Positions 1 to 64,000 of a DNA stretch of 64,000 nt are shown in pieces. How positions within the stretch are numbered: the stretch's first letter is position 1; every line of letters begins with the position of its first letter. Source of the stretch: Candidatus Terraquivivens tikiterensis (lineage in GTDB: Archaea > Thermoproteota > Nitrososphaeria_A > Caldarchaeales > Wolframiiraptoraceae); contig NDWU01000004.1 in the NCBI GenBank assembly GCA_003056285.1, forward strand, positions 21,228 through 85,227. The letters run 5' to 3'. The notes beneath the pieces were generated by a model. The model saw only the letters and a list, made by a program, of their open reading frames with translations. It was not told where the DNA came from and did no database searches. Made by a program: the position numbers and the translations under genes.

Positions 1-1
1 C

Positions 2-196
2 CTTGCATCAGTCTTTGCTCCGTCCCTCGTCCCTCTCATATCCCAGGCTGTGGGCGTGAGCACTGTAGAAAGCACCATCTTGGTGTTTTTAACTCTGGGC
101 AACGCTACGGTCTCGCTCTACCTTAGCAAAAAGCACGGGTGCATAGCCAAAGCCGTTAAGTTGTTAAAGATGGGCCAGCCAGCTCTGAATGGTTAA
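2..196 (+). CDS. C-terminal fragment of an integral membrane protein; the gene starts upstream of the window
   Basis: Frame-2 reading frame is open from the window edge to TAA at 194-196. Translation LASVFAPSLVPLISQAVGVSTVESTILVFLTLGNATVSLYLSKKHG... is hydrophobic and helix-like. It is absent from the ORF track because no start lies inside the window. Confidence 0.45.
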   Translation, partial: LASVFAPSLVPLISQAVGVSTVESTILVFLTLGNATVSLYLSKKHGCIAKAVKLLKMGQPALNG

Positions 197-370
197 CTTT
201 AACATAACCGCTCGGAGCATACCCTTATTGCGGAAGCGGTTTCACCGAAGGAAGCCTGTGCTCTGTGTATGCGGGGATGATTCCGGTCGCGGAAGCAGGA
301 AACCACTGGCTCGTAGCCTTGGTAGCTCACGTGTTGACCATCCGAGAACGGTTGTTATTTTCCTTAGCTT

Positions 371-631
371 TTATTCTTTCTTCTCCGATTCCTGCTCCGA
401 CTTTGTCTCCTGCGTCAACTCCGGCAAGGGCTCAGGAGCAGGTGTCGTCGCGAGCGTATAACCTATCCACGCGAGTATCGCCAGGATCAACCCAACACCC
501 AAGAAGGCCGTTATCTGGATAGTCAAGAGCTGCCATGGGGTTGGTGACAGGAAGACTAGCCAGAAGTAGAACACCAAGACCGCGATGCTAACTACCATTA
601 TGAGGGCGCCGATCGCTTGGTCCCTATTCAT
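371..631 (-). CDS. Small membrane protein (two predicted TM helices, acidic C-terminal tail), function unknown
   Basis: 86-aa ORF with hydrophobic stretches IGALIMVVSIAVLVFYFWLVF and ITAFLGVGLILAILAWIGY. It sits in a gap between recognisable genes. No family recognised. Confidence 0.45.
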   Translation of the reverse strand: MNRDQAIGALIMVVSIAVLVFYFWLVFLSPTPWQLLTIQITAFLGVGLILAILAWIGYTLATTPAPEPLPELTQETKSEQESEKKE

Positions 632-714
632 GCTCCATCAACTACTCCGTCAGCATAACGTGAGCGAATTTAAGTTTATCGGTAACGAAAACTATGGCAT
701 AAAGGGGAAGGCTG

Positions 715-3576
715 TTGGGCGGCTCATCGAGCGAGGACGTCTTAGAGCTGTTGGCAAAGCCCGTCAGGATGGCCTTCGTTGAGAGGTTTGGAGAGCTGAC
801 GCCTCCTCAAATCGAGAGCATACCGAAGATACTGGAAGGCAAGAACCTTTTGCTGATGGCACCGACTGGTACGGGAAAGACAGAGGCCGCCCTCCTGCCC
901 ATACTAAGCAACTTATTACTAAACCCTGGGCTTCAAGGAATAAAGGTGCTCTACATAACTCCGCTCCGTGCCCTCAACAGGGACATGCTCGAAAGGTTCG
1001 ATTGGTGGGCTAAGAGGCTGGACATAAGGGTATCCGTCAGGCACGGCGATACTGCTGTCGCAGAGAGGAGGACCCAAACCCTAAGCCCACCAGATATACT
1101 GATAACCACACCCGAGACGCTCCAGGCAATCCTATGCGGGAAGGTTCTCAGGAAGCACCTTAAGGGCTTAAGGTGGGTCATCGTAGACGAGGTCCATGAG
1201 CTAGCGACGGACAAGAGGGGTGCTCAGCTCTCCATAGCCCTGGAGAGGCTCTTAGAGATAGTCGGCTCCGAGTTTCAGAGAATAGGCCTCTCTGCCACGG
1301 TCGGCAGCCCTGAGGTTGTAGCCAAGTTCTTGGTAGGGCCTGGAAGGGAGTGCGAGATAGTAAGGGTTCCTGTGGCAAAGGGCATGGCGATAGACGTCAT
1401 ATATCCTGTACCCGAGGAGGAGGATGCTGTACTGGCTGAGGAGCTTGCGATCCTGCCGGATGTAGCATCGAGGCTTAGGACGATAAGGAGGCTGGTGGAG
1501 TCGCACGGCTCGACGCTGATATTCACGAACACGAGGCCTTTGGCCGAGATACTGACAAACAGGTTCAGGGCATGGGACGAGGGGTTCAGCGTAGGGATAC
1601 ACCACGGCTCCCTCGCAAAGTCCGCCAGGATATCGACGGAGCAGGGCCTGAAGGCCGGTACGCTCCTGGGCATAGTCTGCACCTCATCCTTGGAGCTCGG
1701 GATAGACGTGGGCAGGATAGACCTATGCATACAGTACAACTCACCGAGGGAGGTGACGAGGCTAATCCAGAGGGTCGGCAGGAGCGGGCATAGCATAGGC
1801 AGGGTCGCGAAGGGTGTTATACTGGTCATGGATTCGGACGATGCCCTCGAGTCGATCGTGATAGCCAGGAGGGCAATGGCCGAGAGCCTAGAAGAGGTAA
1901 GGATACCGATGAACTGTCTTGACGTCCTGATGCACCAGCTGGCCGGCCTCCTTATAGAGTACGGTCGCGTAAGTGTCGAAGAGGCGCTGAGGATATTTAG
2001 ACGGGCTTACGGGTTCTCCGGGCTTGAAAGGGAAACGCTCGTAAAAGTCCTTGAGCACATGAGGGGGCTGAACATCTGCGCGCTTACGGATGACGGCTAC
2101 TTCCGGAAGCCCGTTAACCCTAAGCCACTCTACGACTACTACTTCGGAAACCTTTCCATGATACCAGAGGAGAGGCAGTACTTGGTCGTCGAAGAGAATA
2201 CCGATGAGCCCGTGGGAATACTGGACGAAGAGTTCGTGGCTGAGTACGGCGAGCCGGGTACGAGGTTCATACTCCTCGGCAGGGCATGGGAGATACTCAG
2301 CACGCTCGGCGAGAGGATCTACGTCAGGAAGCTGGAAGATTACGAGGGCGCTGTGCCATCTTGGGTGGGCGATGAGATACCGGTACCCTACGAGGTTGCG
2401 GAAGAGGTCGGCAGCCTAAGGGCGGAGTACGAGGAGCGCCTCCGTAAGGGCGATCCGCATGAGGTTATCTGTGCCGACATAGCGAGAAGGTACGGCGTAT
2501 CCTGGGACCTTATCTCTAGGAGCATGGCCGAGGTTAGGGCGCACATCGACTCGGGGATACCCGTGCCGACGAACAAGAGGATACTCCTGGAGAGGGCAGG
2601 GGATTACACGGTCATGCACGTACACGGAGGGCTGAGGGTGAACAGGACAATAGCCAAGGTTGTGTCCTACATGCTATCCGAGAAAATCGGAATGCCAGTC
2701 GCCGTCCAGCAAGACCCTTACAGGATAGTCATAAGGTCGAAGTACGTTTACCCGGAACTCGTCCTCGAGGCTATCAAGGGCTTGTCCGAAGAAAATTTCG
2801 GCGAGGTTCTAAGGAAGGCAATCGAAGGCTCGACGCTATTCAGGAGAAGGCTCGTTCATGTAGCAAGAAAGATGGGCGTCATAAGCAAAGAGGCGAGCAT
2901 ACTGGACGTCAGCCTTTCAAAGATCGCTGAGATGCTGAAGGGTACCGTTGCGTACGAAGAGGCGATGTCCTACTGCTTATTCCAGGACTTCGACGAAAGC
3001 GGAGCACGCGAGCTTCTCCGCTCAATACGCACGGGAAGTTACGAGCTAGTAACCTACGCGCCGCCCGATGCCGTTAGCCCATCACCCTTAGCGCTACTCA
3101 CGCTCTGGCGCTACAGAGAGGCTTACGAGGCTGTATCCTCTGATAGGATTGAAAGGCTTGTGCTCACGGCCGTGAGGGCAAGGCTTATGAACGAGGTCGG
3201 CGTTCTCGTATGCTCCGAATGCTATCAATACTTCGATAGGGTAGCGGTCAAGGAAGTTGGGGACGTGCCATCGTGCCCCGTATGCGGTTCTAGGAGGCTC
3301 GGCTTCCTAAAGGGCGAGGTGGAGGAAGTTTACGGCCTGATATCAAGAAAGGGCAAGCCGATAAGCAAGAGGGAAAGGGAGCTGCTAAAAGAGATAAAGA
3401 GGAGCTCGGAGTTGGTGGAAAGGTACGGGAAGGCGGCCCTCGTGGCGCTATCGGGAAAGGGCTTTACAGTTGGCGACGCAGCCAAGGTTTTAGAGAAAGA
3501 GGGGAGCCTAACGAATAGGCTAATACAATGCATAATCGAGGAGGAGAAAAAGAAGCTGGTTGCGAACTTCAGGTAG
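715..3576 (+). CDS. lhr: Lhr-type superfamily-2 DEAD/DEAH-box helicase with C-terminal Cys4 zinc ribbon
   Basis: 953-aa ORF with APTGTGKTE (Walker A), VIVDEVHE (DEVH), GLSAT and QRVGRSGH. It has the long C-terminal extension typical of Lhr-like proteins, ending in CSEC...CPVCG. Start is TTG at 715 or ATG at 769. Confidence 0.9.
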   Translation: MGGSSSEDVLELLAKPVRMAFVERFGELTPPQIESIPKILEGKNLLLMAPTGTGKTEAALLPILSNLLLNPGLQGIKVLYITPLRALNRDMLERFDWWAKRLDIRVSVRHGDTAVAERRTQTLSPPDILITTPETLQAILCGKVLRKHLKGLRWVIVDEVHELATDKRGAQLSIALERLLEIVGSEFQRIGLSATVGSPEVVAKFLVGPGRECEIVRVPVAKGMAIDVIYPVPEEEDAVLAEELAILPDVASRLRTIRRLVESHGSTLIFTNTRPLAEILTNRFRAWDEGFSVGIHHGSLAKSARISTEQGLKAGTLLGIVCTSSLELGIDVGRIDLCIQYNSPREVTRLIQRVGRSGHSIGRVAKGVILVMDSDDALESIVIARRAMAESLEEVRIPMNCLDVLMHQLAGLLIEYGRVSVEEALRIFRRAYGFSGLERETLVKVLEHMRGLNICALTDDGYFRKPVNPKPLYDYYFGNLSMIPEERQYLVVEENTDEPVGILDEEFVAEYGEPGTRFILLGRAWEILSTLGERIYVRKLEDYEGAVPSWVGDEIPVPYEVAEEVGSLRAEYEERLRKGDPHEVICADIARRYGVSWDLISRSMAEVRAHIDSGIPVPTNKRILLERAGDYTVMHVHGGLRVNRTIAKVVSYMLSEKIGMPVAVQQDPYRIVIRSKYVYPELVLEAIKGLSEENFGEVLRKAIEGSTLFRRRLVHVARKMGVISKEASILDVSLSKIAEMLKGTVAYEEAMSYCLFQDFDESGARELLRSIRTGSYELVTYAPPDAVSPSPLALLTLWRYREAYEAVSSDRIERLVLTAVRARLMNEVGVLVCSECYQYFDRVAVKEVGDVPSCPVCGSRRLGFLKGEVEEVYGLISRKGKPISKRERELLKEIKRSSELVERYGKAALVALSGKGFTVGDAAKVLEKEGSLTNRLIQCIIEEEKKKLVANFR

Positions 3577-3577
3577 C

Positions 3578-4033
3578 ATGGTGGAATACAGCATGGGCAA
3601 GGGGTATCCTATGATGCCAGTGGTCGCGGTAGGCGCTCTCGTACTCCGAGACCACGACATACTCCTCGTCAAGAGGAGGAACGAGCCGGGTAAGGGGAAG
3701 TGGTCTATCCCAGGGGGGACCGTAGAGCTTGGTGAGTCTTTGAGGGATGCCGTGGTCAGGGAGGTTTACGAGGAAACCGGCCTGCTGGTTGAGGTGCTCG
3801 AGCTACTGGACGTCGTCGAGGTCATAAGGAAGGATGAGGCTGGCAACATAGCCTTCCACTACGTGATACTGGATTACTTGGCTAAACCAGTCGGCGGTGC
3901 GCTCAGGGCTGCCTCGGACGCCTCAGATGTTCTTTGGGCATCCGTCGAGGAAGCTACGAAGATGGAGATCACGGATACTCTGAGGGGTATGCTTCAAAGA
4001 TTAAAGGAAAAGGGTTCTGCTAGCAGTTTCTGA
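3578..4033 (+). CDS. Nudix hydrolase
   Basis: Nudix box GGTVELGESLRDAVVREVYEETGL. ATG at 3578 lies 2 nt after the lhr stop. The ORF-track start at 3560 would overlap lhr. Confidence 0.85.
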   Translation: MVEYSMGKGYPMMPVVAVGALVLRDHDILLVKRRNEPGKGKWSIPGGTVELGESLRDAVVREVYEETGLLVEVLELLDVVEVIRKDEAGNIAFHYVILDYLAKPVGGALRAASDASDVLWASVEEATKMEITDTLRGMLQRLKEKGSASSF

Positions 4034-4084
4034 ATAGATAGATTTTTATACCAGTTTCTCTCTATTTGTCTATGATGTCTACAT

Positions 4085-4233
4085 TCGAGAAATATCTGAA
4101 GCCTAAGGAGGATAGACCGTAGAACTCTTTGGAAGTGGGTTAAGGAGGGCAAAATAAAGGCTGTTAGGCTTCCAAGTGGCAGGTATAGGTTTCCTGAAAG
4201 CGAGATTAGGCGGATACTGGAAGTTGGAAAATG
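4085..4233 (+). pseudogene. Remnant of a MerR/excisionase-type helix-turn-helix domain, as found at the N-terminus of IS607-type TnpA
   Basis: Start-less frame reads ...IDRRTLWKWVKEGKIKAVRLPSGRYRFPESEIRRILEVGK*. The upstream ATG at 4072 is in another frame and hits a stop after 16 codons. No recombinase catalytic domain follows. Confidence 0.4.
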
Positions 4234-5428
4234 ACTGCGGCAAAGTGCATTCAAATACCTATTGTTCCTTTAACAAGAAGGAAGGAAAGAACATTAAGCG
4301 AGTTGCTTAAAGCCTACAACGATATCGTTCAGCAAAGCATAGATTATGCTATAGAAATGGGGATAACGTCGAGGAAGAGGTTTCATGAAGCTTTGTATGA
4401 AAAATTGCGGGCAAAATATCCGAACTTAGCCTCACACTACATTCATAATAGCTTTGGGTATATGTAAAAGCTTCAGGAAACGTAAAAAACTGGGTTTGAC
4501 GAAAAAGGACAAACCCGAAGTTTCAAACTTAAACTCAATCATGCTCGATGATTACCACCTATTCAAGATTGAAGGTAAGGTTTTAAGGCTCAACATCGGC
4601 GGGGGGCATTTATATTTACCGTTAAAGCCTACAAGATTTCAAGAGCGGCTTCTGGAAGAAATTAGGCAGGGGGCTATGCTCGTCAAAAGGGGGATAGGTG
4701 GTTCTTAAATGCCACGATAAAGCGTGATGTTCAGCCTTATGAGCCTATTGGTGTTATGGCATACGACATAAACGAGAAGAGCGTGGATGCCTTATTAGTA
4801 AAGGAGGAGAAAACCGAATGGATACATATAGACATAAGCGAGGCCAAGCACATACAGAAGAGGTATCAAGAAATTAGAGAGAGGAAACGCAAATATATTA
4901 AAGGCAAAGCTGGAAGGAAGGTAAACAACATCCTCCACGTTGCCACCAAGTTTCTGGTCGAGAAAGCACTTGAGGAGAAGGTTGCGATTGTAACGGAGGA
5001 TATCAAAGGCATCAATAAGGGTATTAACAGGAAGGGAAAAGGTATAAGGCGAAGGTTGAATTTATGGTCTCATGGAAAGGTCAGGTTTCAAATGAATTAC
5101 AAAGCGAATTGGCTTGGAGTCCCAAGGCTTAAAAGATGTGGACGCTAAAAACAATTCCAAGACCTGCCCGATATGTGGGGAAATAAGAGCCCGAAGGGGC
5201 TGGTCTTTTAAATGTAAAAGGTGTGGATATGAAGCATCAAGCCATCTAATAGCCTGCATAAACATCGTTAAGAAAGCCCTACCTCAGATGAGCCGAGTAG
5301 GCATACCGTTCTCGGCGAAAGCCCTAGTATCCCTATCCCCTAAGCGGCTCGTAGCCACAGTGAAGGGGATAGTGGATGTGAGGGAAAACCTCCATAGACA
5401 AATGGTTATAAACATCTATGGAGGTTAG
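4231..5428 (+). pseudogene. tnpB: tnpB (IS605 OrfB-type RNA-guided nuclease) disrupted by three frameshifts
   Basis: ORFs 4231-4467, 4454-4708, 4756-5148 and 5114-5428 are colinear with TnpB: N-terminal region, then YKSFRKRKK, then RuvC-I (GVMAYDINE), then the Zn finger CPICG...CKRCG. Frame changes fall near 4455, near 4690 (A4G5 run) and near 5125. The RuvC-III position reads YEASSHLIACINIV, so the expected DRD Asp is missing. Confidence 0.85.
5389..5424 (+). repeat. Perfect 10-bp inverted repeat (hairpin) overlapping the 3' end of the tnpB pseudogene
   Basis: CCTCCATAGA (5389-5398) pairs with TCTATGGAGG (5415-5424), leaving a 16-nt loop. The position matches where IS200/IS605 right-end and omegaRNA scaffolds lie. 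Confidence 0.7.
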
Positions 5429-5442
5429 AACGGTTTGTTTGA

Positions 5443-6042
5443 TTAGGTTCTCCCCTCTGACCCATCTTTTTGTTGGGTGGGCGATATGTCCATTATGGCT
5501 TTAAGCAGCTCCTTTTCATCCACCTCCGCCAGCGCCCTCCACCCTACCTTGATCGTGTTATCCTCGGCCCTTGTAAGGTAGCCTTTCCTGATGAACCGTT
5601 CTATAGCTGCCTCCACCTTCCACCTCGGAAGCTTTACCTCGATGAGCTCTACCAGCTCCTTCTCCGAGGCCCTACCACCCTTTGTGAATAGATAGGAGAG
5701 CGCTGCCGCCAGTACGGCCACATCCTCTATGTTCCAGCCCGCGGCCACGATGTCGGCGACCGAGAGCGGCTCGGAAAGCGTTACGAAAAACCTGGCCCTA
5801 TCAAAATCCTCCTCTGCCGGGCTACCCCCTAAAGGCTGGTCGAACATTATCTTTACCCTAAGGCCTATGCTGTTCAGCTTGCTGTTCAGGGCGTCGATTA
5901 TCTTCAGGTAATTCCTACCAAGCCTCCTACGTAGCTCCCAACCCCTGACGCCAGGAAGCCTGTGGCTCGAGAAGAGGAGCATGCTGGCTGCTATCGCTAA
6001 CTTCCTGCCTGCCCGTTCGGTTTCGCCCTTTTCCTCATCCAA
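5443..6042 (-). CDS. ScpB-like / KITE-like tandem winged-helix protein, third gene of the SMC-like operon
   Basis: 199 aa. The N-terminal LAIAASMLLFSSHRLPGVRGWELRRRLG resembles the ScpB A.LF.s..pls motif. A second WH-like region is LSYLFTKGGRASEKELVELI...FIRKGYLTRAEDNTIKVG. It overlaps the upstream gene by 8 nt. Confidence 0.6.
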   Translation of the reverse strand: MDEEKGETERAGRKLAIAASMLLFSSHRLPGVRGWELRRRLGRNYLKIIDALNSKLNSIGLRVKIMFDQPLGGSPAEEDFDRARFFVTLSEPLSVADIVAAGWNIEDVAVLAAALSYLFTKGGRASEKELVELIEVKLPRWKVEAAIERFIRKGYLTRAEDNTIKVGWRALAEVDEKELLKAIMDISPTQQKDGSEGRT

Positions 6043-6811
6043 GACCCTTGGGCACCTCTCCGCCCTTTATAGAGACCACGAGGGCCGTTATTTTCTCTCT
6101 TTTTTTCTTCGAGGGGTAAGGTACCACCTTCAACTCTCCCGTAATGGGATTCTTCCTTATATCTGCCAAGCCTTCCGTGACCAAGAAGCTAAGCACGTAC
6201 GCCCTCCACACAACACCCTCGAAGGTTTCGGCGCTCACCAAAGACCAATAGTCCACCTCGCCTTTGCTCCCTGCCATCCTGATGCACGCTTCGTGCATCT
6301 TCTTTATTTCCTCTTCCAGCTCTACACCCTTCGCGTATCCGATCTGGTGCGTAATCTGCAGCCCTTCCCTCGTTAGCGGGAGCTTCTCAAGAGCCCTATC
6401 CCTCGGAGGTAGCATCAAGAAGTATTCCATCCCCTGCCTCAACCTGTAGGGCGTGATCTGCTCCGCTCTGACGATGGGTCTCCAGCTCCTAGCAAGCGCA
6501 GCAGCAAGCTGCCTCGGGTCTGCAGACGCTATCTTTAGAGACACGAGCTGACTGTCTATGAAGAGCGATGAAGCCCTCTCCTTTAACCACTTCTGTTGAA
6601 GAGATATCAGGACGGCTATCCTGTATAGCGTCTCGGCGTCAAGGACTATAGTATCCAGGTCCTTCTGTTCCTCCAGTATACGTCTTAACCTTGCCAAGAG
6701 TTCCTTCACGTTAACGGAGAAAGGGTCTAAGCCCCTCCTCTCGATGGACTCGCAAAGCGCCATTATCCTCTCCAGCTCTTCCCTGCTCACCACCTTTTTT
6801 CCGTATGACAT
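6035..6811 (-). CDS. ScpA-like kleisin
   Basis: 258 aa. The N-terminal GLDPFSVNVKELLARL resembles the ScpA N-domain. The C-terminal EGVVWRAYVLSFLVTEGLADIRKNPITGELKVV resembles the ScpA C-terminal winged helix (FLALLEL.K.g.i...Q). It lies 6 nt downstream of the SMC-like gene. Confidence 0.65.
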   Translation of the reverse strand: MSYGKKVVSREELERIMALCESIERRGLDPFSVNVKELLARLRRILEEQKDLDTIVLDAETLYRIAVLISLQQKWLKERASSLFIDSQLVSLKIASADPRQLAAALARSWRPIVRAEQITPYRLRQGMEYFLMLPPRDRALEKLPLTREGLQITHQIGYAKGVELEEEIKKMHEACIRMAGSKGEVDYWSLVSAETFEGVVWRAYVLSFLVTEGLADIRKNPITGELKVVPYPSKKKREKITALVVSIKGGEVPKGLG

Positions 6812-6817
6812 GCCGCT

Positions 6818-8605
6818 TTACCTTTCCAACAAGCCTACAGACGACCTTCCGCTCACGTTTTGAACGATGATCACGTTTGTGTCCTCATCGACGTTTATGT
6901 AACCTGGCGTGATTATTATATACTGGACGGATGGGTCTGCCTTGGCCGTTGCGGTCAGCATCCTTACCATCCTCTCCCTGTTTAAGGGGTCTAAGTGAAC
7001 GTCGAACTCATCGACGGCCCTGAAGGGCGACTTAACGTGCTTCTGGAGCGCGAGAAGGAATGCGAGCGTTGCCACTATCCTCTCGCCGCCGCTTTGCGTG
7101 TGGGAGTCTAGGAGTACGGGCTCGACACCCCTGAAGCCCACGTAAAGGTCGATGGATGCTTTCTCAAGGTCCTCCAGGTTACGTAGAGATATCTTGCCGT
7201 TTGCGTCTACAGATTTCAATATCTGAACGTAGGCAGGCTCGACCTCTGCCACGAGCTTCCTCAAGAATTCCCTCCAAACCCCCTTCCTATGCTCTACCTC
7301 CTCCCTTGCTTTCTCTATGTTCTCGGATAGCTGCTTGGCCTTCATCTCGACCTCGCTGTACTTGGCATCCGCAAGTATGTACATCTCTTCGGCATTCAGC
7401 GTCACGCTGCCCAAGGAGTTCATCTGGACTTCCAAGAGCTTCAGGTCCTCTTGAATCTCTGCCGGTTTTCTATTCGTTTCGACACGGGGTCCTTTCAGCT
7501 CCGCCTCAGACATCTGGTATGCAAGCTTTGTCTTCAGCTCGCTCAGCTGGGACCTTAGCTTCTTCATCTCGGACTCTATCAGACGTGCCTTGAACCTTGC
7601 GATCCCCTCTTGGACCTTCTCGTCAACGAGCTCGTCTATCAAACCTTCTATCTTTTTTTCTAAATCGTCTAAAAGCTCGGGCGTTCTTGAGCCTTCCTCT
7701 CTTAGCCTACGTATCGTATCGCGAATCCTATCCCGAAGCTTTCCGGCCTCAGAAGCATGCTCTTTAGACTCCTTGTCCAGATCCTCAACCTCCAAGGCAA
7801 GGGATGCGACCTTATCCTCGATCCTCTTTATGTCGTTCTCCAAATTTATGACCTGGGACCAAGCGAGCTCCCGCTCAAGCTCAACCTTATGGGCTTCAAG
7901 CCTCTTAAGCTTCATGAGCTTCTCGTACTCTTCCCTCCAATACTCGACCGTGGCCCTAGCCTCCTCAAGCGTCCTCTTGAGGCTAACCTCCTCTGTCAGG
8001 AGCATATTCAGCTTAGCCTCGGCATCTATTATCCTCTCCCTGAGGCGCGCCGCACCCACAGCATCCTCGACCATCTGGAGCTTCTCGACGCTGCTCTTGG
8101 TCACGAACTGCTCTATCATATTCTGGTGCATCACGATGAGCATGTTGTTAGGGTTGATGCCTACTTGCTTGAGCAGGTGCTCGACCTCAGCCTTCGTCAT
8201 GAACCTGTTGTTCACGTAGTGCCAATAGTCTCCGTTCCTTTTGAGGTACCTTGAAACTGACACAGTGTCCGTGTTTATCGTCCTAAAAGGCCTTCTACCG
8301 TCCCTGGCACCGTTGTTGAACACGACAGTGACCCTGGCGACGTCCTTCCCACGGCGTATCAGGTCGCTTAGACGCTCACCCCTCTCAGTGTATGTCTGCC
8401 CGAGGGCCACGGACAAACCTAGGAGTATTGAGGACTTTCCAGCACCGTTTGGTCCCATTATGACGTTGAGGCCGGGCTTAAACGGTATTCTGGAGTACTC
8501 ATGAGACATGAAGTTTTCTAGGATTACCTCCTTTATGTGCGGAAGATGCTCGGCCCTCTGTTCCAGCTCAAGCCTATCCGCAGACAGCCCGTCAGCGTTC
8601 TCCAC
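6818..8605 (-). CDS. Short SMC-family ATPase (595 aa) with Smc5/6- or Sph-like head motifs, short coiled coil, and no hinge or hook
   Basis: GTG start preceded by GGGAGGAG. Motifs are Walker A GPNGAGKSS, N-terminal ILENFMSH, signature HTQSGGERIV and Walker B/D-loop SPFRAVDEFDVHLD. About 270 aa of heptad-like E/K/L-rich sequence separates the head halves. There are no Cys residues. Confidence 0.8.
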   Translation of the reverse strand: MENADGLSADRLELEQRAEHLPHIKEVILENFMSHEYSRIPFKPGLNVIMGPNGAGKSSILLGLSVALGQTYTERGERLSDLIRRGKDVARVTVVFNNGARDGRRPFRTINTDTVSVSRYLKRNGDYWHYVNNRFMTKAEVEHLLKQVGINPNNMLIVMHQNMIEQFVTKSSVEKLQMVEDAVGAARLRERIIDAEAKLNMLLTEEVSLKRTLEEARATVEYWREEYEKLMKLKRLEAHKVELERELAWSQVINLENDIKRIEDKVASLALEVEDLDKESKEHASEAGKLRDRIRDTIRRLREEGSRTPELLDDLEKKIEGLIDELVDEKVQEGIARFKARLIESEMKKLRSQLSELKTKLAYQMSEAELKGPRVETNRKPAEIQEDLKLLEVQMNSLGSVTLNAEEMYILADAKYSEVEMKAKQLSENIEKAREEVEHRKGVWREFLRKLVAEVEPAYVQILKSVDANGKISLRNLEDLEKASIDLYVGFRGVEPVLLDSHTQSGGERIVATLAFLLALQKHVKSPFRAVDEFDVHLDPLNRERMVRMLTATAKADPSVQYIIITPGYINVDEDTNVIIVQNVSGRSSVGLLER

Positions 8606-9074
8606 TTTCTGTGTTCTCCTCCCTTGCCTTTGGTTTTAACCCCAGTATATTTGGATTATTGAGGATGATACTTAAAGATGCGAATCTTAGAACTTCGGGG
8701 AGAGACGAGACTTATATCTTTGGCCATAGCCCGTTGACTGTTCTTTTTTGTTACTCTGTGAGGTATGCCGTTTACCATTTTTCTTATGGATAGAGCGTTG
8801 GGGGTTGGAGGTCTACTTGATCAGCCTTTCCTCCTGACGAGCATCTTACGTCGCTGACCTTCAGTAAAGCCCTAGCCTCCTTGGGATGATGGGGTCTCGT
8901 AAGACTTGCTGGCGCTAACTTCCTTGATTGTTAAGATCTTGACGTAAGCATTCTCCGCACGCATAGGAGGTATAGGTTAACTTTGGTCAAGCTTGTGGCG
9001 TGCGTGCAGCTATGAGCGCTTCCGGAGGGGCGTAAGCTATTACGTACAACCACTGTGCGTTTGTATCGATACGA

Positions 9075-9299
9075 CTATCCCCTCCAGAAGTGCGGCACGC
9101 TCGGCCCTATTGCTGGCGGCGAGGACTTACGCCTCCTTCTACTGTAGTTGGCGTTCTGCTTAGACTTTCGACGCCTCCTTATGAACTCCCTAATGGCTGC
9201 CGAGAGCCTTGGGACTAACCTCTCGGCGCCCATCCACAACGTTATCATTATGATCGAGAACACTACCGACTCGATTATTAGGTTTAGCATAAGGGTCAC
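9075..9299 (-). CDS. Possible small membrane protein with a basic tail (weak call)
   Basis: 74-aa ORF with one hydrophobic helix (LIIESVVFSIIMITLWM) followed by an R/K-rich tail. It is the only ORF in a ~1-kb gene-poor stretch. No family recognised. Confidence 0.25.
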   Translation of the reverse strand: MTLMLNLIIESVVFSIIMITLWMGAERLVPRLSAAIREFIRRRRKSKQNANYSRRRRKSSPPAIGPSVPHFWRG

Positions 9300-9659
9300 C
9301 GTAGCTCCAATACCTATCGGGACGCTTTAACGTTTTTGCTTCATGTATTTATTCTAGTATGTCTTATTTTTAACCAAGGAGCGCCCTATAATCCCAGTTT
9401 TTCCAGGAAGGTCCTTTTTACCTTGAGTCAAAGGATAAGGCCTCGTTATAACGGCCGGCTCTGGAGGCGCCAGCCGCCGAAAATTACGTTGCTCATAGAA
9501 ACGGCGTAGAGAGCGGTTTAACAGTTTCTGGCAAGTATTATGCTAGTACGGCCCGAGAAATCTCGATTTCGAGGCAACTATGGGCTTTAAGCTCGCTTTA
9601 ACCGGCGAAAGTTTAATGAGTCGCCGATTAAGGGTAACGTACGGACAGGGAACCCGCTT

Positions 9660-10079
9660 ATGACGAGGATCGAGACGAAGACGACGCTCGAGAAGTTCAG
9701 GAGGTTCTTGATAAGCAACAGTTGCGCGTCCTTCATCCCCAAGGAGTACATGGAAGACCCTACGATCTTCCCTGAAAGGGATCCATCAGAGGGCGCAATA
9801 TACGTCGAGGCGGTCTCTAAGGTTCCAGTCGACCAGATAAGGAACGTGAGGTTCGTGAAGGTAGCTGATGTCCTTGGCGTCCTTTACTCTTCCAAGAGTG
9901 GAAACACGAACTTGAAGTGGAGGCAGACAAAGGGCAACGTCGGCAAGCTTACTGGCTATGCCTCTCCCAACTCTATAGTAAACCTCCTACAGACCGGAAT
10001 ACTTACGCCCAGCCAGATAAAACAGATGCTCTCTACGCTTAGGTCGTACCAGCAGGGCTCGGAGCGTGAGGAGGCTTAA
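9660..10079 (+). CDS. Hypothetical protein
   Basis: 139-aa ORF with ordinary amino-acid composition, in its own intergenic context. No motif recognised. Confidence 0.5.
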   Translation: MTRIETKTTLEKFRRFLISNSCASFIPKEYMEDPTIFPERDPSEGAIYVEAVSKVPVDQIRNVRFVKVADVLGVLYSSKSGNTNLKWRQTKGNVGKLTGYASPNSIVNLLQTGILTPSQIKQMLSTLRSYQQGSEREEA

Positions 10080-10165
10080 CCAGTACAACACAGAGGCCTT
10101 ATTGAGACGTATAGTTTAGCCGCATCCAGCAGAAGACTTTGCGCACGCTGACACGGTAACGCTAC

Positions 10166-11449
10166 CTACTCGGCCAGCTGGACTACATCCTTATAATCTT
10201 CGATGTACTTGTTTACGTATCTCATGCCCGGCGGTATTGTGAGGTATGGGTTCACCTTCGTCCCTACGAGCCTGCATCCCTCCCTTATCCTGACGGCGTT
10301 GCCGACGACTGAGTATTCGCCGATGTACGTAGGGTTGCTCGGAGATGACTCGACGGTAGACTTCCTACCTATGATGCTATCCACTATGCAGGCATTGTCC
10401 CCGATCTTTACCGCATCCATTATCGCTGACCTTTCAATCCTAACGTTCTCCCCTATTATACAGTAGTTGTCTATGCAAGAGTCCACTATAACCGTACGCT
10501 CCCCTATACTCGTATGCTTGCCTATTAGGGCCGCACCCTCTATGGTTATCCTGCCATCCCTGTACTTTCTCAGCACGTCGTCCTTTATCCTGTTTGACTC
10601 CTTTTCGTATTCTTCTATCCAAACGTTCCTATCCAGCGCCAACATCTTCTCCGGCATCCTGATATCGATCGACCCCCTGAGTATCTCCAGCATGGCTTTC
10701 AAGTATTCCTTTGGGTTACCGACGTCGTACCAAACGTTTATCTCGTAGCCGTAAACCGGAAAGCCCTTCTCCACAAGGTAAGGTATCAGGTCGTAGCCGA
10801 AATCCAGCCTCTTCCTTTCCTCTAAAATTTTCTTTACTTCGTCGCTCCCGACTATCTTCCTTACCTCGGGTGCCAGCAAGTATATCCCTGCGTTTATCAG
10901 GTTGCTCGGAGCCTTTCCTGGCGGCGGTTTCTCCACGAAGCTTTTTATCCTCATACTATCGTCGACGTCGGCCACACCGTACTCCTCCACGTTTTTTACC
11001 CTGAAGAGGGCGATGGTCATCAGCGCCCCTTTTTCCTCGTGCCACCTCATCAGATCCTCGAGGTTTATGCCGAAGATGTTGTCACCTTGGACGACTATGA
11101 CGGGCCCTTTTACGTCATAATACTCGACGTTTATCCTGTAGGAGTCTGCGCTCCCAAGGTCGTCCATGTTGGGCTGGTGCATTATGCGGATTCTTGGGTT
11201 TATACCATACTTAGCCGAGAATCCAGTACCGTCACCAAACTGATCGAAGAGGTCCGTATAGTTCGTATAACCCTGTTCGCCGAATATGAAATTCCTTACA
11301 CCCTGCTCTGCCAGCGTGAGTATCGGGAATTCTATCAGAACCCTGTTCATGAACCTTATGCATGGTTTGGATACGTCGTAAGTTAAGGGCCTCAGCCTTT
11401 TTGCCACGCCCCCGACGGGGATGAAGCACGTCAGGTCCTCGGCTTTCAC
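10166..11449 (-). CDS. Sugar-phosphate nucleotidyltransferase with C-terminal left-handed beta-helix domain
   Basis: 427 aa. N-terminal IPVGGVAKRLRPLT (G-x-G-x-R-L motif of NDP-sugar pyrophosphorylases). The C-terminal part has hexapeptide-like repeats (IGENVRIERSAIMDAVKIGDNACIVDSIIG). Confidence 0.8.
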   Translation of the reverse strand: MKAEDLTCFIPVGGVAKRLRPLTYDVSKPCIRFMNRVLIEFPILTLAEQGVRNFIFGEQGYTNYTDLFDQFGDGTGFSAKYGINPRIRIMHQPNMDDLGSADSYRINVEYYDVKGPVIVVQGDNIFGINLEDLMRWHEEKGALMTIALFRVKNVEEYGVADVDDSMRIKSFVEKPPPGKAPSNLINAGIYLLAPEVRKIVGSDEVKKILEERKRLDFGYDLIPYLVEKGFPVYGYEINVWYDVGNPKEYLKAMLEILRGSIDIRMPEKMLALDRNVWIEEYEKESNRIKDDVLRKYRDGRITIEGAALIGKHTSIGERTVIVDSCIDNYCIIGENVRIERSAIMDAVKIGDNACIVDSIIGRKSTVESSPSNPTYIGEYSVVGNAVRIREGCRLVGTKVNPYLTIPPGMRYVNKYIEDYKDVVQLAE

Positions 11450-11481
11450 GGAAGGAAAAGCTTCCGGGACACGTATATAAA

Positions 11482-11994
11482 TTATCTAAGCTTCTTCAGG
11501 CAGCGTGCGCACGGCATGTAACCCTTGACGTCCGTGTCGTATATCCAGTTGCTGAAGCGCATTACGCATTTTGGTTCGTGGCAGTGCTGGAGTCCCAAGA
11601 GGTGCCCGACCTCATGGCATGCCTCCTTGATTATCCTCTCACGATAAAGCGACTCGTCGTGGGGTAAGCCGTAAAACTTTGGGTCGAGTCTGTAGGTGGA
11701 AACTACGGCAACGCCCTTCAAGGCTATGCCGAAGCAGTAGTTCAGACCGGGAGCGTAGATGTCCACGTCGACCAAGGCCAGCAGGAGCTCATCATCCCCC
11801 TTCATTTTAGAAAGTATTTCGGCCAAGGAAACGGCGTTGTGCTGCCTTCGCAGAGCGTTAAAGCTTTGGGGTGTAACGCTGAACGTCCCCTCGTCTACCG
11901 TAACGTCGAGCCGATAAACCTCCTTTATACGCTCTGCGACGTCTTCGGCGATGCTTCCTAAAACCGTTGACCGGATTACCCTTAGCTTCCGCAT
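11482..11994 (-). CDS. amzA: Archaemetzincin-type zinc metallopeptidase
   Basis: 170 aa with HEVGHLLGLQHC followed by CVM....C..C, the archaemetzincin HExxHxxGxxHC plus Cys4 pattern. Confidence 0.85.
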   Translation of the reverse strand: MRKLRVIRSTVLGSIAEDVAERIKEVYRLDVTVDEGTFSVTPQSFNALRRQHNAVSLAEILSKMKGDDELLLALVDVDIYAPGLNYCFGIALKGVAVVSTYRLDPKFYGLPHDESLYRERIIKEACHEVGHLLGLQHCHEPKCVMRFSNWIYDTDVKGYMPCARCLKKLR

Positions 11995-12038
11995 CGTTAC
12001 TCAAATGGGCCGAATGCTTATTAAGCTTGAGCTGTCGG

Positions 12039-12635
12039 GTGAGGGCGTTGGCCGACCTGTACGTAATAGCCGGCGTTCCCGGCGTCGGTAAGACGACGAT
12101 AGGCTCATTGGCGGCAAGGTTGATGCGCACAAGGTTTATAGACCTACCGGATTTCGTAAGGTCGGAGAGGCTTTATACGGCATACGACAGGAGTAGCAGA
12201 TCCTACGTCGTCGACGTAAGGGCGCTCTCGGCAGCTCTGGGTTCTTTCATAAGGGAAGAGGCTAAGCCGCCAATCCTTGCTACGCACATAGCGTTCAAGC
12301 CGAGGGGTTGCAGGGTAATAAGGGTAGTGGTGCTCAGGAAAAACCCGATAGCGCTGCTCGCTACGCTACGCTCCCGTGGCTACCCCCTCCGAAAGGTCGC
12401 GGCGAACGTTACGGCAGAGCTTTTGGATGAGCAGTACGTCGAGTTCGCTAGGAAATTCGGCCGTCCAAGGGTCGCTCAGCTGGACGTAACGCATTTGGGG
12501 CGCTATGAGGCTGCAAAAAGGGCAGAGAGGATACTATCTTCCGGGAGCGGGGGTGACGTCGTTGACTGGTTTTCCTCGTTAGAAAGAGAGAATAAACTCG
12601 ATAAAGTATTGTCGTTCCTCTCAAGGTACGGCTGA
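12039..12635 (+). CDS. Adenylate-kinase-like NTPase (Fap7/AK6-like)
   Basis: P-loop VIAGVPGVGKTT a few residues after the proposed GTG start at 12039. The ORF-track start at 11967 would overlap the divergent peptidase gene. Size (~198 aa) fits the Fap7 family. Confidence 0.65.
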   Translation: MRALADLYVIAGVPGVGKTTIGSLAARLMRTRFIDLPDFVRSERLYTAYDRSSRSYVVDVRALSAALGSFIREEAKPPILATHIAFKPRGCRVIRVVVLRKNPIALLATLRSRGYPLRKVAANVTAELLDEQYVEFARKFGRPRVAQLDVTHLGRYEAAKRAERILSSGSGGDVVDWFSSLERENKLDKVLSFLSRYG

Positions 12636-12646
12636 CGCTGACCCGT

Positions 12647-13675
12647 CTACTTCTTTAGCAGCTCGCTGGCCTTCTCCGCTATAGCCTCTGCCATCTCAGA
12701 AGTCTTTGCGGTACCTCCTAAGTCGTACGTGACCTTCTTTCCCTCGGCGATGACTGCCTCCGTGGCGTCGAATATCGCCCTCGCGGCCTTAACCTCGCCC
12801 AAGTACTCGAGCATCCAAGCGCCCGAAAGTATCATGGCCGTCGGGTTCACCTTGTTCATGCCCTTGTACTTCGGCGCGCTTCCGTGCGCAGGCTCGAACA
12901 TCGCATAGGTATCGCCAAAGTTTCCCGAGTATATGCAGCCTATGCTGGCAACAAGCCCTGAGGCCTCCTCGGAGAGTATGTCCATGAATAGGTTTGTCCC
13001 CAGTATTACGTTGTGGTTGAACCTTTCCGGGTTTTTCACGAGCTGCTGGGCCATGTTGTCTACAAAATACTCTTCGTACGATATACCCGGGTAGTCCTTC
13101 GCAACCCTCTCCACGCACTCCCAGAACAAACCGTCGGCTTCCTTCATTATGTTCCTCTTCGTTACGACTATCACCTTGCTCCAGCCCTTTGACTTGGCGA
13201 TCTCGAAAGCCCTCCTGGCTACCCTCTCCGACTGCTTCTTGGAGATCTTCCTTATGGCTATGGCACAGTCGTCGGAAAGCCTGACGTCTATTCCCGTGTA
13301 CAGGCCTTCGGTCCCTTCCCTGACGCATATGAAGTCGAGCTCGCCGAACCTCTCCTGCAGGCCTTTGAAGGTCTTTATGGGCCTCACGTTAGCGTACAGG
13401 TCGAACCTCTGCCTGATGCTGACGGCGACGCTCTTCGGCATGCCCCTCTCCCAGGGCGTCGTCGTCGGAGCCTTCAAGCACGCATCGGACTTCTCCAAAA
13501 CCTCCCAAGTCTCTGGGGGTATTAGAGAAGGGCCTCCGTGTGCCTGCCACCACTCGAAGCCCGCCTCCACCGGAATAACCTTAACGTTTGGCTTGACGGC
13601 ATCCAGGACTGTAAGAAAAGCATCGGCGAGTTCCGGCCCTACGCCGTCACCCTTTATTAAGGCAACGCTCTTCAC
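12647..13675 (-). CDS. Isocitrate / 3-isopropylmalate / homoisocitrate dehydrogenase family oxidoreductase
   Basis: 342 aa with IKGDGVGPE near the N-terminus, NLFMDILSEEAS (family NLFGDILSD motif) and FEPAHGSAP. Substrate cannot be resolved by eye. Confidence 0.85.
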   Translation of the reverse strand: MKSVALIKGDGVGPELADAFLTVLDAVKPNVKVIPVEAGFEWWQAHGGPSLIPPETWEVLEKSDACLKAPTTTPWERGMPKSVAVSIRQRFDLYANVRPIKTFKGLQERFGELDFICVREGTEGLYTGIDVRLSDDCAIAIRKISKKQSERVARRAFEIAKSKGWSKVIVVTKRNIMKEADGLFWECVERVAKDYPGISYEEYFVDNMAQQLVKNPERFNHNVILGTNLFMDILSEEASGLVASIGCIYSGNFGDTYAMFEPAHGSAPKYKGMNKVNPTAMILSGAWMLEYLGEVKAARAIFDATEAVIAEGKKVTYDLGGTAKTSEMAEAIAEKASELLKK

Positions 13676-13737
13676 TAACCTTCACCGCATTAAAAGCCAG
13701 TATATACACCATTTAAATTCTTTTTGCTCGATAGCCT

Positions 13738-14283
13738 CTATTTTGCGGGCCTTCGTTTTAGCTCGGCACCGCACTTCGCGCAAACGCTCAGGTTGCTTAC
13801 ACCGTACTCAGCCCTGCATACGGGACAGTACGTTATCCAAGTTATCCGCTTCCTGATCCCTGGATGGATCATGCCGACAGTCCTTATGGCCATATGCCTT
13901 GCTAGGTTCTGGACGCTGTAGTCGTCGCTTATCACGACGACCTCCAGCCCTGCCCTGCTCTTCTCTAAGGCTAGAGCCAAAACGTCCAGGTCCGTTCTGG
14001 ATAGCCTAGCCATATCTCCCGTGGAGGCCGCAAGCTCCTCGACTTCCTTGATGCTCTCCTCGGATGGGCTGGAAACTTCCAGCTGACCGCTCTCGACGGC
14101 AACCTCGACGACGTTCTTTACGGATTCGTCGTGCATAACCTCCAATATAACAGAAGGCGTGGTCACGAATTCTTTCCTCGAAAAATCCGTCTGGCCCGCT
14201 ATGAGGGCCGTTGAGTCGAGAACGTACACGGTAGGCTTTCTGTTAAAGCCTTTACCGGAGGCGTTTTTTAAGCCTTCTGGCAA
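13738..14283 (-). CDS. nob1: Nob1-like endonuclease (PIN domain + zinc ribbon)
   Basis: 181 aa. N-terminal PIN-like VYVLDSTALIAG with later acidic residues, plus a C-terminal ribbon CPVC...CAKCG. Confidence 0.75.
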   Translation of the reverse strand: MPEGLKNASGKGFNRKPTVYVLDSTALIAGQTDFSRKEFVTTPSVILEVMHDESVKNVVEVAVESGQLEVSSPSEESIKEVEELAASTGDMARLSRTDLDVLALALEKSRAGLEVVVISDDYSVQNLARHMAIRTVGMIHPGIRKRITWITYCPVCRAEYGVSNLSVCAKCGAELKRRPAK

Positions 14284-15079
14284 AGCTGCACTCCCTCTTG
14301 ACGCGGACGAAGCGGACAGTCTGCTCGGACTTGCTTATGGCGAGCTCGCCAGCGTTCAGAACCTCCCTAATCTGACCGTCGATCAGGACGTGAACCCTCG
14401 GAACCTTAAACCTGATTGTTATCGCACGGCTAGCTGGCAGTACGAGGGGGCTCATCCTCGTGAGTGGGCATACGGGCACGACGACTGCAACCTCGAGCCT
14501 ATGGTCAACGGCCGGACCTCCTGCTGACATTGCGTAGGCCGTCGAGCCCAACGGCGTAGAGATTATGACACCATCGGCCACACCGTCGAGGAGCGTATCC
14601 CCTCCTTGGACTACCTCGAAATCGATGACCTTGCCTATGCTTTCGCTCGAAACGTAGACCTCGTTGACTATGTCCCCTAGCTTCCTATTCCCCACGAAAG
14701 CCGATAGCTTCATCACCTCCTCGACCGCAAAGCTTCCCTTGAGTACTTCGTCCAGTACGGTAAGTAGCTCATCGGGGCTTAGTTCCGAGAGGTAGCCGCC
14801 CCTACCGAAGTTCACGCCCAGTATAGGCGTCCTGTGGTCGGATAGGGAGTGTATGCCCTTCAGCACGGTACCGTCGCCGCCTAGGATTATGACAAGGTCA
14901 GCGGATATCTTAACCCCCGCACTCATAACGCGCTCCGAGTCGAAGGCCTCGCTCTCTACACCTAGGACGTCCAAGCGCTTAGATAGCTCGCCGACCATCT
15001 CCACGGCCCCGGCCTTTCTCGGCGTGTAAACTACCGCAACCTTCTTAATCAACTGCCTTTTACTCTCCCAAACTGCCAA
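14252..15079 (-). CDS. nadK: NAD kinase
   Basis: 275 aa with the GGDGT motif (VIILGGDGTVL) and typical NAD-kinase length and C-terminal beta region. Confidence 0.85.
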   Translation of the reverse strand: MAVWESKRQLIKKVAVVYTPRKAGAVEMVGELSKRLDVLGVESEAFDSERVMSAGVKISADLVIILGGDGTVLKGIHSLSDHRTPILGVNFGRGGYLSELSPDELLTVLDEVLKGSFAVEEVMKLSAFVGNRKLGDIVNEVYVSSESIGKVIDFEVVQGGDTLLDGVADGVIISTPLGSTAYAMSAGGPAVDHRLEVAVVVPVCPLTRMSPLVLPASRAITIRFKVPRVHVLIDGQIREVLNAGELAISKSEQTVRFVRVKRECSFARRLKKRLR

Positions 15080-15099
15080 TGCATCGTTAGGTATAAAAG

Positions 15100-16404
15100 T
15101 TAAGCTTTAGAGATCTCTTCTATGGGCTTCAAGCCTTCGAGGAGCAACGGCTTTGAGATGTGCCTCCGTGCCGAGGACGGGACCTCGTAGACGCCCGGCC
15201 TCAGGGTCCTCTGCTCCTCGACGAGCAGCTTTGACCCTTCTGGTAGCTTATTTCCGCACCTCGGGCACCTGTAACCCTTGCCTTTGCCTAAAGACTCCGT
15301 CTTCTTTCCGCAGACGTTGCAGCGGGGCGGCGAGGTACGGACGAACCTTGCGAGGCTTATCACCTTTATCTTTTCCAAATTTATAGTCAACGGCATGCCG
15401 GGCTTCGACTTCACACCGCCGTAAACCCTTACCCTGTCACCGGGCCTGAGCGACCGGACTACGTTCCTGAAGGACTTCGTCGGCTCGAAGGCAGCGCACT
15501 GGACTGTGCCAGTCTCGTCCATTAACGTGAAGAAGACGTGACCCCCGGGCATGACCCTTGGCAAGTCCGCGACGAAACCCTCGACGGATACTGACGTGTT
15601 CTCCTCTATCTCAGCAACCTTCACCTCTTGGATGTGCAGGTCCGTCGCCTGGTTCGTCTCAAATAGCAGAATCCTCTCCGTCGGCTCCAATATTCTTAAA
15701 GCAGAGAAAGCATAGAAGGCCATCTCCGGGTCGAGCGACCTGATGCCCAGGAGGACTGGGCATGGCGTATGCGGCGTTATCCTACTTTCGTTCGTCTCGT
15801 AATCAAAGTTATCGAAGGTCCACGGCCTCGTCAGCATGTCCATCCTTACGACGGAGCCCTCGTCAACCCTCCTGAACGTTCCCCAGTTATGCCTAACCCT
15901 GTATGCCAAGAGCTCGTACGTTTTTCCAGGGATCCTATCCATGCCCACAGCCGCCAAAGCCCCTACGACACCCCTCCTACCCCTCAAGGCGTGGAGTTCT
16001 GCTCCGACGGCAGTAGCTACGGCGAGAGCTTCCTCCACGGACACCATCCGTCTCACGACGGAAATGGAGAAACTTCTTAGCTCGGGCGGTATATCTTCAC
16101 CCGTGTAGAAAGCAACGCCTGGTTCCGTACCCTCGCACTCCAGCTCGGCCAGCTCCGATACCCTTTCCAGGACTTTTTCCTTGACCTCATCCAACCCTCT
16201 TGGATCGACCCTGAACCTCAAAGCCACCGCGGCGTTTCCCCTCGTCTTGTACGGACAGTTTGGGTTGAGTCGGATAAGCTGGGGCCTCCTCACGGGTGAT
16301 AGACCCTTTCTCACGAGATCGTCGAAGATGACAGCGGCTACGTACGTCGTGCACATCGCCTTCTTAGAATCCGTATCGTCGATCCCTATATGCAAAGTCA
16401 ACAA
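15100..16404 (-). CDS. tiaS: tRNA(Ile2) 2-agmatinylcytidine synthetase TiaS
   Basis: 434 aa. It starts with the characteristic LHIGIDDTDS and has a C-terminal zinc ribbon CNVCGKK...CPRCG. Confidence 0.8.
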   Translation of the reverse strand: MLTLHIGIDDTDSKKAMCTTYVAAVIFDDLVRKGLSPVRRPQLIRLNPNCPYKTRGNAAVALRFRVDPRGLDEVKEKVLERVSELAELECEGTEPGVAFYTGEDIPPELRSFSISVVRRMVSVEEALAVATAVGAELHALRGRRGVVGALAAVGMDRIPGKTYELLAYRVRHNWGTFRRVDEGSVVRMDMLTRPWTFDNFDYETNESRITPHTPCPVLLGIRSLDPEMAFYAFSALRILEPTERILLFETNQATDLHIQEVKVAEIEENTSVSVEGFVADLPRVMPGGHVFFTLMDETGTVQCAAFEPTKSFRNVVRSLRPGDRVRVYGGVKSKPGMPLTINLEKIKVISLARFVRTSPPRCNVCGKKTESLGKGKGYRCPRCGNKLPEGSKLLVEEQRTLRPGVYEVPSSARRHISKPLLLEGLKPIEEISKA

Positions 16405-16447
16405 CTCGGCCTTGAATTTTTTGCTAAAACCGTAAATTTAAGCCTAA

Positions 16448-17170
16448 CTATGATAGGTTTAAGAAAGATAGAACCTTACACTTCAATCCCAGCTTCTTCT
16501 TCAGCTTCTCTGCCGAGTTGTTGACGGAGAAGATCGTGAATATACCGACGGTCTTGGCCCTAGACCTCTCGACGAGCCTTACCATCGCCTCGACGGTGGC
16601 TCCAGTCCTCATTATGTCGTCCACTATGAGCACGCTCTCGTCCTTCTTTATGGAGCCCTTGGGTATGTAGAAGGTTTTGAAGAGGACTGGTGAGAATACT
16701 GCCTTCTCCTCGAGGAACTCCTCAACGCCTACCTCCTTGCTTCCCTTTGCTATGACGACCGCCTTAACGCCGAGCTCGTTCCCAAGCTGAACCGCAAGGG
16801 GTATGCCATCTACGGCTGCCGTCAGTATCTTGTCAACCTTGACGAGCTCAAACTCGTTAGCTACGCTCTTTGCGATAAGTTGCTGAAGGCCCGTATCGTA
16901 GCAAACGGAGGTGAGGTCGTAGGCGCCGTTCCTATCGACGACCTTTGACCTGAGCACGTCGCGGACGTACTTCTCGCTGAAGGCCTCTATTATCATGTTG
17001 GCCTTGTCCGCGCTCGGTATGACGTGCCCGTTTATGTACCTGCTCAAAACGCTGGGCGGCAGGTCTATTATCTTAGAGATCTCCCTGTACGTGTAGTTCC
17101 TTTTCAGGACCCTCAGTATCTCGACGGCGAAAATCTTTCTCTTCATTAAGGAGAGCTTGTTCACAAGCAT
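16448..17170 (-). CDS. HTH + phosphoribosyltransferase-domain regulator (GfcR/PyrE-like family)
   Basis: 240 aa. N-terminal HTH (YREISKIIDLPPSVLSRYING) and a C-terminal PRTase PRPP loop (VLIVDDIMRTGATV). Confidence 0.7.
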   Translation of the reverse strand: MLVNKLSLMKRKIFAVEILRVLKRNYTYREISKIIDLPPSVLSRYINGHVIPSADKANMIIEAFSEKYVRDVLRSKVVDRNGAYDLTSVCYDTGLQQLIAKSVANEFELVKVDKILTAAVDGIPLAVQLGNELGVKAVVIAKGSKEVGVEEFLEEKAVFSPVLFKTFYIPKGSIKKDESVLIVDDIMRTGATVEAMVRLVERSRAKTVGIFTIFSVNNSAEKLKKKLGLKCKVLSFLNLS

Positions 17171-17271
17171 GTTAAGCTTTGTTGCCTTATTTATAATTTC
17201 TTGAGCAGAGCATGCTAAGCGGATGCGTTATAACTCAAGCTTTATCTTAAACCGCCACAAACCCTTTGCCG

Positions 17272-18150
17272 ATGACGCTAAAGCTGCTTTTCGAGCGCGC
17301 AAATTTGCTCAAGCAGAGGCTAAAGCAAGAGGGCGGCGAGATGCATGCGGCATGGCTCAGTAGGGCGAGGGACGTCTGGAGGCCGTACCGGCCCAGCATA
17401 TGCGGGAGGAGCATCGCGGCCGTCGATAGCGGTTGGAACTACATGACGTACGGCGGCTTCTACCTGTATGCGATTAGGGCGGTTGCGGTAGCACCTTCCT
17501 CGGAAGACGTTACGGAGCCCTTCGTCGATGTGGACATAGTGCCCATGGAGGCTGAGGGCTCGGGCATAAGCCCTGAATTGTACATAAAGGGGCTGGCCGA
17601 GTGCTACGAGCACGACTTAGCTTCAAGGGCATCAAAGTTTTTAGACATCGTGTTGGTAGATGGGTCGATTTTGGCGAGGCTTAACATGGCAGACGCCCTC
17701 AAGAGGGCCAGGCTCTTCAGGGAATACGCCGTTCACGTGAGGCCGCTGAAGGACGTCAAGAACGTCCTATTCGTCTCGAAATATTCCCAGGACAGGAGCC
17801 TTATAAAAGGAGCGCTCGGAGACGTCTACTACATAAACAGGGCAACGAGGAGTATCGGGTACACGGAGCCCATAGCATCCGAGAGGGATGGGATGAGGGT
17901 ATCTGTCTTTTATATGAGGTTATCAGAAAATTCCGACGCGGTACACGTCGAGGTCCCAGCCATCGTGGACTCTGATTACGTTGAGTCGATGATAGATGCG
18001 CTGCACGGCACGGCCGTCAAGGGATACCCTTATCCCCTCATCGTTGCCCACAGCATGGCCTCTGTCGACGACGGCCTCATGGAAATGGTTGCGGAGGCCG
18101 CAGGCCTAGCAGTCCTCCCGACGTCGAGGGAGGTTCTCGAGGTTGGTTGA
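17272..18150 (+). CDS. nurA: NurA-type nuclease
   Basis: ~292 aa, immediately upstream of and overlapping herA. It has an acidic motif IAAVDSG and VLVDGSIL. The call rests partly on operon context. Start is ATG 17272 or TTG 17266. Confidence 0.7.
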   Translation: MTLKLLFERANLLKQRLKQEGGEMHAAWLSRARDVWRPYRPSICGRSIAAVDSGWNYMTYGGFYLYAIRAVAVAPSSEDVTEPFVDVDIVPMEAEGSGISPELYIKGLAECYEHDLASRASKFLDIVLVDGSILARLNMADALKRARLFREYAVHVRPLKDVKNVLFVSKYSQDRSLIKGALGDVYYINRATRSIGYTEPIASERDGMRVSVFYMRLSENSDAVHVEVPAIVDSDYVESMIDALHGTAVKGYPYPLIVAHSMASVDDGLMEMVAEAAGLAVLPTSREVLEVG

Positions 18151-19624
18151 GGTCGGCATAGTGGTCGGCGAGGCGACGCCCGAGAGGATACGTTTCTTCA
18201 CGAAGGATGCCGTGAGGGTTGGGGAGTTCGTCGTAGCGGATACGGAGGATGGTCAGGTCCTATACCTGGTCGAGGCATCTAGGCTTGAGAGCAAGCTCCT
18301 TTCGAGGGCCGGCGACTACATAACGGCTACGGAGGCAAAGGAGGCCAGCAAGGCCAACCCGAGGGACACCGTGAGGTACTGCGTAGCAAGGGCCATTGGG
18401 TTGGTCAGGGGAGTCTTAGAGGGCAGGCGCGTTTACCCAACGCTACCGCCGGAGCCAGGATCCCCCGTATTCTTAGCAGAGGACGATCTGCTTAGGAGGA
18501 TATTCCACAACGACTCTAGGGAGTGGGCGGTGGTCGGAAGGTTGCTTAGAAGGGAAGGTGTGGCCGTTTCTGTCAACTTGAACAAGGTTGCTTCGAGGCA
18601 TCTCGCGATATTGGCAGCTACAGGTAAGGGTAAGTCAAACCTTTTGGCGCTCATAGCAAAGAGGATAGCGGAGAAGAACGGGACGATGGTGGTCTTGGAC
18701 TATCATGCCGAGTACGGGAACCTGAGGGTCAAAAAGGCGAAGTTCATAAACCCGAGAATAAACCCAAGACGGCTGGACTCCGAGGAGCTGGCGGAGATGC
18801 TCGAGATAAGGCCCGACGCGACGAAGCAGAGGGAGGTGCTAAGGAGGGCGTACACAAAGCAGGTGGCGAGGTCGCCGAACTTCTGGGAGGCGCTAAAGGA
18901 GAACGTTCAGAATATCGGAGAGGTTGACCACCAAACGAGGAGCACGGCTGAGAGGGTATTGGAGATAATCGATAGGGGGCTCGCAACTAAGGGAAACATA
19001 TTCGATACCGAGGCGGAGAGCCCGCTCGCCCTCATCGAGCCCAATAGGATAAACGTACTAGACCTGTCGGAGTTTACTGAGACCCAAGCCCAGATAATCG
19101 TCGCACACTACCTAGCGGAAATCCTTAACGACAGGAAGAACGCGACGCTCGGCAGGAGCGCCAGGTTCAGGTCACCCGTGGTCGTAGCGGTCGAGGAGGC
19201 TCATACCTTCCTACCGCAGGAAAAGCGTTCTAAATGCTCTGACGTACTGGCCAGGATAGCAAGGGAGGGCAGAAAGTTTGGGGTTTCGTTGATCCTGGTT
19301 TCGCAGAGGCCGTGTAAGCTGGATGCTGACGTGGTGAGCCAGATGGGAAGCTTCGCCATATCCGGCCTAACACACCCGAGGGACCAAAGCTTCGTCATGG
19401 AAGTAACGGATGAGGTCTCGACGGAGTTGGGAGCATCCCTCCCAAGCCTCAACACCGGCGAGATGATACTCGCGGGTCAATGGGTGACTGTGCCGGCGCT
19501 AGTTAAGGTAGACCTAGTAGAAGAGAAACTCTTGGGAAAGGATTTGGATGCGATAGGGATGTGGGCCGAGGAGGCTGGCATGGGACGGAAGGCTGTTTCG
19601 ACGGAGGAGCTCATAAAGCTATGA
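18143..19624 (+). CDS. herA: HerA hexameric DNA translocase/helicase
   Basis: 493 aa with Walker A ILAATGKGKSN and Walker B VVVAVEEAH. The TTG start overlaps the nurA stop (TTGGTTGA). Confidence 0.85.
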   Translation: MVEVGIVVGEATPERIRFFTKDAVRVGEFVVADTEDGQVLYLVEASRLESKLLSRAGDYITATEAKEASKANPRDTVRYCVARAIGLVRGVLEGRRVYPTLPPEPGSPVFLAEDDLLRRIFHNDSREWAVVGRLLRREGVAVSVNLNKVASRHLAILAATGKGKSNLLALIAKRIAEKNGTMVVLDYHAEYGNLRVKKAKFINPRINPRRLDSEELAEMLEIRPDATKQREVLRRAYTKQVARSPNFWEALKENVQNIGEVDHQTRSTAERVLEIIDRGLATKGNIFDTEAESPLALIEPNRINVLDLSEFTETQAQIIVAHYLAEILNDRKNATLGRSARFRSPVVVAVEEAHTFLPQEKRSKCSDVLARIAREGRKFGVSLILVSQRPCKLDADVVSQMGSFAISGLTHPRDQSFVMEVTDEVSTELGASLPSLNTGEMILAGQWVTVPALVKVDLVEEKLLGKDLDAIGMWAEEAGMGRKAVSTEELIKL

Positions 19625-20736
19625 TCATCGGGCACATGTCGGATACGCACCTTGGAGCCTATGCAGGAAGGGACGAGGAGAGGGAGGAGGACTACTACGA
19701 TGCGTTCAGGGAGGCCATAGAGCTGTTCATAAAGGACCGCGTCGGGCTTGTCATACATTCGGGCGATATACTCGACACACCAAAGCCGTATGGAACCGCC
19801 ATGAAGGTTCTTGTGGAGGGGGTTAAGCGGCTGGATGAGAAGGGCATAAGGTTCCTCTTTACGCTGGGAGAGCACGACATATCCAACGTTCCCAGCACGC
19901 CCCACCCCTACATACTTGACGTCATAGGCGTTGCCAACTACGTTGGAAAAGGCGAGCCGCTGGTTGTCGGCGACGTAACCGTTGTAGGTCTTCACAAGTA
20001 CAAGAGAACGGATGCGGATAGGTTACACGAAAGGCTAAAGGAGGTTGCCGAGAAGGCGAGGCAAGCCGATGGGAAGAAGAAAGTACTCGTGCTGCACCAG
20101 GGACTCCATGGGTTACACGAGTTTGTTGGCGAGCTGTCGAGGGACGAAATCCCGATGGGGTTCGACTACTATGCCATGGGACACTTCCACGTCTCCTACA
20201 AGTTTAGGCACGGTGGCGGGCTGGGTGCTTACCCAGGGGCAACCCACTGGGTGAGCTGGAGAGACCCGGATGAATCCTTCGTCAACATAGTCGACCTTTC
20301 TGGCGACGAGCCGACGATAAGCCATGTTAGGCTGAAGTCCGTAAGGCCTAAGATGGAGAGGCATTCAAAGCTCGAGGCGCTAAGCGATGTTATCGAGGAG
20401 CTCGTATCGTCCGTGCAAGAGGCCCATAAGAAGCCCTGCCTCTTACTAAACGTAGAGGCAAGCAGGCCTTTTGACCCTAGGCCGTTCGAGGATGCGCTAA
20501 GGAGCCGCTATATTGTCACGGTTAAGCAGACCTTGAAGGAGGCGGGTGCTGAGGTTCTACATGAGGTACCCGACGTGGATGCTGAGCTTATGAGGTTGGC
20601 GGAAAACGCTATGGGTAGCAGGGAGAAGGCCGAGTTTGCGCTTCTCGAGCTGCTCAGGGTCCTAAACGGAGACGATTGGAGGAAGGAGGCGCTCGAGCTC
20701 ATCTGGAGGGTCTTCAAGGAGGGGAGGCTGAGATGA
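19621..20736 (+). CDS. mre11: Mre11 nuclease
   Basis: Phosphoesterase motifs DTHLG, GDILD, GEHD (usually GNHD), LHQG and GHFH. ATG 19621 overlaps the herA stop (ATGA). The ORF-track start at 19561 is rejected. Confidence 0.85.
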   Translation: MIIGHMSDTHLGAYAGRDEEREEDYYDAFREAIELFIKDRVGLVIHSGDILDTPKPYGTAMKVLVEGVKRLDEKGIRFLFTLGEHDISNVPSTPHPYILDVIGVANYVGKGEPLVVGDVTVVGLHKYKRTDADRLHERLKEVAEKARQADGKKKVLVLHQGLHGLHEFVGELSRDEIPMGFDYYAMGHFHVSYKFRHGGGLGAYPGATHWVSWRDPDESFVNIVDLSGDEPTISHVRLKSVRPKMERHSKLEALSDVIEELVSSVQEAHKKPCLLLNVEASRPFDPRPFEDALRSRYIVTVKQTLKEAGAEVLHEVPDVDAELMRLAENAMGSREKAEFALLELLRVLNGDDWRKEALELIWRVFKEGRLR

Positions 20737-23009
20737 TCGCCAGGGTCCTACTCAAGAACTTCATCTCCCACTCTCACACGGAGCTGAGCCTAGGGCCGGG
20801 CCTTCACGTCTTCGTCGGCAGGAACGGCTCAGGGAAGACTTCCGTCATAGATGGGATAACCTATGCTCTCTTCGGTAAGCATGGGAGGGGAGAGAACGTC
20901 AACATAGCCAGGGATGGTGCGCACAAGGGAGGCGTGGTGGAGGTGGAGTTCATGCTCGGAGGTAAAAGGTACCTGGTAAGCAGGAGCTTCGACAGCCAAG
21001 GCAGGCTAGAGGACGCATACGTAAGGGTCGACGGAAAGCCTTTGGTGAAGGGTGAGAAAAAGAGGGAGGATACTGTAACCAAGAAGGTCGAGGAGGTCCT
21101 GGGCATGGGATACGAGAGGATGAGGGCATCCGTGGTTATACAGCAGGGGGAGATCGACAGGATACTCTCTTGGCAACCGAGGGAGATAAAGGCGCTCTTT
21201 GACGACCTATTAGGCCTCGGCATGATGGAGAGCGCTTACGCGAGGATGGGGAACGTGATTAAGGATTTTGAGGAGAGGGTAAGGGAGGAGACGAAGTACT
21301 CTGTGGACGACGTCGAGAGAATAAGCAAAGAGATCTCAGAGTCAGAGTCCGCTCTAACAAGGCTCGAGGTGGAGCTGAGGGAGAAGGAGGAGCGATTTGC
21401 CGAGCTAAAGGAGAGGCGCGATGCGATTAAGAGCGCGTTGGAAACGATGGAGCGTTATAAGGATGCGTACTACGACGCTCTATCCAAAGTTAATTCGGTC
21501 AAGCTCATCGCTAAAGATTGGATAAGAAGAAAAGAGGAGGAGATCGAGAGGTGCGCGTCTGCATTGAGAGCTATGGGAATGATGGATGAGGTCAGCAAGA
21601 GGATGAAGAGAAGGGATGAGCTGAAGGATGGGATGACGAAGTTGGAGGCGGAGATTGGGCAGCTCGAAAGGGAGATAAACAAAATAAAGGCCGAGAGGGC
21701 TGAGGTCGAGAAGAGGCTAGAGGCCTTAGGTCGGAGAGAGGTTAAGGGGAGGGCGTTTTCCGAGCTCATCAGGGAGGTAGAAAACAAGACGGCCGAGCTT
21801 GTCGAGCTGGCCGTAGAGCTCGGCAGGGCACTTTCTGCTGAAGACGGAAGGGAGATTGCTCTGAAGGAATCCGTGGAGAAGAAAAGGGAGGAGATAATCC
21901 AGCTTTTTATGGAATCCTACACGTCCGGTCTCCAGACGTACTTCGAGGACCTAAGGGCCAGAGCGAGGAGACTATATGGTGAGGAAGAGGAACTATCGTC
22001 GAGGCTGGAGTCGTTGAGGCTGAGGCTGAGGGCCATGAGGGAAGAGCTTGAGAAGGCCTCGAGACTGGATGGTAAGGATGTTGAGCGCCTGAACGAAGAA
22101 GTTAGGAGGTCTAAGGCAGTGTTGGAAGCAGCCGGAATCAACAGCAACGAGGAGCTGGAGCTTGAGAGGAAAGCGCTGGAGGGTGTCAAAAGGACCCTAG
22201 CGGTCATTCAGGAGGATGCTCTTCCGGACGTTGAATCGCTCAGGGCGCTAGCCGTTACGGATGAGGCCGCCCGCATGGTAAAGGAGGCGGAGGCCGCGGT
22301 CTCCGATGCCAAGGCATTCGATAAGGAGCGTTACGAGGAGCTTAGGAAATCTTACGAGGAGCTGCAGAGGAGCATTGGTGTGCTGCAAGGGGAGCTTGAG
22401 AGGATCAGGAAAGAAATCCAGGAGAGGGATGAAAAGATTAGGAAGCTCAGGGAGGTCTTATCCGTCCTTCGGGATGCCAAAAGGTTCAGGGATTTCCTCA
22501 TGGAAATTAGGGACAAAGTGTACCACAGGGATGGCCCCGTACTAAAATCCCTTAGGTCGTGGGCGATCAAGGAGACCTCGAGGATTGCCACCGGGCACTT
22601 AGAGATGTTCAACGCCAGCGTCGACGGCGTGAAGCTTGAGGAGGTAAAAAATGAGCTCGTGATCAAGTGCTACCAGAGGGGGTTGGAAGTCGACGCCAAG
22701 AGGCTTAGCGGCGGCGAGAAGGTCGCAGTGGCGCTTGCGCTTAGGCTCGCCATCGGCGACGTCCTGGGCGCGAGGAGGTTGGGCTTCTTCGTGCTAGACG
22801 AGCCGACCGTGCACCTCGACTCCGAGAATAAGAAGAGGCTTGCGGAGGTCTTCTCTGCGCTGAGCAGAGATGTAAGGCAGGTAATCGTCATCACGCATGA
22901 CGAGGAAGTCTTCGAGGAATCCGAGGCTATACTTCACAGGTTCGAAAGAGGGCCCGGGAGGGAGGAGTACACTAGAGTGGAGCCCTTTGGAAAGCTGACG
23001 CACGGCTAA
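20733..23009 (+). CDS. rad50: Rad50 ATPase (758 aa) lacking a recognisable CxxC zinc hook
   Basis: Walker A GRNGSGKTS, signature LSGGEKVAVALA, Walker B FFVLDEPTVHLD and a long E/R/L coiled coil. ATG 20733 overlaps the mre11 stop (ATGA). Only two isolated Cys residues and no CxxC. Confidence 0.8.
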   Translation: MIARVLLKNFISHSHTELSLGPGLHVFVGRNGSGKTSVIDGITYALFGKHGRGENVNIARDGAHKGGVVEVEFMLGGKRYLVSRSFDSQGRLEDAYVRVDGKPLVKGEKKREDTVTKKVEEVLGMGYERMRASVVIQQGEIDRILSWQPREIKALFDDLLGLGMMESAYARMGNVIKDFEERVREETKYSVDDVERISKEISESESALTRLEVELREKEERFAELKERRDAIKSALETMERYKDAYYDALSKVNSVKLIAKDWIRRKEEEIERCASALRAMGMMDEVSKRMKRRDELKDGMTKLEAEIGQLEREINKIKAERAEVEKRLEALGRREVKGRAFSELIREVENKTAELVELAVELGRALSAEDGREIALKESVEKKREEIIQLFMESYTSGLQTYFEDLRARARRLYGEEEELSSRLESLRLRLRAMREELEKASRLDGKDVERLNEEVRRSKAVLEAAGINSNEELELERKALEGVKRTLAVIQEDALPDVESLRALAVTDEAARMVKEAEAAVSDAKAFDKERYEELRKSYEELQRSIGVLQGELERIRKEIQERDEKIRKLREVLSVLRDAKRFRDFLMEIRDKVYHRDGPVLKSLRSWAIKETSRIATGHLEMFNASVDGVKLEEVKNELVIKCYQRGLEVDAKRLSGGEKVAVALALRLAIGDVLGARRLGFFVLDEPTVHLDSENKKRLAEVFSALSRDVRQVIVITHDEEVFEESEAILHRFERGPGREEYTRVEPFGKLTHG

Positions 23010-23014
23010 AAATC

Positions 23015-23731
23015 CTAGGAGCCGTTGCTGATCCCTAGGTAGAGCGCCGAGAGCTGCGGATGGTTTAGGAGCTCGTCGCACCCTCCCTCGAAAGAAAGCC
23101 TCCCGCCAACCAGGAGGTAAGCCCTGTCGCCTATCTCCAGGGCCTTCTTAGCGTTCTGCTCCACCAAAACTATCGTGACGCCCGTCGTATCCCTCAGCTC
23201 TACTATCTTCTCGAGGACGCTGCTGGCTACTTTTGGCGCGAGCTCGCTCGTCGGCTCGTCGAACATCATGACCTTTGGCCTCCTAAGGAGGGCCATGGCC
23301 ATAGCGACCATCTGCCTCTCGCCGCCGCTAAGCAGCCCGGCCTTCGTCCGCCAATACTTCTTTACGAGCGGGAACATCTCGCAGACCTCCTTCAGCCTCT
23401 CCGCCCTCTCGGATTTGTCTAAGGTGTAACCGGCCATCATCATGTTCTCCTCAACGCTTAAGTTCTCGAAGACTTTCCCGAGCTGTGGTAGGTAAGCTAT
23501 GCCGAGTTTGGCTATCTCGTGAGGGGGCTTGCCGACGAGCTCCATGCCCTTGAACCTAACGGATCCGGAGTATACCGTGGCCAGCCCGAATATGGATTTC
23601 AACAAAGTGCTCTTGCCGCTTCCGTTGGGCCCGACTATCGTGTTTATCTTACCAGGCTGAAAGCTGGCCGAGATGTCGAAGAGCACTTGAAGCTTACGGT
23701 AGCCGGAGTTCAGGTTCTTTATCTCTATCAT
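23015..23731 (-). CDS. livF: Branched-chain amino-acid ABC transporter ATP-binding protein (LivF-type)
   Basis: GPNGSGKST, LSGGERQMVAMAMAL and MMFDEPTSELAP, with LivF-like size. Confidence 0.9.
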   Translation of the reverse strand: MIEIKNLNSGYRKLQVLFDISASFQPGKINTIVGPNGSGKSTLLKSIFGLATVYSGSVRFKGMELVGKPPHEIAKLGIAYLPQLGKVFENLSVEENMMMAGYTLDKSERAERLKEVCEMFPLVKKYWRTKAGLLSGGERQMVAMAMALLRRPKVMMFDEPTSELAPKVASSVLEKIVELRDTTGVTIVLVEQNAKKALEIGDRAYLLVGGRLSFEGGCDELLNHPQLSALYLGISNGS

Positions 23732-23737
23732 GCCGTT

Positions 23738-24499
23738 CTAACCTCCGAGGTAGGCATCGATAACTCTCCTATCGGAGACGACATCCTCAGGCCTACCGGA
23801 TGCTATCATCGTGCCTGCCGCCATCACGTAAACATAATCAACATAGCGGAGGGCTATGTCAAGCCTGTGCTCTATTGTCAGGATCGTCAGGTTCTTCTCG
23901 TCCCTGAGCTTCCTGAGGGTTTTGAATATCTCATGGGCGAGTACGGGGTTCACGCCGGCTATCGGCTCGTCCATTATCAGCAGCCTCGCGCCGGCCATGA
24001 GTGCCCTCCCGACCTCCAAAAGCTTCATCTGGCCCCCGCTCAGCTTCTCTGCCTCCTGGTTCCATAGGTGATCCAGCTTAAGGAATTCGAGGAGCTCGAA
24101 AGCCCTCTCTACGGCCTCCTCCTCGAACCTCCTCCACCCGCTCCTCCTCAAGGCTGAGAGGAAGCCTTCTCCGGGGTTGCCTGGATACACGACAAGCATG
24201 TTCTCCAGGACAGTTAGCTTCCTGAATGGTTGAGGTATCTGGAAGGTCCTAGCTACTCCGAGCCTAAATATCTCATGGGGTGGGAGACCTGTTATGTCCG
24301 TGCCGTCGAAGAGTATCTTTCCACGATCAGGCTTGTATACTCCAGTCACCAGGTTGATGAGCGTAGTCTTGCCGCTTCCGTTGGGCCCTATTAGAATCGT
24401 TAAGGTGTTCCTCTGGACGTCCATGCTAACCCCGGCTAGGGCTACGAGGCCTCCGAAGCTCTTCGTTACGTCCCTGACCTTCAGCATGCTATCTGGCAT
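23738..24499 (-). CDS. livG: Branched-chain amino-acid ABC transporter ATP-binding protein (LivG-type)
   Basis: GPNGSGKTT, LSGGQMKLLEVGRAL and LIMDEPIAGVNP, with a LivG-like C-terminal extension. Confidence 0.9.
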   Translation of the reverse strand: MPDSMLKVRDVTKSFGGLVALAGVSMDVQRNTLTILIGPNGSGKTTLINLVTGVYKPDRGKILFDGTDITGLPPHEIFRLGVARTFQIPQPFRKLTVLENMLVVYPGNPGEGFLSALRRSGWRRFEEEAVERAFELLEFLKLDHLWNQEAEKLSGGQMKLLEVGRALMAGARLLIMDEPIAGVNPVLAHEIFKTLRKLRDEKNLTILTIEHRLDIALRYVDYVYVMAAGTMIASGRPEDVVSDRRVIDAYLGG

Positions 24500-24547
24500 C
24501 TACTATACTGCATAGCATAAAAATGGGGAGTTTAAATCCTTTTCATG

Positions 24548-25828
24548 CTACTTCCAGACGATTTCGGCCGTTGCTCCGTGATAGATCCCCGTAACTTTCC
24601 ACTCGTACGTTCCGGGCGCTGTCTTGACTATCTCCGTTAATTCGTAGTCGGCTCCAATCCTGTCGCCAGTCTCGTCAAGCATGATGTAACCGCTGGCGCC
24701 ATAATAGTGCGCCAGTATCTGGGGCATTGCTGAGATTATGGCATCTACGTCGTATTTGTTTGTGGCGAGGAGAGCGAGCGTGATAACCCAAACAGCGTCG
24801 TAGGTGTTGTAGGCGTAAGGCTCAGGAGGTCTGCCAACGGCCTTGCTGATCTTTTCCAGAAGCTCCTGGTATTTTGGCGTCTTCGTGGGGGCAAATATCG
24901 GGCTGACAAACCTGACGCTGCTCGAGAACTCCGCAGTCTTCGCCTCCTTTATAAGGGAGCCCTCGTATGCCGTTCCATCGCTACCGAACCACTTCACCTT
25001 CCATAGCACGTCGTATTCCCTTGCAGACAGCATGAAGGTCGTGGCCTCCCCGTACGTTATCAAAAGGACCATTATCTTCTCGGGCGGTACGCCCTGCTCG
25101 ACAAGCTTGCTGACCTCGGAGTTTAAGCTGGCGACCTCGGCCGAGTAGTCCGTAGCGGCCTCGGCTATCCTGAATTTGCCGGAAACAGTTATTCCAAGCT
25201 CTTTCGCGGTCTTCTCCGCGACCTCAGCCAGCCCGTCACCCCACGGGTTCGCTAGATAGACTATAAACATATGCGTTACTCCGAGCATCTTGGCAAACCT
25301 AGGACCTATCGGCCCTTGGTAAAGGTCGTTAGGGCAGAACCTATAGATGTAGTCGCCCTTTATCGATAGCGCAGGCGATGTCGAGGATTGGGATATGATA
25401 AGTATTTTGTTCGCGTCCGCGTACTCCTTTACCTTCATTACCTCACCGCTACCCATGGGTCCTATGACGACCTTGATGCCCTTAGCGTGCAAACTCATCA
25501 GCTTCTCCAGAGCAACCTCTGGCTTTGTTTCTGTATCCTCGACGTAAAGCTTCAGCCTCCAGTTGGCTCCTACCTTTGCTAGGAAAGCGTTAGCCTCGTC
25601 CACGGCCGTTTGTATAGACACCTTATCGTTCTCGCCAAAAGCACTCAAGGGCCCGCTCAGCGGCAGGAGGGCGCCTATGGGAACTTCGCCGCTTAGGCCG
25701 ACCGCGGGAGCGGCAGGGGCAACTCTAGCCACATATGGCGTTACGACGACTCCTATACCTATACCGACCAGCAGCGTTACTATGGCGACGGCTATCGCTA
25801 CGGCTTTTGTTATGCCTTTTTCCATCAT
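24548..25828 (-). CDS. livK: Liv-type (type I periplasmic-binding fold) substrate-binding protein, membrane anchored
   Basis: N-terminal TM anchor AVAIAVAIVTLLVGIGIGVVV followed by a ~390-aa LivK/LivJ-like domain. Start is taken at the MMEKG ATG. The ORF track starts 36 nt earlier. Confidence 0.8.
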   Translation of the reverse strand: MMEKGITKAVAIAVAIVTLLVGIGIGVVVTPYVARVAPAAPAVGLSGEVPIGALLPLSGPLSAFGENDKVSIQTAVDEANAFLAKVGANWRLKLYVEDTETKPEVALEKLMSLHAKGIKVVIGPMGSGEVMKVKEYADANKILIISQSSTSPALSIKGDYIYRFCPNDLYQGPIGPRFAKMLGVTHMFIVYLANPWGDGLAEVAEKTAKELGITVSGKFRIAEAATDYSAEVASLNSEVSKLVEQGVPPEKIMVLLITYGEATTFMLSAREYDVLWKVKWFGSDGTAYEGSLIKEAKTAEFSSSVRFVSPIFAPTKTPKYQELLEKISKAVGRPPEPYAYNTYDAVWVITLALLATNKYDVDAIISAMPQILAHYYGASGYIMLDETGDRIGADYELTEIVKTAPGTYEWKVTGIYHGATAEIVWK

Positions 25829-25913
25829 CTTTATCAACCTGCTTGAACATGTTAAAGTCACCATCTAGTTTATAAAGCTTTGGCTAAAGTTATTAACCGG
25901 CCCGTTAGATTGG

Positions 25914-26855
25914 ATGCTTCGGCAGGGAAGGATAGGGTTGAGCCTTCTTCTCCTAAGGGATGCCGTGATCTTCAGCTCGCTGCTGATGATGCTTAGCGCG
26001 GGGTTGACCCTGACGTACATGACGACGAAAGTCCCAAACTTCGCCCATGGAGACTTCGCTACACTGAACGTGTACGCAGGTCTCGCCTTAGTCCGCCTAC
26101 TCAACGTTAGCCCGTACCTTGGCATGATCCCAGCATTCCTGATAGGAGGGGTTGCTGCTCTGGTGCTTTACTTGGCCGTGCTGAAACCTTTAACTGACAG
26201 GGGTGCCAATTACGTGATCCTAATGATCGCGACGATAGCTTACGACATGATCCTATTATCTTTGATCAACATATCCGCCGACTATCTTAACAGGGTCCAC
26301 AAGCTTATCACGAGGCTCTTCCAGCTGAGGGACTTTGACGTAGAGCTCCTTGGTCAGCCTGGACTGTTTGTCGTAGCACCTTTCCTTGCGTTCGCCATGA
26401 TAACCTCGCTCTACATCTTCCTAAACAGGACGAAGTTCGGCGTTGCGATGAGGGCTGCGATAGAGAACCCATCTTTAGCAGAGGTCGTCGGGATAAACAT
26501 CAACCTAGCGTACGCAACCTCCTGGTTCATCTCAGGGGGTCTGGCTGGTGTCGTCGGCGTCCTCATGCCGCTCTACATGACATGTAACCCGGACATAGGG
26601 GTAAGGTTGCTGATCAGCATATTCGCCGCAAGCATCCTAGGAGGCTTGAGCAACATATACGGGGCCTTTCTCGGAGGCGCAGTGATAGGTTTTGCCGAGG
26701 TGCTGGGAACAGGCTACCTCTCGATGGCTCTTGGGCCATGGGTCGTTCCTTACCGCCCCGTGATACCTCTAATCATAATGATGCTGACGCTAATCTTCGC
26801 TCCTAAGGGTTTGGCCGGCGTAGATTGGAAGAGGTTCGTGAGAAGGGTGGGCTAG
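25914..26855 (+). CDS. livH: Branched-chain amino-acid ABC transporter permease (LivH-type)
   Basis: 313-aa polytopic membrane protein with a LivH-like N-terminus (GLTLTYMTTKVPNFAHGDF). Divergent from livK-G-F. Confidence 0.85.
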   Translation: MLRQGRIGLSLLLLRDAVIFSSLLMMLSAGLTLTYMTTKVPNFAHGDFATLNVYAGLALVRLLNVSPYLGMIPAFLIGGVAALVLYLAVLKPLTDRGANYVILMIATIAYDMILLSLINISADYLNRVHKLITRLFQLRDFDVELLGQPGLFVVAPFLAFAMITSLYIFLNRTKFGVAMRAAIENPSLAEVVGININLAYATSWFISGGLAGVVGVLMPLYMTCNPDIGVRLLISIFAASILGGLSNIYGAFLGGAVIGFAEVLGTGYLSMALGPWVVPYRPVIPLIIMMLTLIFAPKGLAGVDWKRFVRRVG

Positions 26856-26856
26856 G

Positions 26857-27924
26857 ATGCCTATCCCTCTTCCCATCACGTTCCTCATAGATTTGCTGAC
26901 GCTCTTCGGCCTGTTCGCTATAATATCCATGAGCCTGAACCTTGAGTTCGGGTATGCGGGGATACCGAACTTTGGCAAGATGCTCGCCGTCGCCGGCGGT
27001 GCCTTCTTCGTCGGAGCAGTTCCTGGCAGGGTTATCGCGTACATGCTAGACGTGCCCACGAGCCTTGACTTCTTCAGAAACAACCTCGAGGTCGTCTCCC
27101 TGGTTAACCAAGCCCTGGCATCCAACCCGATAATCTCAACCCTCTACCTCTTGGCATCGCTGGCAGGGGCCGCCTTGGCCGGAGCTGCTCTGGGATACAT
27201 CGCATCCTATCCCGGGATAAGGCTTAGGGGCGATTACCTTGCCATGACGCTTCTGGCAATGGCCGAGGTGCTGAGGGTCATAGGGGATAACTGGGAGCCG
27301 CTCATCGGGGGAAGCCTCGGCGTCCGGATACCAGACCCGTTCAGGTGGGTAGGCGGGGAGTACAGGTCGCTTTCCGTGGCCCTTACGATACTTGGGGTAA
27401 CGGCGGCGATGTTCGTCTACTTAGAGCTCGTTAGCAAGTCCCCCCTCGGTAGGACCCTTAAGGCGGTAAGGGACGAGGAGCTCTCGGCCAGGGTCTACGG
27501 GAAAGACGTCGATAGGCTGAGGGTCAAGACGCTCATCGTGGGCTGCGCGATAGCCGCAGTCAGCGGAGCGCTCTACTCTTTCCTCACGGCTAGCGTGTCG
27601 GCCCGTGACTTCAACAGGGTCACGCATACGTTCTGGCCTTGGGTCATGGTGCTCGTCGGAGGGGCCGGCAACAACCTCGGAGCCGTCGTGGGAGCCGGCA
27701 TATTCGTGACGCTCCGGAGGCTCATAACGTTCTACAAGAGTTATTTCGAGGCCATAGTGCCCTTCGACGTCGTCTGGCTCGAGTACATGCTGCTCGGGCT
27801 TGCGCTCATCCTCGTCCTGCTCTACAGGCCTGAAGGTTTGTTGCCAGAGAGGCCGACCAGAACCTTAAAGCGTGGTGACATCCTTAGGGTGATCTCGCGC
27901 ATGAAGCGTAAGGAAGAAAATTGA
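26857..27924 (+). CDS. livM: Branched-chain amino-acid ABC transporter permease (LivM-type)
   Basis: 355-aa polytopic membrane protein starting 1 nt after the livH stop. It has LivM-like LNLEFGYAGIPNFG. Confidence 0.85.
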   Translation: MPIPLPITFLIDLLTLFGLFAIISMSLNLEFGYAGIPNFGKMLAVAGGAFFVGAVPGRVIAYMLDVPTSLDFFRNNLEVVSLVNQALASNPIISTLYLLASLAGAALAGAALGYIASYPGIRLRGDYLAMTLLAMAEVLRVIGDNWEPLIGGSLGVRIPDPFRWVGGEYRSLSVALTILGVTAAMFVYLELVSKSPLGRTLKAVRDEELSARVYGKDVDRLRVKTLIVGCAIAAVSGALYSFLTASVSARDFNRVTHTFWPWVMVLVGGAGNNLGAVVGAGIFVTLRRLITFYKSYFEAIVPFDVVWLEYMLLGLALILVLLYRPEGLLPERPTRTLKRGDILRVISRMKRKEEN

Positions 27925-28035
27925 TATCCACATGGCTGGAGCCTGTGGTGCTCTGCCGGCTTCCTGGCACTTCAAACCAACCCTAATCCGGGACGTGCCG
28001 CAGGCCTGCTTGCCAACCCCTTTCCTATTCGGGCT

Positions 28036-28066
28036 CAGGACGTCCTCCTGCTTTTTTTCAGTTTTC
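28036..28066 (+). terminator. Possible oligo-T termination signal downstream of livHM
   Basis: CAGGACGTCCTCCTG is followed by T7 (28052-28058) and T4 (28062-28065), ~130 nt after the livM stop. Archaeal termination commonly uses oligo-T. Confidence 0.3.
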
Positions 28067-28279
28067 GGCACCCATCCGAACCTAAGGCGCGGGCCTTCTC
28101 AACAGTTTGGCAAGGGGTTCTGGGCCAAGCTTGGATACGTATCCGCGCTTAGCCCTTGAGCTCCATCCTCCTCCGGGTCCATCGGGCTCTGCTCATTTCG
28201 GGTCTTTACTGCAGCACTCATATCTGGAGCAGCTTTTGGGCGTCAAATTTCGAAACTTATAAGCTGCTGATTACGGCGT

Positions 28280-29368
28280 TTAATCGCTAACTATCTTACC
28301 GGTTTCGCTCGTTACCCTGTACCCTCTCATCCTTTTTATAACCTGCATAAACTCCTCGGACGTTAGAAGGGCAAGAAGCTCCCTTACGTTTTCCCTCCTC
28401 ATTGCCTCCTTTAGGACGGCTAGGTCGTACCATTCCCAGACGAGCCTAACGAACTGAAGGCCGTAGAGCTCGGCCGCATACCTAAGGGTTATGCCGACGT
28501 CGGCAGCCCTCGTCGCCACCTCCCTCGCGACCTCCGCATGCGTCCTGACTTCCTTTTCGTAGTTTTTAACGAGCCTCGGAACCTCTGCCGGGTTTATGCC
28601 CCTGTCGAGGGCTGCCTGCCTGAGCAGGTGGTCCAGCAGGGCCCTCGTGCCAGAGCCCGGGTTTCTGTTCACGAGCCTTAGCCTTCTGTCCAGAAGGTCG
28701 GAGATACCTTTTACCCTTGTGTCGGACCTGAAGGCTAGGCCAAGCTCTCGCTGATAGCCCCTGACGATGACCGCCCTGCCCTCTAGCCAGTACCGGCTTA
28801 GGAACGGTACGTTGTACTCGCCCGTCGTAGGATCCAGCAGGTGGACCCCGGCTATATGGGCATCACCCATCATGAGCGCGGCTAAGCCGCCAGCAGAGCC
28901 CAGCCAGGAGACCTCGACGTCCAGGCCAGGCTTCCTCTCCTTTAGGATCCCAACAAGCACCTCTAGCGCCGGGTCGTTGCTCCCCATCACGGCCAGCTCG
29001 GGCATGCCCTTCGTAGCCCTCACGTTAGAGGAAGGACCGAGCTGGTACCCAAGCCTCGCCTCGGCCTCAAAGTAAATACTAAGGAGCTCTTTGCCGAGCT
29101 TCGTGAGCCTAGCACCGCCTCCTCCTGGGCCACCGCGCCTAGCCTCTATCAGCTTCTCGCCGAATATCTCCTCAAGCCTCGCCAGCTTCTCCCAGGTTCT
29201 CGCATAGGGTACGCCAGCGACCCTGCATGCCCTAAGCAGCGAGCCCTTCTGGCCTACCTCGCGCAAAACCCTTGCGAGCTTCGAGTCAAGGACCGGCTCC
29301 CCCCTCCACTCTAAAAGCACCTCGGCCCTAACCCTCAGGTCCTGAAGGCGCGTTCCCTTCAAAGTCAC
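28280..29368 (-). CDS. ModE-like regulator: N-terminal ModE-type winged HTH fused to a periplasmic-binding-protein-like oxyanion-binding domain
   Basis: N-terminus GSLLRACRVAGVPYARTWEKLARLEEIFGEKLIEARRGGPGGGGARLT matches the ModE N-domain pattern. The C-terminal ~230 aa are PBP-like. Start is proposed at GTG 29368, ~20 nt downstream of TTTTTATAAAAAA. The ORF-track N-terminus overlaps the tupA promoter. Confidence 0.7.
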   Translation of the reverse strand: MTLKGTRLQDLRVRAEVLLEWRGEPVLDSKLARVLREVGQKGSLLRACRVAGVPYARTWEKLARLEEIFGEKLIEARRGGPGGGGARLTKLGKELLSIYFEAEARLGYQLGPSSNVRATKGMPELAVMGSNDPALEVLVGILKERKPGLDVEVSWLGSAGGLAALMMGDAHIAGVHLLDPTTGEYNVPFLSRYWLEGRAVIVRGYQRELGLAFRSDTRVKGISDLLDRRLRLVNRNPGSGTRALLDHLLRQAALDRGINPAEVPRLVKNYEKEVRTHAEVAREVATRAADVGITLRYAAELYGLQFVRLVWEWYDLAVLKEAMRRENVRELLALLTSEEFMQVIKRMRGYRVTSETGKIVSD

Positions 29369-29373
29369 TGTAT

Positions 29374-29434
29374 AACCGTTATCTTTTTTATAAAAACATT
29401 TAAAAACAACCGTTATCTCAAAAAGAATAACGGT
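29374..29434. promoter_or_regulatory. Bidirectional promoter with three copies of an ACCGTTAT half-site (candidate ModE-like operator)
   Basis: AACCGTTATCT occurs at 29374-29384 and 29408-29418. The inverted copy AGAATAACGGT is at 24-34 of the same decade block (29424-29434). CCGTTAT-N10-ATAACGG forms a dyad. The AT-rich TATA-like tracts TTTTTTATAAAAA / ATTTAAAAA lie between the copies. Confidence 0.45.
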
Positions 29435-30344
29435 GATGATCGTGAGAATGGTATGGCTAGCCATAGCTCTCATGCTCACGGTCGCCTTTTCCTCGCTCCT
29501 TTTAATTTACCATTACCAAGCAGGGTACTATGGGGGCACGCTCCGGGTCACGACGACCACGAGCCTATACAATACCGGTCTACTCGAAAAGCTGGCTGAA
29601 GGCTTCAGGCAAAAATATCCGAGGGTTTCGATCCAGCTCATCGCTGTCGGTAGCGGCGAGGCCCTGCGAAGAGCCGCGCAAGGCGACGCGGACGTCGTAT
29701 TATCGCACGCGCCAAACCTCGAGAAAAAATACCTTAGCGATGGTACGCTGAAACCTGGTAAGATATTCGCCTACAACTACTTCATCATACTCGGACCCCA
29801 TGACGACCCTGCCGGTATATCGGGCATGGACCCCGTTAATGCCATGGCCGCCATCTACAAGGCGTGTGAGAGCGGTAGGGCGCTATTCGTGTCCAGGGCC
29901 GACAATTCTGGGACGAATGCAAGGGAGCTTATTCTCTGGTCTTTGGCTGGCGTTGACCCTTCCGGCAGGCCGTGGTACGTGGAGGCGGGAGCTGATATGG
30001 CGCAGACCCTTATGGTGGCGAACGAAAAGAAAGCATATACCCTCAGCGACGTTGGGACGTACCTTAAGTTCAGAAAACGTTTGGATGCGCTCGAGCCCCT
30101 AGTCGAGAAGGGAGAGGTGTTGATCAACGTCTACTCAATATATACGGTTAACCCGGAAAAGGTTCCTGGCGTGAACGAGAAGCTGGCAGATGCCTTCACG
30201 GAATTCGTACTTTCCGAGGATGGCCAAAAAATAATCGAGAGCTACGGCGTGGAAGAGTTAGGTGAGCCTCTCTTCAGGGCTGCCAACGGCGACCCTGCCG
30301 GAGAGCTTAAGAGCGCTTGGGAGGCTATGGCAAGGATCGGATGA
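29433..30344 (+). CDS. tupA: Tungstate ABC transporter substrate-binding protein (TupA-type)
   Basis: Signal/anchor helix followed by LRVTTTTSLYNTGLLEKL, the TupA TTTS..GL motif. tupB and tupC follow. Confidence 0.8.
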   Translation: MMIVRMVWLAIALMLTVAFSSLLLIYHYQAGYYGGTLRVTTTTSLYNTGLLEKLAEGFRQKYPRVSIQLIAVGSGEALRRAAQGDADVVLSHAPNLEKKYLSDGTLKPGKIFAYNYFIILGPHDDPAGISGMDPVNAMAAIYKACESGRALFVSRADNSGTNARELILWSLAGVDPSGRPWYVEAGADMAQTLMVANEKKAYTLSDVGTYLKFRKRLDALEPLVEKGEVLINVYSIYTVNPEKVPGVNEKLADAFTEFVLSEDGQKIIESYGVEELGEPLFRAANGDPAGELKSAWEAMARIG

Positions 30345-30406
30345 GCTGCACATTATCAGGGGCGTATGCGAAAGCTTAGCTCGGATTCTTCGGCGGGATT
30401 ACGGCC

Positions 30407-31045
30407 ATGTGGCAGGAGGTATCAGAGGTAGTCGCTAGGTCGCTGCTAGTATCGGGCACGGCTACTGTTTTAGCAGCATCCTGGAGCATACCGACAGCCA
30501 TGTTCTTGGCTGAAAAAGAGTCAGCGTTCAGGAGGGTGCTGCTCGACGTTTCGAACACGCTCGTCGGCGTTCCGACCGTCCTGATAGGCCTTATCCTCTA
30601 CCTCCTGCTCTCCCGCTCTGGCCCTCTTGGCTTCTTCGGCCTACTCTACACGCCCGCATCCATCGTCGCCGGCGAGGCAATCCTGATAACCCCCCTCATA
30701 GTTTCGCTCAGCGCCTCCGTTCTCCGCGAGAAGAGGGCCGAGGTTTGGGAGATGGCCCTGTCGATGGGCGCAACGGAGAGGCAGGCCTCCGCCACGATGG
30801 TGGCCGAGTCGCTTCCGAGGCTCTTGACGGCGGTCCTATTAGGCTTCAACAGGGCAATAGGCGAGCTCGGCGTAGCCCTGATGCTCGGAGGCAACATCAA
30901 GGGCTTCACGCGCGTCATGACGACGGCAATAGCCTTGGAGGTCTCGAGGGGTGAGTTCGAGCTTGCCCTGACTCTCGGGGGCGTTCTGCTCGTCGTCGTG
31001 TTCGGTATAACAGCGATCGTCAGGAAGGTGGGAAAGGCCGGATGA
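30407..31045 (+). CDS. tupB: Tungstate ABC transporter permease (TupB-type)
   Basis: 212-aa, 5-6 TM permease with the ABC EAA-like loop (MGATERQASATMVAESLPRL), between tupA and tupC. Confidence 0.8.
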   Translation: MWQEVSEVVARSLLVSGTATVLAASWSIPTAMFLAEKESAFRRVLLDVSNTLVGVPTVLIGLILYLLLSRSGPLGFFGLLYTPASIVAGEAILITPLIVSLSASVLREKRAEVWEMALSMGATERQASATMVAESLPRLLTAVLLGFNRAIGELGVALMLGGNIKGFTRVMTTAIALEVSRGEFELALTLGGVLLVVVFGITAIVRKVGKAG

Positions 31046-31722
31046 TCGAGCTGAAACGCGTCTCCTTCGCATACCCAAGGAGCTGCGAGGACGCTATAAA
31101 AAACGCGAGCCTCGTTTTTGGTCCTGGCGTAACCGCAGTAATAGGCCCTAACGGTTCGGGTAAGACGACGTTGTTAAAGCTGGCCGCCTTACTATACAGG
31201 CCGAGAGCTGGCGAGGTACTGATAGATGGCGTTAGCTTTTGGTCGATGCCCGATGCGGCCAAGGTTGCTTTTAGACGGAAGGTCGTCTACGTGCACGAGA
31301 AGCCCATCATGCTGAGGGGTAGCGTAGCTGACAACGTAGCTTACGGTCTTAGGGTCAGGAACCTATCTTCCGAGGATGTAGCCGCTAGGGTCGATGAGGC
31401 CCTCGAGGCCCTCGGCATAAAAAGCCTAGCACGCGAGAAGGCTCAAGCCCTATCTATCGGACAGCAACAGAGGGTAGCCTTAGCCAGGGCCTTGGCTGTC
31501 AGGCCGAAGAGCCTGCTCCTCGACGAGCCCACGGCAAACCTGGACAAGAGCGGTCGGGAGGAATTCATGGAGCTGATCGTGGGGCTGGCCGAGAGGGGTA
31601 CATGCATTGCCGTCGCGACGCACGATAGGCTTCTCGCCCTGAAGCTGATGGACAGGGCGGTCATCGTAGAAAACGGGACGGCTACGCTAATCGAAAACCC
31701 AGAGGAGGCATCGTTGGTGTAA
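31042..31722 (+). CDS. tupC: Tungstate ABC transporter ATP-binding protein (TupC-type)
   Basis: GPNGSGKTT, LSIGQQQRVALARAL and LLLDEPTANLD. The ATGA start overlaps the tupB stop. Confidence 0.85.
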   Translation: MIELKRVSFAYPRSCEDAIKNASLVFGPGVTAVIGPNGSGKTTLLKLAALLYRPRAGEVLIDGVSFWSMPDAAKVAFRRKVVYVHEKPIMLRGSVADNVAYGLRVRNLSSEDVAARVDEALEALGIKSLAREKAQALSIGQQQRVALARALAVRPKSLLLDEPTANLDKSGREEFMELIVGLAERGTCIAVATHDRLLALKLMDRAVIVENGTATLIENPEEASLV

Positions 31723-31732
31723 AATTTTGATG

Positions 31733-31807
31733 TAGCGGGGGATGGATTTGAACCATCGATCTCCGGGTTATGAGCCCGGCGGGTTATCCTGGCTACCCTA
31801 CCCCGCT
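31733..31807 (-). tRNA. Initiator tRNA-Met (anticodon CAT)
   Basis: Reverse complement is AGCGGGGTAGGGTAGCCAGGATAACCCGCCGGGCTCATAACCCGGAGATCGATGGTTCAAATCCATCCCCCGCTA. It has an A1:U72 pair and three G:C pairs closing the anticodon stem, both initiator hallmarks. CCA is not encoded. TATTTATTTA lies 24 nt upstream (31831-31840). Confidence 0.9.
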
Positions 31808-31897
31808 CCGAAACTAATCAAAACCCAGCCTAAATAAATACGTTAAGGCGTAAAGGTTACAAAATTTTTATTAAAGTAAGGCCTTGCTTTAAAAAGC

Positions 31898-33742
31898 ATG
31901 CTAGGATATAACAGGATTTCCTACGTGGACCTGAACGCTTGGAAGGTAGACGTAAGGGATGTTGACGAGGAGCTCGCGTACGGTTTCATAGGCGGTCGCG
32001 GATGGGCCTCATACATTTTGTTCAAGGAGCTCGACAGCATAGTAGACGGGCTCCACCCTTCCAACGTGCTGGTCGTCGCAACCGGACCGCTGACGGCGGT
32101 ACCGTTCCAGAGCGGCGGGAAGGCAACCTTCGCAGCCATAAGCCCGCAGACAGGAATATACGGCGACAGCAACGTGGGCGGCTTCTTCGGTTACAGGATG
32201 AGGAAGGCCGGGATTGACGCGCTGGTGATCAGGGGGGCCTCGCCACGACCCGCTTACCTGCTCGTGGCCGACGGCAAGGTGGAGGTTCATGAGGCTGAGG
32301 GGCTCTGGGGTCTCAGCTCGCAGGAGGTCGATGCGAGGCTGGTTGGCGAGTATGGAGATTGCTCCGTAGCATCGATTGGCATAGCAGGCGAGAGGCTCGT
32401 TAAGTTCGCTTGCGTCAACGTGGACTGGTCAAGGAAAGGCATGCGGCACGCTCAAGCTGGAAGGACCGGGATGGGCGCTGTCATGGGTTCGAAGAGGCTG
32501 AAGGCGATAGTTGCGATGGGTGACAAAGAGGTTAAGGTCGCGGACGAGGAGAGGCTGAGGGAGGCCTCGAGGAAGCTCCAGAGGATGGTGAGGGAGAGCC
32601 CAAGCTACGAGGCTTGGAGAAGGTATGGAACGATAGGCACGGTCGAATGGTCGAACAGGGCGGAGTGCCTCCCGACCTACAATTTCCAAAAAACGGTTTT
32701 CGAGCATGCAGAGAACATAGGCGGAAACGCCATGGAGAGGTTGAGGGTGTATTCGAGGGCTTGTTCCAACTGCATAATTCCTTGCGAGCACGTGGTCCGG
32801 TTCAGGCTGAACGGGGAGGGCGAAATCGGCGTAGAGTACGAGACGGCGGCCATGATGGGGTCGAACATCGGGCTGAAGAGCATCGAAGAGGTTGCGAGGG
32901 CAAACTACCTATGCGATTACTACGGTCTGGACACGATCAGCATGGGTTCCGTTCTCGCGTTCATAATGGAGTGTTACCAAAGGGGGCTTATCACGGAAAA
33001 GGAGATAGGCCTCGTACCAAAGTGGGGCGACGTCGATGCCGTCTGCAAGATGATAAGCATGACCGCAATGAGGGAGGGCTTCGGCGGGCTGATGGCTGAG
33101 GGCGTAAAGGTCTTGGCCGAACGCATAGGCAAGGGCTCTGAGGCTTTCGCGATGCACGTGAAGGGTCTGGAGATCAGCGCTTACGACCATAGGGCCGCGA
33201 CGGCCATGGCCCTTAGCTACGCAACGTGCGACATCGGAGCACACCACAACAGGTCTTGGGCGATAACCTACGACCTTGAGGTCGGTAGGGATAAGTACAC
33301 GGAGGATAAGGTTAGGAAGGTCGTTTACCTCCAGCATATAAGGCCTCTTTTCGACATGCTTGGCGTCTGTAGGTTCTACTGGGTGGAGCTCGGCGTAGAC
33401 CCTAACGTTTACGCAGAGGCCTACTCCGCCGTAACAGGAAGGGAGTTCAGCCTCGAGGACCTCCTATTCAGGTCCGAAAGGGTCTGGAATTTGACGAGGG
33501 TCATTGCGGTTATCCGCAAGGGCATCAGCATGAAGGACGACATGTTGCCAGAGAGGGACTTCTCCGACCCTATCCCGGAGGGGCATACTAGGGGCGCAAA
33601 GCTGGACAGGAATAAGTTCCTAGAGATGCTGAGGGCTTACTACGCTGTCAGGGGTTGGGACGAATCTGGCAGGCCGACCCGTGAGAAGCTTATGAAGCTT
33701 GGATTGGAAGATGCCGCGAGGAAGCTTTATGAAGGATCGTAG
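31898..33742 (+). CDS. aor: Tungsten-containing aldehyde:ferredoxin oxidoreductase (AOR family)
   Basis: 614 aa with an AOR-family N-terminus (YVDLNAWKVDVRDVDEELAYGFIGGRGWASYILFKEL) and Cys motifs for the 4Fe-4S cluster (CSNCIIPCEH). It is adjacent to tupABC. Confidence 0.9.
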   Translation: MLGYNRISYVDLNAWKVDVRDVDEELAYGFIGGRGWASYILFKELDSIVDGLHPSNVLVVATGPLTAVPFQSGGKATFAAISPQTGIYGDSNVGGFFGYRMRKAGIDALVIRGASPRPAYLLVADGKVEVHEAEGLWGLSSQEVDARLVGEYGDCSVASIGIAGERLVKFACVNVDWSRKGMRHAQAGRTGMGAVMGSKRLKAIVAMGDKEVKVADEERLREASRKLQRMVRESPSYEAWRRYGTIGTVEWSNRAECLPTYNFQKTVFEHAENIGGNAMERLRVYSRACSNCIIPCEHVVRFRLNGEGEIGVEYETAAMMGSNIGLKSIEEVARANYLCDYYGLDTISMGSVLAFIMECYQRGLITEKEIGLVPKWGDVDAVCKMISMTAMREGFGGLMAEGVKVLAERIGKGSEAFAMHVKGLEISAYDHRAATAMALSYATCDIGAHHNRSWAITYDLEVGRDKYTEDKVRKVVYLQHIRPLFDMLGVCRFYWVELGVDPNVYAEAYSAVTGREFSLEDLLFRSERVWNLTRVIAVIRKGISMKDDMLPERDFSDPIPEGHTRGAKLDRNKFLEMLRAYYAVRGWDESGRPTREKLMKLGLEDAARKLYEGS

Positions 33743-33859
33743 CCTAACTGGAGAGTTTGACAGCAGCTCCTGAAGAGTTAACCCCTCATAAAAGTTCAGA
33801 GTATGCTCTATTGTAGAAGCGTCACCAATATCCCGTTCAGTCGCTATGCGAATGGTGAA

Positions 33860-34047
33860 GCTAGGAAGCTCCTAGAGGACTTCAGGGACATGTCAACTTC
33901 TGCACCGAGAAAGCTTTAGGAGCAAAGCGAGCTGTGCCAGGTTCAGAAAGCTTGTTTATAGTAAGTTGCAGATGCGGATACGAGAAAGATAAAGATGTAA
34001 CAGCGTGCCTGAACGTGCTCAGGATGAGGGGAGCCCGTTGCCCCTGA
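33860..34047 (+). pseudogene. tnpB: 3'-terminal relic of a second tnpB copy
   Basis: Frame 33967-34047 reads CRCGYEKDKDVTACLNVLRMRGARCP*, i.e. the second half of the TnpB zinc finger plus a RuvC-III-like DKDVTA..N. Upstream frames show only degraded similarity (..STSAPRKL..). No N-terminal part is present. Confidence 0.55.
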
Positions 34048-34164
34048 AAGCCACCTCATGAAACCTTTGAGGCAGAGGTGAATGGATGGTTATGAGGTTC
34101 TAGCTATCAGACAAAGGCACGCAACGTATATAACCACCTTCTTGGTGCTGATGCAGGGGAGAGC

Positions 34165-34554
34165 ATGAGCAAGCCGACGGACATGGGCTCTTTGAAGGTC
34201 GGGCACAACGTCATCATAGATGGCGAGCCATGTAGGATAGTCGAGCTGGAGAAGAGCAAGCCTGGAAAGCACGGCTCGGCAAAGGTTAGGCTGGTCGCCA
34301 TAGGGATATTCGACGGCGTCAAGAGGAGCATGGTCGGGCCGGCGGACAGCAAAGTTGACGTCCCCATAGTGGAGAAGAGGTCCGGCCAGGTCGTTTCGAT
34401 AGGCGACGTCGTCAGCATCATGGATTCCGAGAGCCTTCAGATAGTCGAGGTGCCGCTACCGCAGGACGAGTCCCTAAGGAAGAAGATAGAGCCAGGCGTT
34501 ACCGTCGAATACTGGACGATCATGGGAAGGCACATGCTGGTCAGCGTGAAGTAA
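34165..34554 (+). CDS. eif5a: Translation initiation factor 5A (aIF5A)
   Basis: 129 aa with the hypusine loop SKPGKHGSAKVR and a C-terminal OB-like domain. Confidence 0.9.
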   Translation: MSKPTDMGSLKVGHNVIIDGEPCRIVELEKSKPGKHGSAKVRLVAIGIFDGVKRSMVGPADSKVDVPIVEKRSGQVVSIGDVVSIMDSESLQIVEVPLPQDESLRKKIEPGVTVEYWTIMGRHMLVSVK

Positions 34555-34624
34555 CCATTTTTGCCTTTCCGTATATAGGTTTAAATAGGGCTATTTTGTC
34601 GAATTTGATATCGGTGGTGATATC

Positions 34625-35188
34625 ATGTTCGATTATCCCTTACACCTTCCACACATAAAGCATTGGATGAGGCATATGGCTGCCGTTCCGAAGGGCTTCC
34701 TACGCTACTTCGTCCTAGAGCTTTTGAATGAAAGACCCCTCTCCGGCTCGGAGATAATGAGCGAAATCGATAGGATGACACACGGTTGCTGGAGGCCGAG
34801 TCCAGGCTCCGTCTATCCGCTGCTCGCATGGCTCCAGGACAACGGGTACATCGAAGAGGTGCCTGCGCAAGAAAGCGGGGTAAAGCGTTATACGCTCACC
34901 GCCAAGGGCAAGGATCTTTTGGAGGAGCAAAGAAAGCTGAGGGCCCATTTCGGGATGGAAAGGATCTACCCCATACCACCCTTCTGCGGCCCGAGGCTCC
35001 GCATACCCTTAGAAGATACCGAGGAGGTCCACGGGACTTTCAGGAGGTTTTTCAGGGCCCTCTTCAACCTTGGCATGAGCCTGGAGGAGAACTTCTCAGA
35101 GCCTGTCCTGAAGGAGGCGCTCAACGTTCTTAGAGAGGCCGCAGAGAAGCTGGAGGAGATGGAGAAGAGGCTGAGGGGGGCTTCGTGA
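34625..35188 (+). CDS. padR: PadR-family transcriptional regulator
   Basis: Winged-helix PadR pattern LLNERPLSGSEIMSEIDRMTHGCWRPSPGSVYPLLAWLQDNGYI. It is first in an operon with an ABC exporter. Confidence 0.8.
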   Translation: MFDYPLHLPHIKHWMRHMAAVPKGFLRYFVLELLNERPLSGSEIMSEIDRMTHGCWRPSPGSVYPLLAWLQDNGYIEEVPAQESGVKRYTLTAKGKDLLEEQRKLRAHFGMERIYPIPPFCGPRLRIPLEDTEEVHGTFRRFFRALFNLGMSLEENFSEPVLKEALNVLREAAEKLEEMEKRLRGAS

Positions 35189-36195
35189 GCATGGGAAAAG
35201 ACGTCATAGAGGTCGAGGGTTTGACGAAGGTCTTCAACAAGGGCTTCGTGGCGGTAGACCACGTTAGCTTCAGCGTAAAAGAAGGCGAGGTCTTCGGCTT
35301 TCTCGGACCTAACGGTGCGGGTAAAACGACGACGGTGAACATGCTGATAACCGTTCTGAAGCCAACGGAGGGCAGGGCATCGGTGCTCGGCTACGACGTC
35401 GTCAAGCAGGCCAGCATGGTCAGGAAGGTCATAGGCGTCGTGCCACAAGAGTACACGGCAGACGAGGACCTAACAGGTTACGAGAACATAATTCTGTGCG
35501 CCGACCTTTACGGTATACCAAGGGAGGTTTCTAAGAAGAGGGCCCTGGAGCTTTTGGAGCTCGTGGAGTTGACGCGGTTTAAGGACAAAAGGGTCGAGAC
35601 GTACTCTGGCGGCATGCGCAGAAGGCTCGAGCTTGCATGCGGCCTGATCAACACGCCCAAGGTGCTATTCTTGGACGAGCCGACCTTAGGCCTGGACGTA
35701 CAGACGAGGGCGGCGATATGGGATTACATCAAGAGGCTTAAGAGAGAGTATGGCATGACGCTTTTCATGACGACCCACTACTTGGAGGAGGCCGATGCGC
35801 TGTGCGACAGGATAGCCATAATAGACCACGGCAGGATAATCGCCATCGGTTCTCCGAAGGAGCTGAAGGAAGGCCTTGGCGGTGACATAATAACGATAAG
35901 CATCAAAGAAGATGTAGACGTCAGCGAGCTCATCCGGAGCGTGGATAACGTTAAGGATGTAAGGAGGGAGGGCGGGTCCTACAGGATTAAGGCGGAGTCT
36001 GGAGAGGTAACGGCGCCTATCATAATCGAGACCCTAAGGAGAAAGGGCTACACGGTGACGAGGCTCTCGCTCACAGAGCCCACGCTGAACGATGTTTATC
36101 TGGAGTACACTGGGAAATCTATGCGGGATGCCGAAGAATCTAGGGAGGCTTTCGTAGCGCACAGGATGACCCTAAGGAGGGCTAGGTCAAAGTGA
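35185..36195 (+). CDS. ABC transporter ATP-binding protein (DrrA/ABC-2 type)
   Basis: GPNGAGKTT, YSGGMRRRLELACGL and LFLDEPTLGLD. GTG 35185 (GTGA overlap with the padR stop) or ATG 35191. Confidence 0.9.
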   Translation: MSMGKDVIEVEGLTKVFNKGFVAVDHVSFSVKEGEVFGFLGPNGAGKTTTVNMLITVLKPTEGRASVLGYDVVKQASMVRKVIGVVPQEYTADEDLTGYENIILCADLYGIPREVSKKRALELLELVELTRFKDKRVETYSGGMRRRLELACGLINTPKVLFLDEPTLGLDVQTRAAIWDYIKRLKREYGMTLFMTTHYLEEADALCDRIAIIDHGRIIAIGSPKELKEGLGGDIITISIKEDVDVSELIRSVDNVKDVRREGGSYRIKAESGEVTAPIIIETLRRKGYTVTRLSLTEPTLNDVYLEYTGKSMRDAEESREAFVAHRMTLRRARSK

Positions 36196-37115
36196 GCGAG
36201 TACCGTCCGAGCGCGCTTCGCGGCCTCTTGGCCTTAACCGGCCGCGAGCTGAAGAAGTGGGCGAAGGAGCCCATAATCCTTCTCATGGCGATACTCCAGC
36301 CGATAATATGGATGGGGCTTCTTGGAAAGGCAATGAACATAAACGCGATCTTCTCGGCAAGCAGCCTGAGCAACGTAAACGTACCTGACATAAGCATACC
36401 CGAGTACGGCATAACCATCCCGGGCTGGGTGATAAAGCAGAAGCTCATGGATGCGTTCAACAGCATAGGAGCCAGCGTTATGCAAAACGTTTTCGGCGTT
36501 ACGGACTACTTCAGCTACATGTCCGTAGGTATGATTTCAATGATAGTCATGTTCACGACGATGTTCAGCGGAATGTCGATGGTATGGGACAGGCGGTTAG
36601 GCTTTTTGGACAAAGTCCTCAGCACGCCAGTTTCGAGGGGCGCGATAATCTTTTCGAAAGTCCTAAACGCTGCCCTGAGGTCCATGTTCCAGGCCACGAT
36701 AATCCTGGCGCTCGCAGTAGCCTTCGGCCTGAAGGTCAGCCCAACTTTCAACCCGCTAAACCTCTTTGGCGTCTATGCTGCCATCTTCCTCCTCTCGGTG
36801 GGCCTCTCTTCGCTGTTCTTGGCCCTGGCGTTGAGGTCGACGCGTCATGAAACGCAGATGGCTGTCGTGAACCTGATAAACATGCCGCTGATGTTCGCGA
36901 GCAACGTCTTCTTCCCTACGTCCATGATGCCAGAGTGGTTGCGGGCCATAGCCAGCGTGAACCCCGTGAGCTACTTGACGGATGCCATAAGACAGCTAAC
37001 CATACTGCCGCTCGACGTATCCGTGCTCGTTATGGATTTCGCATATCTGGGCGTGTTCGCGGCCGTGCTGTTCGCAGCCGGGATAACCCTCTCTTGGAAG
37101 TATCTAACAAGATGA
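36192..37115 (+). CDS. ABC-2 type transporter permease
   Basis: 307-aa, six-TM protein. The GTGA start overlaps the ATPase stop. Typical ABC-2 topology. Confidence 0.8.
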   Translation: MSEYRPSALRGLLALTGRELKKWAKEPIILLMAILQPIIWMGLLGKAMNINAIFSASSLSNVNVPDISIPEYGITIPGWVIKQKLMDAFNSIGASVMQNVFGVTDYFSYMSVGMISMIVMFTTMFSGMSMVWDRRLGFLDKVLSTPVSRGAIIFSKVLNAALRSMFQATIILALAVAFGLKVSPTFNPLNLFGVYAAIFLLSVGLSSLFLALALRSTRHETQMAVVNLINMPLMFASNVFFPTSMMPEWLRAIASVNPVSYLTDAIRQLTILPLDVSVLVMDFAYLGVFAAVLFAAGITLSWKYLTR

Positions 37116-37119
37116 TCGG

Positions 37120-37797
37120 CTAATTCTTGCTCACGCACTCCAGGCTGAGTATCTCGTAAACCCCTCTGTCCCCGAGCCACTTTTTCACAGCACCCTTCAC
37201 CCTAAGGCTCTTCTTGAAGATGGGGCAGTCGAGTACGAAGGTCTCGGCCTCTCCTCCCTCGAAGCAAACGTTTATCCCGAACCTCTCGCTCAGCCGGCAC
37301 AACTCATCTATCGCTACCCCGTCCAGCTTTCTGCCAAGCCAGCTCTCGTCTAGCCCATCCGCTGAGACAGAGGTAACTATCGTCTCGAACCCTAAAGCGT
37401 GCTGCTCGCGGAGCAACCGCTCTGGCTCCATGCCCCAAAGCGGCATTATGCATCTTAGCCCGAGCTCGCTGCACAGCCTCTCGATCCTGCTCCTCTGATA
37501 CCGGCTCGCGACCGTTCCCGAGACCAAACCCTCGATGCCCCTCAAACCCTCCAGCGCAACCTTCAGGTCCTCGACCTCTTCCTCCTTTATTCCCATGCTA
37601 GGCACCATAACCTGCTTGATGCCTACGGCATCTGCTTGGTGGCGCGTCATCTCGATGTTTACCCTATGAAACATCCAAGACTCCGGGTTGCGCGGTATGA
37701 CGGTAACTAGGCACTCTACGGCGTTGCCCTCTAGCATAGCCTTGTAGAGGGCGTAAGTGCTATCCTTCCCGCCGCTGAAGAGGACGGCAACCCTCAA
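37120..37797 (-). CDS. dph6: Diphthine-ammonia ligase (Dph6 / MJ0570-type ATP-binding domain)
   Basis: 225 aa with the N-terminal PP-loop VLFSGGKDSTYAL and MJ0570-like length. Confidence 0.8.
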   Translation of the reverse strand: MRVAVLFSGGKDSTYALYKAMLEGNAVECLVTVIPRNPESWMFHRVNIEMTRHQADAVGIKQVMVPSMGIKEEEVEDLKVALEGLRGIEGLVSGTVASRYQRSRIERLCSELGLRCIMPLWGMEPERLLREQHALGFETIVTSVSADGLDESWLGRKLDGVAIDELCRLSERFGINVCFEGGEAETFVLDCPIFKKSLRVKGAVKKWLGDRGVYEILSLECVSKN

Positions 37798-37941
37798 AGC
37801 GGCTTTCTCCGAATACTAAAAAGTTTTTGGGAGATTTTAACCTATACGCTTGGCCCCTCCGAATATTATATAAGCATGCCCGTTCCCAAAGAAACTGTAT
37901 AGTTTAATTCCAAGCGCTCCATTCCAAGATAAAGGGTACGG

Positions 37942-39114
37942 ATGAGGATTTTCAAGGACGAGGCGAAGCTCTCGCTTGAGTACGTCCCGCCGGTCCTTCC
38001 GCACAGAGAGGGCGAGCTCCGCCTCCTAAACGCTTTCTTCAGCAGCCTCCTAAGGGGCAAGCAGGCTATCTCGGTCAGGGTCGTAATATCCGGATCAGCT
38101 GGTACTGGAAAGACGGCCATGGCGAAGCTCTTCGGCAGGCAAATGGAGGCAGAGGCAAAGTCCAGGCGCATGAACCTCAGGTACATTCACATAAACTGTC
38201 GCGTAAACAGGACGCTCTTCACGATACTCAAGAGGGTCGTCGAGCACCTCAAGATACCGCTACCCTCTAGGGGGTATTCGACGGAGGAGCTGATGCATGG
38301 GCTCTTGGACTACATCGTAGAGAACGACCTGTACGTCATCCTGGCGCTCGACGACGTGGAGGTGCTGATAAAGGAGGAGGGCTCGAGCCCGTTCTACTTC
38401 CTAACGAGGATAGGCGAGGAGAGGGAGGACAGGATGTCCAGGCTTTCTTTCATATTCATCGTAAGAAACCCGGAGATACTGAGCATGCTGGAGAACGGCG
38501 TAAGGGTCGGCATGCTCGACAACGTCGTACACCTTCCAGAGTACGATGCAGAGCAGCTCTACAACATACTGAGCTACAGGGTCTCGGAGGCATTCTTCGA
38601 CAACGTCGTCCTAGAGGAATCCATAAGGCTGATAGCGGACCTGGCGAGCGAGAGGGGCGATGCCAGGTATGCCATCGAGACCCTCTGGAGGAGCGGGAAG
38701 TATGCCGAGGCTGACGAGAGCAGCGTCGTAACGCCAGAGCACGTAAGGAAGGCAGCGGCCAGCATATACCCCGCGATAAAGAAGGAGAGCTTGGCTTACC
38801 TATCGCTCCACGAGAAGCTCATACTCTTGGCCATAACGAGGGCTTTGGCCTTGGGCGAGAAGGCATACACAACGTCGTCTGAGCTGAACGAGCTCTATAG
38901 GCTCGTATGCGAGGAGTACGGGGTCCAGCCCAAGGCTTACACGCGCTTTTGGGAATACCTCCAAAAGCTAGAGGACCAGGGCATAATAAGGATAAAGGTG
39001 TCCAGCGAGGGCATTAGGGGGCGTAGGTCCTACATAACCCTGCCCGAGGTACCGGTATCCATACTCCAGCATGAGCTGGTAAGGCTGCTGGAGGGTGAGA
39101 GCAAAGAGCCTTGA
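37942..39114 (+). CDS. cdc6: Orc1/Cdc6 replication initiator
   Basis: 390 aa with the N-terminal LSLEYVPPVLPHREGEL pattern, Walker A GSAGTGKTA, Walker B ILALDDVE and a C-terminal winged helix. Confidence 0.9.
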   Translation: MRIFKDEAKLSLEYVPPVLPHREGELRLLNAFFSSLLRGKQAISVRVVISGSAGTGKTAMAKLFGRQMEAEAKSRRMNLRYIHINCRVNRTLFTILKRVVEHLKIPLPSRGYSTEELMHGLLDYIVENDLYVILALDDVEVLIKEEGSSPFYFLTRIGEEREDRMSRLSFIFIVRNPEILSMLENGVRVGMLDNVVHLPEYDAEQLYNILSYRVSEAFFDNVVLEESIRLIADLASERGDARYAIETLWRSGKYAEADESSVVTPEHVRKAAASIYPAIKKESLAYLSLHEKLILLAITRALALGEKAYTTSSELNELYRLVCEEYGVQPKAYTRFWEYLQKLEDQGIIRIKVSSEGIRGRRSYITLPEVPVSILQHELVRLLEGESKEP

Positions 39115-39309
39115 GAAAAGGCACGAGCAATTTACCGTCCGTCGATGGGTTGGAGGCTCTCGCGAGCATTGGCGAGGCGGCGCCTCGAGGATAGCAAAGC
39201 GTACTTGGCTCAAACATAAGGTCGTCGGGGTTAGCGGGGAAAGGTGTTCGGTACGAGCGTGTCCGGCTTTCTGGTCCTTAGACGTTTAAGCGGAAATTCC
39301 AGAACGTCG

Positions 39310-40593
39310 TTAAGCTGAAGGCCTTTTCTTAGGTTTCGTAGCCTTAACGCTTGCCTCCTTTTCCTCTCCTGGCTTCCCGGTTAGGTACGATTCCTCGGGG
39401 TCTGAAAGTTCGAAGAACCTCTTAAGCTCTTTTGCGGCATGGCCATCGTTCTTAAGGATGAAGCTCAAGAAAGGAAGCATCTCGGTGCCCGCCTTGTAGG
39501 ATGACATATGGCACTTTGAGGCTATCTTGCCTAACACACCCTCCCTCAACTCCCTCTCGCGCTTCGTAGCCTGGAGGGTTCTAATCCTGTGGGGAAAGGA
39601 AAACTTGACGAACCCCTTAGGCGTTTTCTTCCTGGAGAGCGCGACGCCACCGGTCATGATGGGCACGGCGTACCTTAGTAGACCCCACCTCTGCATCCTC
39701 CTTATCCTGGCGAAGTATAGGTCGGCCCTGGCGAGGAAATCCATAGCCCGCTCAAGGTCGGCTGGGTCCGAAAGCTGTTGCGGAGCGTTGTCCAGTATCC
39801 AGTTAAAGAAGCTGTCCGGGTCAATTTCGAGGTTTTCGGTAGATGCCCATGCTTCCTTGACTGTCTTCGACTGGAACACCTGAACCAGGGCAGAGAATAT
39901 TTCCTTGACCCTGTCCCTGTAGCCAAGCGCTACCAGCGTCGAGCCATCTATTCTCGGTCCGGCCATTGCCAAAGCCTGAAGGTCGTTTATCGCGGACCTC
40001 AAATCCCCGTTCGACCTTTCGGCTACAGCTTTCAAGACGTCGTCTCCGCACTCTAAACCTTCCAGCGTGCATATCTTTCTCAGGTGGGACATTATGAGCT
40101 GCTTGTGGATGTGCTTGAACTCTATCATTTCGCACATATCCCTTATCGTCGCTAACCTTTGACTCCACGGATTGTTTGCGACCAACACGATGGGCACCTT
40201 GGTCTTCTCGATCGCATCCCTTATCGCAGGGATACCACCTGCATCCTCCTGACCCGCTATGCCATCTACCTCGTCGACCAGGATCATCCTCTTCCTCATG
40301 CCGTCGAGCGTCGCATACTCGCACGCAGAACCTACGATTGCCTTTACCTTCTCGGCTGTCCTCCAGTCGCTAGCATTCACCTCAACCAAGTCGTATCCTT
40401 TTTCTTTGGCGTAGGCGATGGCGAGCGACGTCTTACCGACGCCGGGAGGCCCGTAAAGGAGCGCCGCCTTCTTTAGCGGCTTCCCCTTCTCCCAAGAATC
40501 CATCCAGCTAAGGAATGCCTGGACTGCCTCCTTGTTTCCGATTACCTCCGAGACCCTCTTCGGCCTATACTTCTCTACCCAGGGCACCGTCAA
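39310..40593 (-). CDS. rfcL: Replication factor C large subunit
   Basis: 427 aa with PWVEKYRP, GPPGVGKTS, ILVDEVD and a basic C-terminal tail (PCNA-binding-type). Confidence 0.85.
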   Translation of the reverse strand: MTVPWVEKYRPKRVSEVIGNKEAVQAFLSWMDSWEKGKPLKKAALLYGPPGVGKTSLAIAYAKEKGYDLVEVNASDWRTAEKVKAIVGSACEYATLDGMRKRMILVDEVDGIAGQEDAGGIPAIRDAIEKTKVPIVLVANNPWSQRLATIRDMCEMIEFKHIHKQLIMSHLRKICTLEGLECGDDVLKAVAERSNGDLRSAINDLQALAMAGPRIDGSTLVALGYRDRVKEIFSALVQVFQSKTVKEAWASTENLEIDPDSFFNWILDNAPQQLSDPADLERAMDFLARADLYFARIRRMQRWGLLRYAVPIMTGGVALSRKKTPKGFVKFSFPHRIRTLQATKRERELREGVLGKIASKCHMSSYKAGTEMLPFLSFILKNDGHAAKELKRFFELSDPEESYLTGKPGEEKEASVKATKPKKRPSA

Positions 40594-40596
40594 CTT

Positions 40597-41568
40597 CTAC
40601 CTACGGCTCCTGGCCGCGAGCTTTGCGAGGAAGCTCATGATCTGCACCTCTTCAGAGGCACCCTCCGCTATCCTGTAGTCAACCTCGCCCAAGCTATCCA
40701 GAAGCTCGACCTTCGCCTCTTCTGGGATATTAAGGGCGAATATCTCCCTGTAGATTGCCGTTACAAGGTCCCTGCCGGATATGCCCTGTAAGTACAAGAC
40801 AGACCTGAGGGCATCCCTTGCCTCCACGAACTTGCCCGACATCGCGTACTCCAATATCCTCCGAACGTCTCCCCTGCTCACGTAGCCTACAACAGTGTAG
40901 ACGGCCTTCTCGTCCACCTTCCTTCCGAGCGTCGAGGCGGCCTGTAGTATGTTTATGCATTTCCTCATGTCTCCCTGCGCGAAGTCGTATATAGCATCGA
41001 TCGCCTCGCTATCCAGCTCTATCCCTTCAGCATCCGCTATCTTCTTCAGATAGGACGCCACGTCGGCTTTCATAAGAGGCTTGAACCTGAAGACCGCGCA
41101 CCTCGACTGTATCGGCTCGATTATCCTGTTGCTGTAGTTGGCCACGAGTATGAACCTACACGTCGAAGAGAACTGCTCCATAACGCGCCTGAAGGCATGC
41201 TGGGCGTCATCCGTAAGCTGGTCGCTCTCGTCCAAGAGGAGTATCCTGAAACCCACCTCACCAAAAGGAACTGACCTAGCGTACATCTTTACCTTTTCAC
41301 GAATGGTTGCTATTCCACGCTCATCCGATGCGTTAATCTCTACGAATAATCCATCCTTTATGTAGCCATCCCCATACAGGTCCCTCGCGAAAGCGTGCGC
41401 CGTCGCTGTCTTTCCTGTACCAGGCGGTCCCGTAAACAGCATATGCGGAACTGCCTTCGTCTTGAGGATGTTTTTCAGGCTCGAGATTACCTCTTGCTGG
41501 TTTACTATCTCGTCGAGCGTCGTAGGCCTGTACTTCTCAATCCAGGGTAGCGTGGTTAAGGTAGACAA
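40597..41568 (-). CDS. rfcS: Replication factor C small subunit
   Basis: 323 aa with PWIEKYRP, GPPGTGKTA, LLLDESD and the SRC motif (IQSRCAVFRF). No intein. Confidence 0.9.
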   Translation of the reverse strand: MSTLTTLPWIEKYRPTTLDEIVNQQEVISSLKNILKTKAVPHMLFTGPPGTGKTATAHAFARDLYGDGYIKDGLFVEINASDERGIATIREKVKMYARSVPFGEVGFRILLLDESDQLTDDAQHAFRRVMEQFSSTCRFILVANYSNRIIEPIQSRCAVFRFKPLMKADVASYLKKIADAEGIELDSEAIDAIYDFAQGDMRKCINILQAASTLGRKVDEKAVYTVVGYVSRGDVRRILEYAMSGKFVEARDALRSVLYLQGISGRDLVTAIYREIFALNIPEEAKVELLDSLGEVDYRIAEGASEEVQIMSFLAKLAARSRR

Positions 41569-41677
41569 TTCGCGACCAGTTGATGGATGTCGAGAGGCAT
41601 AATAAAGATTATCCCATAGCCTAGCCTGAAGCTTACCTACAGATTTTTATATCGTGTCTTTTTAATAAGTTAGCAAG

Positions 41678-41974
41678 ATGGTGGCGGGAAAGAGCTTATG
41701 CTGCATCTGCGGCGCATACGTTGACGCCTCCTCACTCGTCATAGTAAGAATCGGGGAAGGAAGCTTCAGGATAGAGTGCCCATCGCCAAAATGCCCATTG
41801 CGCGAGTTGGGTTTCGTGAGGGTAGCCCACAGCTCAAAGCCAAAATTCGATGTAAGGCTTTCGAGAATGTTCAAGGACTGGAACGTCCTGCTCAACGGCA
41901 AAGAAAGTTGCGACAGGCTTGTTCGTGACCTTTTGAAACAGATATCGTCTAGGCTTAGAAAAATCGTGTTCTGA
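41678..41974 (+). CDS. Small Cys-containing hypothetical protein (possible zinc-binding)
   Basis: 98-aa ORF with CCIC...CPSPKC. No family recognised. It is convergent with the 16S gene. Confidence 0.4.
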   Translation: MVAGKSLCCICGAYVDASSLVIVRIGEGSFRIECPSPKCPLRELGFVRVAHSSKPKFDVRLSRMFKDWNVLLNGKESCDRLVRDLLKQISSRLRKIVF

Positions 41975-42287
41975 GCTAAGCGTGGGTTCAGCGCCTAGCA
42001 CTTGAACCTCATCCTCCTCCGTGTTCATCGGAGGCATTTCGTAGGGCTCTTTTGGACGTCAAGTGAAACTGTTGACTACGGTGTATGGGTTAACCGCCCG
42101 TTCGCATGCAATAAGTTTCAGGCCATCGACGCTAACTACTAAGGGCGCGGGCCTTCTGCCAAATTTTTGTAAAAATTACCTCTTCCAGAATCCGCATAGG
42201 CTTAGCTTGATAAAGATTAGGGAACCATGGGCTTCAGTCCTTTCCGCTTCCTAGGAGCATCTCCAGGCAAGGGAAGCACCTAACGGT

Positions 42288-43842
<1,555 letters not shown>

Positions 43843-44046
43843 CAAAGCCTGGAGGTAGGCCGCACTCCTAGGAATTTGCGGGGACTGAAGCCCATGGTTA
43901 GACCCAAGCGTGATGCTCAGGTCCTCATCTTGTCCCACGGCTAGGAGGCCGCCCTTACATCTGAAGGGCTTCCACGCCCCATACGTTCGAGGGCGGTACC
44001 GCCGTCGAGCCGTGGAATTTCTCATATTGTTGTAGTTACTGCCTGC

Positions 44047-44057
44047 TTATATATTTT
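44047..44057 (-). promoter_or_regulatory. Candidate TATA box of the 16S rRNA promoter
   Basis: Minus-sense AAAATATATAAG lies ~205 nt upstream of the mature 16S 5' end, in an otherwise GC-rich leader. Confidence 0.4.
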
Positions 44058-44322
44058 GCATAGAGGGCTAACGGCTCTTTATTAAATAGTAATACGTTTG
44101 ATGAGCTCCTGAGGGCATGATCGGGCGGATACCATTTGAAGAGGCGGTAAAAGACCATATACTATTGGTTCCAGACTTAAAAGTGGGAGTTAAGATGGCA
44201 TTATGCGAGGGGCTAAAATATGGCCTAGCAACTCAGCCCAAAATTTTGGTCTTCAGGGACTGTTCGCAGAATAGATAGTTATTGGGGAAGAGGCCAGCAT
44301 AATATAGGGATGACGTGTTCCG

Positions 44323-44703
44323 ATGAGCAAAGAGCATATCAAGCGTTGGCTGACAAAAGCTCATGAAAACCTCAGGGTAGCCGAAAGCGCCACTAGGGAG
44401 GGTTTTTACTCAGCAGCTTGCTTCCATTCACAGCAAGCGGCCGAGCTTGCCCTAAAAGGCCTCATACTGCACAAGCTTGGAATCCAACAGCTAACGCACT
44501 CGCTGACGGAGCTGGCGGAAAGGGTCTCAGAGGTCGAACAGTTAAGCCTTCCGAGCCTCGAAGACCTAAGATGGCTTCAGGACCGTTATCTGCAGGCCAG
44601 ATACCCGAACGCGCGGCTCTCGGAGTATAGTAGGGACGAGGCTGAGAGGGCACTACGCATAGCTAAGAAGGTGTTGGAAGAAGTTGCCGAGAGAGTCCGA
44701 TGA
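44323..44703 (+). CDS. HEPN-domain protein (toxin-like partner of a HEPN/MNT pair)
   Basis: 126-aa all-helical protein with a typical HEPN layout (ENLRVAESA...FYSAACFHSQQAAELALKGL...RYPN). It is followed immediately by a minimal nucleotidyltransferase. Confidence 0.75.
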   Translation: MSKEHIKRWLTKAHENLRVAESATREGFYSAACFHSQQAAELALKGLILHKLGIQQLTHSLTELAERVSEVEQLSLPSLEDLRWLQDRYLQARYPNARLSEYSRDEAERALRIAKKVLEEVAERVR

Positions 44704-44710
44704 GGTTTTT

Positions 44711-45076
44711 ATGAAGAGGTATCTTGAGAGGCTGTCAAGCCTGAAGGTTACGGCCATATTATTCGGCTCGACGGTAAGGGGTGAGCGGACGGCCATCAGC
44801 GACTACGATATCCTGATCGTTAAGGAAGACGAGTGTATCGATGCCAGCCCAGCCAAGCTCGAGCCTAGGCTGAACGCATCGGTCTTCGAGGTGCTCGAAG
44901 GGGATCTCGAGCGTCTGGCCTACACAAACTCCGTCGTCGTGGCCGCGCTTCTGGAAGGCACCGTAATCCTGGACAACCTCGAAATACAGGAAAAGCTTGA
45001 AAATCTTAGAGAGAAAATCGTCCGGTGTGGGGCTCGCGTCACGAAAGATTACGTAAAGTTTCCGTCAGACTCTTGA
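44711..45076 (+). CDS. Minimal nucleotidyltransferase (MNT) domain protein
   Basis: The GS-x9-SD-x-D pattern LFGSTVRGERTAISDYDILIV. ATG at 44711 lies 8 nt after the HEPN stop. Confidence 0.75.
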   Translation: MKRYLERLSSLKVTAILFGSTVRGERTAISDYDILIVKEDECIDASPAKLEPRLNASVFEVLEGDLERLAYTNSVVVAALLEGTVILDNLEIQEKLENLREKIVRCGARVTKDYVKFPSDS

Positions 45077-45671
45077 AAAGACATTGACCTGCAACAATAG
45101 GCTTTGCTTCACTACGATGTTCAGGTGCCAATGTTCGCAACAGATGTATACTAGGGTGACGTTTTAGATTTTTCGTTCCCGCATTTAAAACCTGGACAGA
45201 ATCTGCTCACGTAAAGATGCTAAACTTCAACTCCGTTGCGTTCTTGCATGGTTATCGCATGCATGGGTACTTTTGGATGACCGAATATGTCGGTTACGAA
45301 AAACTCTTCCGTTTGGCAACCGGCTCGTTCATCTAAAAATCTTGGCTCAGACCCCGCTCCTATTTGCTAAGCAGCGACGTTCTTTCATCATCGCCAAGAT
45401 TTTATGGAGAATTGCGGATATTAAAGCTTCCATGCCGTAGCTCCCGAGCGTTTGTAATTCTAATGGCGTTCGGGTGCACAGCGTTTTGCTACGTTAGAAA
45501 ATGCGTAAAAGCCAGCATCTGCAATACTAGAGATTATGCAAACTGAATAATCCATAAGAGGCTGAGCTCCTTGCTTCTAAGCTTTTTTAGAAGCTCCATA
45601 GGGATGTAGGACCAGCTTATTCTCTTATAGGGCTAAAAAGCCCATCGAAATTCGACGTAAAATAAAGGGAA

Positions 45672-45764
45672 GGCCGCGGCTGGGATTCGAACCCAGGCAG
45701 CCGGCTCCACAGGCCGGAAGGCTAACCGCTACCTTTGCGTCCACGCTGGGTGGTCACCGCGGCC
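45672..45764 (-). tRNA. tRNA-His (anticodon GTG) with encoded G-1 and a ~16-19-nt insertion between acceptor stem and D-arm
   Basis: Reverse complement is G-GCCGCGG-UG-[ACCACCCAGCGUGGACGCA]-AAGG-UAGCGGUUAG-CCUU-CCGGC-CUGUGGA-GCCGG-CUGC-CUGGG-UUCGAAU-CCCAG-CCGCGGC-C. The acceptor, anticodon and T arms are canonical. The extra segment is at 45736-45754. There is no TATA within 60 nt upstream. Confidence 0.8.
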
Positions 45765-45930
45765 AACCGCGGCCGTCTACCGTTGAAACGAGCTTGTGCG
45801 CGGCTGCCCAAGGCCTTAAGCCAGCTCTCTTCCTGCTTCAGCGACCGGAACCACCCCCTCATGCACTCAGCCAGCCAGGTCGTTTAGGTCCGGTCTCAGC
45901 AGCTGACCTCGGGCAGCTCCAGCCCTACGC
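45765..45930 (-). ncRNA. Candidate structured leader/sRNA with a K-turn, probably co-transcribed with tRNA-His
   Basis: Minus-sense TTATATTT lies at 45953-45960. A 10-bp long-range helix CUGCCCGAGG (45907-45916) / CCUUGGGCAG (45804-45813) contains a G.U that would be C.A on the plus strand. The K-turn is CUGCU-GA-GACCGG (45890-45902) opposite CCGGUC-GCU-GA-AGCAG (45833-45848). GC is above 60%. No RNA family recognised. Confidence 0.3.
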
Positions 45931-46039
45931 AGAAGTAGCAGAGGGGAGGGGGAAATATAAATGTTCGGTTCTCTCATGCATAAAGCGTGCGGATTTTCGC
46001 TCGCGACTTTAAGCAAAAAATATTGAAGGTGGGCATGGC

Positions 46040-46336
46040 TTACTCAGACTTTCTCTTGTAAAGTACGGCCTTTGGATCCTTAATCAGTAGGACTATCTCC
46101 CAGACTACCAGCGCTGTCGTTAGTAGGACGAAGCCGAGGACTGTGGCCTCGGCAGACATCTCGATGAACTCTCCGCCCTCCGCCAGGTAACCCATGACGT
46201 GGTCGACGAAGACCATTATGGTCGCACCCCAAAGTATTAGGCTCAGCAGCTTGAGCATGTAGACGTCCTTCTCAGCCTTGGAGTACCATACAGCCGTCGA
46301 GATGGCAGCTGCCATGGCCAATATTACAAGCCACAT
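46040..46336 (-). CDS. Small three-TM membrane protein, paralogue of the divergent neighbour
   Basis: 98 aa. LKLLSLILWGATIMVFVDHVMGY aligns with LWILNVLLWGGVILLAVEHVWHG of ORF 46413-46775. Confidence 0.5.
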   Translation of the reverse strand: MWLVILAMAAAISTAVWYSKAEKDVYMLKLLSLILWGATIMVFVDHVMGYLAEGGEFIEMSAEATVLGFVLLTTALVVWEIVLLIKDPKAVLYKRKSE

Positions 46337-46412
46337 GCCGCCTCGTTTTGCGTTGACGTTACCCTTATATAGGTGTTACTGTTTTTTAATTTAGTAATAC
46401 AGAGGTGCAATC

Positions 46413-46775
46413 ATGGCCTGCTTCCTCGTACCGATGGCGTTGGCGATCGTGACCTCGCTTATCCAGAAGACCGCACGGAGCCTAGCCGAGAAGATCAAGC
46501 TTTGGATCCTCAACGTGCTGCTTTGGGGCGGAGTAATTCTGCTTGCCGTAGAGCACGTCTGGCATGGGGAGGTCGTTCCTTGGCCACCTTTCCTGACGGC
46601 CATGGCAAACCCAGCAGACGTACCGGTAATGATCCACGAGATGCTTACCGTGGGCATACCGATGTCCGTCGTAACGCTGGCAGCATGGGGAACGATGCTC
46701 GCCCTCTCCAGGTACATGCCAAGGATGATGCTTAGAACGACTGCGCATGTTGAAAAGCCATTAACCCCGCGCTAG
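46413..46775 (+). CDS. Small membrane protein, paralogue of the divergent neighbour
   Basis: 120 aa with the same W-G-x9-(D/E)HV pattern as ORF 46040-46336. The two share a 76-nt divergent promoter region. Confidence 0.5.
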   Translation: MACFLVPMALAIVTSLIQKTARSLAEKIKLWILNVLLWGGVILLAVEHVWHGEVVPWPPFLTAMANPADVPVMIHEMLTVGIPMSVVTLAAWGTMLALSRYMPRMMLRTTAHVEKPLTPR

Positions 46776-47976
46776 AACCTCAAACTCTCTCTATTTTTTG
46801 AGCACCGTGGCAATGGTTTCATGAAATTTGTGGATAGCTAGGCTTCTTCCGTCCCCCTTCGTTGGATGCTGCCCTCCTCGTAAGGATGGGCTCTTCTAGG
46901 AGCAACGGAAGTTTAGTTGGCGTGGTTAAATAAGATAAGCACGGAGACGTGGACCATCGTCTTTGAGGAAGAAATCGTATCGTAGAGTTCTGGAGCTGCG
47001 TGGACGGGGCTGTCGTACGGAGATGTCCAGAAGAGTGTGGCAAGCTCATGAGCAGGTCGATTATAGCTTCAGTTATTGGCTACGGAGGTTCATACACCGT
47101 AAGGCGATGGGTCGGATACGAGGGGAATACCGGAGGATGTATAAACTTAAACAGCGTCCAGAGTTGGGTTCTGGTCTAAAGTCGTAGACATTGCTCACCA
47201 CAGGCCTTGTCACCTTCTGGAACGCTCTGCATCGCCTCCGACCATCTCGGTTCGAACCGCCCCATACGTCCTCTCACGGACAGCTTCCAGCCGAACCATC
47301 TGCATGGATATGGCCCACAAACTAAGCTTCGCCGCATCGTCCGTGCTTTTTACGACAGAATCACGAGCCTCCTAAACTGTTTCTAACGGCGTACATGATT
47401 TGGCCGAAGCTGGACGACGGAACCACGGATCGGGATGTAGGGCTTTATGACTGCATGGTCATTTTAGCAGCAATGGGTCAAGACTTTGCAGAAGGGCTTC
47501 GGAGGATGACCGCTGCAGCCCTTGGAAATGAGAAACCTTACAAACCCTATCAGGATAGAATAAAGAGCGCTGGATTACGAGGCCGTTCCAAGGAGCTTTA
47601 TGGGTTGAAGGGGCCCGTTGACCTTGTGAAGAAAAGACCTTACTTGGAGCGTTGCAGAGAATGCATGGCCGCGTCCTTGAGAGGCTGGCCTACGTAGAGG
47701 GGGGCGTGGATAAGGGTGAAGAGCGTTTCGGACATATGCTGATCTTCACTCATTGGGTATGCAAGGCCTCTACCGGAAGACCTGGGGGATATCCGTCATG
47801 GTGCATGAGCAGGGAGAGCGTTACGAGGGTCGGCGCAGAGTCGTTAAGGGGAGGAAGGCGGATGTGCTCAGGTTCAGGGAGGCCGTCGGGCTCATAATCA
47901 AGCGGAGGCAAGAAGCCTTAAAAAGAAAAACTCATCCCCTTCGCGTTTACGTCTAGGCGAAGAAAGGAAAATGCAG

Positions 47977-48081
47977 CGGGCCCGCGGGGACTCGAACCCC
48001 GGATTTTCCGGCTTAGGAGGTTCGCCCAAGCCGCTTTTGAGCAGCCCATCCGGCGCCCTATCCTTGCTAGGCCACGGGCCC
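47977..48081 (-). tRNA. tRNA-Arg (anticodon CCT) with a 29-nt insertion inside the 5' strand of the anticodon stem (about position 30/31)
   Basis: Reverse complement is GGGCCCG-UG-GCCU-AGCAAGGAUA-GGGC-G-CCGG[AUGGGCUGCUCAAAAGCGGCUUGGGCGAA]C-CUCCUAA-GCCGG-AAAAUC-CGGGG-UUCGAGU-CCCCG-CGGGCCC-G. Removing 48021-48049 gives a 76-nt cloverleaf. Minus-sense TTTATGCTTAAATA lies 24 nt upstream. Confidence 0.75.
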
Positions 48082-48183
48082 AAAATCTGATCTGTGAGCG
48101 ACCGTATTTAAGCATAAACCTACCCTCGCGTAAAAACAACGCTTAATAGCACCTCTGAGCCCTCACAAAAAGGGTAAGCCGTC

Positions 48184-48570
48184 TTGGGAGGGCCAAAGAA
48201 GCCAACGCTATCCCAAGCCGAGAAGAGGCAGATGAAACAGCAGTCGCAGAAGGCTGAGAAGAAGGAATCCGTGCAAGAGAAGTACGCAGGCAGCATAGAC
48301 TTACCGGACGAAAGGGACGTCGTCAACTACATCAGAAGCATGAAGTACGCGACGCCATACCTTCTGTCCGAGAAGTACGGAATCAGGCTGTCCGTTGCGA
48401 AGAGCCTGCTGAACAGCTTGGCCTCGAAAGGGCTAATCGTGCCAATAGTAGGCGATAACAGGTTAAGGATATTTGCACCGGTCCAAGCCGCCGAACCTAC
48501 TAAAACCCCGGAGGCAGCAAAAGCACCCGGACCCGCAGAGGCGAAGCCGAAGCAAAAAAAGAAGAAGTAA
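48184..48570 (+). CDS. rps25e: Ribosomal protein S25e
   Basis: TTG start. K-rich N-terminus, then the winged-helix core MKYATPYLLSEKYGIRLSVAKSLLNSLASKGLI, then an A/P/K-rich C-terminal tail. Confidence 0.8.
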   Translation: MGGPKKPTLSQAEKRQMKQQSQKAEKKESVQEKYAGSIDLPDERDVVNYIRSMKYATPYLLSEKYGIRLSVAKSLLNSLASKGLIVPIVGDNRLRIFAPVQAAEPTKTPEAAKAPGPAEAKPKQKKKK

Positions 48571-48575
48571 AGCCC

Positions 48576-48947
48576 CTACCTTTTTAGGATCCTAACCCTG
48601 GCGCCAGCCCTAGTCTTCGCGAGCGCCGCTGGGTCTCCATAAAGCCTTCCGACCTTTACCGTCTGGGCGTAGGGCTTGGCCTTCTTGAAGACGAAGCCTA
48701 TTGCACCGGCCGGAGGCCAGAAAACGATGTCGCCGGGCTCTACGTTGTCCGTCGGCTTCTCGGCACCCCTCGCCACGCGGGTCTCTACGTAGACTGCGTA
48801 GTCCCAAAGCCCGGCCATACCCTCTATCGGAAGGAGCCTTGCTAGCTCCGTCACGGTCGCCGGCGCAAAAAATTTTATCAACTCGGCTTCGTAATCGCCA
48901 ACACCCTCCACCCAAACCTTTACGGGTAGCCTTACAGGAGCTGACAT
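48576..48947 (-). CDS. Cyclophilin-like fold protein (TM1367/DUF3830-like), tentative
   Basis: ~123 aa. The pattern ...ELARLLPIEGMAGLWDYAVYVET...EPGDIVFWPPAGAIGFVF resembles cyclophilin-like small proteins. Start is taken at the internal ATG, which avoids overlap with apgM. Confidence 0.5.
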   Translation of the reverse strand: MSAPVRLPVKVWVEGVGDYEAELIKFFAPATVTELARLLPIEGMAGLWDYAVYVETRVARGAEKPTDNVEPGDIVFWPPAGAIGFVFKKAKPYAQTVKVGRLYGDPAALAKTRAGARVRILKR

Positions 48948-48954
48948 GGCCGAC

Positions 48955-50202
48955 TCACTCGCCGTACATGGGAACCCTGCCAAGGCAGTTCATGATAGTT
49001 GGCATGAACTCAACACCCCTTATCCTACCTAGCGTACCCAACGCGCAGGAGATCTCGTCGAACCTTTCGACAGTGCCGTATCTCGCACCGGGTGAATACA
49101 CGGCTAAGGGGACCGGGTCTCCAGTATGCTCCCCGACCTCCGACGGCGTCGTATGGTCGCTCGTTACGGCTATGCAAGCATCTTCCAAGTCGACCTCCGA
49201 GAGCACCGCCGAGAATGCCGAGTCTATCCTGGATATTACCTCGACCTTCTTCGCCGGGTTCTTGTCATGGCTTACGACGTCCGTTGCCTTGACGTGCACG
49301 AACACGATGTCGTAAGCACTAACTGCGCTTATTGCAGCCCTCATCTTAGCTTCCAAGTCGGTGTCGACCGTGCCGGTCGCACCCTTCACGTCGAGGACTT
49401 CAAAGCCTGCGGCTTTAAACAGGCCCTTGTAGACCGCGCCGCCCGCTACGGCAGCAGCCCTAACGCCAAACCTGTCCGGAACCTTCTCTAACTTCGGTAG
49501 CGTTCCCGCACCCCTAGGCAGGACCACGTTGGCTAAAGGCTGACCCCTCAAGGCCCTGCGCCTGTTGATCTCATGGTCCATGAGCACCCTCCTCGATACC
49601 TCGACGAACTCGTTCAAAGCGTCAGCGGTCTTCTTTGCGGCAGGAGAGTCCACGAGGGGTCTGGATGGCAAGAGCCTCACGCCTACCTTGTGGGGGTCGA
49701 CGTCCGAAACGAGCCTCGACAAACCATCGCACCTGAGAACTAGAACGCCCCTATGCTCCACCGTGTGCTTAAACAGGACGGTGACGTCTGAGTTCCTATT
49801 CAGCCTAATGCCGTCCAAGCTTCTGGACAGGACCTCTGCTTCCTCGTCGGGGATCCTCCCGGCCCTCCTGTCCACGATCGTTCCATCCTCGCTTGCCGTT
49901 GCGAAGTTGCACCTGAAGGCCACGTCGTTCGGCCCGAGCTCTATGCCAGCACCTAGCGCCTCGAAGGCGCCCCTGCCCGTGTAGTGCTTGTAGGGGTCGT
50001 ACCCCAGTATGGCTAGATGTGCGGTGTCGCTGCCTGGCGGTACACCGGGAGAGATAGGGTCCATCAGACCGCACTCGCCCTTTGACGCAACCCAGCCGAA
50101 GGACTTCGGATTGGCCGCCTGGAGGGGTGTTAGCCCTCCAAGCCTCGAGCACCTCCTGTCCGGCATACCATCGCATATCAGGACGATGGCCTTTGATGCC
50201 AT
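48955..50202 (-). CDS. apgM: 2,3-bisphosphoglycerate-independent phosphoglycerate mutase, archaeal type (ApgM)
   Basis: 415 aa. N-terminal metal-binding LICDGMPD, and the later [12 protein letters not shown] and TSDHTTP motifs typical of the alkaline-phosphatase-superfamily ApgM. Confidence 0.85.
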
Positions 50203-50310
50203 GTAGGGCTACAGGCTAATGCCGTGCTTAAACTTTCTCGGTTAGAGCTGCTCGAAAACGGCAAGCCTTTGCTAGCGTTTAAATACATCGTCGAAGGATG
50301 TTGGTATGGC

Positions 50311-51309
50311 ATGGCCCAGAAGGAAAAAGCTAGGGAGAAAAAGACGTTCCTCGAAATAGAGGACTTACCGTCAGTCGGCCAGGTTACGGCAGAGAAGCTC
50401 AGGGAGATAGGGTACAGCACGGTAGAGGCGCTGGCGACCGCGACGGTAGCCGAGCTGGCTGCCGCTGGCATCGGGGAGAAAAAGGCGGCAGAGATAATAG
50501 CAGCGGCCAGGCAAGCGATAGAGATATCCTGGGTGACGGCAAAAGACCTCGCATCGCTCAGGGTGAACGTCGGAAGGATAACGACTGGTTGCAAGCAGCT
50601 GGATGCGCTCATAGGCGGTGGTGTCGAGACGCAGAGCATAACAGAGTTCTACGGCGAGTTCGGTAGCGGAAAGTCACAGCTATGCCACCAGCTGGCCGTT
50701 TGCGTCCAGCTACCCCCTGAAGCTGGCGGGTTGAACGGTTCGGCGCTCTACATAGATACGGAAAACACCTTCAGGACGGAGAGGATTGAGAAGATTGCGA
50801 AACGCTTTGGGCTCGACTTTGACGAGGTATCGAGGAGGATAGTGTACGCCGAGGCTTATACGAGCGACCACCAGATGCTCCTTCTCGAGAAATCTGATAA
50901 GGTGATAAAGGAGAACAACGTGAGGCTGATAATCATCGACTCCCTGACGTCGCACTTCAGGAGCGAGTACATCGGCAGGCAGACTTTGGCAGAAAGGCAG
51001 CAGAAGCTGAACAAGCACCTTCATAAGCTGATAAGGCTTGCGAGGGCCTTCAACGCCGCGGCTGTTGTAACCAATCAGGTCATGGCAAGGCCGGATGAGT
51101 TCTTCTCTACGGCTGCGGTCTCGCCAGTCGGCGGGCACATAGTCGGCCACACGAGCCACACGAGGGTATTCCTTCGTAAGTCGGTCGGTAGGAACATAAG
51201 GATAGCGAGGCTCGTATCGAGCCCCTACCTACCAGAGGGCGAGGCAGTGTTCAAGATAACGGAGAACGGTGTGGAGGACGTTGAGGAGGATGACCTCAAG
51301 TCCAGGTGA
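50311..51309 (+). CDS. radA: RadA recombinase
   Basis: N-terminal HhH domain ([27 protein letters not shown]), Walker [10 protein letters not shown] and Walker B LIIIDS. Start is at ATG 50311. The ORF-track extension from 50224 is rejected. Confidence 0.9.
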
Positions 51310-51683
51310 GGCGCTTGTCCAAACCCGACAAGACGGTAAAGAAATTCTTCGTCATGCTTTTCAGCGGCAAGATTTCTGAGGCGGAGAAAATTTTGGAGAG
51401 GCTTAAGAAGAGCCTGAGCGATGAAAAAGAAAAGGGGTACTACGATGCGCTTTACGGAATATACTATGCATACGTGAACGATGATTACGAGTCTTTTGTG
51501 TACAAGCTATGGACGAATCAGGATTTTAGGAAACAGAGGAAGAAGCTGGCGGAGGAATTCAGGAAGATGGCTGAGTCACCATTTACGATAAACCCAAGCT
51601 TTTACAGAGCATGGTCCGACTTCCTAAACATGCTTCCAGAGCTTCCGCAACCCCATAAGCTTTCGCAAAAGGAATCATCATGA
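51306..51683 (+). CDS. Hypothetical helical protein translationally coupled to radA
   Basis: 125-aa ORF. GTG 51306 overlaps the radA stop (GTGA). K/E/Y-rich helical composition. No family recognised. Confidence 0.5.
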
Positions 51684-51950
51684 GAGGATGTTGTGAAAGA
51701 GTATCCAGCTGACCAACCAAACGAGGAAGTACGATGCCAAGCCTGTTATGTACGGCTTCTTGGTTTTCAAGCTACCTTCTGGTATTTTGAACACGAATGA
51801 TGATGCTACGCTGGATACCACGTAAACAGACACGGCGACGGTTATGGCCAGTATAGAGGTAGGCTCGTGCAGCCTTAAGAAGGCTGAGAGGAACCCTACG
51901 AAAACCCCTAAGAGCACCTTGGACCAGTACAGCTTATCCTCGGGCGTCAT
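51678..51950 (-). CDS. Small membrane protein (three TM helices)
   Basis: 90-aa hydrophobic ORF (VLLGVFVGFLSAFL, ILAITVAVSVYVVSSV, LASYFLVWLVSWILF). No family recognised. Confidence 0.45.
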   Translation of the reverse strand: MTPEDKLYWSKVLLGVFVGFLSAFLRLHEPTSILAITVAVSVYVVSSVASSFVFKIPEGSLKTKKPYITGLASYFLVWLVSWILFHNILS

Positions 51951-51973
51951 CGCCTCAAACCCTGGTGGGTCTT

Positions 51974-53917
51974 ATGGAAGTATCGGCTCTTGAACTTTCC
52001 GTTTTGCTAAGGGAGATGTCCCAGACCCTCCCAGGCTGCATAGTAGATAACGTTTACCAGCTCGAGGACGGCAGCATAGTCCTCAGGCTCAGGGGCGGGG
52101 AGGGAGGTTACGAGCTTAGGGCTTCTGCCGGCAAGTGTATTTACTTTACCCCACACACCTATCCAAAGCCGAAGACGCCGACGGAATTCGCGTCGAGGCT
52201 CAGGAAGTTTCTCAACGGAAGCAGGCTAAGGAGCTTGGAGCAGATGGGCTGCGAAAGGATTGCTGTCCTAAGCTTCGAGCGGGACGGTACTTTAAAGCTG
52301 GTAGTGGAACTCGTGCCAAGGGGGAACCTTGTGCTTATGGACGGGGCCGACAGGATACTCGTCGCGCTCTTCGGTACTAGGACGAAGGACAGGGAGATAG
52401 CCGTAGGGAAGCGGTACGTGCCTCCCCCGCCTAGGTTTTCGCTTATGGAGCATGATGGTGTGGAAAAAATCGTGATGGGTGCCAGCTCTAAGAAGAGGCT
52501 GGTATCTTGGCTGGCATCCGAGTTGGGCTTGGGCGGCAAGTACGCGGAGGAGGTCGTCGCGCTCGCGAACGTTGACAAGCAGACGCCCGTGGATGAGCTT
52601 GAGGAGGGCAAGAGGAGGGAGGTTGCGGATGCCATAACGCAGGTGCTTCTGGCATTCAAGGAGCCGAGGCCGCACGTTGCTAGGCGCGATTCCGAGGTCA
52701 GGGCCGTTCCTTTTGTCCTGAAGAGCCTTGAGCGGGAAGGCTACTCCTTCTATCCGGTAGATTCGTTCAACGAGGCGATCGCAGCAGAATACGAGGCATA
52801 CCTAGCAAAGGAATACGAGGATAGGGTTACGGCAGAATTAAGGCAAAGGTTAGGAGAGCTTCAGGAAAAGCTAGAATCCAAGAAGAGAGCGATGAAGGAG
52901 TTGGAGGCAAGGGTTGAGCGTGTCAAGAGCACGGCAGAGAAGCTCTTCATGAGGATGCATGAGGCGGAGAGCATCAGGAAGGCCATCAAAGAAGGACGTC
53001 TCGAACGCATGAACGGCATAAGGACCGTAAGCGTGGATAGGGCGAGGGGCATGGCCATCATATCTCTCGGTGAGGCTGAGTTGGAGCTCTCGCTAAGCGA
53101 GCCCGTATCAAGACAGGTTAGCAGGATGTTCGATGAGGTGAAGAGGCTAAGGCAAGCGATGGAAAGAATAGCTGGGGAGATAAAAGATCTGGAATCAGAG
53201 ATCTCCAGGATGTCTGGCGAGCTCGAATCGAGGAGGGCGTCGGCCCTCGAAAGGGTTAGGCACGAGGTACGTGAGCGGAAGAGGTGGTTTGAGAAGTTCA
53301 GGTGGTTCGAGACGTCCGAGGGCCTTCTGGCCGTCGCCGGAAAGGATGCGTCTTCCAACCTCGCATTGCTCAAAAAGTACCTGCAGCCCGATGACCTTGT
53401 CTTTCATGCAGAGATAACAGGCGCACCCGTCGTCATCCTGAAGGGAGGAGCCAGGGCGGGTGAGCGCTCGATAGAGGAGGCGGCCCAGTTTGCCGCGAGC
53501 TACAGCAGGGCATGGCGCGAGGGGCTGTCGTCCATCAACGTCTATTACGTCAGGCCAGAGCAGGTTTCCTTCTCGGCACCATCTGGAGAGTTCCTCCCGA
53601 GGGGCTCTTTCATGGTCACGGGTAGGAGAAACTACGTTAAGACGAGGCTGGCCGTGGCCTTCGGCATCCGTAAGGTTGACGGCGCGTACGAGGTACTCCA
53701 CGGCCCACCATCCTCCGTAGCCGCTAGGTCTAAGGCTGTCGCGGAAGTGGAACCGGGCGATGAGCCCGCTAGGAGCCTATCGCTTAAGATAGTCGATTTG
53801 CTTTGCCGCCAGGTGGGGTACGAGCCCAGCAAGGAGGAGAGGGGCTCCCTGGCGGCGCGGATAGCCCAGATGCTACCTTACGGCAAGGGAGCCCTCGCAA
53901 AGCAACAGCAAATTTAA
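51974..53917 (+). CDS. NFACT-family protein (Rqc2/RqcH/FbpA homologue; ribosome quality control)
   Basis: ~647 aa. NFACT-N-like N-terminus, a central E/R-rich coiled coil, and a C-terminal NFACT-R/DUF814-like block (DLVFHAEITGAPVVILKGG). Confidence 0.8.
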   Translation: MEVSALELSVLLREMSQTLPGCIVDNVYQLEDGSIVLRLRGGEGGYELRASAGKCIYFTPHTYPKPKTPTEFASRLRKFLNGSRLRSLEQMGCERIAVLSFERDGTLKLVVELVPRGNLVLMDGADRILVALFGTRTKDREIAVGKRYVPPPPRFSLMEHDGVEKIVMGASSKKRLVSWLASELGLGGKYAEEVVALANVDKQTPVDELEEGKRREVADAITQVLLAFKEPRPHVARRDSEVRAVPFVLKSLEREGYSFYPVDSFNEAIAAEYEAYLAKEYEDRVTAELRQRLGELQEKLESKKRAMKELEARVERVKSTAEKLFMRMHEAESIRKAIKEGRLERMNGIRTVSVDRARGMAIISLGEAELELSLSEPVSRQVSRMFDEVKRLRQAMERIAGEIKDLESEISRMSGELESRRASALERVRHEVRERKRWFEKFRWFETSEGLLAVAGKDASSNLALLKKYLQPDDLVFHAEITGAPVVILKGGARAGERSIEEAAQFAASYSRAWREGLSSINVYYVRPEQVSFSAPSGEFLPRGSFMVTGRRNYVKTRLAVAFGIRKVDGAYEVLHGPPSSVAARSKAVAEVEPGDEPARSLSLKIVDLLCRQVGYEPSKEERGSLAARIAQMLPYGKGALAKQQQI

Positions 53918-53950
53918 TATTAACGCTTAACACCAACACCGTGGGATCGG

Positions 53951-54538
53951 ATGGTTAAGCCAGCGTCGCTTGCTGAGGAGCTGAGGGTAAAGGACATAAT
54001 GAGCAGCCCGGTGATCGATGCCGATGTCGAAGAATCCGCTGAGGACGTCGCGAACAAGATGGTACGCTACAACGTAGGAAGCATAGTCGTGACGGAAAAG
54101 GGATTTCCAGTAGGCATGATAACGAAGAGGGACTTGGTGTACAAGGTAGTTGCCAAGAACCTGAAGCCGAGCGAGGTGAAGGCAAAGGATATAATGAGTA
54201 CCCCCATACACGTCGCAAACCCGGACGACCTAATAGACAACGCTCTGAGGAGCATGAATAAGCTGAAGATCGACCATCTTGCTGTCGTCCACAGGGATAA
54301 ACTCGTGGGGATAATCAGCACGACGGATATCTTACAGGTAACGCCGGAGATACTCGAGATAGTCAGGGAGAAGATGAAGATGGGGAACGTGAAGGCTAGC
54401 GGCGAGGGTTACACGGAAGGTTTTTGCGATGCCTGCGGAGAGTGGTCGGACATGCTCCTGAGGGTCGACGACCAGTACCTGTGCGAAGATTGCAGGATGG
54501 AGCTCGAGGGAAGGGGCGGAGAAGAGTCGGGGAGTTGA
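53951..54538 (+). CDS. CBS-pair domain protein with C-terminal zinc ribbon
   Basis: Two CBS repeats (VKDIMSSPVIDADV..., AKDIMSTPIHVANP...HLAVVHRDKLVGIIS) followed by CDACGEW...CEDC. Confidence 0.8.
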   Translation: MVKPASLAEELRVKDIMSSPVIDADVEESAEDVANKMVRYNVGSIVVTEKGFPVGMITKRDLVYKVVAKNLKPSEVKAKDIMSTPIHVANPDDLIDNALRSMNKLKIDHLAVVHRDKLVGIISTTDILQVTPEILEIVREKMKMGNVKASGEGYTEGFCDACGEWSDMLLRVDDQYLCEDCRMELEGRGGEESGS

Positions 54539-54984
54539 CCCGGGAAGAGAGGTTCTTGGTAGACTCCATGCTGGGTAGCCTCGTAACCTGGCTTAGGATC
54601 CTAGGCTACGACACGGAGTACTGGAAGGGCGACGACAGGGAGATGCTCGAGGTTGCAAGGAAGGAGGGCAGGATAATTCTAACGAACGATAGGGAGGTTG
54701 TTAGGTTTGCTGAGAAAAATGGCATGCCGGTTCTAGGTTTGACGAGTCCAGACGTACCGGAGGCTCTAGCGAAGATCGCCCTTACGTTCGGCATAAGCTT
54801 AGAGTTTGACGGGAGAAGGACGCGCTGCCCCTTATGCAACGCCCCACTACAGAGTAGCGGATCCCGCTGGTACTGCGGAGAGTGCGGCAAGGAGTACTGG
54901 ATAGGGAGCCACTGGATAGACATAAGCAGGAAGCTATCTGAGGCAAAAAGGAGGCTCATGGAGCTTAGGGACTGCAGGGCTTGA
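54535..54984 (+). CDS. Mut7-C / DUF82 PIN-like RNase-domain protein
   Basis: RFLVDSMLGSLVTWLRILGYD is the family N-terminal signature. C-terminal ribbon CPLC...CGECG. The TTG at 54535 overlaps the CBS stop (TTGA). ATG 54568 is an alternative start. Confidence 0.7.
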   Translation: MTREERFLVDSMLGSLVTWLRILGYDTEYWKGDDREMLEVARKEGRIILTNDREVVRFAEKNGMPVLGLTSPDVPEALAKIALTFGISLEFDGRRTRCPLCNAPLQSSGSRWYCGECGKEYWIGSHWIDISRKLSEAKRRLMELRDCRA

Positions 54985-55036
54985 CATACCGACTGCCGAG
55001 GCAGCGGCATTCCCCACGCAGCCCCTTCATAGCCCC

Positions 55037-55311
55037 GAAGAGCATCTTTGGTAGCGTTCGCTCCCTCATGGCTCCAGGGCTACCCGCGAGGCGTGCCACG
55101 TAAGCTCTGCCCGAGCACTCCCTTTTCGGCCTTAGGCTCTTCCAGGCCGCATGCTCAGGACGTTCATTGCCGGACAGAATTTTAACACCTGTCACGGCCC
55201 ATCGCCTAAAGGGTGCGGCCTCCTAGCCGAGCGCGTAAACGCTCGCCCACCCAGTACTAAAGCGCGAGGTTTCAGCTCACGGATGATAAAACGGATAATA
55301 GCAAGCTCTTC
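55037..55311. ncRNA. Unassigned GC-rich (~61%) intergenic block tiled by perfect hairpins; candidate structured RNA, with strand leaning minus
   Basis: Hairpins are at 55050-55084 (GGTAGC/GCTACC), 55127-55149 (CGGCCT/AGGCCG) nested in 55110-55159, 55169-55198 (9 bp + bulge) and 55228-55245 (CGAGCG/CGCTCG). Terminal pairing joins 55037-55043 with 55305-55311. Two helices gain G.U pairs only on the minus strand. There is no convincing ORF. Confidence 0.25.
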
Positions 55312-55323
55312 AACTTTCTGCCG

Positions 55324-55944
55324 ATGGGCATGCTGAGCTTAGACGAGGGCGTAAGGCTTGTGAGGCTCGCGAGGTCGGCTATCCAGGAATATTTGAGGTC
55401 CGGCAGCGTACGCGTTCCGGCAGAGGATGCCGGCATCCCCAGCAAGGAGACTGGGGTCTTCGTTTCCCTCTACACTTACCCAGAGGGTGAGCTGAGGGGA
55501 TGCATAGGCTTCCCCCTACCGGTGATGAGGCTACCGGAGGCGACCGTGAAGGCCGCGATCGCCGCTGCGACAGAGGACCCACGCTTTCCACCGCTGAGGC
55601 TTAAGGAGATGGACAGGGTCGTCGTAGAGGTAAGCGTCTTGAGCGTCCCTGAAAGGATAGAGTTCACGAACCCTAAGGAGCTGCCATCCAAGATAATCGT
55701 GGGAAGGGACGGCTTGATGATAAAGAGCGACCGGGGTTCCGGGTTGCTCCTTCCCCAGGTACCCGTCGAGTACGGATGGGATGCGGAGGAGTTCCTTTGT
55801 CATCTTTGCCTGAAGGCTGGCTTACCGGCTACCTACTGGTTGACTGGAAAGTTCGATATCTACAGGTTCACGGCAGAGATATTCGCCGAGGAGAGCCCAG
55901 GCGGGAACGTTGTCAGGAAAGAGCTGAAGGGTTGTGGGGCTTGA
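55324..55944 (+). CDS. AMMECR1-domain protein
   Basis: 206 aa with the LRGCIGFP motif and AMMECR1-like length. An AT-rich TATA-like tract lies ~30 nt upstream. Confidence 0.8.
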   Translation: MGMLSLDEGVRLVRLARSAIQEYLRSGSVRVPAEDAGIPSKETGVFVSLYTYPEGELRGCIGFPLPVMRLPEATVKAAIAAATEDPRFPPLRLKEMDRVVVEVSVLSVPERIEFTNPKELPSKIIVGRDGLMIKSDRGSGLLLPQVPVEYGWDAEEFLCHLCLKAGLPATYWLTGKFDIYRFTAEIFAEESPGGNVVRKELKGCGA

Positions 55945-57104
55945 GGGCTTACTTCGGCGTATGCGGAATAGGCATGGGACACGCTGCCAGGAGCTCCCTC
56001 GTCCTGAGGGCCCTGATGGAGAGAGGCTGGGATGTCGCCGTATCCAGCTACGGCGAGGGCATGGAGTACCTGGAGGCCCTAGGCATCCCGGTAAACAGGG
56101 TCAACCCAGTATCATACGGCGTCCTTCCGGACGGCAAGGTCAGCATAAAGATGACGATATTCCGGAACCTTTACCTTCCGCTCAAGGTTTCGCTCCAGAC
56201 GGCGAGGGAATTTTCCAGCATATCCTGCTTCGACCCGTCCGTCGTCGTATCCGACACGAGGGTCTCGACGATAGCAGCGGCAAAAGCCCTCGGGTATCCG
56301 GTAGCGTTGATACTCAACCAGTTCAACGTGCTCGTAGAGTATCACAAGTACGAGGCCTTGGTAGAGATTGTCGAGAGCGGTGCCCAGGTCGTTACTAAGT
56401 TTTGGGAGATGGCCGACAGGATAGTCGTACCGGATTTCCCGCCACCGTACACGATATCCAAGATGAACCTTGCGATGAGCGACGTAGCAAGGTCGAAGAG
56501 CACGTTCGTCGGCCCGCTGCTACAGGCGCCGAGAGGAGACCTGCCAACGATGGAAGAGGTCCGTAGGAGGTACGGGATACCGGAGGACAGGCCGTTGGTT
56601 TTTGCACACATCAGCGGGCCTAGGCTTGAGAGGCTCGTGCTCGCCGAGAGGTTGGCTAAGATCGCGAGGAGCCTGGACGGGTACTTCTTCGTGATTACGC
56701 TAGCGGAGCCGAAATCGCCAGAAGTAAAGAGGGAGGGGAACGTGCTCCTCATGGGCTGGGCCGAGGACCCGGACGAGCTCTACGCGGCATCAGACGTCGT
56801 CGTATCACGCTCAGGGCACGGAAGCATCGGAAGGGCTCTGATGTTCGGCAGGCCGATGATCCTCATACCGATAAGGGCCCACGGCGAGCAGAAGTCGAAC
56901 GCGGATTCGATCGCGAGGCACGGTGCTGGCATAGTGCTGGACGAGGAAAGGCTGAGCGAGGAGACGCTAGGCAGCGCTCTAAAGGAGGTCCTCGGCGACG
57001 AATCTTACCTAAAGAGCGCCCTCTTCTTCAAGAGGATGCTCGAGGGGCTGGACCCCGTGAAAGCTACGGTCTCGATAATCGAGGGGCTAGCGCGCAAGCT
57101 TTAA
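55941..57104 (+). CDS. Glycosyltransferase (GT-B fold, MurG/UDP-glycosyltransferase-like)
   Basis: N-terminus GVCGIGMGHAARS (G-x-G-H loop of the GT28/GT1 type) and C-terminal SRSGHGSIGRALMFGRPMILIP. The TTG at 55941 overlaps the upstream stop (TTGA). The ORF-track start at 55776 is rejected. Confidence 0.7.
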   Translation: MRAYFGVCGIGMGHAARSSLVLRALMERGWDVAVSSYGEGMEYLEALGIPVNRVNPVSYGVLPDGKVSIKMTIFRNLYLPLKVSLQTAREFSSISCFDPSVVVSDTRVSTIAAAKALGYPVALILNQFNVLVEYHKYEALVEIVESGAQVVTKFWEMADRIVVPDFPPPYTISKMNLAMSDVARSKSTFVGPLLQAPRGDLPTMEEVRRRYGIPEDRPLVFAHISGPRLERLVLAERLAKIARSLDGYFFVITLAEPKSPEVKREGNVLLMGWAEDPDELYAASDVVVSRSGHGSIGRALMFGRPMILIPIRAHGEQKSNADSIARHGAGIVLDEERLSEETLGSALKEVLGDESYLKSALFFKRMLEGLDPVKATVSIIEGLARKL

Positions 57105-57647
57105 CCATTCGGCGAAAAGCCTGACGGCCTTACCCCTGTGCGATATCGCGCTCTTCTCCTTTACGTCCATCTCGGCGAAGGTCCTCCCGTCGCCCTCGTC
57201 GGGTATGAACAAAGGGTCGAAGCCAAAACCACCGGAACCCCTCGGCTCGTGAGAGATCCTTCCGACGCACACACCGCTGAAGAGCTTGACAGGCCCGTCT
57301 GATAGCTTGCAAGCTATGCAGGAGCGAAAGTACGCTCTCCTGTTCTCCTCGCCGGCCATCAGCTTCAATATCCCGGCATTTCCTATCGTCCTTTGGACGT
57401 AAGAGGAGTAGGGTCCAGGGAAGCCGTTCAGACGCTCGATGAATAGGCCAGAGTCCTCGACGAAGACTGGCTCCCTCAAAATCTCGTAGGCCTCCTCGCA
57501 GCACCTCGCCGATATCTCCTCAAGGGAGTCTGACTGTATCTCTGTGAGCCTTATTGCGCGCACGCCTATCTCTATCCCAAGAGCCATGAGCAAGCTCCTG
57601 ACCTCTGCCGCCTTCCCAGCGTTCGTGGTCACGAACGTTAGCCTCAC
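57087..57647 (-). CDS. Non-canonical purine NTP pyrophosphatase (HAM1/RdgB family)
   Basis: 186 aa with FVTTNAGKAAE, FVEDSGL, GFGFDPLF and SHRGKA. Confidence 0.85.
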   Translation of the reverse strand: MRLTFVTTNAGKAAEVRSLLMALGIEIGVRAIRLTEIQSDSLEEISARCCEEAYEILREPVFVEDSGLFIERLNGFPGPYSSYVQRTIGNAGILKLMAGEENRRAYFRSCIACKLSDGPVKLFSGVCVGRISHEPRGSGGFGFDPLFIPDEGDGRTFAEMDVKEKSAISHRGKAVRLFAEWLKLAR

Positions 57648-58282
57648 CGCCTTCTCATCCCCCTCTCGACGTACCTTCCCCTCGATTCTATCTCCTTAAC
57701 CTTCTCGAGGACTTTCTGCAAAAAGTCGTCAAGGACCGCTCCGTAGCCTTCGAAGAAATAGCGCATGAAATCCTCCCTTAACTCGTAGTGGGTGCTCTGG
57801 ATGGACCTGTCGAGCAGGTGCACGTCAACGGCAAACTCCTCTACGTCCCTCGTGAACGTTGCCAGACCGAAGTCTACGAGGTAGGGGTTCATCTGCTCGT
57901 CGACTATCACGTTCGAGAGCGTTAGGTCGCCGTGGGCTATGCCTCCACCGTGAAGCATGGCAGCGATGGTTCCCAAACGTCTCGCGAGCAGGGACAGGGC
58001 TTCCCCGCTTACGTTCCCTATGAGGTCCCTTGCTTCCGTTCCTTGTATCCTCTGCATGTATATCGTCGCTTCCTCCAAGTCCACGAGGATTATAGCCGGG
58101 CATGCCACGCCGTGCTTCTTAGCCTCGGAGATAATCCTCGCCTCCGAGGCTGTCCTCTGCATCCTTATCTCCTTGTCCAGCAAAGGGTGCCTGTATGGTT
58201 TTGGTACCCTCTTCTTAGCCACGAGCTCCATCCCGTTCCAGCTCAGGGCGTAGATGGCCGCCTCAGCGCCCAGCCTTATCAT
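57644..58282 (-). CDS. bud32: Bud32/PRPK-type atypical kinase (KEOPS subunit)
   Basis: Canonical N-terminus MIRLGAEAAIY, HGDLTLSN and VDFGLA. Start is at the internal ATG 58282. The ORF-track start would overlap kae1 by 26 nt. Confidence 0.8.
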   Translation of the reverse strand: MIRLGAEAAIYALSWNGMELVAKKRVPKPYRHPLLDKEIRMQRTASEARIISEAKKHGVACPAIILVDLEEATIYMQRIQGTEARDLIGNVSGEALSLLARRLGTIAAMLHGGGIAHGDLTLSNVIVDEQMNPYLVDFGLATFTRDVEEFAVDVHLLDRSIQSTHYELREDFMRYFFEGYGAVLDDFLQKVLEKVKEIESRGRYVERGMRRR

Positions 58283-58316
58283 CGCCCTTGGCTCTCCCAG
58301 GCTCAGCGTGGGGCCC

Positions 58317-59309
58317 TCACCCAAACCATCTAACCTCCACATCGTCTATCCTCATCCTCGGCCTCACCCTGCTCTCCTCAACCTCGACGACCATACCGCA
58401 CGAGAGCTGGAGGACGCCGTTCCATGCTATCATGGCGCCGTTATCGCCCGCGTACTCGTCGGGTACAGTATAGAGCTCGGCGCCGCGCTCCTTCGCCATC
58501 GCTTCGAGCATTTCCCTCAGCCTCCTGCTCCTCGCTAGGCCGCCGACTAGGAGCACCTCCCTCTTCGCCGTGTAAGCGACGGCCCTCTCCGTCACCTCCG
58601 TCAGCATGCTGTAGACAGTCTCCGTCAAGCCGAGGCAGACGTCCTCCAGCGCAGCGCCCTGCTTGAGCTTCGAGAGGGCAGCCGTCAGGATGCCTGAGAA
58701 GGATACGTCCATTCCCTTGACAGCGTAAGGGAGGCGGACGAAAGACCTGGCTTTCCCTGCCATGAGCTCCGGCATGGGCATGGGACCTATGCCGGCCTTT
58801 ATTCCGAAGGCGTCGAGGCAGTTGCCGGCAGCTATGTCGAGCGTCTCGCCGAATACCCTGTACCTTCCGGCGCTGAAGGCTGCCACTAACGTGTTGCCTC
58901 CGGCCACGTAGAGGACAACTGGGTCCCTGCACCCTGTAACCAGCCTTCCGACCTCGATGTGGGCTACGCCGTGGTTCACGGCTATGAGCGGCTTTTTAAG
59001 GCTGAGGGCAAGCGTCCTTGCTATGGTCGCTCCAGTCCTCAGGCATGGGCCTAGACCAGGCCCGACGGAGAAGGCTATGCCGTCCAGCTCGCTTATGGAT
59101 ACCCCAGCCTTTGATAGGCAGGCCCTGAGCGCATCGGGCGCCACGCGCGCGTGGTGCTGCGCGGCCTCCCTTGGGTGTATGCCACCCTTTGATGGCCTGT
59201 AGACCCTGTTCTCGTTCGCCAGTATCCGGCCGTCCGAAGAGGCCACGCCCACACCGAAAGTGTGGGCCGTCGACTCTATGCCCAGGACTACCAGCGCACC
59301 TTCCTTCAA
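58317..59309 (-). CDS. kae1: Kae1, tRNA N6-adenosine threonylcarbamoyltransferase (KEOPS catalytic subunit)
   Basis: 330 aa with LGIESTAHTFGVGV, the metal-binding VNHGVAHIE and GGVARS-type C-terminal motifs. It is a separate gene from bud32, not fused. Confidence 0.9.
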   Translation of the reverse strand: MKEGALVVLGIESTAHTFGVGVASSDGRILANENRVYRPSKGGIHPREAAQHHARVAPDALRACLSKAGVSISELDGIAFSVGPGLGPCLRTGATIARTLALSLKKPLIAVNHGVAHIEVGRLVTGCRDPVVLYVAGGNTLVAAFSAGRYRVFGETLDIAAGNCLDAFGIKAGIGPMPMPELMAGKARSFVRLPYAVKGMDVSFSGILTAALSKLKQGAALEDVCLGLTETVYSMLTEVTERAVAYTAKREVLLVGGLARSRRLREMLEAMAKERGAELYTVPDEYAGDNGAMIAWNGVLQLSCGMVVEVEESRVRPRMRIDDVEVRWFG

Positions 59310-59403
59310 CGCTTCCCGGCTTAAGCGTCATCCGGGGTGCTTATCATCCTTGCGCCTAAAGCCTGGCTGGAAAGAAAAGACCCATTAGATACCGGGCAGG
59401 CTG

Positions 59404-61194
59404 ATGGGTGGGATGGGCATGCGCCTGAGGCAGCCGATCGTCGTGGTGCTAGGACACGTCGACCACGGTAAGACGAGCTTGCTGGACAAGATGAGGGGTA
59501 CGTTGGTAGCTGCCAGGGAGGCGGGCGGGATAACGCAGCACATAGGCGCTAGCCTCTTCCCGCTCGACGCGATCGTCTCCACGTGCAAGGCTTTGCTCGG
59601 CGAGGTCAAGGTGCAGCTGAAGGTTCCTGGCTTGCTCTTCGTCGACACGCCAGGCCATGCGGCCTTCGCCAACCTGAGGAGGAGGGGAGGCTCGATAGCT
59701 GACTTGGCCATACTCGTGGTGGACATAACGAAGGGGATACAGGAGCAGACGCTGGAGAGCATAGGGCTTCTGAGGGCGAGGAGGACGCCGTTCGTCGTCG
59801 CGGCGAACAAGATAGACCTAATACCCGGATGGAAGTCGGTAGAGTACGAGCCTTTTCCCAAGGCTTTCCAGAGGCAGAGCCAGGCGGTAAGGGAGGAGCT
59901 GGAGCGGAGGGTCTACGGCATCGTCGGAGAGCTGGCTGGCTTGGGGTTCAGGGCTGACGTCTACACGAGGATCACTTCCTTCGCTACGACGCTTGCCATA
60001 GTCCCCGTGAGCGCCAAGAGCGGCGAGGGCATACCGGACCTTCTCCTCGTGCTGCTGGGCCTCGCCCAGGCCTTCATGAAGGAGCAGCTCACGGTCCAGG
60101 AGGAGGCGCCAGCGGAGGGCGTCGTTCTTGAGATAACCGAGGAGGAGGGGCTAGGCACGACAGTTAACGCGATAATATACGACGGGACGTTGAAGGTAGG
60201 CGACAGGATAGCCCTGCTGGGCCCAGAGGGAGCCTTCACGACCAAGGTGAAGGCCATACTCATGCCGAAGCCCCTGGACGAGATGCGGGACCCGAGGGAC
60301 AGGTTCAAGCCAGTCGAGCGCGTCGTGGCTGCCGCAGGCTTGAAGCTCGTGGCAGAGGGTTTGGACAGGGCATACCCTGGGTCGCCCATATACGCGATCG
60401 GCCAGGATGAGGAGGAGGTCCTGGAGAGGATCACGAAAGAGGTCGGAGAGTTCAAGCTCTCAACAGACAAAGTAGGCGTCGTGCTCAAGGCGGACACGCT
60501 CGGCTCGCTCGAGGCTGCCGTCAACTTCCTACACGAGAGGGGGGTCCAGATAAGGGTCGCCGACATAGGCGAGCTGTCGAAGAGGGACATAGTAGAGGCA
60601 GAGGTTGTTAGAACGAAGGATGAGCTGAGCGGCGTGATCCTGGCGTTCAACGTCAGGGTAGACCCGAGCCTGGAGCGGGAGGCCAACAGCAGGGGAATAA
60701 GGGTATTCAAGTCAAACGTGCTCTTCAGGCTCGTCGAGGATTACTTGGCCTGGGTGAGGGAGGAGAAAGAGAGGAGGGAAACTGCCCAGTTTGAGTCGCT
60801 CGTAAAGCCTGGCAAGATAAGGATACTTCCGGGATACGTCTTTAGGAGGAGCAACCCTGCCATAGTTGGCGTGGAGGTCCTGGGCGGAAGGATTAGGCCG
60901 AAGTATACGCTGATGAACGCCGAGGGTAAAAGCGTCGGCTCCATATCGCAGATACAGGATAGGGGCCAGAGCATACCGGAGGCTACTAGGGGCATGAGCG
61001 TCGCGATATCGATGAAGGAGCCGATAGTCGGAAGGCACGTCAGGGAGGGAGAGGTGCTATATACAGCCATACCGGAGAACGATGCGCGGCTCCTCCTCAA
61101 GTCTTTCTCCAACAGGTTGACGGAAGACGAGAGGGCGGTTCTCGAGGAGGTGGTCCAGATCGTCAGGAAGAACAACCCCCTATGGGCCAGGTGA
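59404..61194 (+). CDS. infB: Translation initiation factor aIF5B (IF2-type GTPase)
   Basis: 596 aa with G1 GHVDHGKTSLLD, G3 DTPGH and G4 NKID, plus aIF5B domain order. No intein. Confidence 0.9.
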   Translation: MGGMGMRLRQPIVVVLGHVDHGKTSLLDKMRGTLVAAREAGGITQHIGASLFPLDAIVSTCKALLGEVKVQLKVPGLLFVDTPGHAAFANLRRRGGSIADLAILVVDITKGIQEQTLESIGLLRARRTPFVVAANKIDLIPGWKSVEYEPFPKAFQRQSQAVREELERRVYGIVGELAGLGFRADVYTRITSFATTLAIVPVSAKSGEGIPDLLLVLLGLAQAFMKEQLTVQEEAPAEGVVLEITEEEGLGTTVNAIIYDGTLKVGDRIALLGPEGAFTTKVKAILMPKPLDEMRDPRDRFKPVERVVAAAGLKLVAEGLDRAYPGSPIYAIGQDEEEVLERITKEVGEFKLSTDKVGVVLKADTLGSLEAAVNFLHERGVQIRVADIGELSKRDIVEAEVVRTKDELSGVILAFNVRVDPSLEREANSRGIRVFKSNVLFRLVEDYLAWVREEKERRETAQFESLVKPGKIRILPGYVFRRSNPAIVGVEVLGGRIRPKYTLMNAEGKSVGSISQIQDRGQSIPEATRGMSVAISMKEPIVGRHVREGEVLYTAIPENDARLLLKSFSNRLTEDERAVLEEVVQIVRKNNPLWAR

Positions 61195-61249
61195 TTGATA
61201 CTTATTAGGAACCGATTAGTTGACGGAGATAAATCAGGAGGGTTCTCCG

Positions 61250-61660
61250 TTGTCCGAGAAGAGGCTCGGCCCTAGGCTAGTCCTGTCCGACCCATCCACC
61301 GGAAGGGCGCAGACGATCCAGCTGACCCCCCAGCAGTTCCTGCTCTTCTTAGGAAAGAAGATAGGCGACGAGCTGGACGGCTCGATACTGGGCAAGGCTG
61401 GATTTAAGGTCAGGATAACTGGCGGCACGGACGTGGACGGCTTCCCCATGAGGCCGGACGTCAGCGGCCCGAGGAAGGTGAGCATCCTCCTATCCGGTGG
61501 CGTCGGCTTCCATCCAAGAGAAAAACCGCCATCCAAGAGGAAGAAGAAGAGGAACAGAAGGAGGAAGAAGGGCCTAAGGAAGAGGGTGACTGTTAGGGGG
61601 AACACGATAAGCGATGCGATCGCTCAAATAAACGCCGTCCTTGTACCAGCAACCGGGTGA
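61250..61660 (+). CDS. rps6e: Ribosomal protein S6e
   Basis: LVLSDPSTGRAQ...RITGGTDVDGFPMRPDV...KKKRNRRRKKG. The TTG at 61250 is preceded by AGGAGG (61237-61242), complementary to the 16S 3' end. The ORF track starts at TTG 61220. Confidence 0.8.
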   Translation: MSEKRLGPRLVLSDPSTGRAQTIQLTPQQFLLFLGKKIGDELDGSILGKAGFKVRITGGTDVDGFPMRPDVSGPRKVSILLSGGVGFHPREKPPSKRKKKRNRRRKKGLRKRVTVRGNTISDAIAQINAVLVPATG

Positions 61661-61989
61661 TGCTCTTGGCCGATTTATCGATCGTCTCTGAATTTTACAA
61701 CAAGCTATTCCGTCGGAGGGACGTTCGCATGCTGGTAGACTACGACGGCGCGACGCCTAAAAAGGCCGAGCTGTTGAGGCTCATAGCGGAGTACCTGAAG
61801 GTCTCCGAGGACAGGATAGCCATCGTCAAGGTGGAGAACCTATTCGGGCAGCACAGGCTCTCGGTACACTGCCACGTATACGACACCGTGGAGGACTTGA
61901 AAAAGTACGAGAGGAAGTACGTCCTGAGGAGGCAGGGGGTGGAGGTTTCTGGGAAGGCAGGCCAAGCTCTGGGCAAAGTACAAGCTTGA
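61660..61989 (+). CDS. rps24e: Ribosomal protein S24e
   Basis: NKLFRRRDVRMLVDYDGATPKKAEL...ENLFGQHRLSVHCHVYDT. The ATG overlaps the S6e stop (TGATG). Confidence 0.8.
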   Translation: MLLADLSIVSEFYNKLFRRRDVRMLVDYDGATPKKAELLRLIAEYLKVSEDRIAIVKVENLFGQHRLSVHCHVYDTVEDLKKYERKYVLRRQGVEVSGKAGQALGKVQA

Positions 61990-62116
61990 GGGAGATAAGC
62001 TGACGAAGAGTGTCCTATTCTGCCCAAGGTGCGGAAAGGGCTACGTGATGGCGGAGCACGCAGACAGGTACACGTGCGGGAACTGTCACTACACGGAGTT
62101 CAAGAGCAGGAAGTGA
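61976..62116 (+). CDS. rps27ae: Ribosomal protein S27ae (zinc ribbon); start codon unresolved
   Basis: The frame reads ..KYKLEGDKLTKSVLFCPRCGKGYVMAEHADRYTCGNCHYTEFKSRK*. It contains no in-frame ATG/GTG/TTG after the upstream stop at 61925, so the start is uncertain. It is below the ORF-track size cutoff. Confidence 0.7.
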   Translation, partial: KYKLEGDKLTKSVLFCPRCGKGYVMAEHADRYTCGNCHYTEFKSRK

Positions 62117-62143
62117 GGGGAAGCCGACCATCTTTCCCCTAAG

Positions 62144-62698
62144 CTATTCCGTCCTTCCTTTTCTCTTAGCCCTAACGCTCACCAAAATCCCGCACACTTC
62201 CCGCTTCTTCTCCTCCGTAACCTCGACGGAGACGGCTCCGACGCCTGGCTGGCCGTAGACGACGATGGAGTTCAGCGGAGCCAGCAGGATTGCAGGGAGC
62301 GTCAGCAGATCCTCTTCGCCCTTGACGTAGACGACGGCCCTCTTTCCTGAGGAGATCGCTTGCTTGAGAGCAACCACTGCCTTCCTAGATACCGTGCCTG
62401 CGGGGTTCTCCGTAGCGATCCGCAGGGCATCGGCTTCGACGAAATTACCGGAAGCATGCCTCTCGACCATTCCGTCTACCACGTATAAATCGGCTCGGAT
62501 CCCAACGTTGCGTAGCTCCTTGGCGGAGAAGTCGCCGACGACTATCAGCATCCTCGGCCCTATTTCCATGATGTGCTTGGCGAGCTTTTCTGTCGTCTCC
62601 GGCGGCCTACCCTCGAAGAGCCTACCGAGCGGCCTCCTGACCTTCTCCTTGTCCTCCTCGCCGAACACTATGTCCTCGTCGAACGGGCAGCTTGCCAT
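62144..62698 (-). CDS. DUF359/COG1909-type protein (archaeal GTP-dependent dephospho-CoA kinase family)
   Basis: 184 aa. The pattern LIVVGDFSAKELRNVGIRADLYVVDGMVER...NPAGTVS matches my recollection of the DUF359 family. Confidence 0.7.
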   Translation of the reverse strand: MASCPFDEDIVFGEEDKEKVRRPLGRLFEGRPPETTEKLAKHIMEIGPRMLIVVGDFSAKELRNVGIRADLYVVDGMVERHASGNFVEADALRIATENPAGTVSRKAVVALKQAISSGKRAVVYVKGEEDLLTLPAILLAPLNSIVVYGQPGVGAVSVEVTEEKKREVCGILVSVRAKRKGRTE

Positions 62699-62898
62699 CC
62701 CTTATGGCCTCCGAGCGGCATGTCCAAAACGACGCGCATCCCATCGCATCCTAGCAGGCATACCTTGGACCCCTCGGCATGGACTGGCCGTATCCAAACG
62801 ATAAAGCTTTTTGCGGAGGGGCCAGCGATGGTTACGCTTAGAAAGAACAGCGAGGTTAGCTAACGCGGTCGGTAGCTCGGAAGGCTTTTTCAGTCCCC

Positions 62899-63560
62899 TC
62901 AAAGGTACTGCCTGATTATCTCCAGCAGCCTCTCGGCAACCTCCTCCGGAGAGCCCTTTATGAACTCCCTCTTCCTCTCCCTCGTCTTAGCCTCCTTCAG
63001 CTCCTTGACCGTCGTGTAGGATGCCTTTATGCCAACCTGCTCCTCCGAGACCCCGAGCTCCTCCTTCCCCCAGACCTTAAGCTTGAACTCCCTCTCGGCC
63101 CACCTCTTCCTCCTGAAGTCAGGAAACCTCGGCGTGTTGCACCCGAGCTCCACGCTGATCAGGACGGGGAGCGGGGCCTCCAATACCTCGTAACCTCCTT
63201 TGACAGTCCTCCTGGCCCTTACCTTTCCGTCCAAAACCTCGACGCTGCTCACGAAGGTTATCTGCGGTATGCCGAGCCACTCCGCTATGCCAGGCGGCAC
63301 CTGGTTCGTGCCTGCATCCGAAGACCCCTTACCGCAAAACATTATGTCGACATAGCCAGCGTGAAAGATGTCGGGTAAGTGTCCGCTCCCGCGAACGCCC
63401 TGTCGCTAAGGAGTATCGCGTCGTCGGCGCACATCGCGACTGCCAGCTTAAGGTAAGACTCGAGGGCCGGAGGGCCCATGGATAGGACGATGACCTCGCC
63501 GCCTATGAGCTCTGCCAGCCTTTTTATGGGCGATAGGTCTCCGCCAGTTCCGACGCGGCT
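62899..63560 (-). pseudogene. etfB: etfB/fixA (electron-transfer flavoprotein beta subunit) pseudogene: frameshifted and N-terminally eroded
   Basis: ORF 62899-63342 covers the C-terminal two thirds (SSDAGTNQVPPGIAEWLGIPQITFV...). The preceding segment ..GDLSPIKRLAELIGGEVIVLSMGPPALESYLKLAVAMCADDAILLSDRAFAGADTYPTSFTLAMST* is in another frame. The first ~50 residues are not recognisable. No etfA is adjacent. Confidence 0.7.
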
Positions 63561-63751
63561 ATGACGACCTTCTCGGCCCAGGACGATGGTCTTTGCGAAA
63601 ATTTTAGGGAAAGGTTTTTTTGTTGGTGTAATGACTGTAAAATAACTTTTACCAAGAAGGCCTTAAATTGCACGAAGGGCATAATATATATATTGGGCGT
63701 CAAAGCTATCGGTTTAAGATATAGCGGAGCATACATTCGCAGGCGATTGAA

Positions 63752-64000
63752 GTGAAAAAATTGGTGGAGGTAAGGTTGCACGGAAGGGGCGGCCAAGGTG
63801 TCGTCACGGCCGCAAGGCTTCTTGCCGAGGCGTGCCTTTTAGAAAACAAGTACTCGCTGTCCTTCCCGGAGTTCGGTCCAGAACGCTCTGGCGCACCCGT
63901 GAGGGCTTACGTCAGGATATCCGATGAGCCTATAGATGTTAGGTCATTGGTTTACGACCCAGAGGTCGTCGTGTCCATAGACCCAAAGCTCTCCTCTTCC
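63752..64000 (+). CDS. porG: 2-oxoacid:ferredoxin oxidoreductase gamma subunit (partial, runs off the window)
   Basis: From GTG 63752 the frame reads VKKLVEVRLHGRGGQGVVTAARLLAEACLLENKYSLSFPEFGPERSGAPVRAYVRISDEPI..., the classic gamma-subunit N-terminus. Confidence 0.75.
   Translation, partial: MKKLVEVRLHGRGGQGVVTAARLLAEACLLENKYSLSFPEFGPERSGAPVRAYVRISDEPIDVRSLVYDPEVVVSIDPKLSSS

What the first reader, a model, noticed from the sequence alone, without database searches (positions are those of the whole stretch)
5443..8605. Miniature SMC-kleisin-KITE-like operon with a hinge-less, Cys-free 595-aa ATPase carrying Smc5/6-like head motifs
Three minus-strand genes are packed as one unit, with a 6-nt gap and an 8-nt overlap.

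The 595-aa ATPase:
- It has Walker A GPNGAGKSS, signature HTQSGGER and Walker B SPFRAVDEFDVHLD.
- The strings ILENFMSH...NVIMGPNGAGKS and SGGER...SPFR.VDEFDV resemble what I recall of Smc5/Smc6 and haloarchaeal Sph-type heads more than canonical Smc.
- Only ~270 residues of coiled-coil-like sequence separate the two head halves. That is too short for a ~150-aa hinge plus long arms.
- There is no Cys, so no zinc hook.

The partner proteins:
- The next gene (258 aa) has ScpA-like N- and C-terminal features.
- The third (199 aa) looks like two winged helices of the ScpB/KITE type.

A complete SMC/kleisin/KITE set in this shortened format is not a standard annotated system. Its role (chromosome organisation, repair or plasmid restriction) is open. 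It sits directly beside a dead IS element.
Basis: partly seen in the sequence, partly recalled or inferred. Interest (0 to 1): 0.7.

Follow-up and report, generated by a model that had tools for sequence, protein, structure and literature searches.

The report
Hinge-less archaeal SMC5/6-like three-gene operon
This is a real three-gene operon for a small archaeal relative of the eukaryotic SMC5/6 DNA-maintenance complex; the gene family is already published, but its very short arms and missing dimerising "hinge" seem not to have been described.

Summary
Three tightly coupled minus-strand genes encode a 595-aa SMC ATPase, a 258-aa kleisin and a 199-aa KITE-like protein.

The organism is Candidatus Terraquivivens (Nitrososphaerota, formerly Aigarchaeota). 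More than 100 orthologues of 548-685 aa rule out an assembly artefact.

- **ATPase:** it is closer to eukaryotic Smc5/Smc6 (117-140 bits) than to canonical SMC (58-88 bits) or this genome's own Rad50 (30 bits), and it shares Smc5/6-specific head motifs.
- **Arm:** a confident AlphaFold model (pLDDT 88.5) shows a plain coiled-coil hairpin of about 118 residues (about 17 nm) ending in a 5-residue loop. There is no hinge and no zinc hook.
- **Partners:** they are Nse4-like and Nse1/Nse3 (MAGE)-like, not ScpA/ScpB-like.

This operon type, the "SMC5/6-related" SMC + Nse4-related kleisin + Nse1/3-like kite of TACK and Asgard archaea, is already described by van Hooff et al. (bioRxiv 2024/25) and Yoshinaga & Inagaki (2021). 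A Caldarchaeales genome serves as one of their examples. The locus is therefore a member of a known family that has been studied only by computation.

Two points appear undescribed. Most of this archaeal family is hinge-less and miniature, while relatives with the same operon keep a hinge. A third sub-group carries a central CxxC motif.

Function is inferred: an ATP-gated DNA clamp acting in repair or replication.

The parts
6818..8605 (-). 595-aa SMC-family ATPase, Smc5/6-related, hinge-less. N-head is residues 24-183, the coiled-coil hairpin 186-464 and the C-head 468-595.
   Evidence: Pfam SMC_N 1.8e-37. Best PDB sequence hits are yeast and human Smc5 and Smc6. AF2 pLDDT 88.5, pTM 0.68. Foldseek top hits are the Pyrococcus Smc head+joint construct 5xei, then Smc5/6 heads.
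8432..8455 (-). Walker A, GPNGAGKS (residues 51-58).
   Evidence: Read from the translation. Nearly invariant in 45 homologues.
7214..8050 (-). Antiparallel coiled-coil arm (residues 186-464). The outgoing helix is 186-303. The return helices are 309-371, 381-397 and 405-464, with joint-like breaks.
   Evidence: AF2 secondary structure. All length variation among 45 homologues maps to one point after residue 305.
7682..7696 (-). Apex loop (residues 304-308, EGSRT), where a hinge or zinc hook would sit.
   Evidence: AF2 model. This is the least conserved segment, mean column conservation 0.19. No Cys.
7079..7093 (-). ABC signature SGGER (residues 505-509), preceded by Q504 as in Smc5.
   Evidence: S505-G506-G507-E508 are invariant.
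6989..7024 (-). Walker B / D-loop FRAVDEFDVHLD (residues 528-539), Smc6-like.
   Evidence: Motif table.
6035..6811 (-). 258-aa kleisin, Nse4-related. N-terminal helical domain, poorly ordered middle, C-terminal winged helix.
   Evidence: Family profile against PDB: yeast Nse4 4.4e-5, human NSE4/EID3 0.0036, then ScpA C-domains. 12/31 homologues hit Pfam Nse4_C. AF2 model and Foldseek.
6116..6334 (-). Kleisin C-terminal winged-helix domain (about residues 160-232), the expected SMC-head 'cap' binder.
   Evidence: pLDDT 74-91. Foldseek match to Pyrococcus ScpA C-WHD 4i99_C with TM(target) 0.81 and rmsd 2.3; also Scc1-C, RAD21-C and Nse4.
5443..6042 (-). 199-aa KITE-type partner, Nse1/Nse3 (MAGE)-like.
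   Evidence: Own Pfam hits: MAGE 0.011, Nse1 0.087. 14/30 homologues hit MAGE and 12/30 hit Nse1. Profile A4 against PDB: Nse3/MAGE 7dg2_C 0.0076, yeast Nse3, human NSE1 twice. An identical protein is named 'MAGE domain' in UniRef. The fold was not modelled here.
8606..8680 (-). Upstream region with a GGGAGGAG Shine-Dalgarno-like element about 10 nt before the GTG start and A/T-rich TATA-like stretches further up. Putative promoter and leader.
   Evidence: Read directly from the sequence. Inference only.
715..3576 (+). Context: 953-aa Lhr-type helicase, convergent with the operon. It recurs next to this operon in distant archaea.
   Evidence: Pfam DEAD, Helicase_C, WH_Lhr, DEAD_assoc. Also adjacent in L004 (HR01), L005 (Thermofilales) and L088 (hinge-bearing relative).
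4231..5428 (+). Context: frame-broken TnpB (IS200/IS605-type) remnant between the operon and the Nudix and Lhr genes.
   Evidence: Four ORFs of 78, 84, 130 and 104 aa. Cas12f1-like TNB domain, 8.2e-9.

Best explanation
The three genes encode the archaeal 'SMC5/6-related' complex. This is a second SMC complex, inherited vertically in TACK and Asgard archaea, and separate from the canonical Smc-ScpAB that the literature reports for this order.

**Shown**
- The ATPase is a true SMC head with Smc5/6-type motifs.
- Its arm is a plain hairpin of about 118 residues (about 17 nm). The apex is not conserved and varies in length. There is no hinge and no hook.
- The second gene is a kleisin with Nse4 affinity and a C-terminal winged helix.
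- The third gene has Nse1/Nse3 (MAGE) affinity.
- The trio, and its tight gene spacing (overlaps of 1-20 nt, abutting genes or a 1-nt gap), is conserved in the Nitrososphaerota (former Aigarchaeota/Thaumarchaeota) loci and in hinge-bearing relatives. In Thermofilales the trio is conserved, but a gap of about 470 nt separates the ATPase and kleisin genes.

**Inferred**
- Two ATPase subunits engage their heads around two ATP.
- One kleisin links the neck of one subunit to the cap of the other.
- A KITE dimer sits on the middle of the kleisin.
- DNA is clamped on top of the engaged heads, as in the DNA-bound Smc5/6, MukBEF and Smc-ScpAB structures.
- With no hinge, the space between the arms would be open at the top unless the apices pair. 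The complex would then act as an ATP-gated DNA clamp or sensor rather than a long-range loop extruder.
- The likely role is in repair or replication-fork processing. This rests on the analogy with Smc5/6 and on the recurrent Lhr helicase neighbour.
For: **ATPase identity**
- SMC_N 1.8e-37.
- Top PDB sequence hits are Smc5 (1.4e-34) and Smc6.
- In a library of 1.84 billion representatives, every complete (900 aa or longer) hit outside the family among the best 150 scored 117 bits or more. The three checked against the PDB were Smc6, Smc6 and Smc5.
- Direct phmmer scores are 117-140 bits for 41 long proteins outside the family, mostly eukaryotic-type Smc5/6 by motif, 58-88 for nine canonical SMCs and 30 for the window's Rad50.
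- Motifs shared with Smc5/6 but not with canonical SMC: NFM(S/C/T)(H/Y), GKS-S/A, QSGGER, PFRxxDEFDV and Q(Y/F)xxITP.

**Architecture**
- AF2 pLDDT 88.5.
- The best structural match is an engineered Smc 'head + joint' construct, 5xei.
- No CxxC in 45 homologues, and a single insertion point at the apex. Apex conservation is 0.19.

**Partners**
-.

**Operon conservation**
- L001-L005 and L086-L089.
- The partners of the hinge-bearing relative P0327 (982 aa) are homologous: hhalign 99%, E about 1e-18.

**Housekeeping context**
- L004 is flanked by ribosomal protein and eIF genes.
- The upstream NAD kinase / PIN / Peptidase_M54 neighbours are conserved in L002 and L086.

**Literature**
-.
Against: - The mechanism is untested. 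No multimer model or biochemistry was available, so stoichiometry, DNA clamping and the absence of apex dimerisation are all inferences.
- My own distance tree could not resolve Smc5/6 against canonical SMC affinity. Head identities are about 27-28% to both, so the phylogenetic placement rests on bit scores, motifs and published trees.
- All KITE evidence is below Pfam's curated cut-offs, and its fold was not modelled.
- The ATPase also scores 214 bits against the archaeal-type SMC model TIGR02169. NCBIfam has no Smc5/6 model to compare with.
- The presence of canonical Smc-ScpAB in this genome was not checked directly. It is only reported for the order.
- The Lhr neighbour is present in only 4 of 9 distinct contexts.
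Confidence: 0.8

Rival explanations
1. It is an anti-plasmid or anti-virus defence module. A short SMC-like ATPase senses foreign DNA, as in Lamassu (LmuB) or Wadjet, or as eukaryotic Smc5/6 does when it restricts extrachromosomal DNA.
For: PADLOC profiles for mad3 (3.7e-32) and LmuB (7.1e-28, aligned over the full length of a 611-position profile) match the ATPase. LmuB-type proteins have a similar size and short arms. A TnpB remnant lies next door. Eukaryotic Smc5/6 and Wadjet do restrict extrachromosomal DNA (general knowledge).
Against: - The kleisin has no PADLOC hit and the KITE protein only a marginal winged-helix one (WH_III-A, E = 0.04).
- No effector gene (LmuA or JetD-like nuclease) is adjacent in any of the loci examined.
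- The operon sits among core housekeeping genes with conserved flanks and appears once in each locus examined.
- Partner affinities are Nse4 and Nse1/3, not LmuC or JetA/B.
Confidence: 0.08
2. It is simply this lineage's main condensin: a shortened, divergent Smc-ScpAB that organises and segregates the chromosome.
For: The ATPase scores 3e-63 against TIGR02169 (SMC_prok_A). JGI annotates homologues as 'chromosome segregation protein'. The top Foldseek hit is Pyrococcus Smc. The kleisin C-domain superposes best on the ScpA C-WHD.
Against: - The 214-bit score is far below the 729-bit cut-off.
- Bit scores and motifs favour Smc5/6 over nine canonical SMCs.
- There are no ScpA or ScpB Pfam hits among 61 partner homologues.
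- Published tables list ScpB-like kites in all three sampled Caldarchaeales genomes, and a ScpA-like kleisin and a separate canonical-type SMC each in two of the three. HR02 carries both complete trios.
Confidence: 0.07
3. It is a Rad50-, ASRP- (ClsN/Sph) or RecN-type SMC-related ATPase whose neighbours only look like a kleisin and a KITE by chance.
For: NCBIfam gives sub-threshold hits to Rad50 models, ASRP (profile length 593, similar to this protein) and RecN. RecN is similar in size and also lacks a hinge (general knowledge).
Against: - ASRP scores 68 bits against 300, Rad50 83 or less against 700 or more, and RecN 25 against 408.
- ASRPs and Rad50 are defined by a zinc hook, which is absent here (PMC9389158).
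- The genome's own Rad50 lies in the same window next to HerA and scores only 30 bits against this protein.
- Rad50 structures first appear at rank 32 in Foldseek.
- Both partner genes are conserved, and the kleisin is placed in its superfamily by profile and fold while the KITE assignment rests on weaker sequence hits.
Confidence: 0.02

Closest known systems
Archaeal SMC5/6-related complex (SMC5/6-related SMC + Nse4-related kleisin + Nse1/3-like kite operon) of TACK and Asgard archaea: van Hooff, Raas, Tromer & Eme, bioRxiv 10.1101/2024.01.07.573240; 'SMC5/6-related aSMC' of Yoshinaga & Inagaki 2021 (PMC8665677)
   Same: Same three genes in the same order and same taxonomic range. A Caldarchaeales genome (HR02) is one of their example clusters. 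Here the SMC shows Smc5/6 affinity, the kleisin Nse4 affinity and the KITE Nse1/3 affinity.
   Different: No difference in kind; this locus is a member. Those papers deal with phylogeny and synteny. In the text and supplements I could search, they do not say that most members are about 550-685 aa with no hinge. No member has been studied experimentally.
Eukaryotic Smc5/6 holocomplex (Smc5-Smc6-Nse4-Nse1-Nse3 plus Nse2, Nse5/6)
   Same: Head motifs (NFM.., QSGGER, PFRxxDEFDV, ITP). Nse4-like kleisin. MAGE/Nse1-like KITE. Best sequence matches in the PDB.
   Different: There is one SMC gene, so a homodimer is presumed instead of a heterodimer. The arm is about 17 nm with no hinge, whereas the solved Smc5 and Smc6 chains are about 1,070-1,160 aa, roughly twice this protein's length, and Smc6 has a solved hinge-region structure (5mg8). 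There is one KITE gene rather than Nse1 plus Nse3. No Nse1 RING, Nse2 SUMO ligase or Nse5/6 genes lie at the locus.
Canonical prokaryotic Smc-ScpAB
   Same: SMC head fold with neck and joint. The best structural match is the Pyrococcus Smc head-joint construct. The kleisin C-terminal winged helix superposes on the ScpA C-WHD. The overall SMC/kleisin/KITE logic and operon layout are the same.
   Different: No hinge. The arm is about one third of the 49 nm reported for Smc (PMC5526789 abstract). The partners hit no ScpA or ScpB family. Bit scores to canonical SMC are lower than to Smc5/6.
Hinge-bearing and CxxC-bearing members of the same archaeal family (P0327 982 aa, P0361 835 aa; P0295, P0299, P0302 about 1,016-1,047 aa)
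   Same: Same head family (166-412 bits). P0327 and P0361 sit in the same trio. P0327's partners were shown to be homologous.
   Different: P0361 has a Pfam SMC_hinge (4.6e-11), and P0327 aligns to that hinge. P0295, P0299 and P0302 have a central, conserved C-D-K-C-G motif like a Rad50 zinc hook, and P0295 has no adjacent kleisin or kite. The window's protein has neither.
'Hinge-less' SMC variants of marine Actinobacteria (PMC12153180)
   Same: A natural SMC-family protein with heads and coiled coil but no hinge.
   Different: It is a bacterial, canonical-SMC-derived lineage. Kleisin is not mentioned anywhere in that paper's main text. It is unrelated to the Smc5/6 branch.
ASRP family (coalescin ClsN, Sph1/2; PMC9389158) and Rad50
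   Same: Archaeal SMC-superfamily ATPases of similar or somewhat larger size with shortened arms.
   Different: They are defined by a zinc hook, which is absent here. The ASRP model scores 68 bits against a cut-off of 300. No consensus gene neighbourhood was found for ASRPs, whereas this family has a fixed kleisin-KITE operon.

Membership tests
Archaeal SMC5/6-related complex (van Hooff et al.; Yoshinaga & Inagaki) | The SMC ATPase groups with eukaryotic Smc5/Smc6 rather than with canonical SMC. | tested here: met
   phmmer gives 117-140 bits to 41 long proteins outside the family (mostly eukaryotic-type Smc5/6), 58-88 to nine canonical SMCs and 30 to Rad50. Long non-family hits in the best 150 of the full library belong to Smc5/6 where checked. 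Smc5/6-specific motifs are shared. My crude NJ tree was inconclusive, so a proper ML tree is still needed.
Archaeal SMC5/6-related complex (van Hooff et al.; Yoshinaga & Inagaki) | An Nse4-related kleisin is encoded next to the SMC. | tested here: met
   The genes are separated by 6 nt. Profile against PDB: yeast Nse4 4.4e-5, human NSE4 0.0036. 12/31 homologues hit Nse4_C. The C-terminal winged helix matches kleisin C-domains.
Archaeal SMC5/6-related complex (van Hooff et al.; Yoshinaga & Inagaki) | An Nse1/Nse3-like (MAGE-type) kite is encoded next to the kleisin: sequence affinity. | tested here: met
   8-nt overlap. MAGE 0.011 and Nse1 0.087 for the protein itself. 14/30 and 12/30 homologues hit MAGE and Nse1. 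Four of the top five PDB profile hits are Nse3 or Nse1, best 0.0076. All hits are below curated thresholds, so they are weak individually but agree with each other.
Archaeal SMC5/6-related complex (van Hooff et al.; Yoshinaga & Inagaki) | The kite has a tandem winged-helix fold and binds the kleisin. | not tested
No multimer tool was available.
Archaeal SMC5/6-related complex (van Hooff et al.; Yoshinaga & Inagaki) | It coexists with a separate condensin/cohesin-related SMC-ScpA-ScpB set in the same genome. | not testable with these tools
   No canonical SMC lies in the 64-kb window. The genome-wide scan was swamped by the generic Walker A pattern. The literature lists ScpB-like kites in all three sampled Caldarchaeales genomes, ScpA-like kleisins and canonical-type SMCs each in two of them, and both complete trios in HR02.
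Canonical SMC (Smc-ScpAB) | A central hinge dimerisation domain. | tested here: not met
   No SMC_hinge hit. AF2 shows a 5-residue apex loop.
Canonical SMC (Smc-ScpAB) | ScpA and ScpB family partners. | tested here: not met
   None of 31 and none of 30 partner homologues hit ScpA or ScpB in Pfam at E <= 0.1. The ScpA C-domain appears only as a weaker PDB profile hit (0.045).
Eukaryotic Smc5/6 holocomplex | An Smc5-Smc6 heterodimer joined by hinges, plus Nse1 (RING), Nse2 and Nse5/6. | tested here: not met
   There is a single SMC gene and a single kite gene at the locus, no hinge and no RING, SUMO-ligase or solenoid genes in the flanks. These genes were not searched for genome-wide.
ASRP (ClsN / Sph) family | Zinc-hook CxxC at the coiled-coil apex, and membership of the ASRP clade. 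| tested here: not met
   No Cys. NF045487 ASRP scores 68.2 bits against a cut-off of 300.
Rad50 | Zinc hook, and Rad50 equivalog score. | tested here: not met
   No CxxC. The best Rad50 model scores 82.9 bits against a cut-off of 1000. The window's own Rad50 (20676-23009) sits beside HerA.
Lamassu (LmuB SMC-like ATPase with LmuA effector and LmuC) | LmuB together with LmuA effector and LmuC partner genes. | tested here: not met
   The LmuB profile matches the ATPase (7.1e-28). The 258-aa protein has no PADLOC hit and the 199-aa protein only a marginal winged-helix one (WH_III-A, 0.04). No effector gene is present in any locus.

The most novel reading that the evidence does not exclude
Within one orthologous SMC5/6-related operon family, the dimerising apex has been remodelled at least twice. 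Some members keep a hinge (P0327, P0361). Some carry a Rad50-like CxxC hook (P0295, P0299, P0302). Most, including this one, have lost any apex module and kept only an arm of about 17 nm while retaining kleisin and KITE.

If the hinge-less form truly lacks apex dimerisation, it is a natural minimal SMC. It would work as an ATP-gated head/kleisin/KITE DNA clamp, without a closed SMC ring and without long arms. That would bear directly on what hinges and arms are needed for in Smc5/6-type complexes, and on what the ancestor of eukaryotic Smc5/6 looked like.
Probability: 0.35. Interest if true: 0.65.

Novelty: new member of a known kind. Interest (0 to 1): 0.42.

Why it matters
The archaeal SMC5/6-related complex is the proposed ancestor-side relative of eukaryotic Smc5/6. 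The basic mechanism of Smc5/6 is still debated.

This locus shows that the common archaeal form is a thermophile-encoded, three-subunit, presumably homodimeric complex. Its SMC has arms about one third of normal length and no hinge. Such a complex is an attractive minimal system for structural and biochemical work on three questions: DNA clamping, the role of the arms and hinge, and kleisin/KITE function.

It also affects evolutionary scenarios. If short forms are derived, the hinge was lost after the duplication that gave the two archaeal SMC complexes. If they are ancestral, the Smc5/6 hinge needs another explanation.

For annotation, the two partner genes are currently labelled 'hypothetical' in NCBI records. 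They could be named Nse4-like kleisin and Nse1/3-like kite.

Tried and rejected
1. **Genome scan.** The single genome-contig scan with the ATPase alignment was dominated by the generic Walker A pattern. It returned mostly canonical bacterial SMCs. Only two family loci (L005 Thermofilales, L006 Thaumarchaeota UBA160) were useful. It could not show whether this genome also has a canonical smc-scpAB.
2. **Tree.** A neighbour-joining tree on 311 head columns (one search failed to return) did not resolve the relationship. Identities to Smc5/6, canonical SMC and Rad50 are all about 27-28%, and canonical SMCs nested inside the archaeal family. I treat it as uninformative and rely on bit scores, motifs and published ML and Bayesian trees.
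3. **Hinge segment.** A PDB sequence search with the putative hinge segment of P0327 found nothing relevant. The hinge assignment rests on its alignment to P0361's Pfam-detected hinge.
4. **Distant partners.** Pfam scans of kleisin and kite proteins from four distant loci gave only one weak Nse4_C hit and one weak MAGE hit.
5. **Rejected readings.** Assembly artefact or truncation is rejected because there are many orthologues of the same length. Rad50, ASRP and RecN identity is rejected. A Lamassu- or Wadjet-type defence system is rejected because there is no effector and the context is housekeeping.
6. **Not used.** The sigma-70 promoter scanner was not run because the organism is an archaeon.

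Full report
**1.

One search lists three minus-strand ORFs exactly as described:
- 6818-8605, 595 aa, GTG start;
- 6035-6811, 258 aa;
- 5443-6042, 199 aa.

A 6-nt gap separates the first two and an 8-nt overlap joins the last two. The translation carries Walker A GPNGAGKS (residues 51-58), signature QSGGER (504-509) and Walker B FRAVDEFDVHLD (528-539). It contains no cysteine.

A GGGAGGAG element lies about 10 nt upstream of the GTG start, with A/T-rich stretches further up. This fits a single leadered transcript, but that is only inference.

The neighbouring 'dead IS' is a TnpB gene broken into four ORFs (4231-5428). The last ORF keeps a Cas12f1-like TNB domain.

**2. Organism, and why the short length is real**

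The 199-aa protein is 100% identical to a protein of Candidatus Terraquivivens tikiterensis. This organism belongs to the Wolframiiraptoraceae, Nitrososphaerota, formerly called Aigarchaeota.

- The ATPase has 1,878 homologues at E <= 1e-3, and the 120 best are 561-642 aa apart from one fragment.
- The identical gene occurs on an independent contig.
- In an exhaustive HMMER search of 1.84 billion representatives, 25 of the 30 complete family representatives are 700 aa or shorter, with a median of 640.

An assembly artefact is therefore excluded.

**3. What the ATPase is**

- **Family.** Pfam assigns SMC_N at 1.8e-37. By sequence, the best solved structures are yeast Smc5 (1.4e-34), human Smc5 and Smc6, and only then Pyrococcus Smc.
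- **Whole-library ranking.** After the family's own members, the complete (900 aa or longer) hits in the best 150 scored 117 bits or more. The three I checked against the PDB are Smc6, Smc6 and Smc5 orthologues.
- **Direct scores.** phmmer gives 117-140 bits for 41 long proteins outside the family (mostly eukaryotic-type Smc5/6 by motif), 58-88 for nine canonical archaeal and bacterial SMCs, and 30 for the Rad50 in the same window.
- **Motifs.** The family shares NFM(S/C/T)(H/Y), GKS followed by S or A, QSGGER, PFRxxDEFDV and Q(Y/F)xxITP with Smc5/Smc6. Canonical SMCs instead have (G/N)FKSF, GKSN, (L/M/I)SGGE, PFYxxDE(V/I)(D/E)A and QFxV(V/I)(S/T)(L/H).
- **Tree.** My own NJ tree was uninformative, because identities are about 27-28% to all outgroups. 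Formal phylogenetic placement rests on the published analyses.
- **Rejected families.** ASRP scores 68 bits against a cut-off of 300. Rad50 models score 83 or less against 700-1087. RecN scores 25 against 408.

**4. Architecture**

With a 45-sequence alignment, AlphaFold2 gives mean pLDDT 88.5 and pTM 0.68:
- head halves at residues 24-183 and 468-595;
- one continuous helix, 186-303;
- a 5-residue loop, 304-308;
- return helices 309-371, 381-397 and 405-464, whose breaks resemble the SMC 'joint'.

The arm is about 118 residues, roughly 17 nm. B. subtilis Smc is quoted at 49 nm (abstract of PMC5526789).

The best Foldseek match is an engineered Pyrococcus 'Smc head with coiled coil and joint' construct (5xei, E = 1.4e-26). 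Smc5 and Smc6 heads follow, and Rad50 first appears at rank 32.

Across 45 homologues, essentially all length variation (up to 83 of about 100 inserted alignment columns) falls at one point after residue 305, and none has CxxC. The apex is the least conserved part, 0.19 against 0.61-0.67 for the heads. The protein is therefore a natural head + neck + joint + short hairpin SMC with no recognisable apex dimerisation module.

**5. The partners**

*258-aa protein (kleisin).*
- It has no Pfam hit of its own, but 12 of 31 homologues hit Nse4_C, best 9.9e-7.
- The family profile finds yeast Nse4 (4.4e-5), human NSE4/EID3 (0.0036), and then ScpA C-domains (0.045, 0.13) in the PDB.
- Its AF2 model is mediocre overall (pLDDT 66) but confident over residues 160-240.
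- That region superposes on kleisin C-terminal winged helices: Pyrococcus ScpA 4i99_C with TM(target) 0.81 and rmsd 2.3, plus Scc1-C, RAD21-C and B. subtilis ScpA-C. Full-length RAD21 and Nse4 chains also rank in the top four.

*199-aa protein (KITE).*
- It hits MAGE (0.011) and Nse1 (0.087) weakly.
- 14 of 30 homologues hit MAGE and 12 of 30 hit Nse1.
- An enlarged profile finds Xenopus Nse3/MAGE (0.0076), yeast Nse3 and human NSE1 twice among its top five PDB hits.
- UniRef already calls the identical protein 'MAGE domain-containing'.

No ScpA or ScpB family appears for any of the 61 homologues at E <= 0.1. The partners are thus Nse4-like and Nse1/3-like. The KITE evidence is individually weak but consistent, and its fold was not modelled.

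**6. Conservation of the operon**

The trio recurs in these loci:

| Locus | Source | Sizes (aa) |
|---|---|---|
| L002/L003 | Caldarchaeum | 580 + 255 + 195 |
| L004 | archaeon HR01 | 579 + 260 + 203 |
| L086 | 357-kb JGI metagenome contig carrying P0077 (taxon not given) | 588 + 250 + 195 |
| L087 | unassigned metagenome contig | 621 + 262 + 191 |
| L005 | Thermofilales | about 590 + 247 + 197 |

Gene spacing is tight in all but the last: overlaps of 1-20 nt, abutting genes or a 1-nt gap. In L005 a gap of about 470 nt separates the ATPase and kleisin genes.

Two longer relatives sit in the same operon:
- P0327 (982 aa) in L088, with partners of 251 and 180 aa;
- P0361 (835 aa) in L089, with partners of 211 and 167 aa.

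P0361 has a Pfam SMC_hinge (4.6e-11), and P0327 aligns to that hinge (E = 1e-11). The kleisin and kite of P0327 are clearly homologous to those here: hhalign 99%, E about 1e-18. So hinge-bearing and hinge-less SMCs share one orthologous operon.

A third sub-group (P0295, P0299, P0302; 1,016-1,047 aa) has a conserved central C-D-K-C-G motif resembling a Rad50 zinc hook. P0295 has no kleisin or kite next to it.

The flanks are housekeeping genes: ribosomal proteins, eIF-6 and prefoldin in L004, and NAD kinase, PIN and Peptidase_M54 in L002 and L086.

**7. Comparison with the literature**

- Yoshinaga & Inagaki (2021) found 'SMC5/6-related' archaeal SMC homologues in TACK archaea branching at the base of Smc5+6. 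Their 2022 paper separates these from the zinc-hook ASRP family.
- van Hooff et al. [quoted passage not shown] One has an SMC5/6-related SMC, an Nse4-related kleisin and an Nse1/3-like kite.
- Their example table includes the Caldarchaeales genome HR02 with both trios.
- Their presence/absence table lists Caldarchaeum and NZ13-MG1 with SMC5/6-type subunits alongside ScpA- or ScpB-like ones.

I found no mention of the short, hinge-less format in that paper or its supplements, or elsewhere in the searchable library. The only 'hinge-less SMC' report concerns an unrelated marine actinobacterial clade.

**8. How it most likely works**

*Shown:* an intact SMC ATPase active site, a kleisin with the cap-binding winged helix, a KITE-type partner, and tight gene spacing (6-nt gap, 8-nt overlap) compatible with translational coupling.

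*Inferred from established SMC structural biology:*
- Two ATPase subunits engage their heads on ATP.
- The kleisin bridges the neck of one to the cap of the other.
- A KITE dimer binds the kleisin middle.
- DNA is clamped on the engaged heads.

Without a hinge and with a non-conserved apex, the inter-arm space is probably open. I therefore favour an ATP-gated DNA clamp or sensor over a ring that entraps DNA or extrudes long loops.

A role in repair or replication-fork processing is suggested by two things. One is the analogy with Smc5/6. The other is an Lhr-type helicase, which sits directly convergent to the kite gene in HR01 and Thermofilales, a few kb downstream in L088, and in this window separated only by a Nudix gene and the TnpB remnant. 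That is 4 of 9 distinct contexts, so it is a lead and not proof.

A defence role of the Lamassu or Wadjet kind is the main functional rival. It lacks an effector gene and a mobile context (and the locus tables).

**9. Verdict**

The system is a member of a published but experimentally untouched family. The residual novelty lies in two things: the hinge-less, about 17-nm-arm architecture that dominates the archaeal SMC5/6-related family, and the apex diversity (hinge, CxxC or bare hairpin) within it.

Noticed in passing
P0295, P0299, P0302 (relatives); locus L085:2105-5248: Three members of the same SMC5/6-related family, 1,016-1,047 aa long, carry a conserved central C-D-K-C-G (CxxC) motif at about the mid-point, like a Rad50 or ASRP zinc hook. 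P0295 has no kleisin or kite gene beside it. This may be convergent replacement of the hinge by a hook.
   Followed up: partly
window 715-3576 (+); L004:9064-11916; L005:3951-6155; L088:10599-11962: An Lhr-type helicase (DEAD, WH_Lhr, DEAD_assoc) recurs immediately downstream of, or convergent to, the kite gene in distant archaea. This is 4 of 9 distinct contexts examined. In this window a Nudix gene and a TnpB remnant are wedged between them.
   Followed up: partly
window 18143-19624 (+) and 20676-23009 (+): A HerA helicase gene and a 777-aa Rad50-type ATPase gene (SMC_N, SbcC_Walker_B) lie about 12 kb from the operon. This is probably the archaeal HerA-Mre11-Rad50-NurA repair cluster. The intervening ORFs were not examined.
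   Followed up: partly
window 4231-5428 (+): A TnpB (IS200/IS605-type, Cas12f1-like TNB domain) gene is broken into four ORFs of 78, 84, 130 and 104 aa. A fragment of another TnpB-type gene (Cas12f1-like TNB domain, 172 aa) lies 3.7 kb upstream of the operon in L086 (778-1296).
   Followed up: partly
window 11482-11994 (-): This 170-aa ORF contains HEVGHLLGLQHC, which looks like an archaemetzincin (Peptidase_M54). The same family lies just upstream of the operon in L002 and L086, suggesting an old conserved neighbourhood that insertions have interrupted here. The window ORF was not scanned against Pfam.
   Followed up: no
P0381 (1,043 aa) and P0404 (998 aa): Two long relatives scoring about 120-128 bits have atypical motifs (for example NFKNY, PFYILDEPDAHLD, VISPQ). 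They fit neither the Smc5/6 pattern nor the canonical SMC pattern. Their origin was not determined.
   Followed up: no
window 31898-33742, 51965-53917, 59404-61194 (+): Ordinary housekeeping genes: aldehyde:ferredoxin oxidoreductase, an NFACT-family protein and an aIF5B/IF-2-type GTPase.
   Followed up: no
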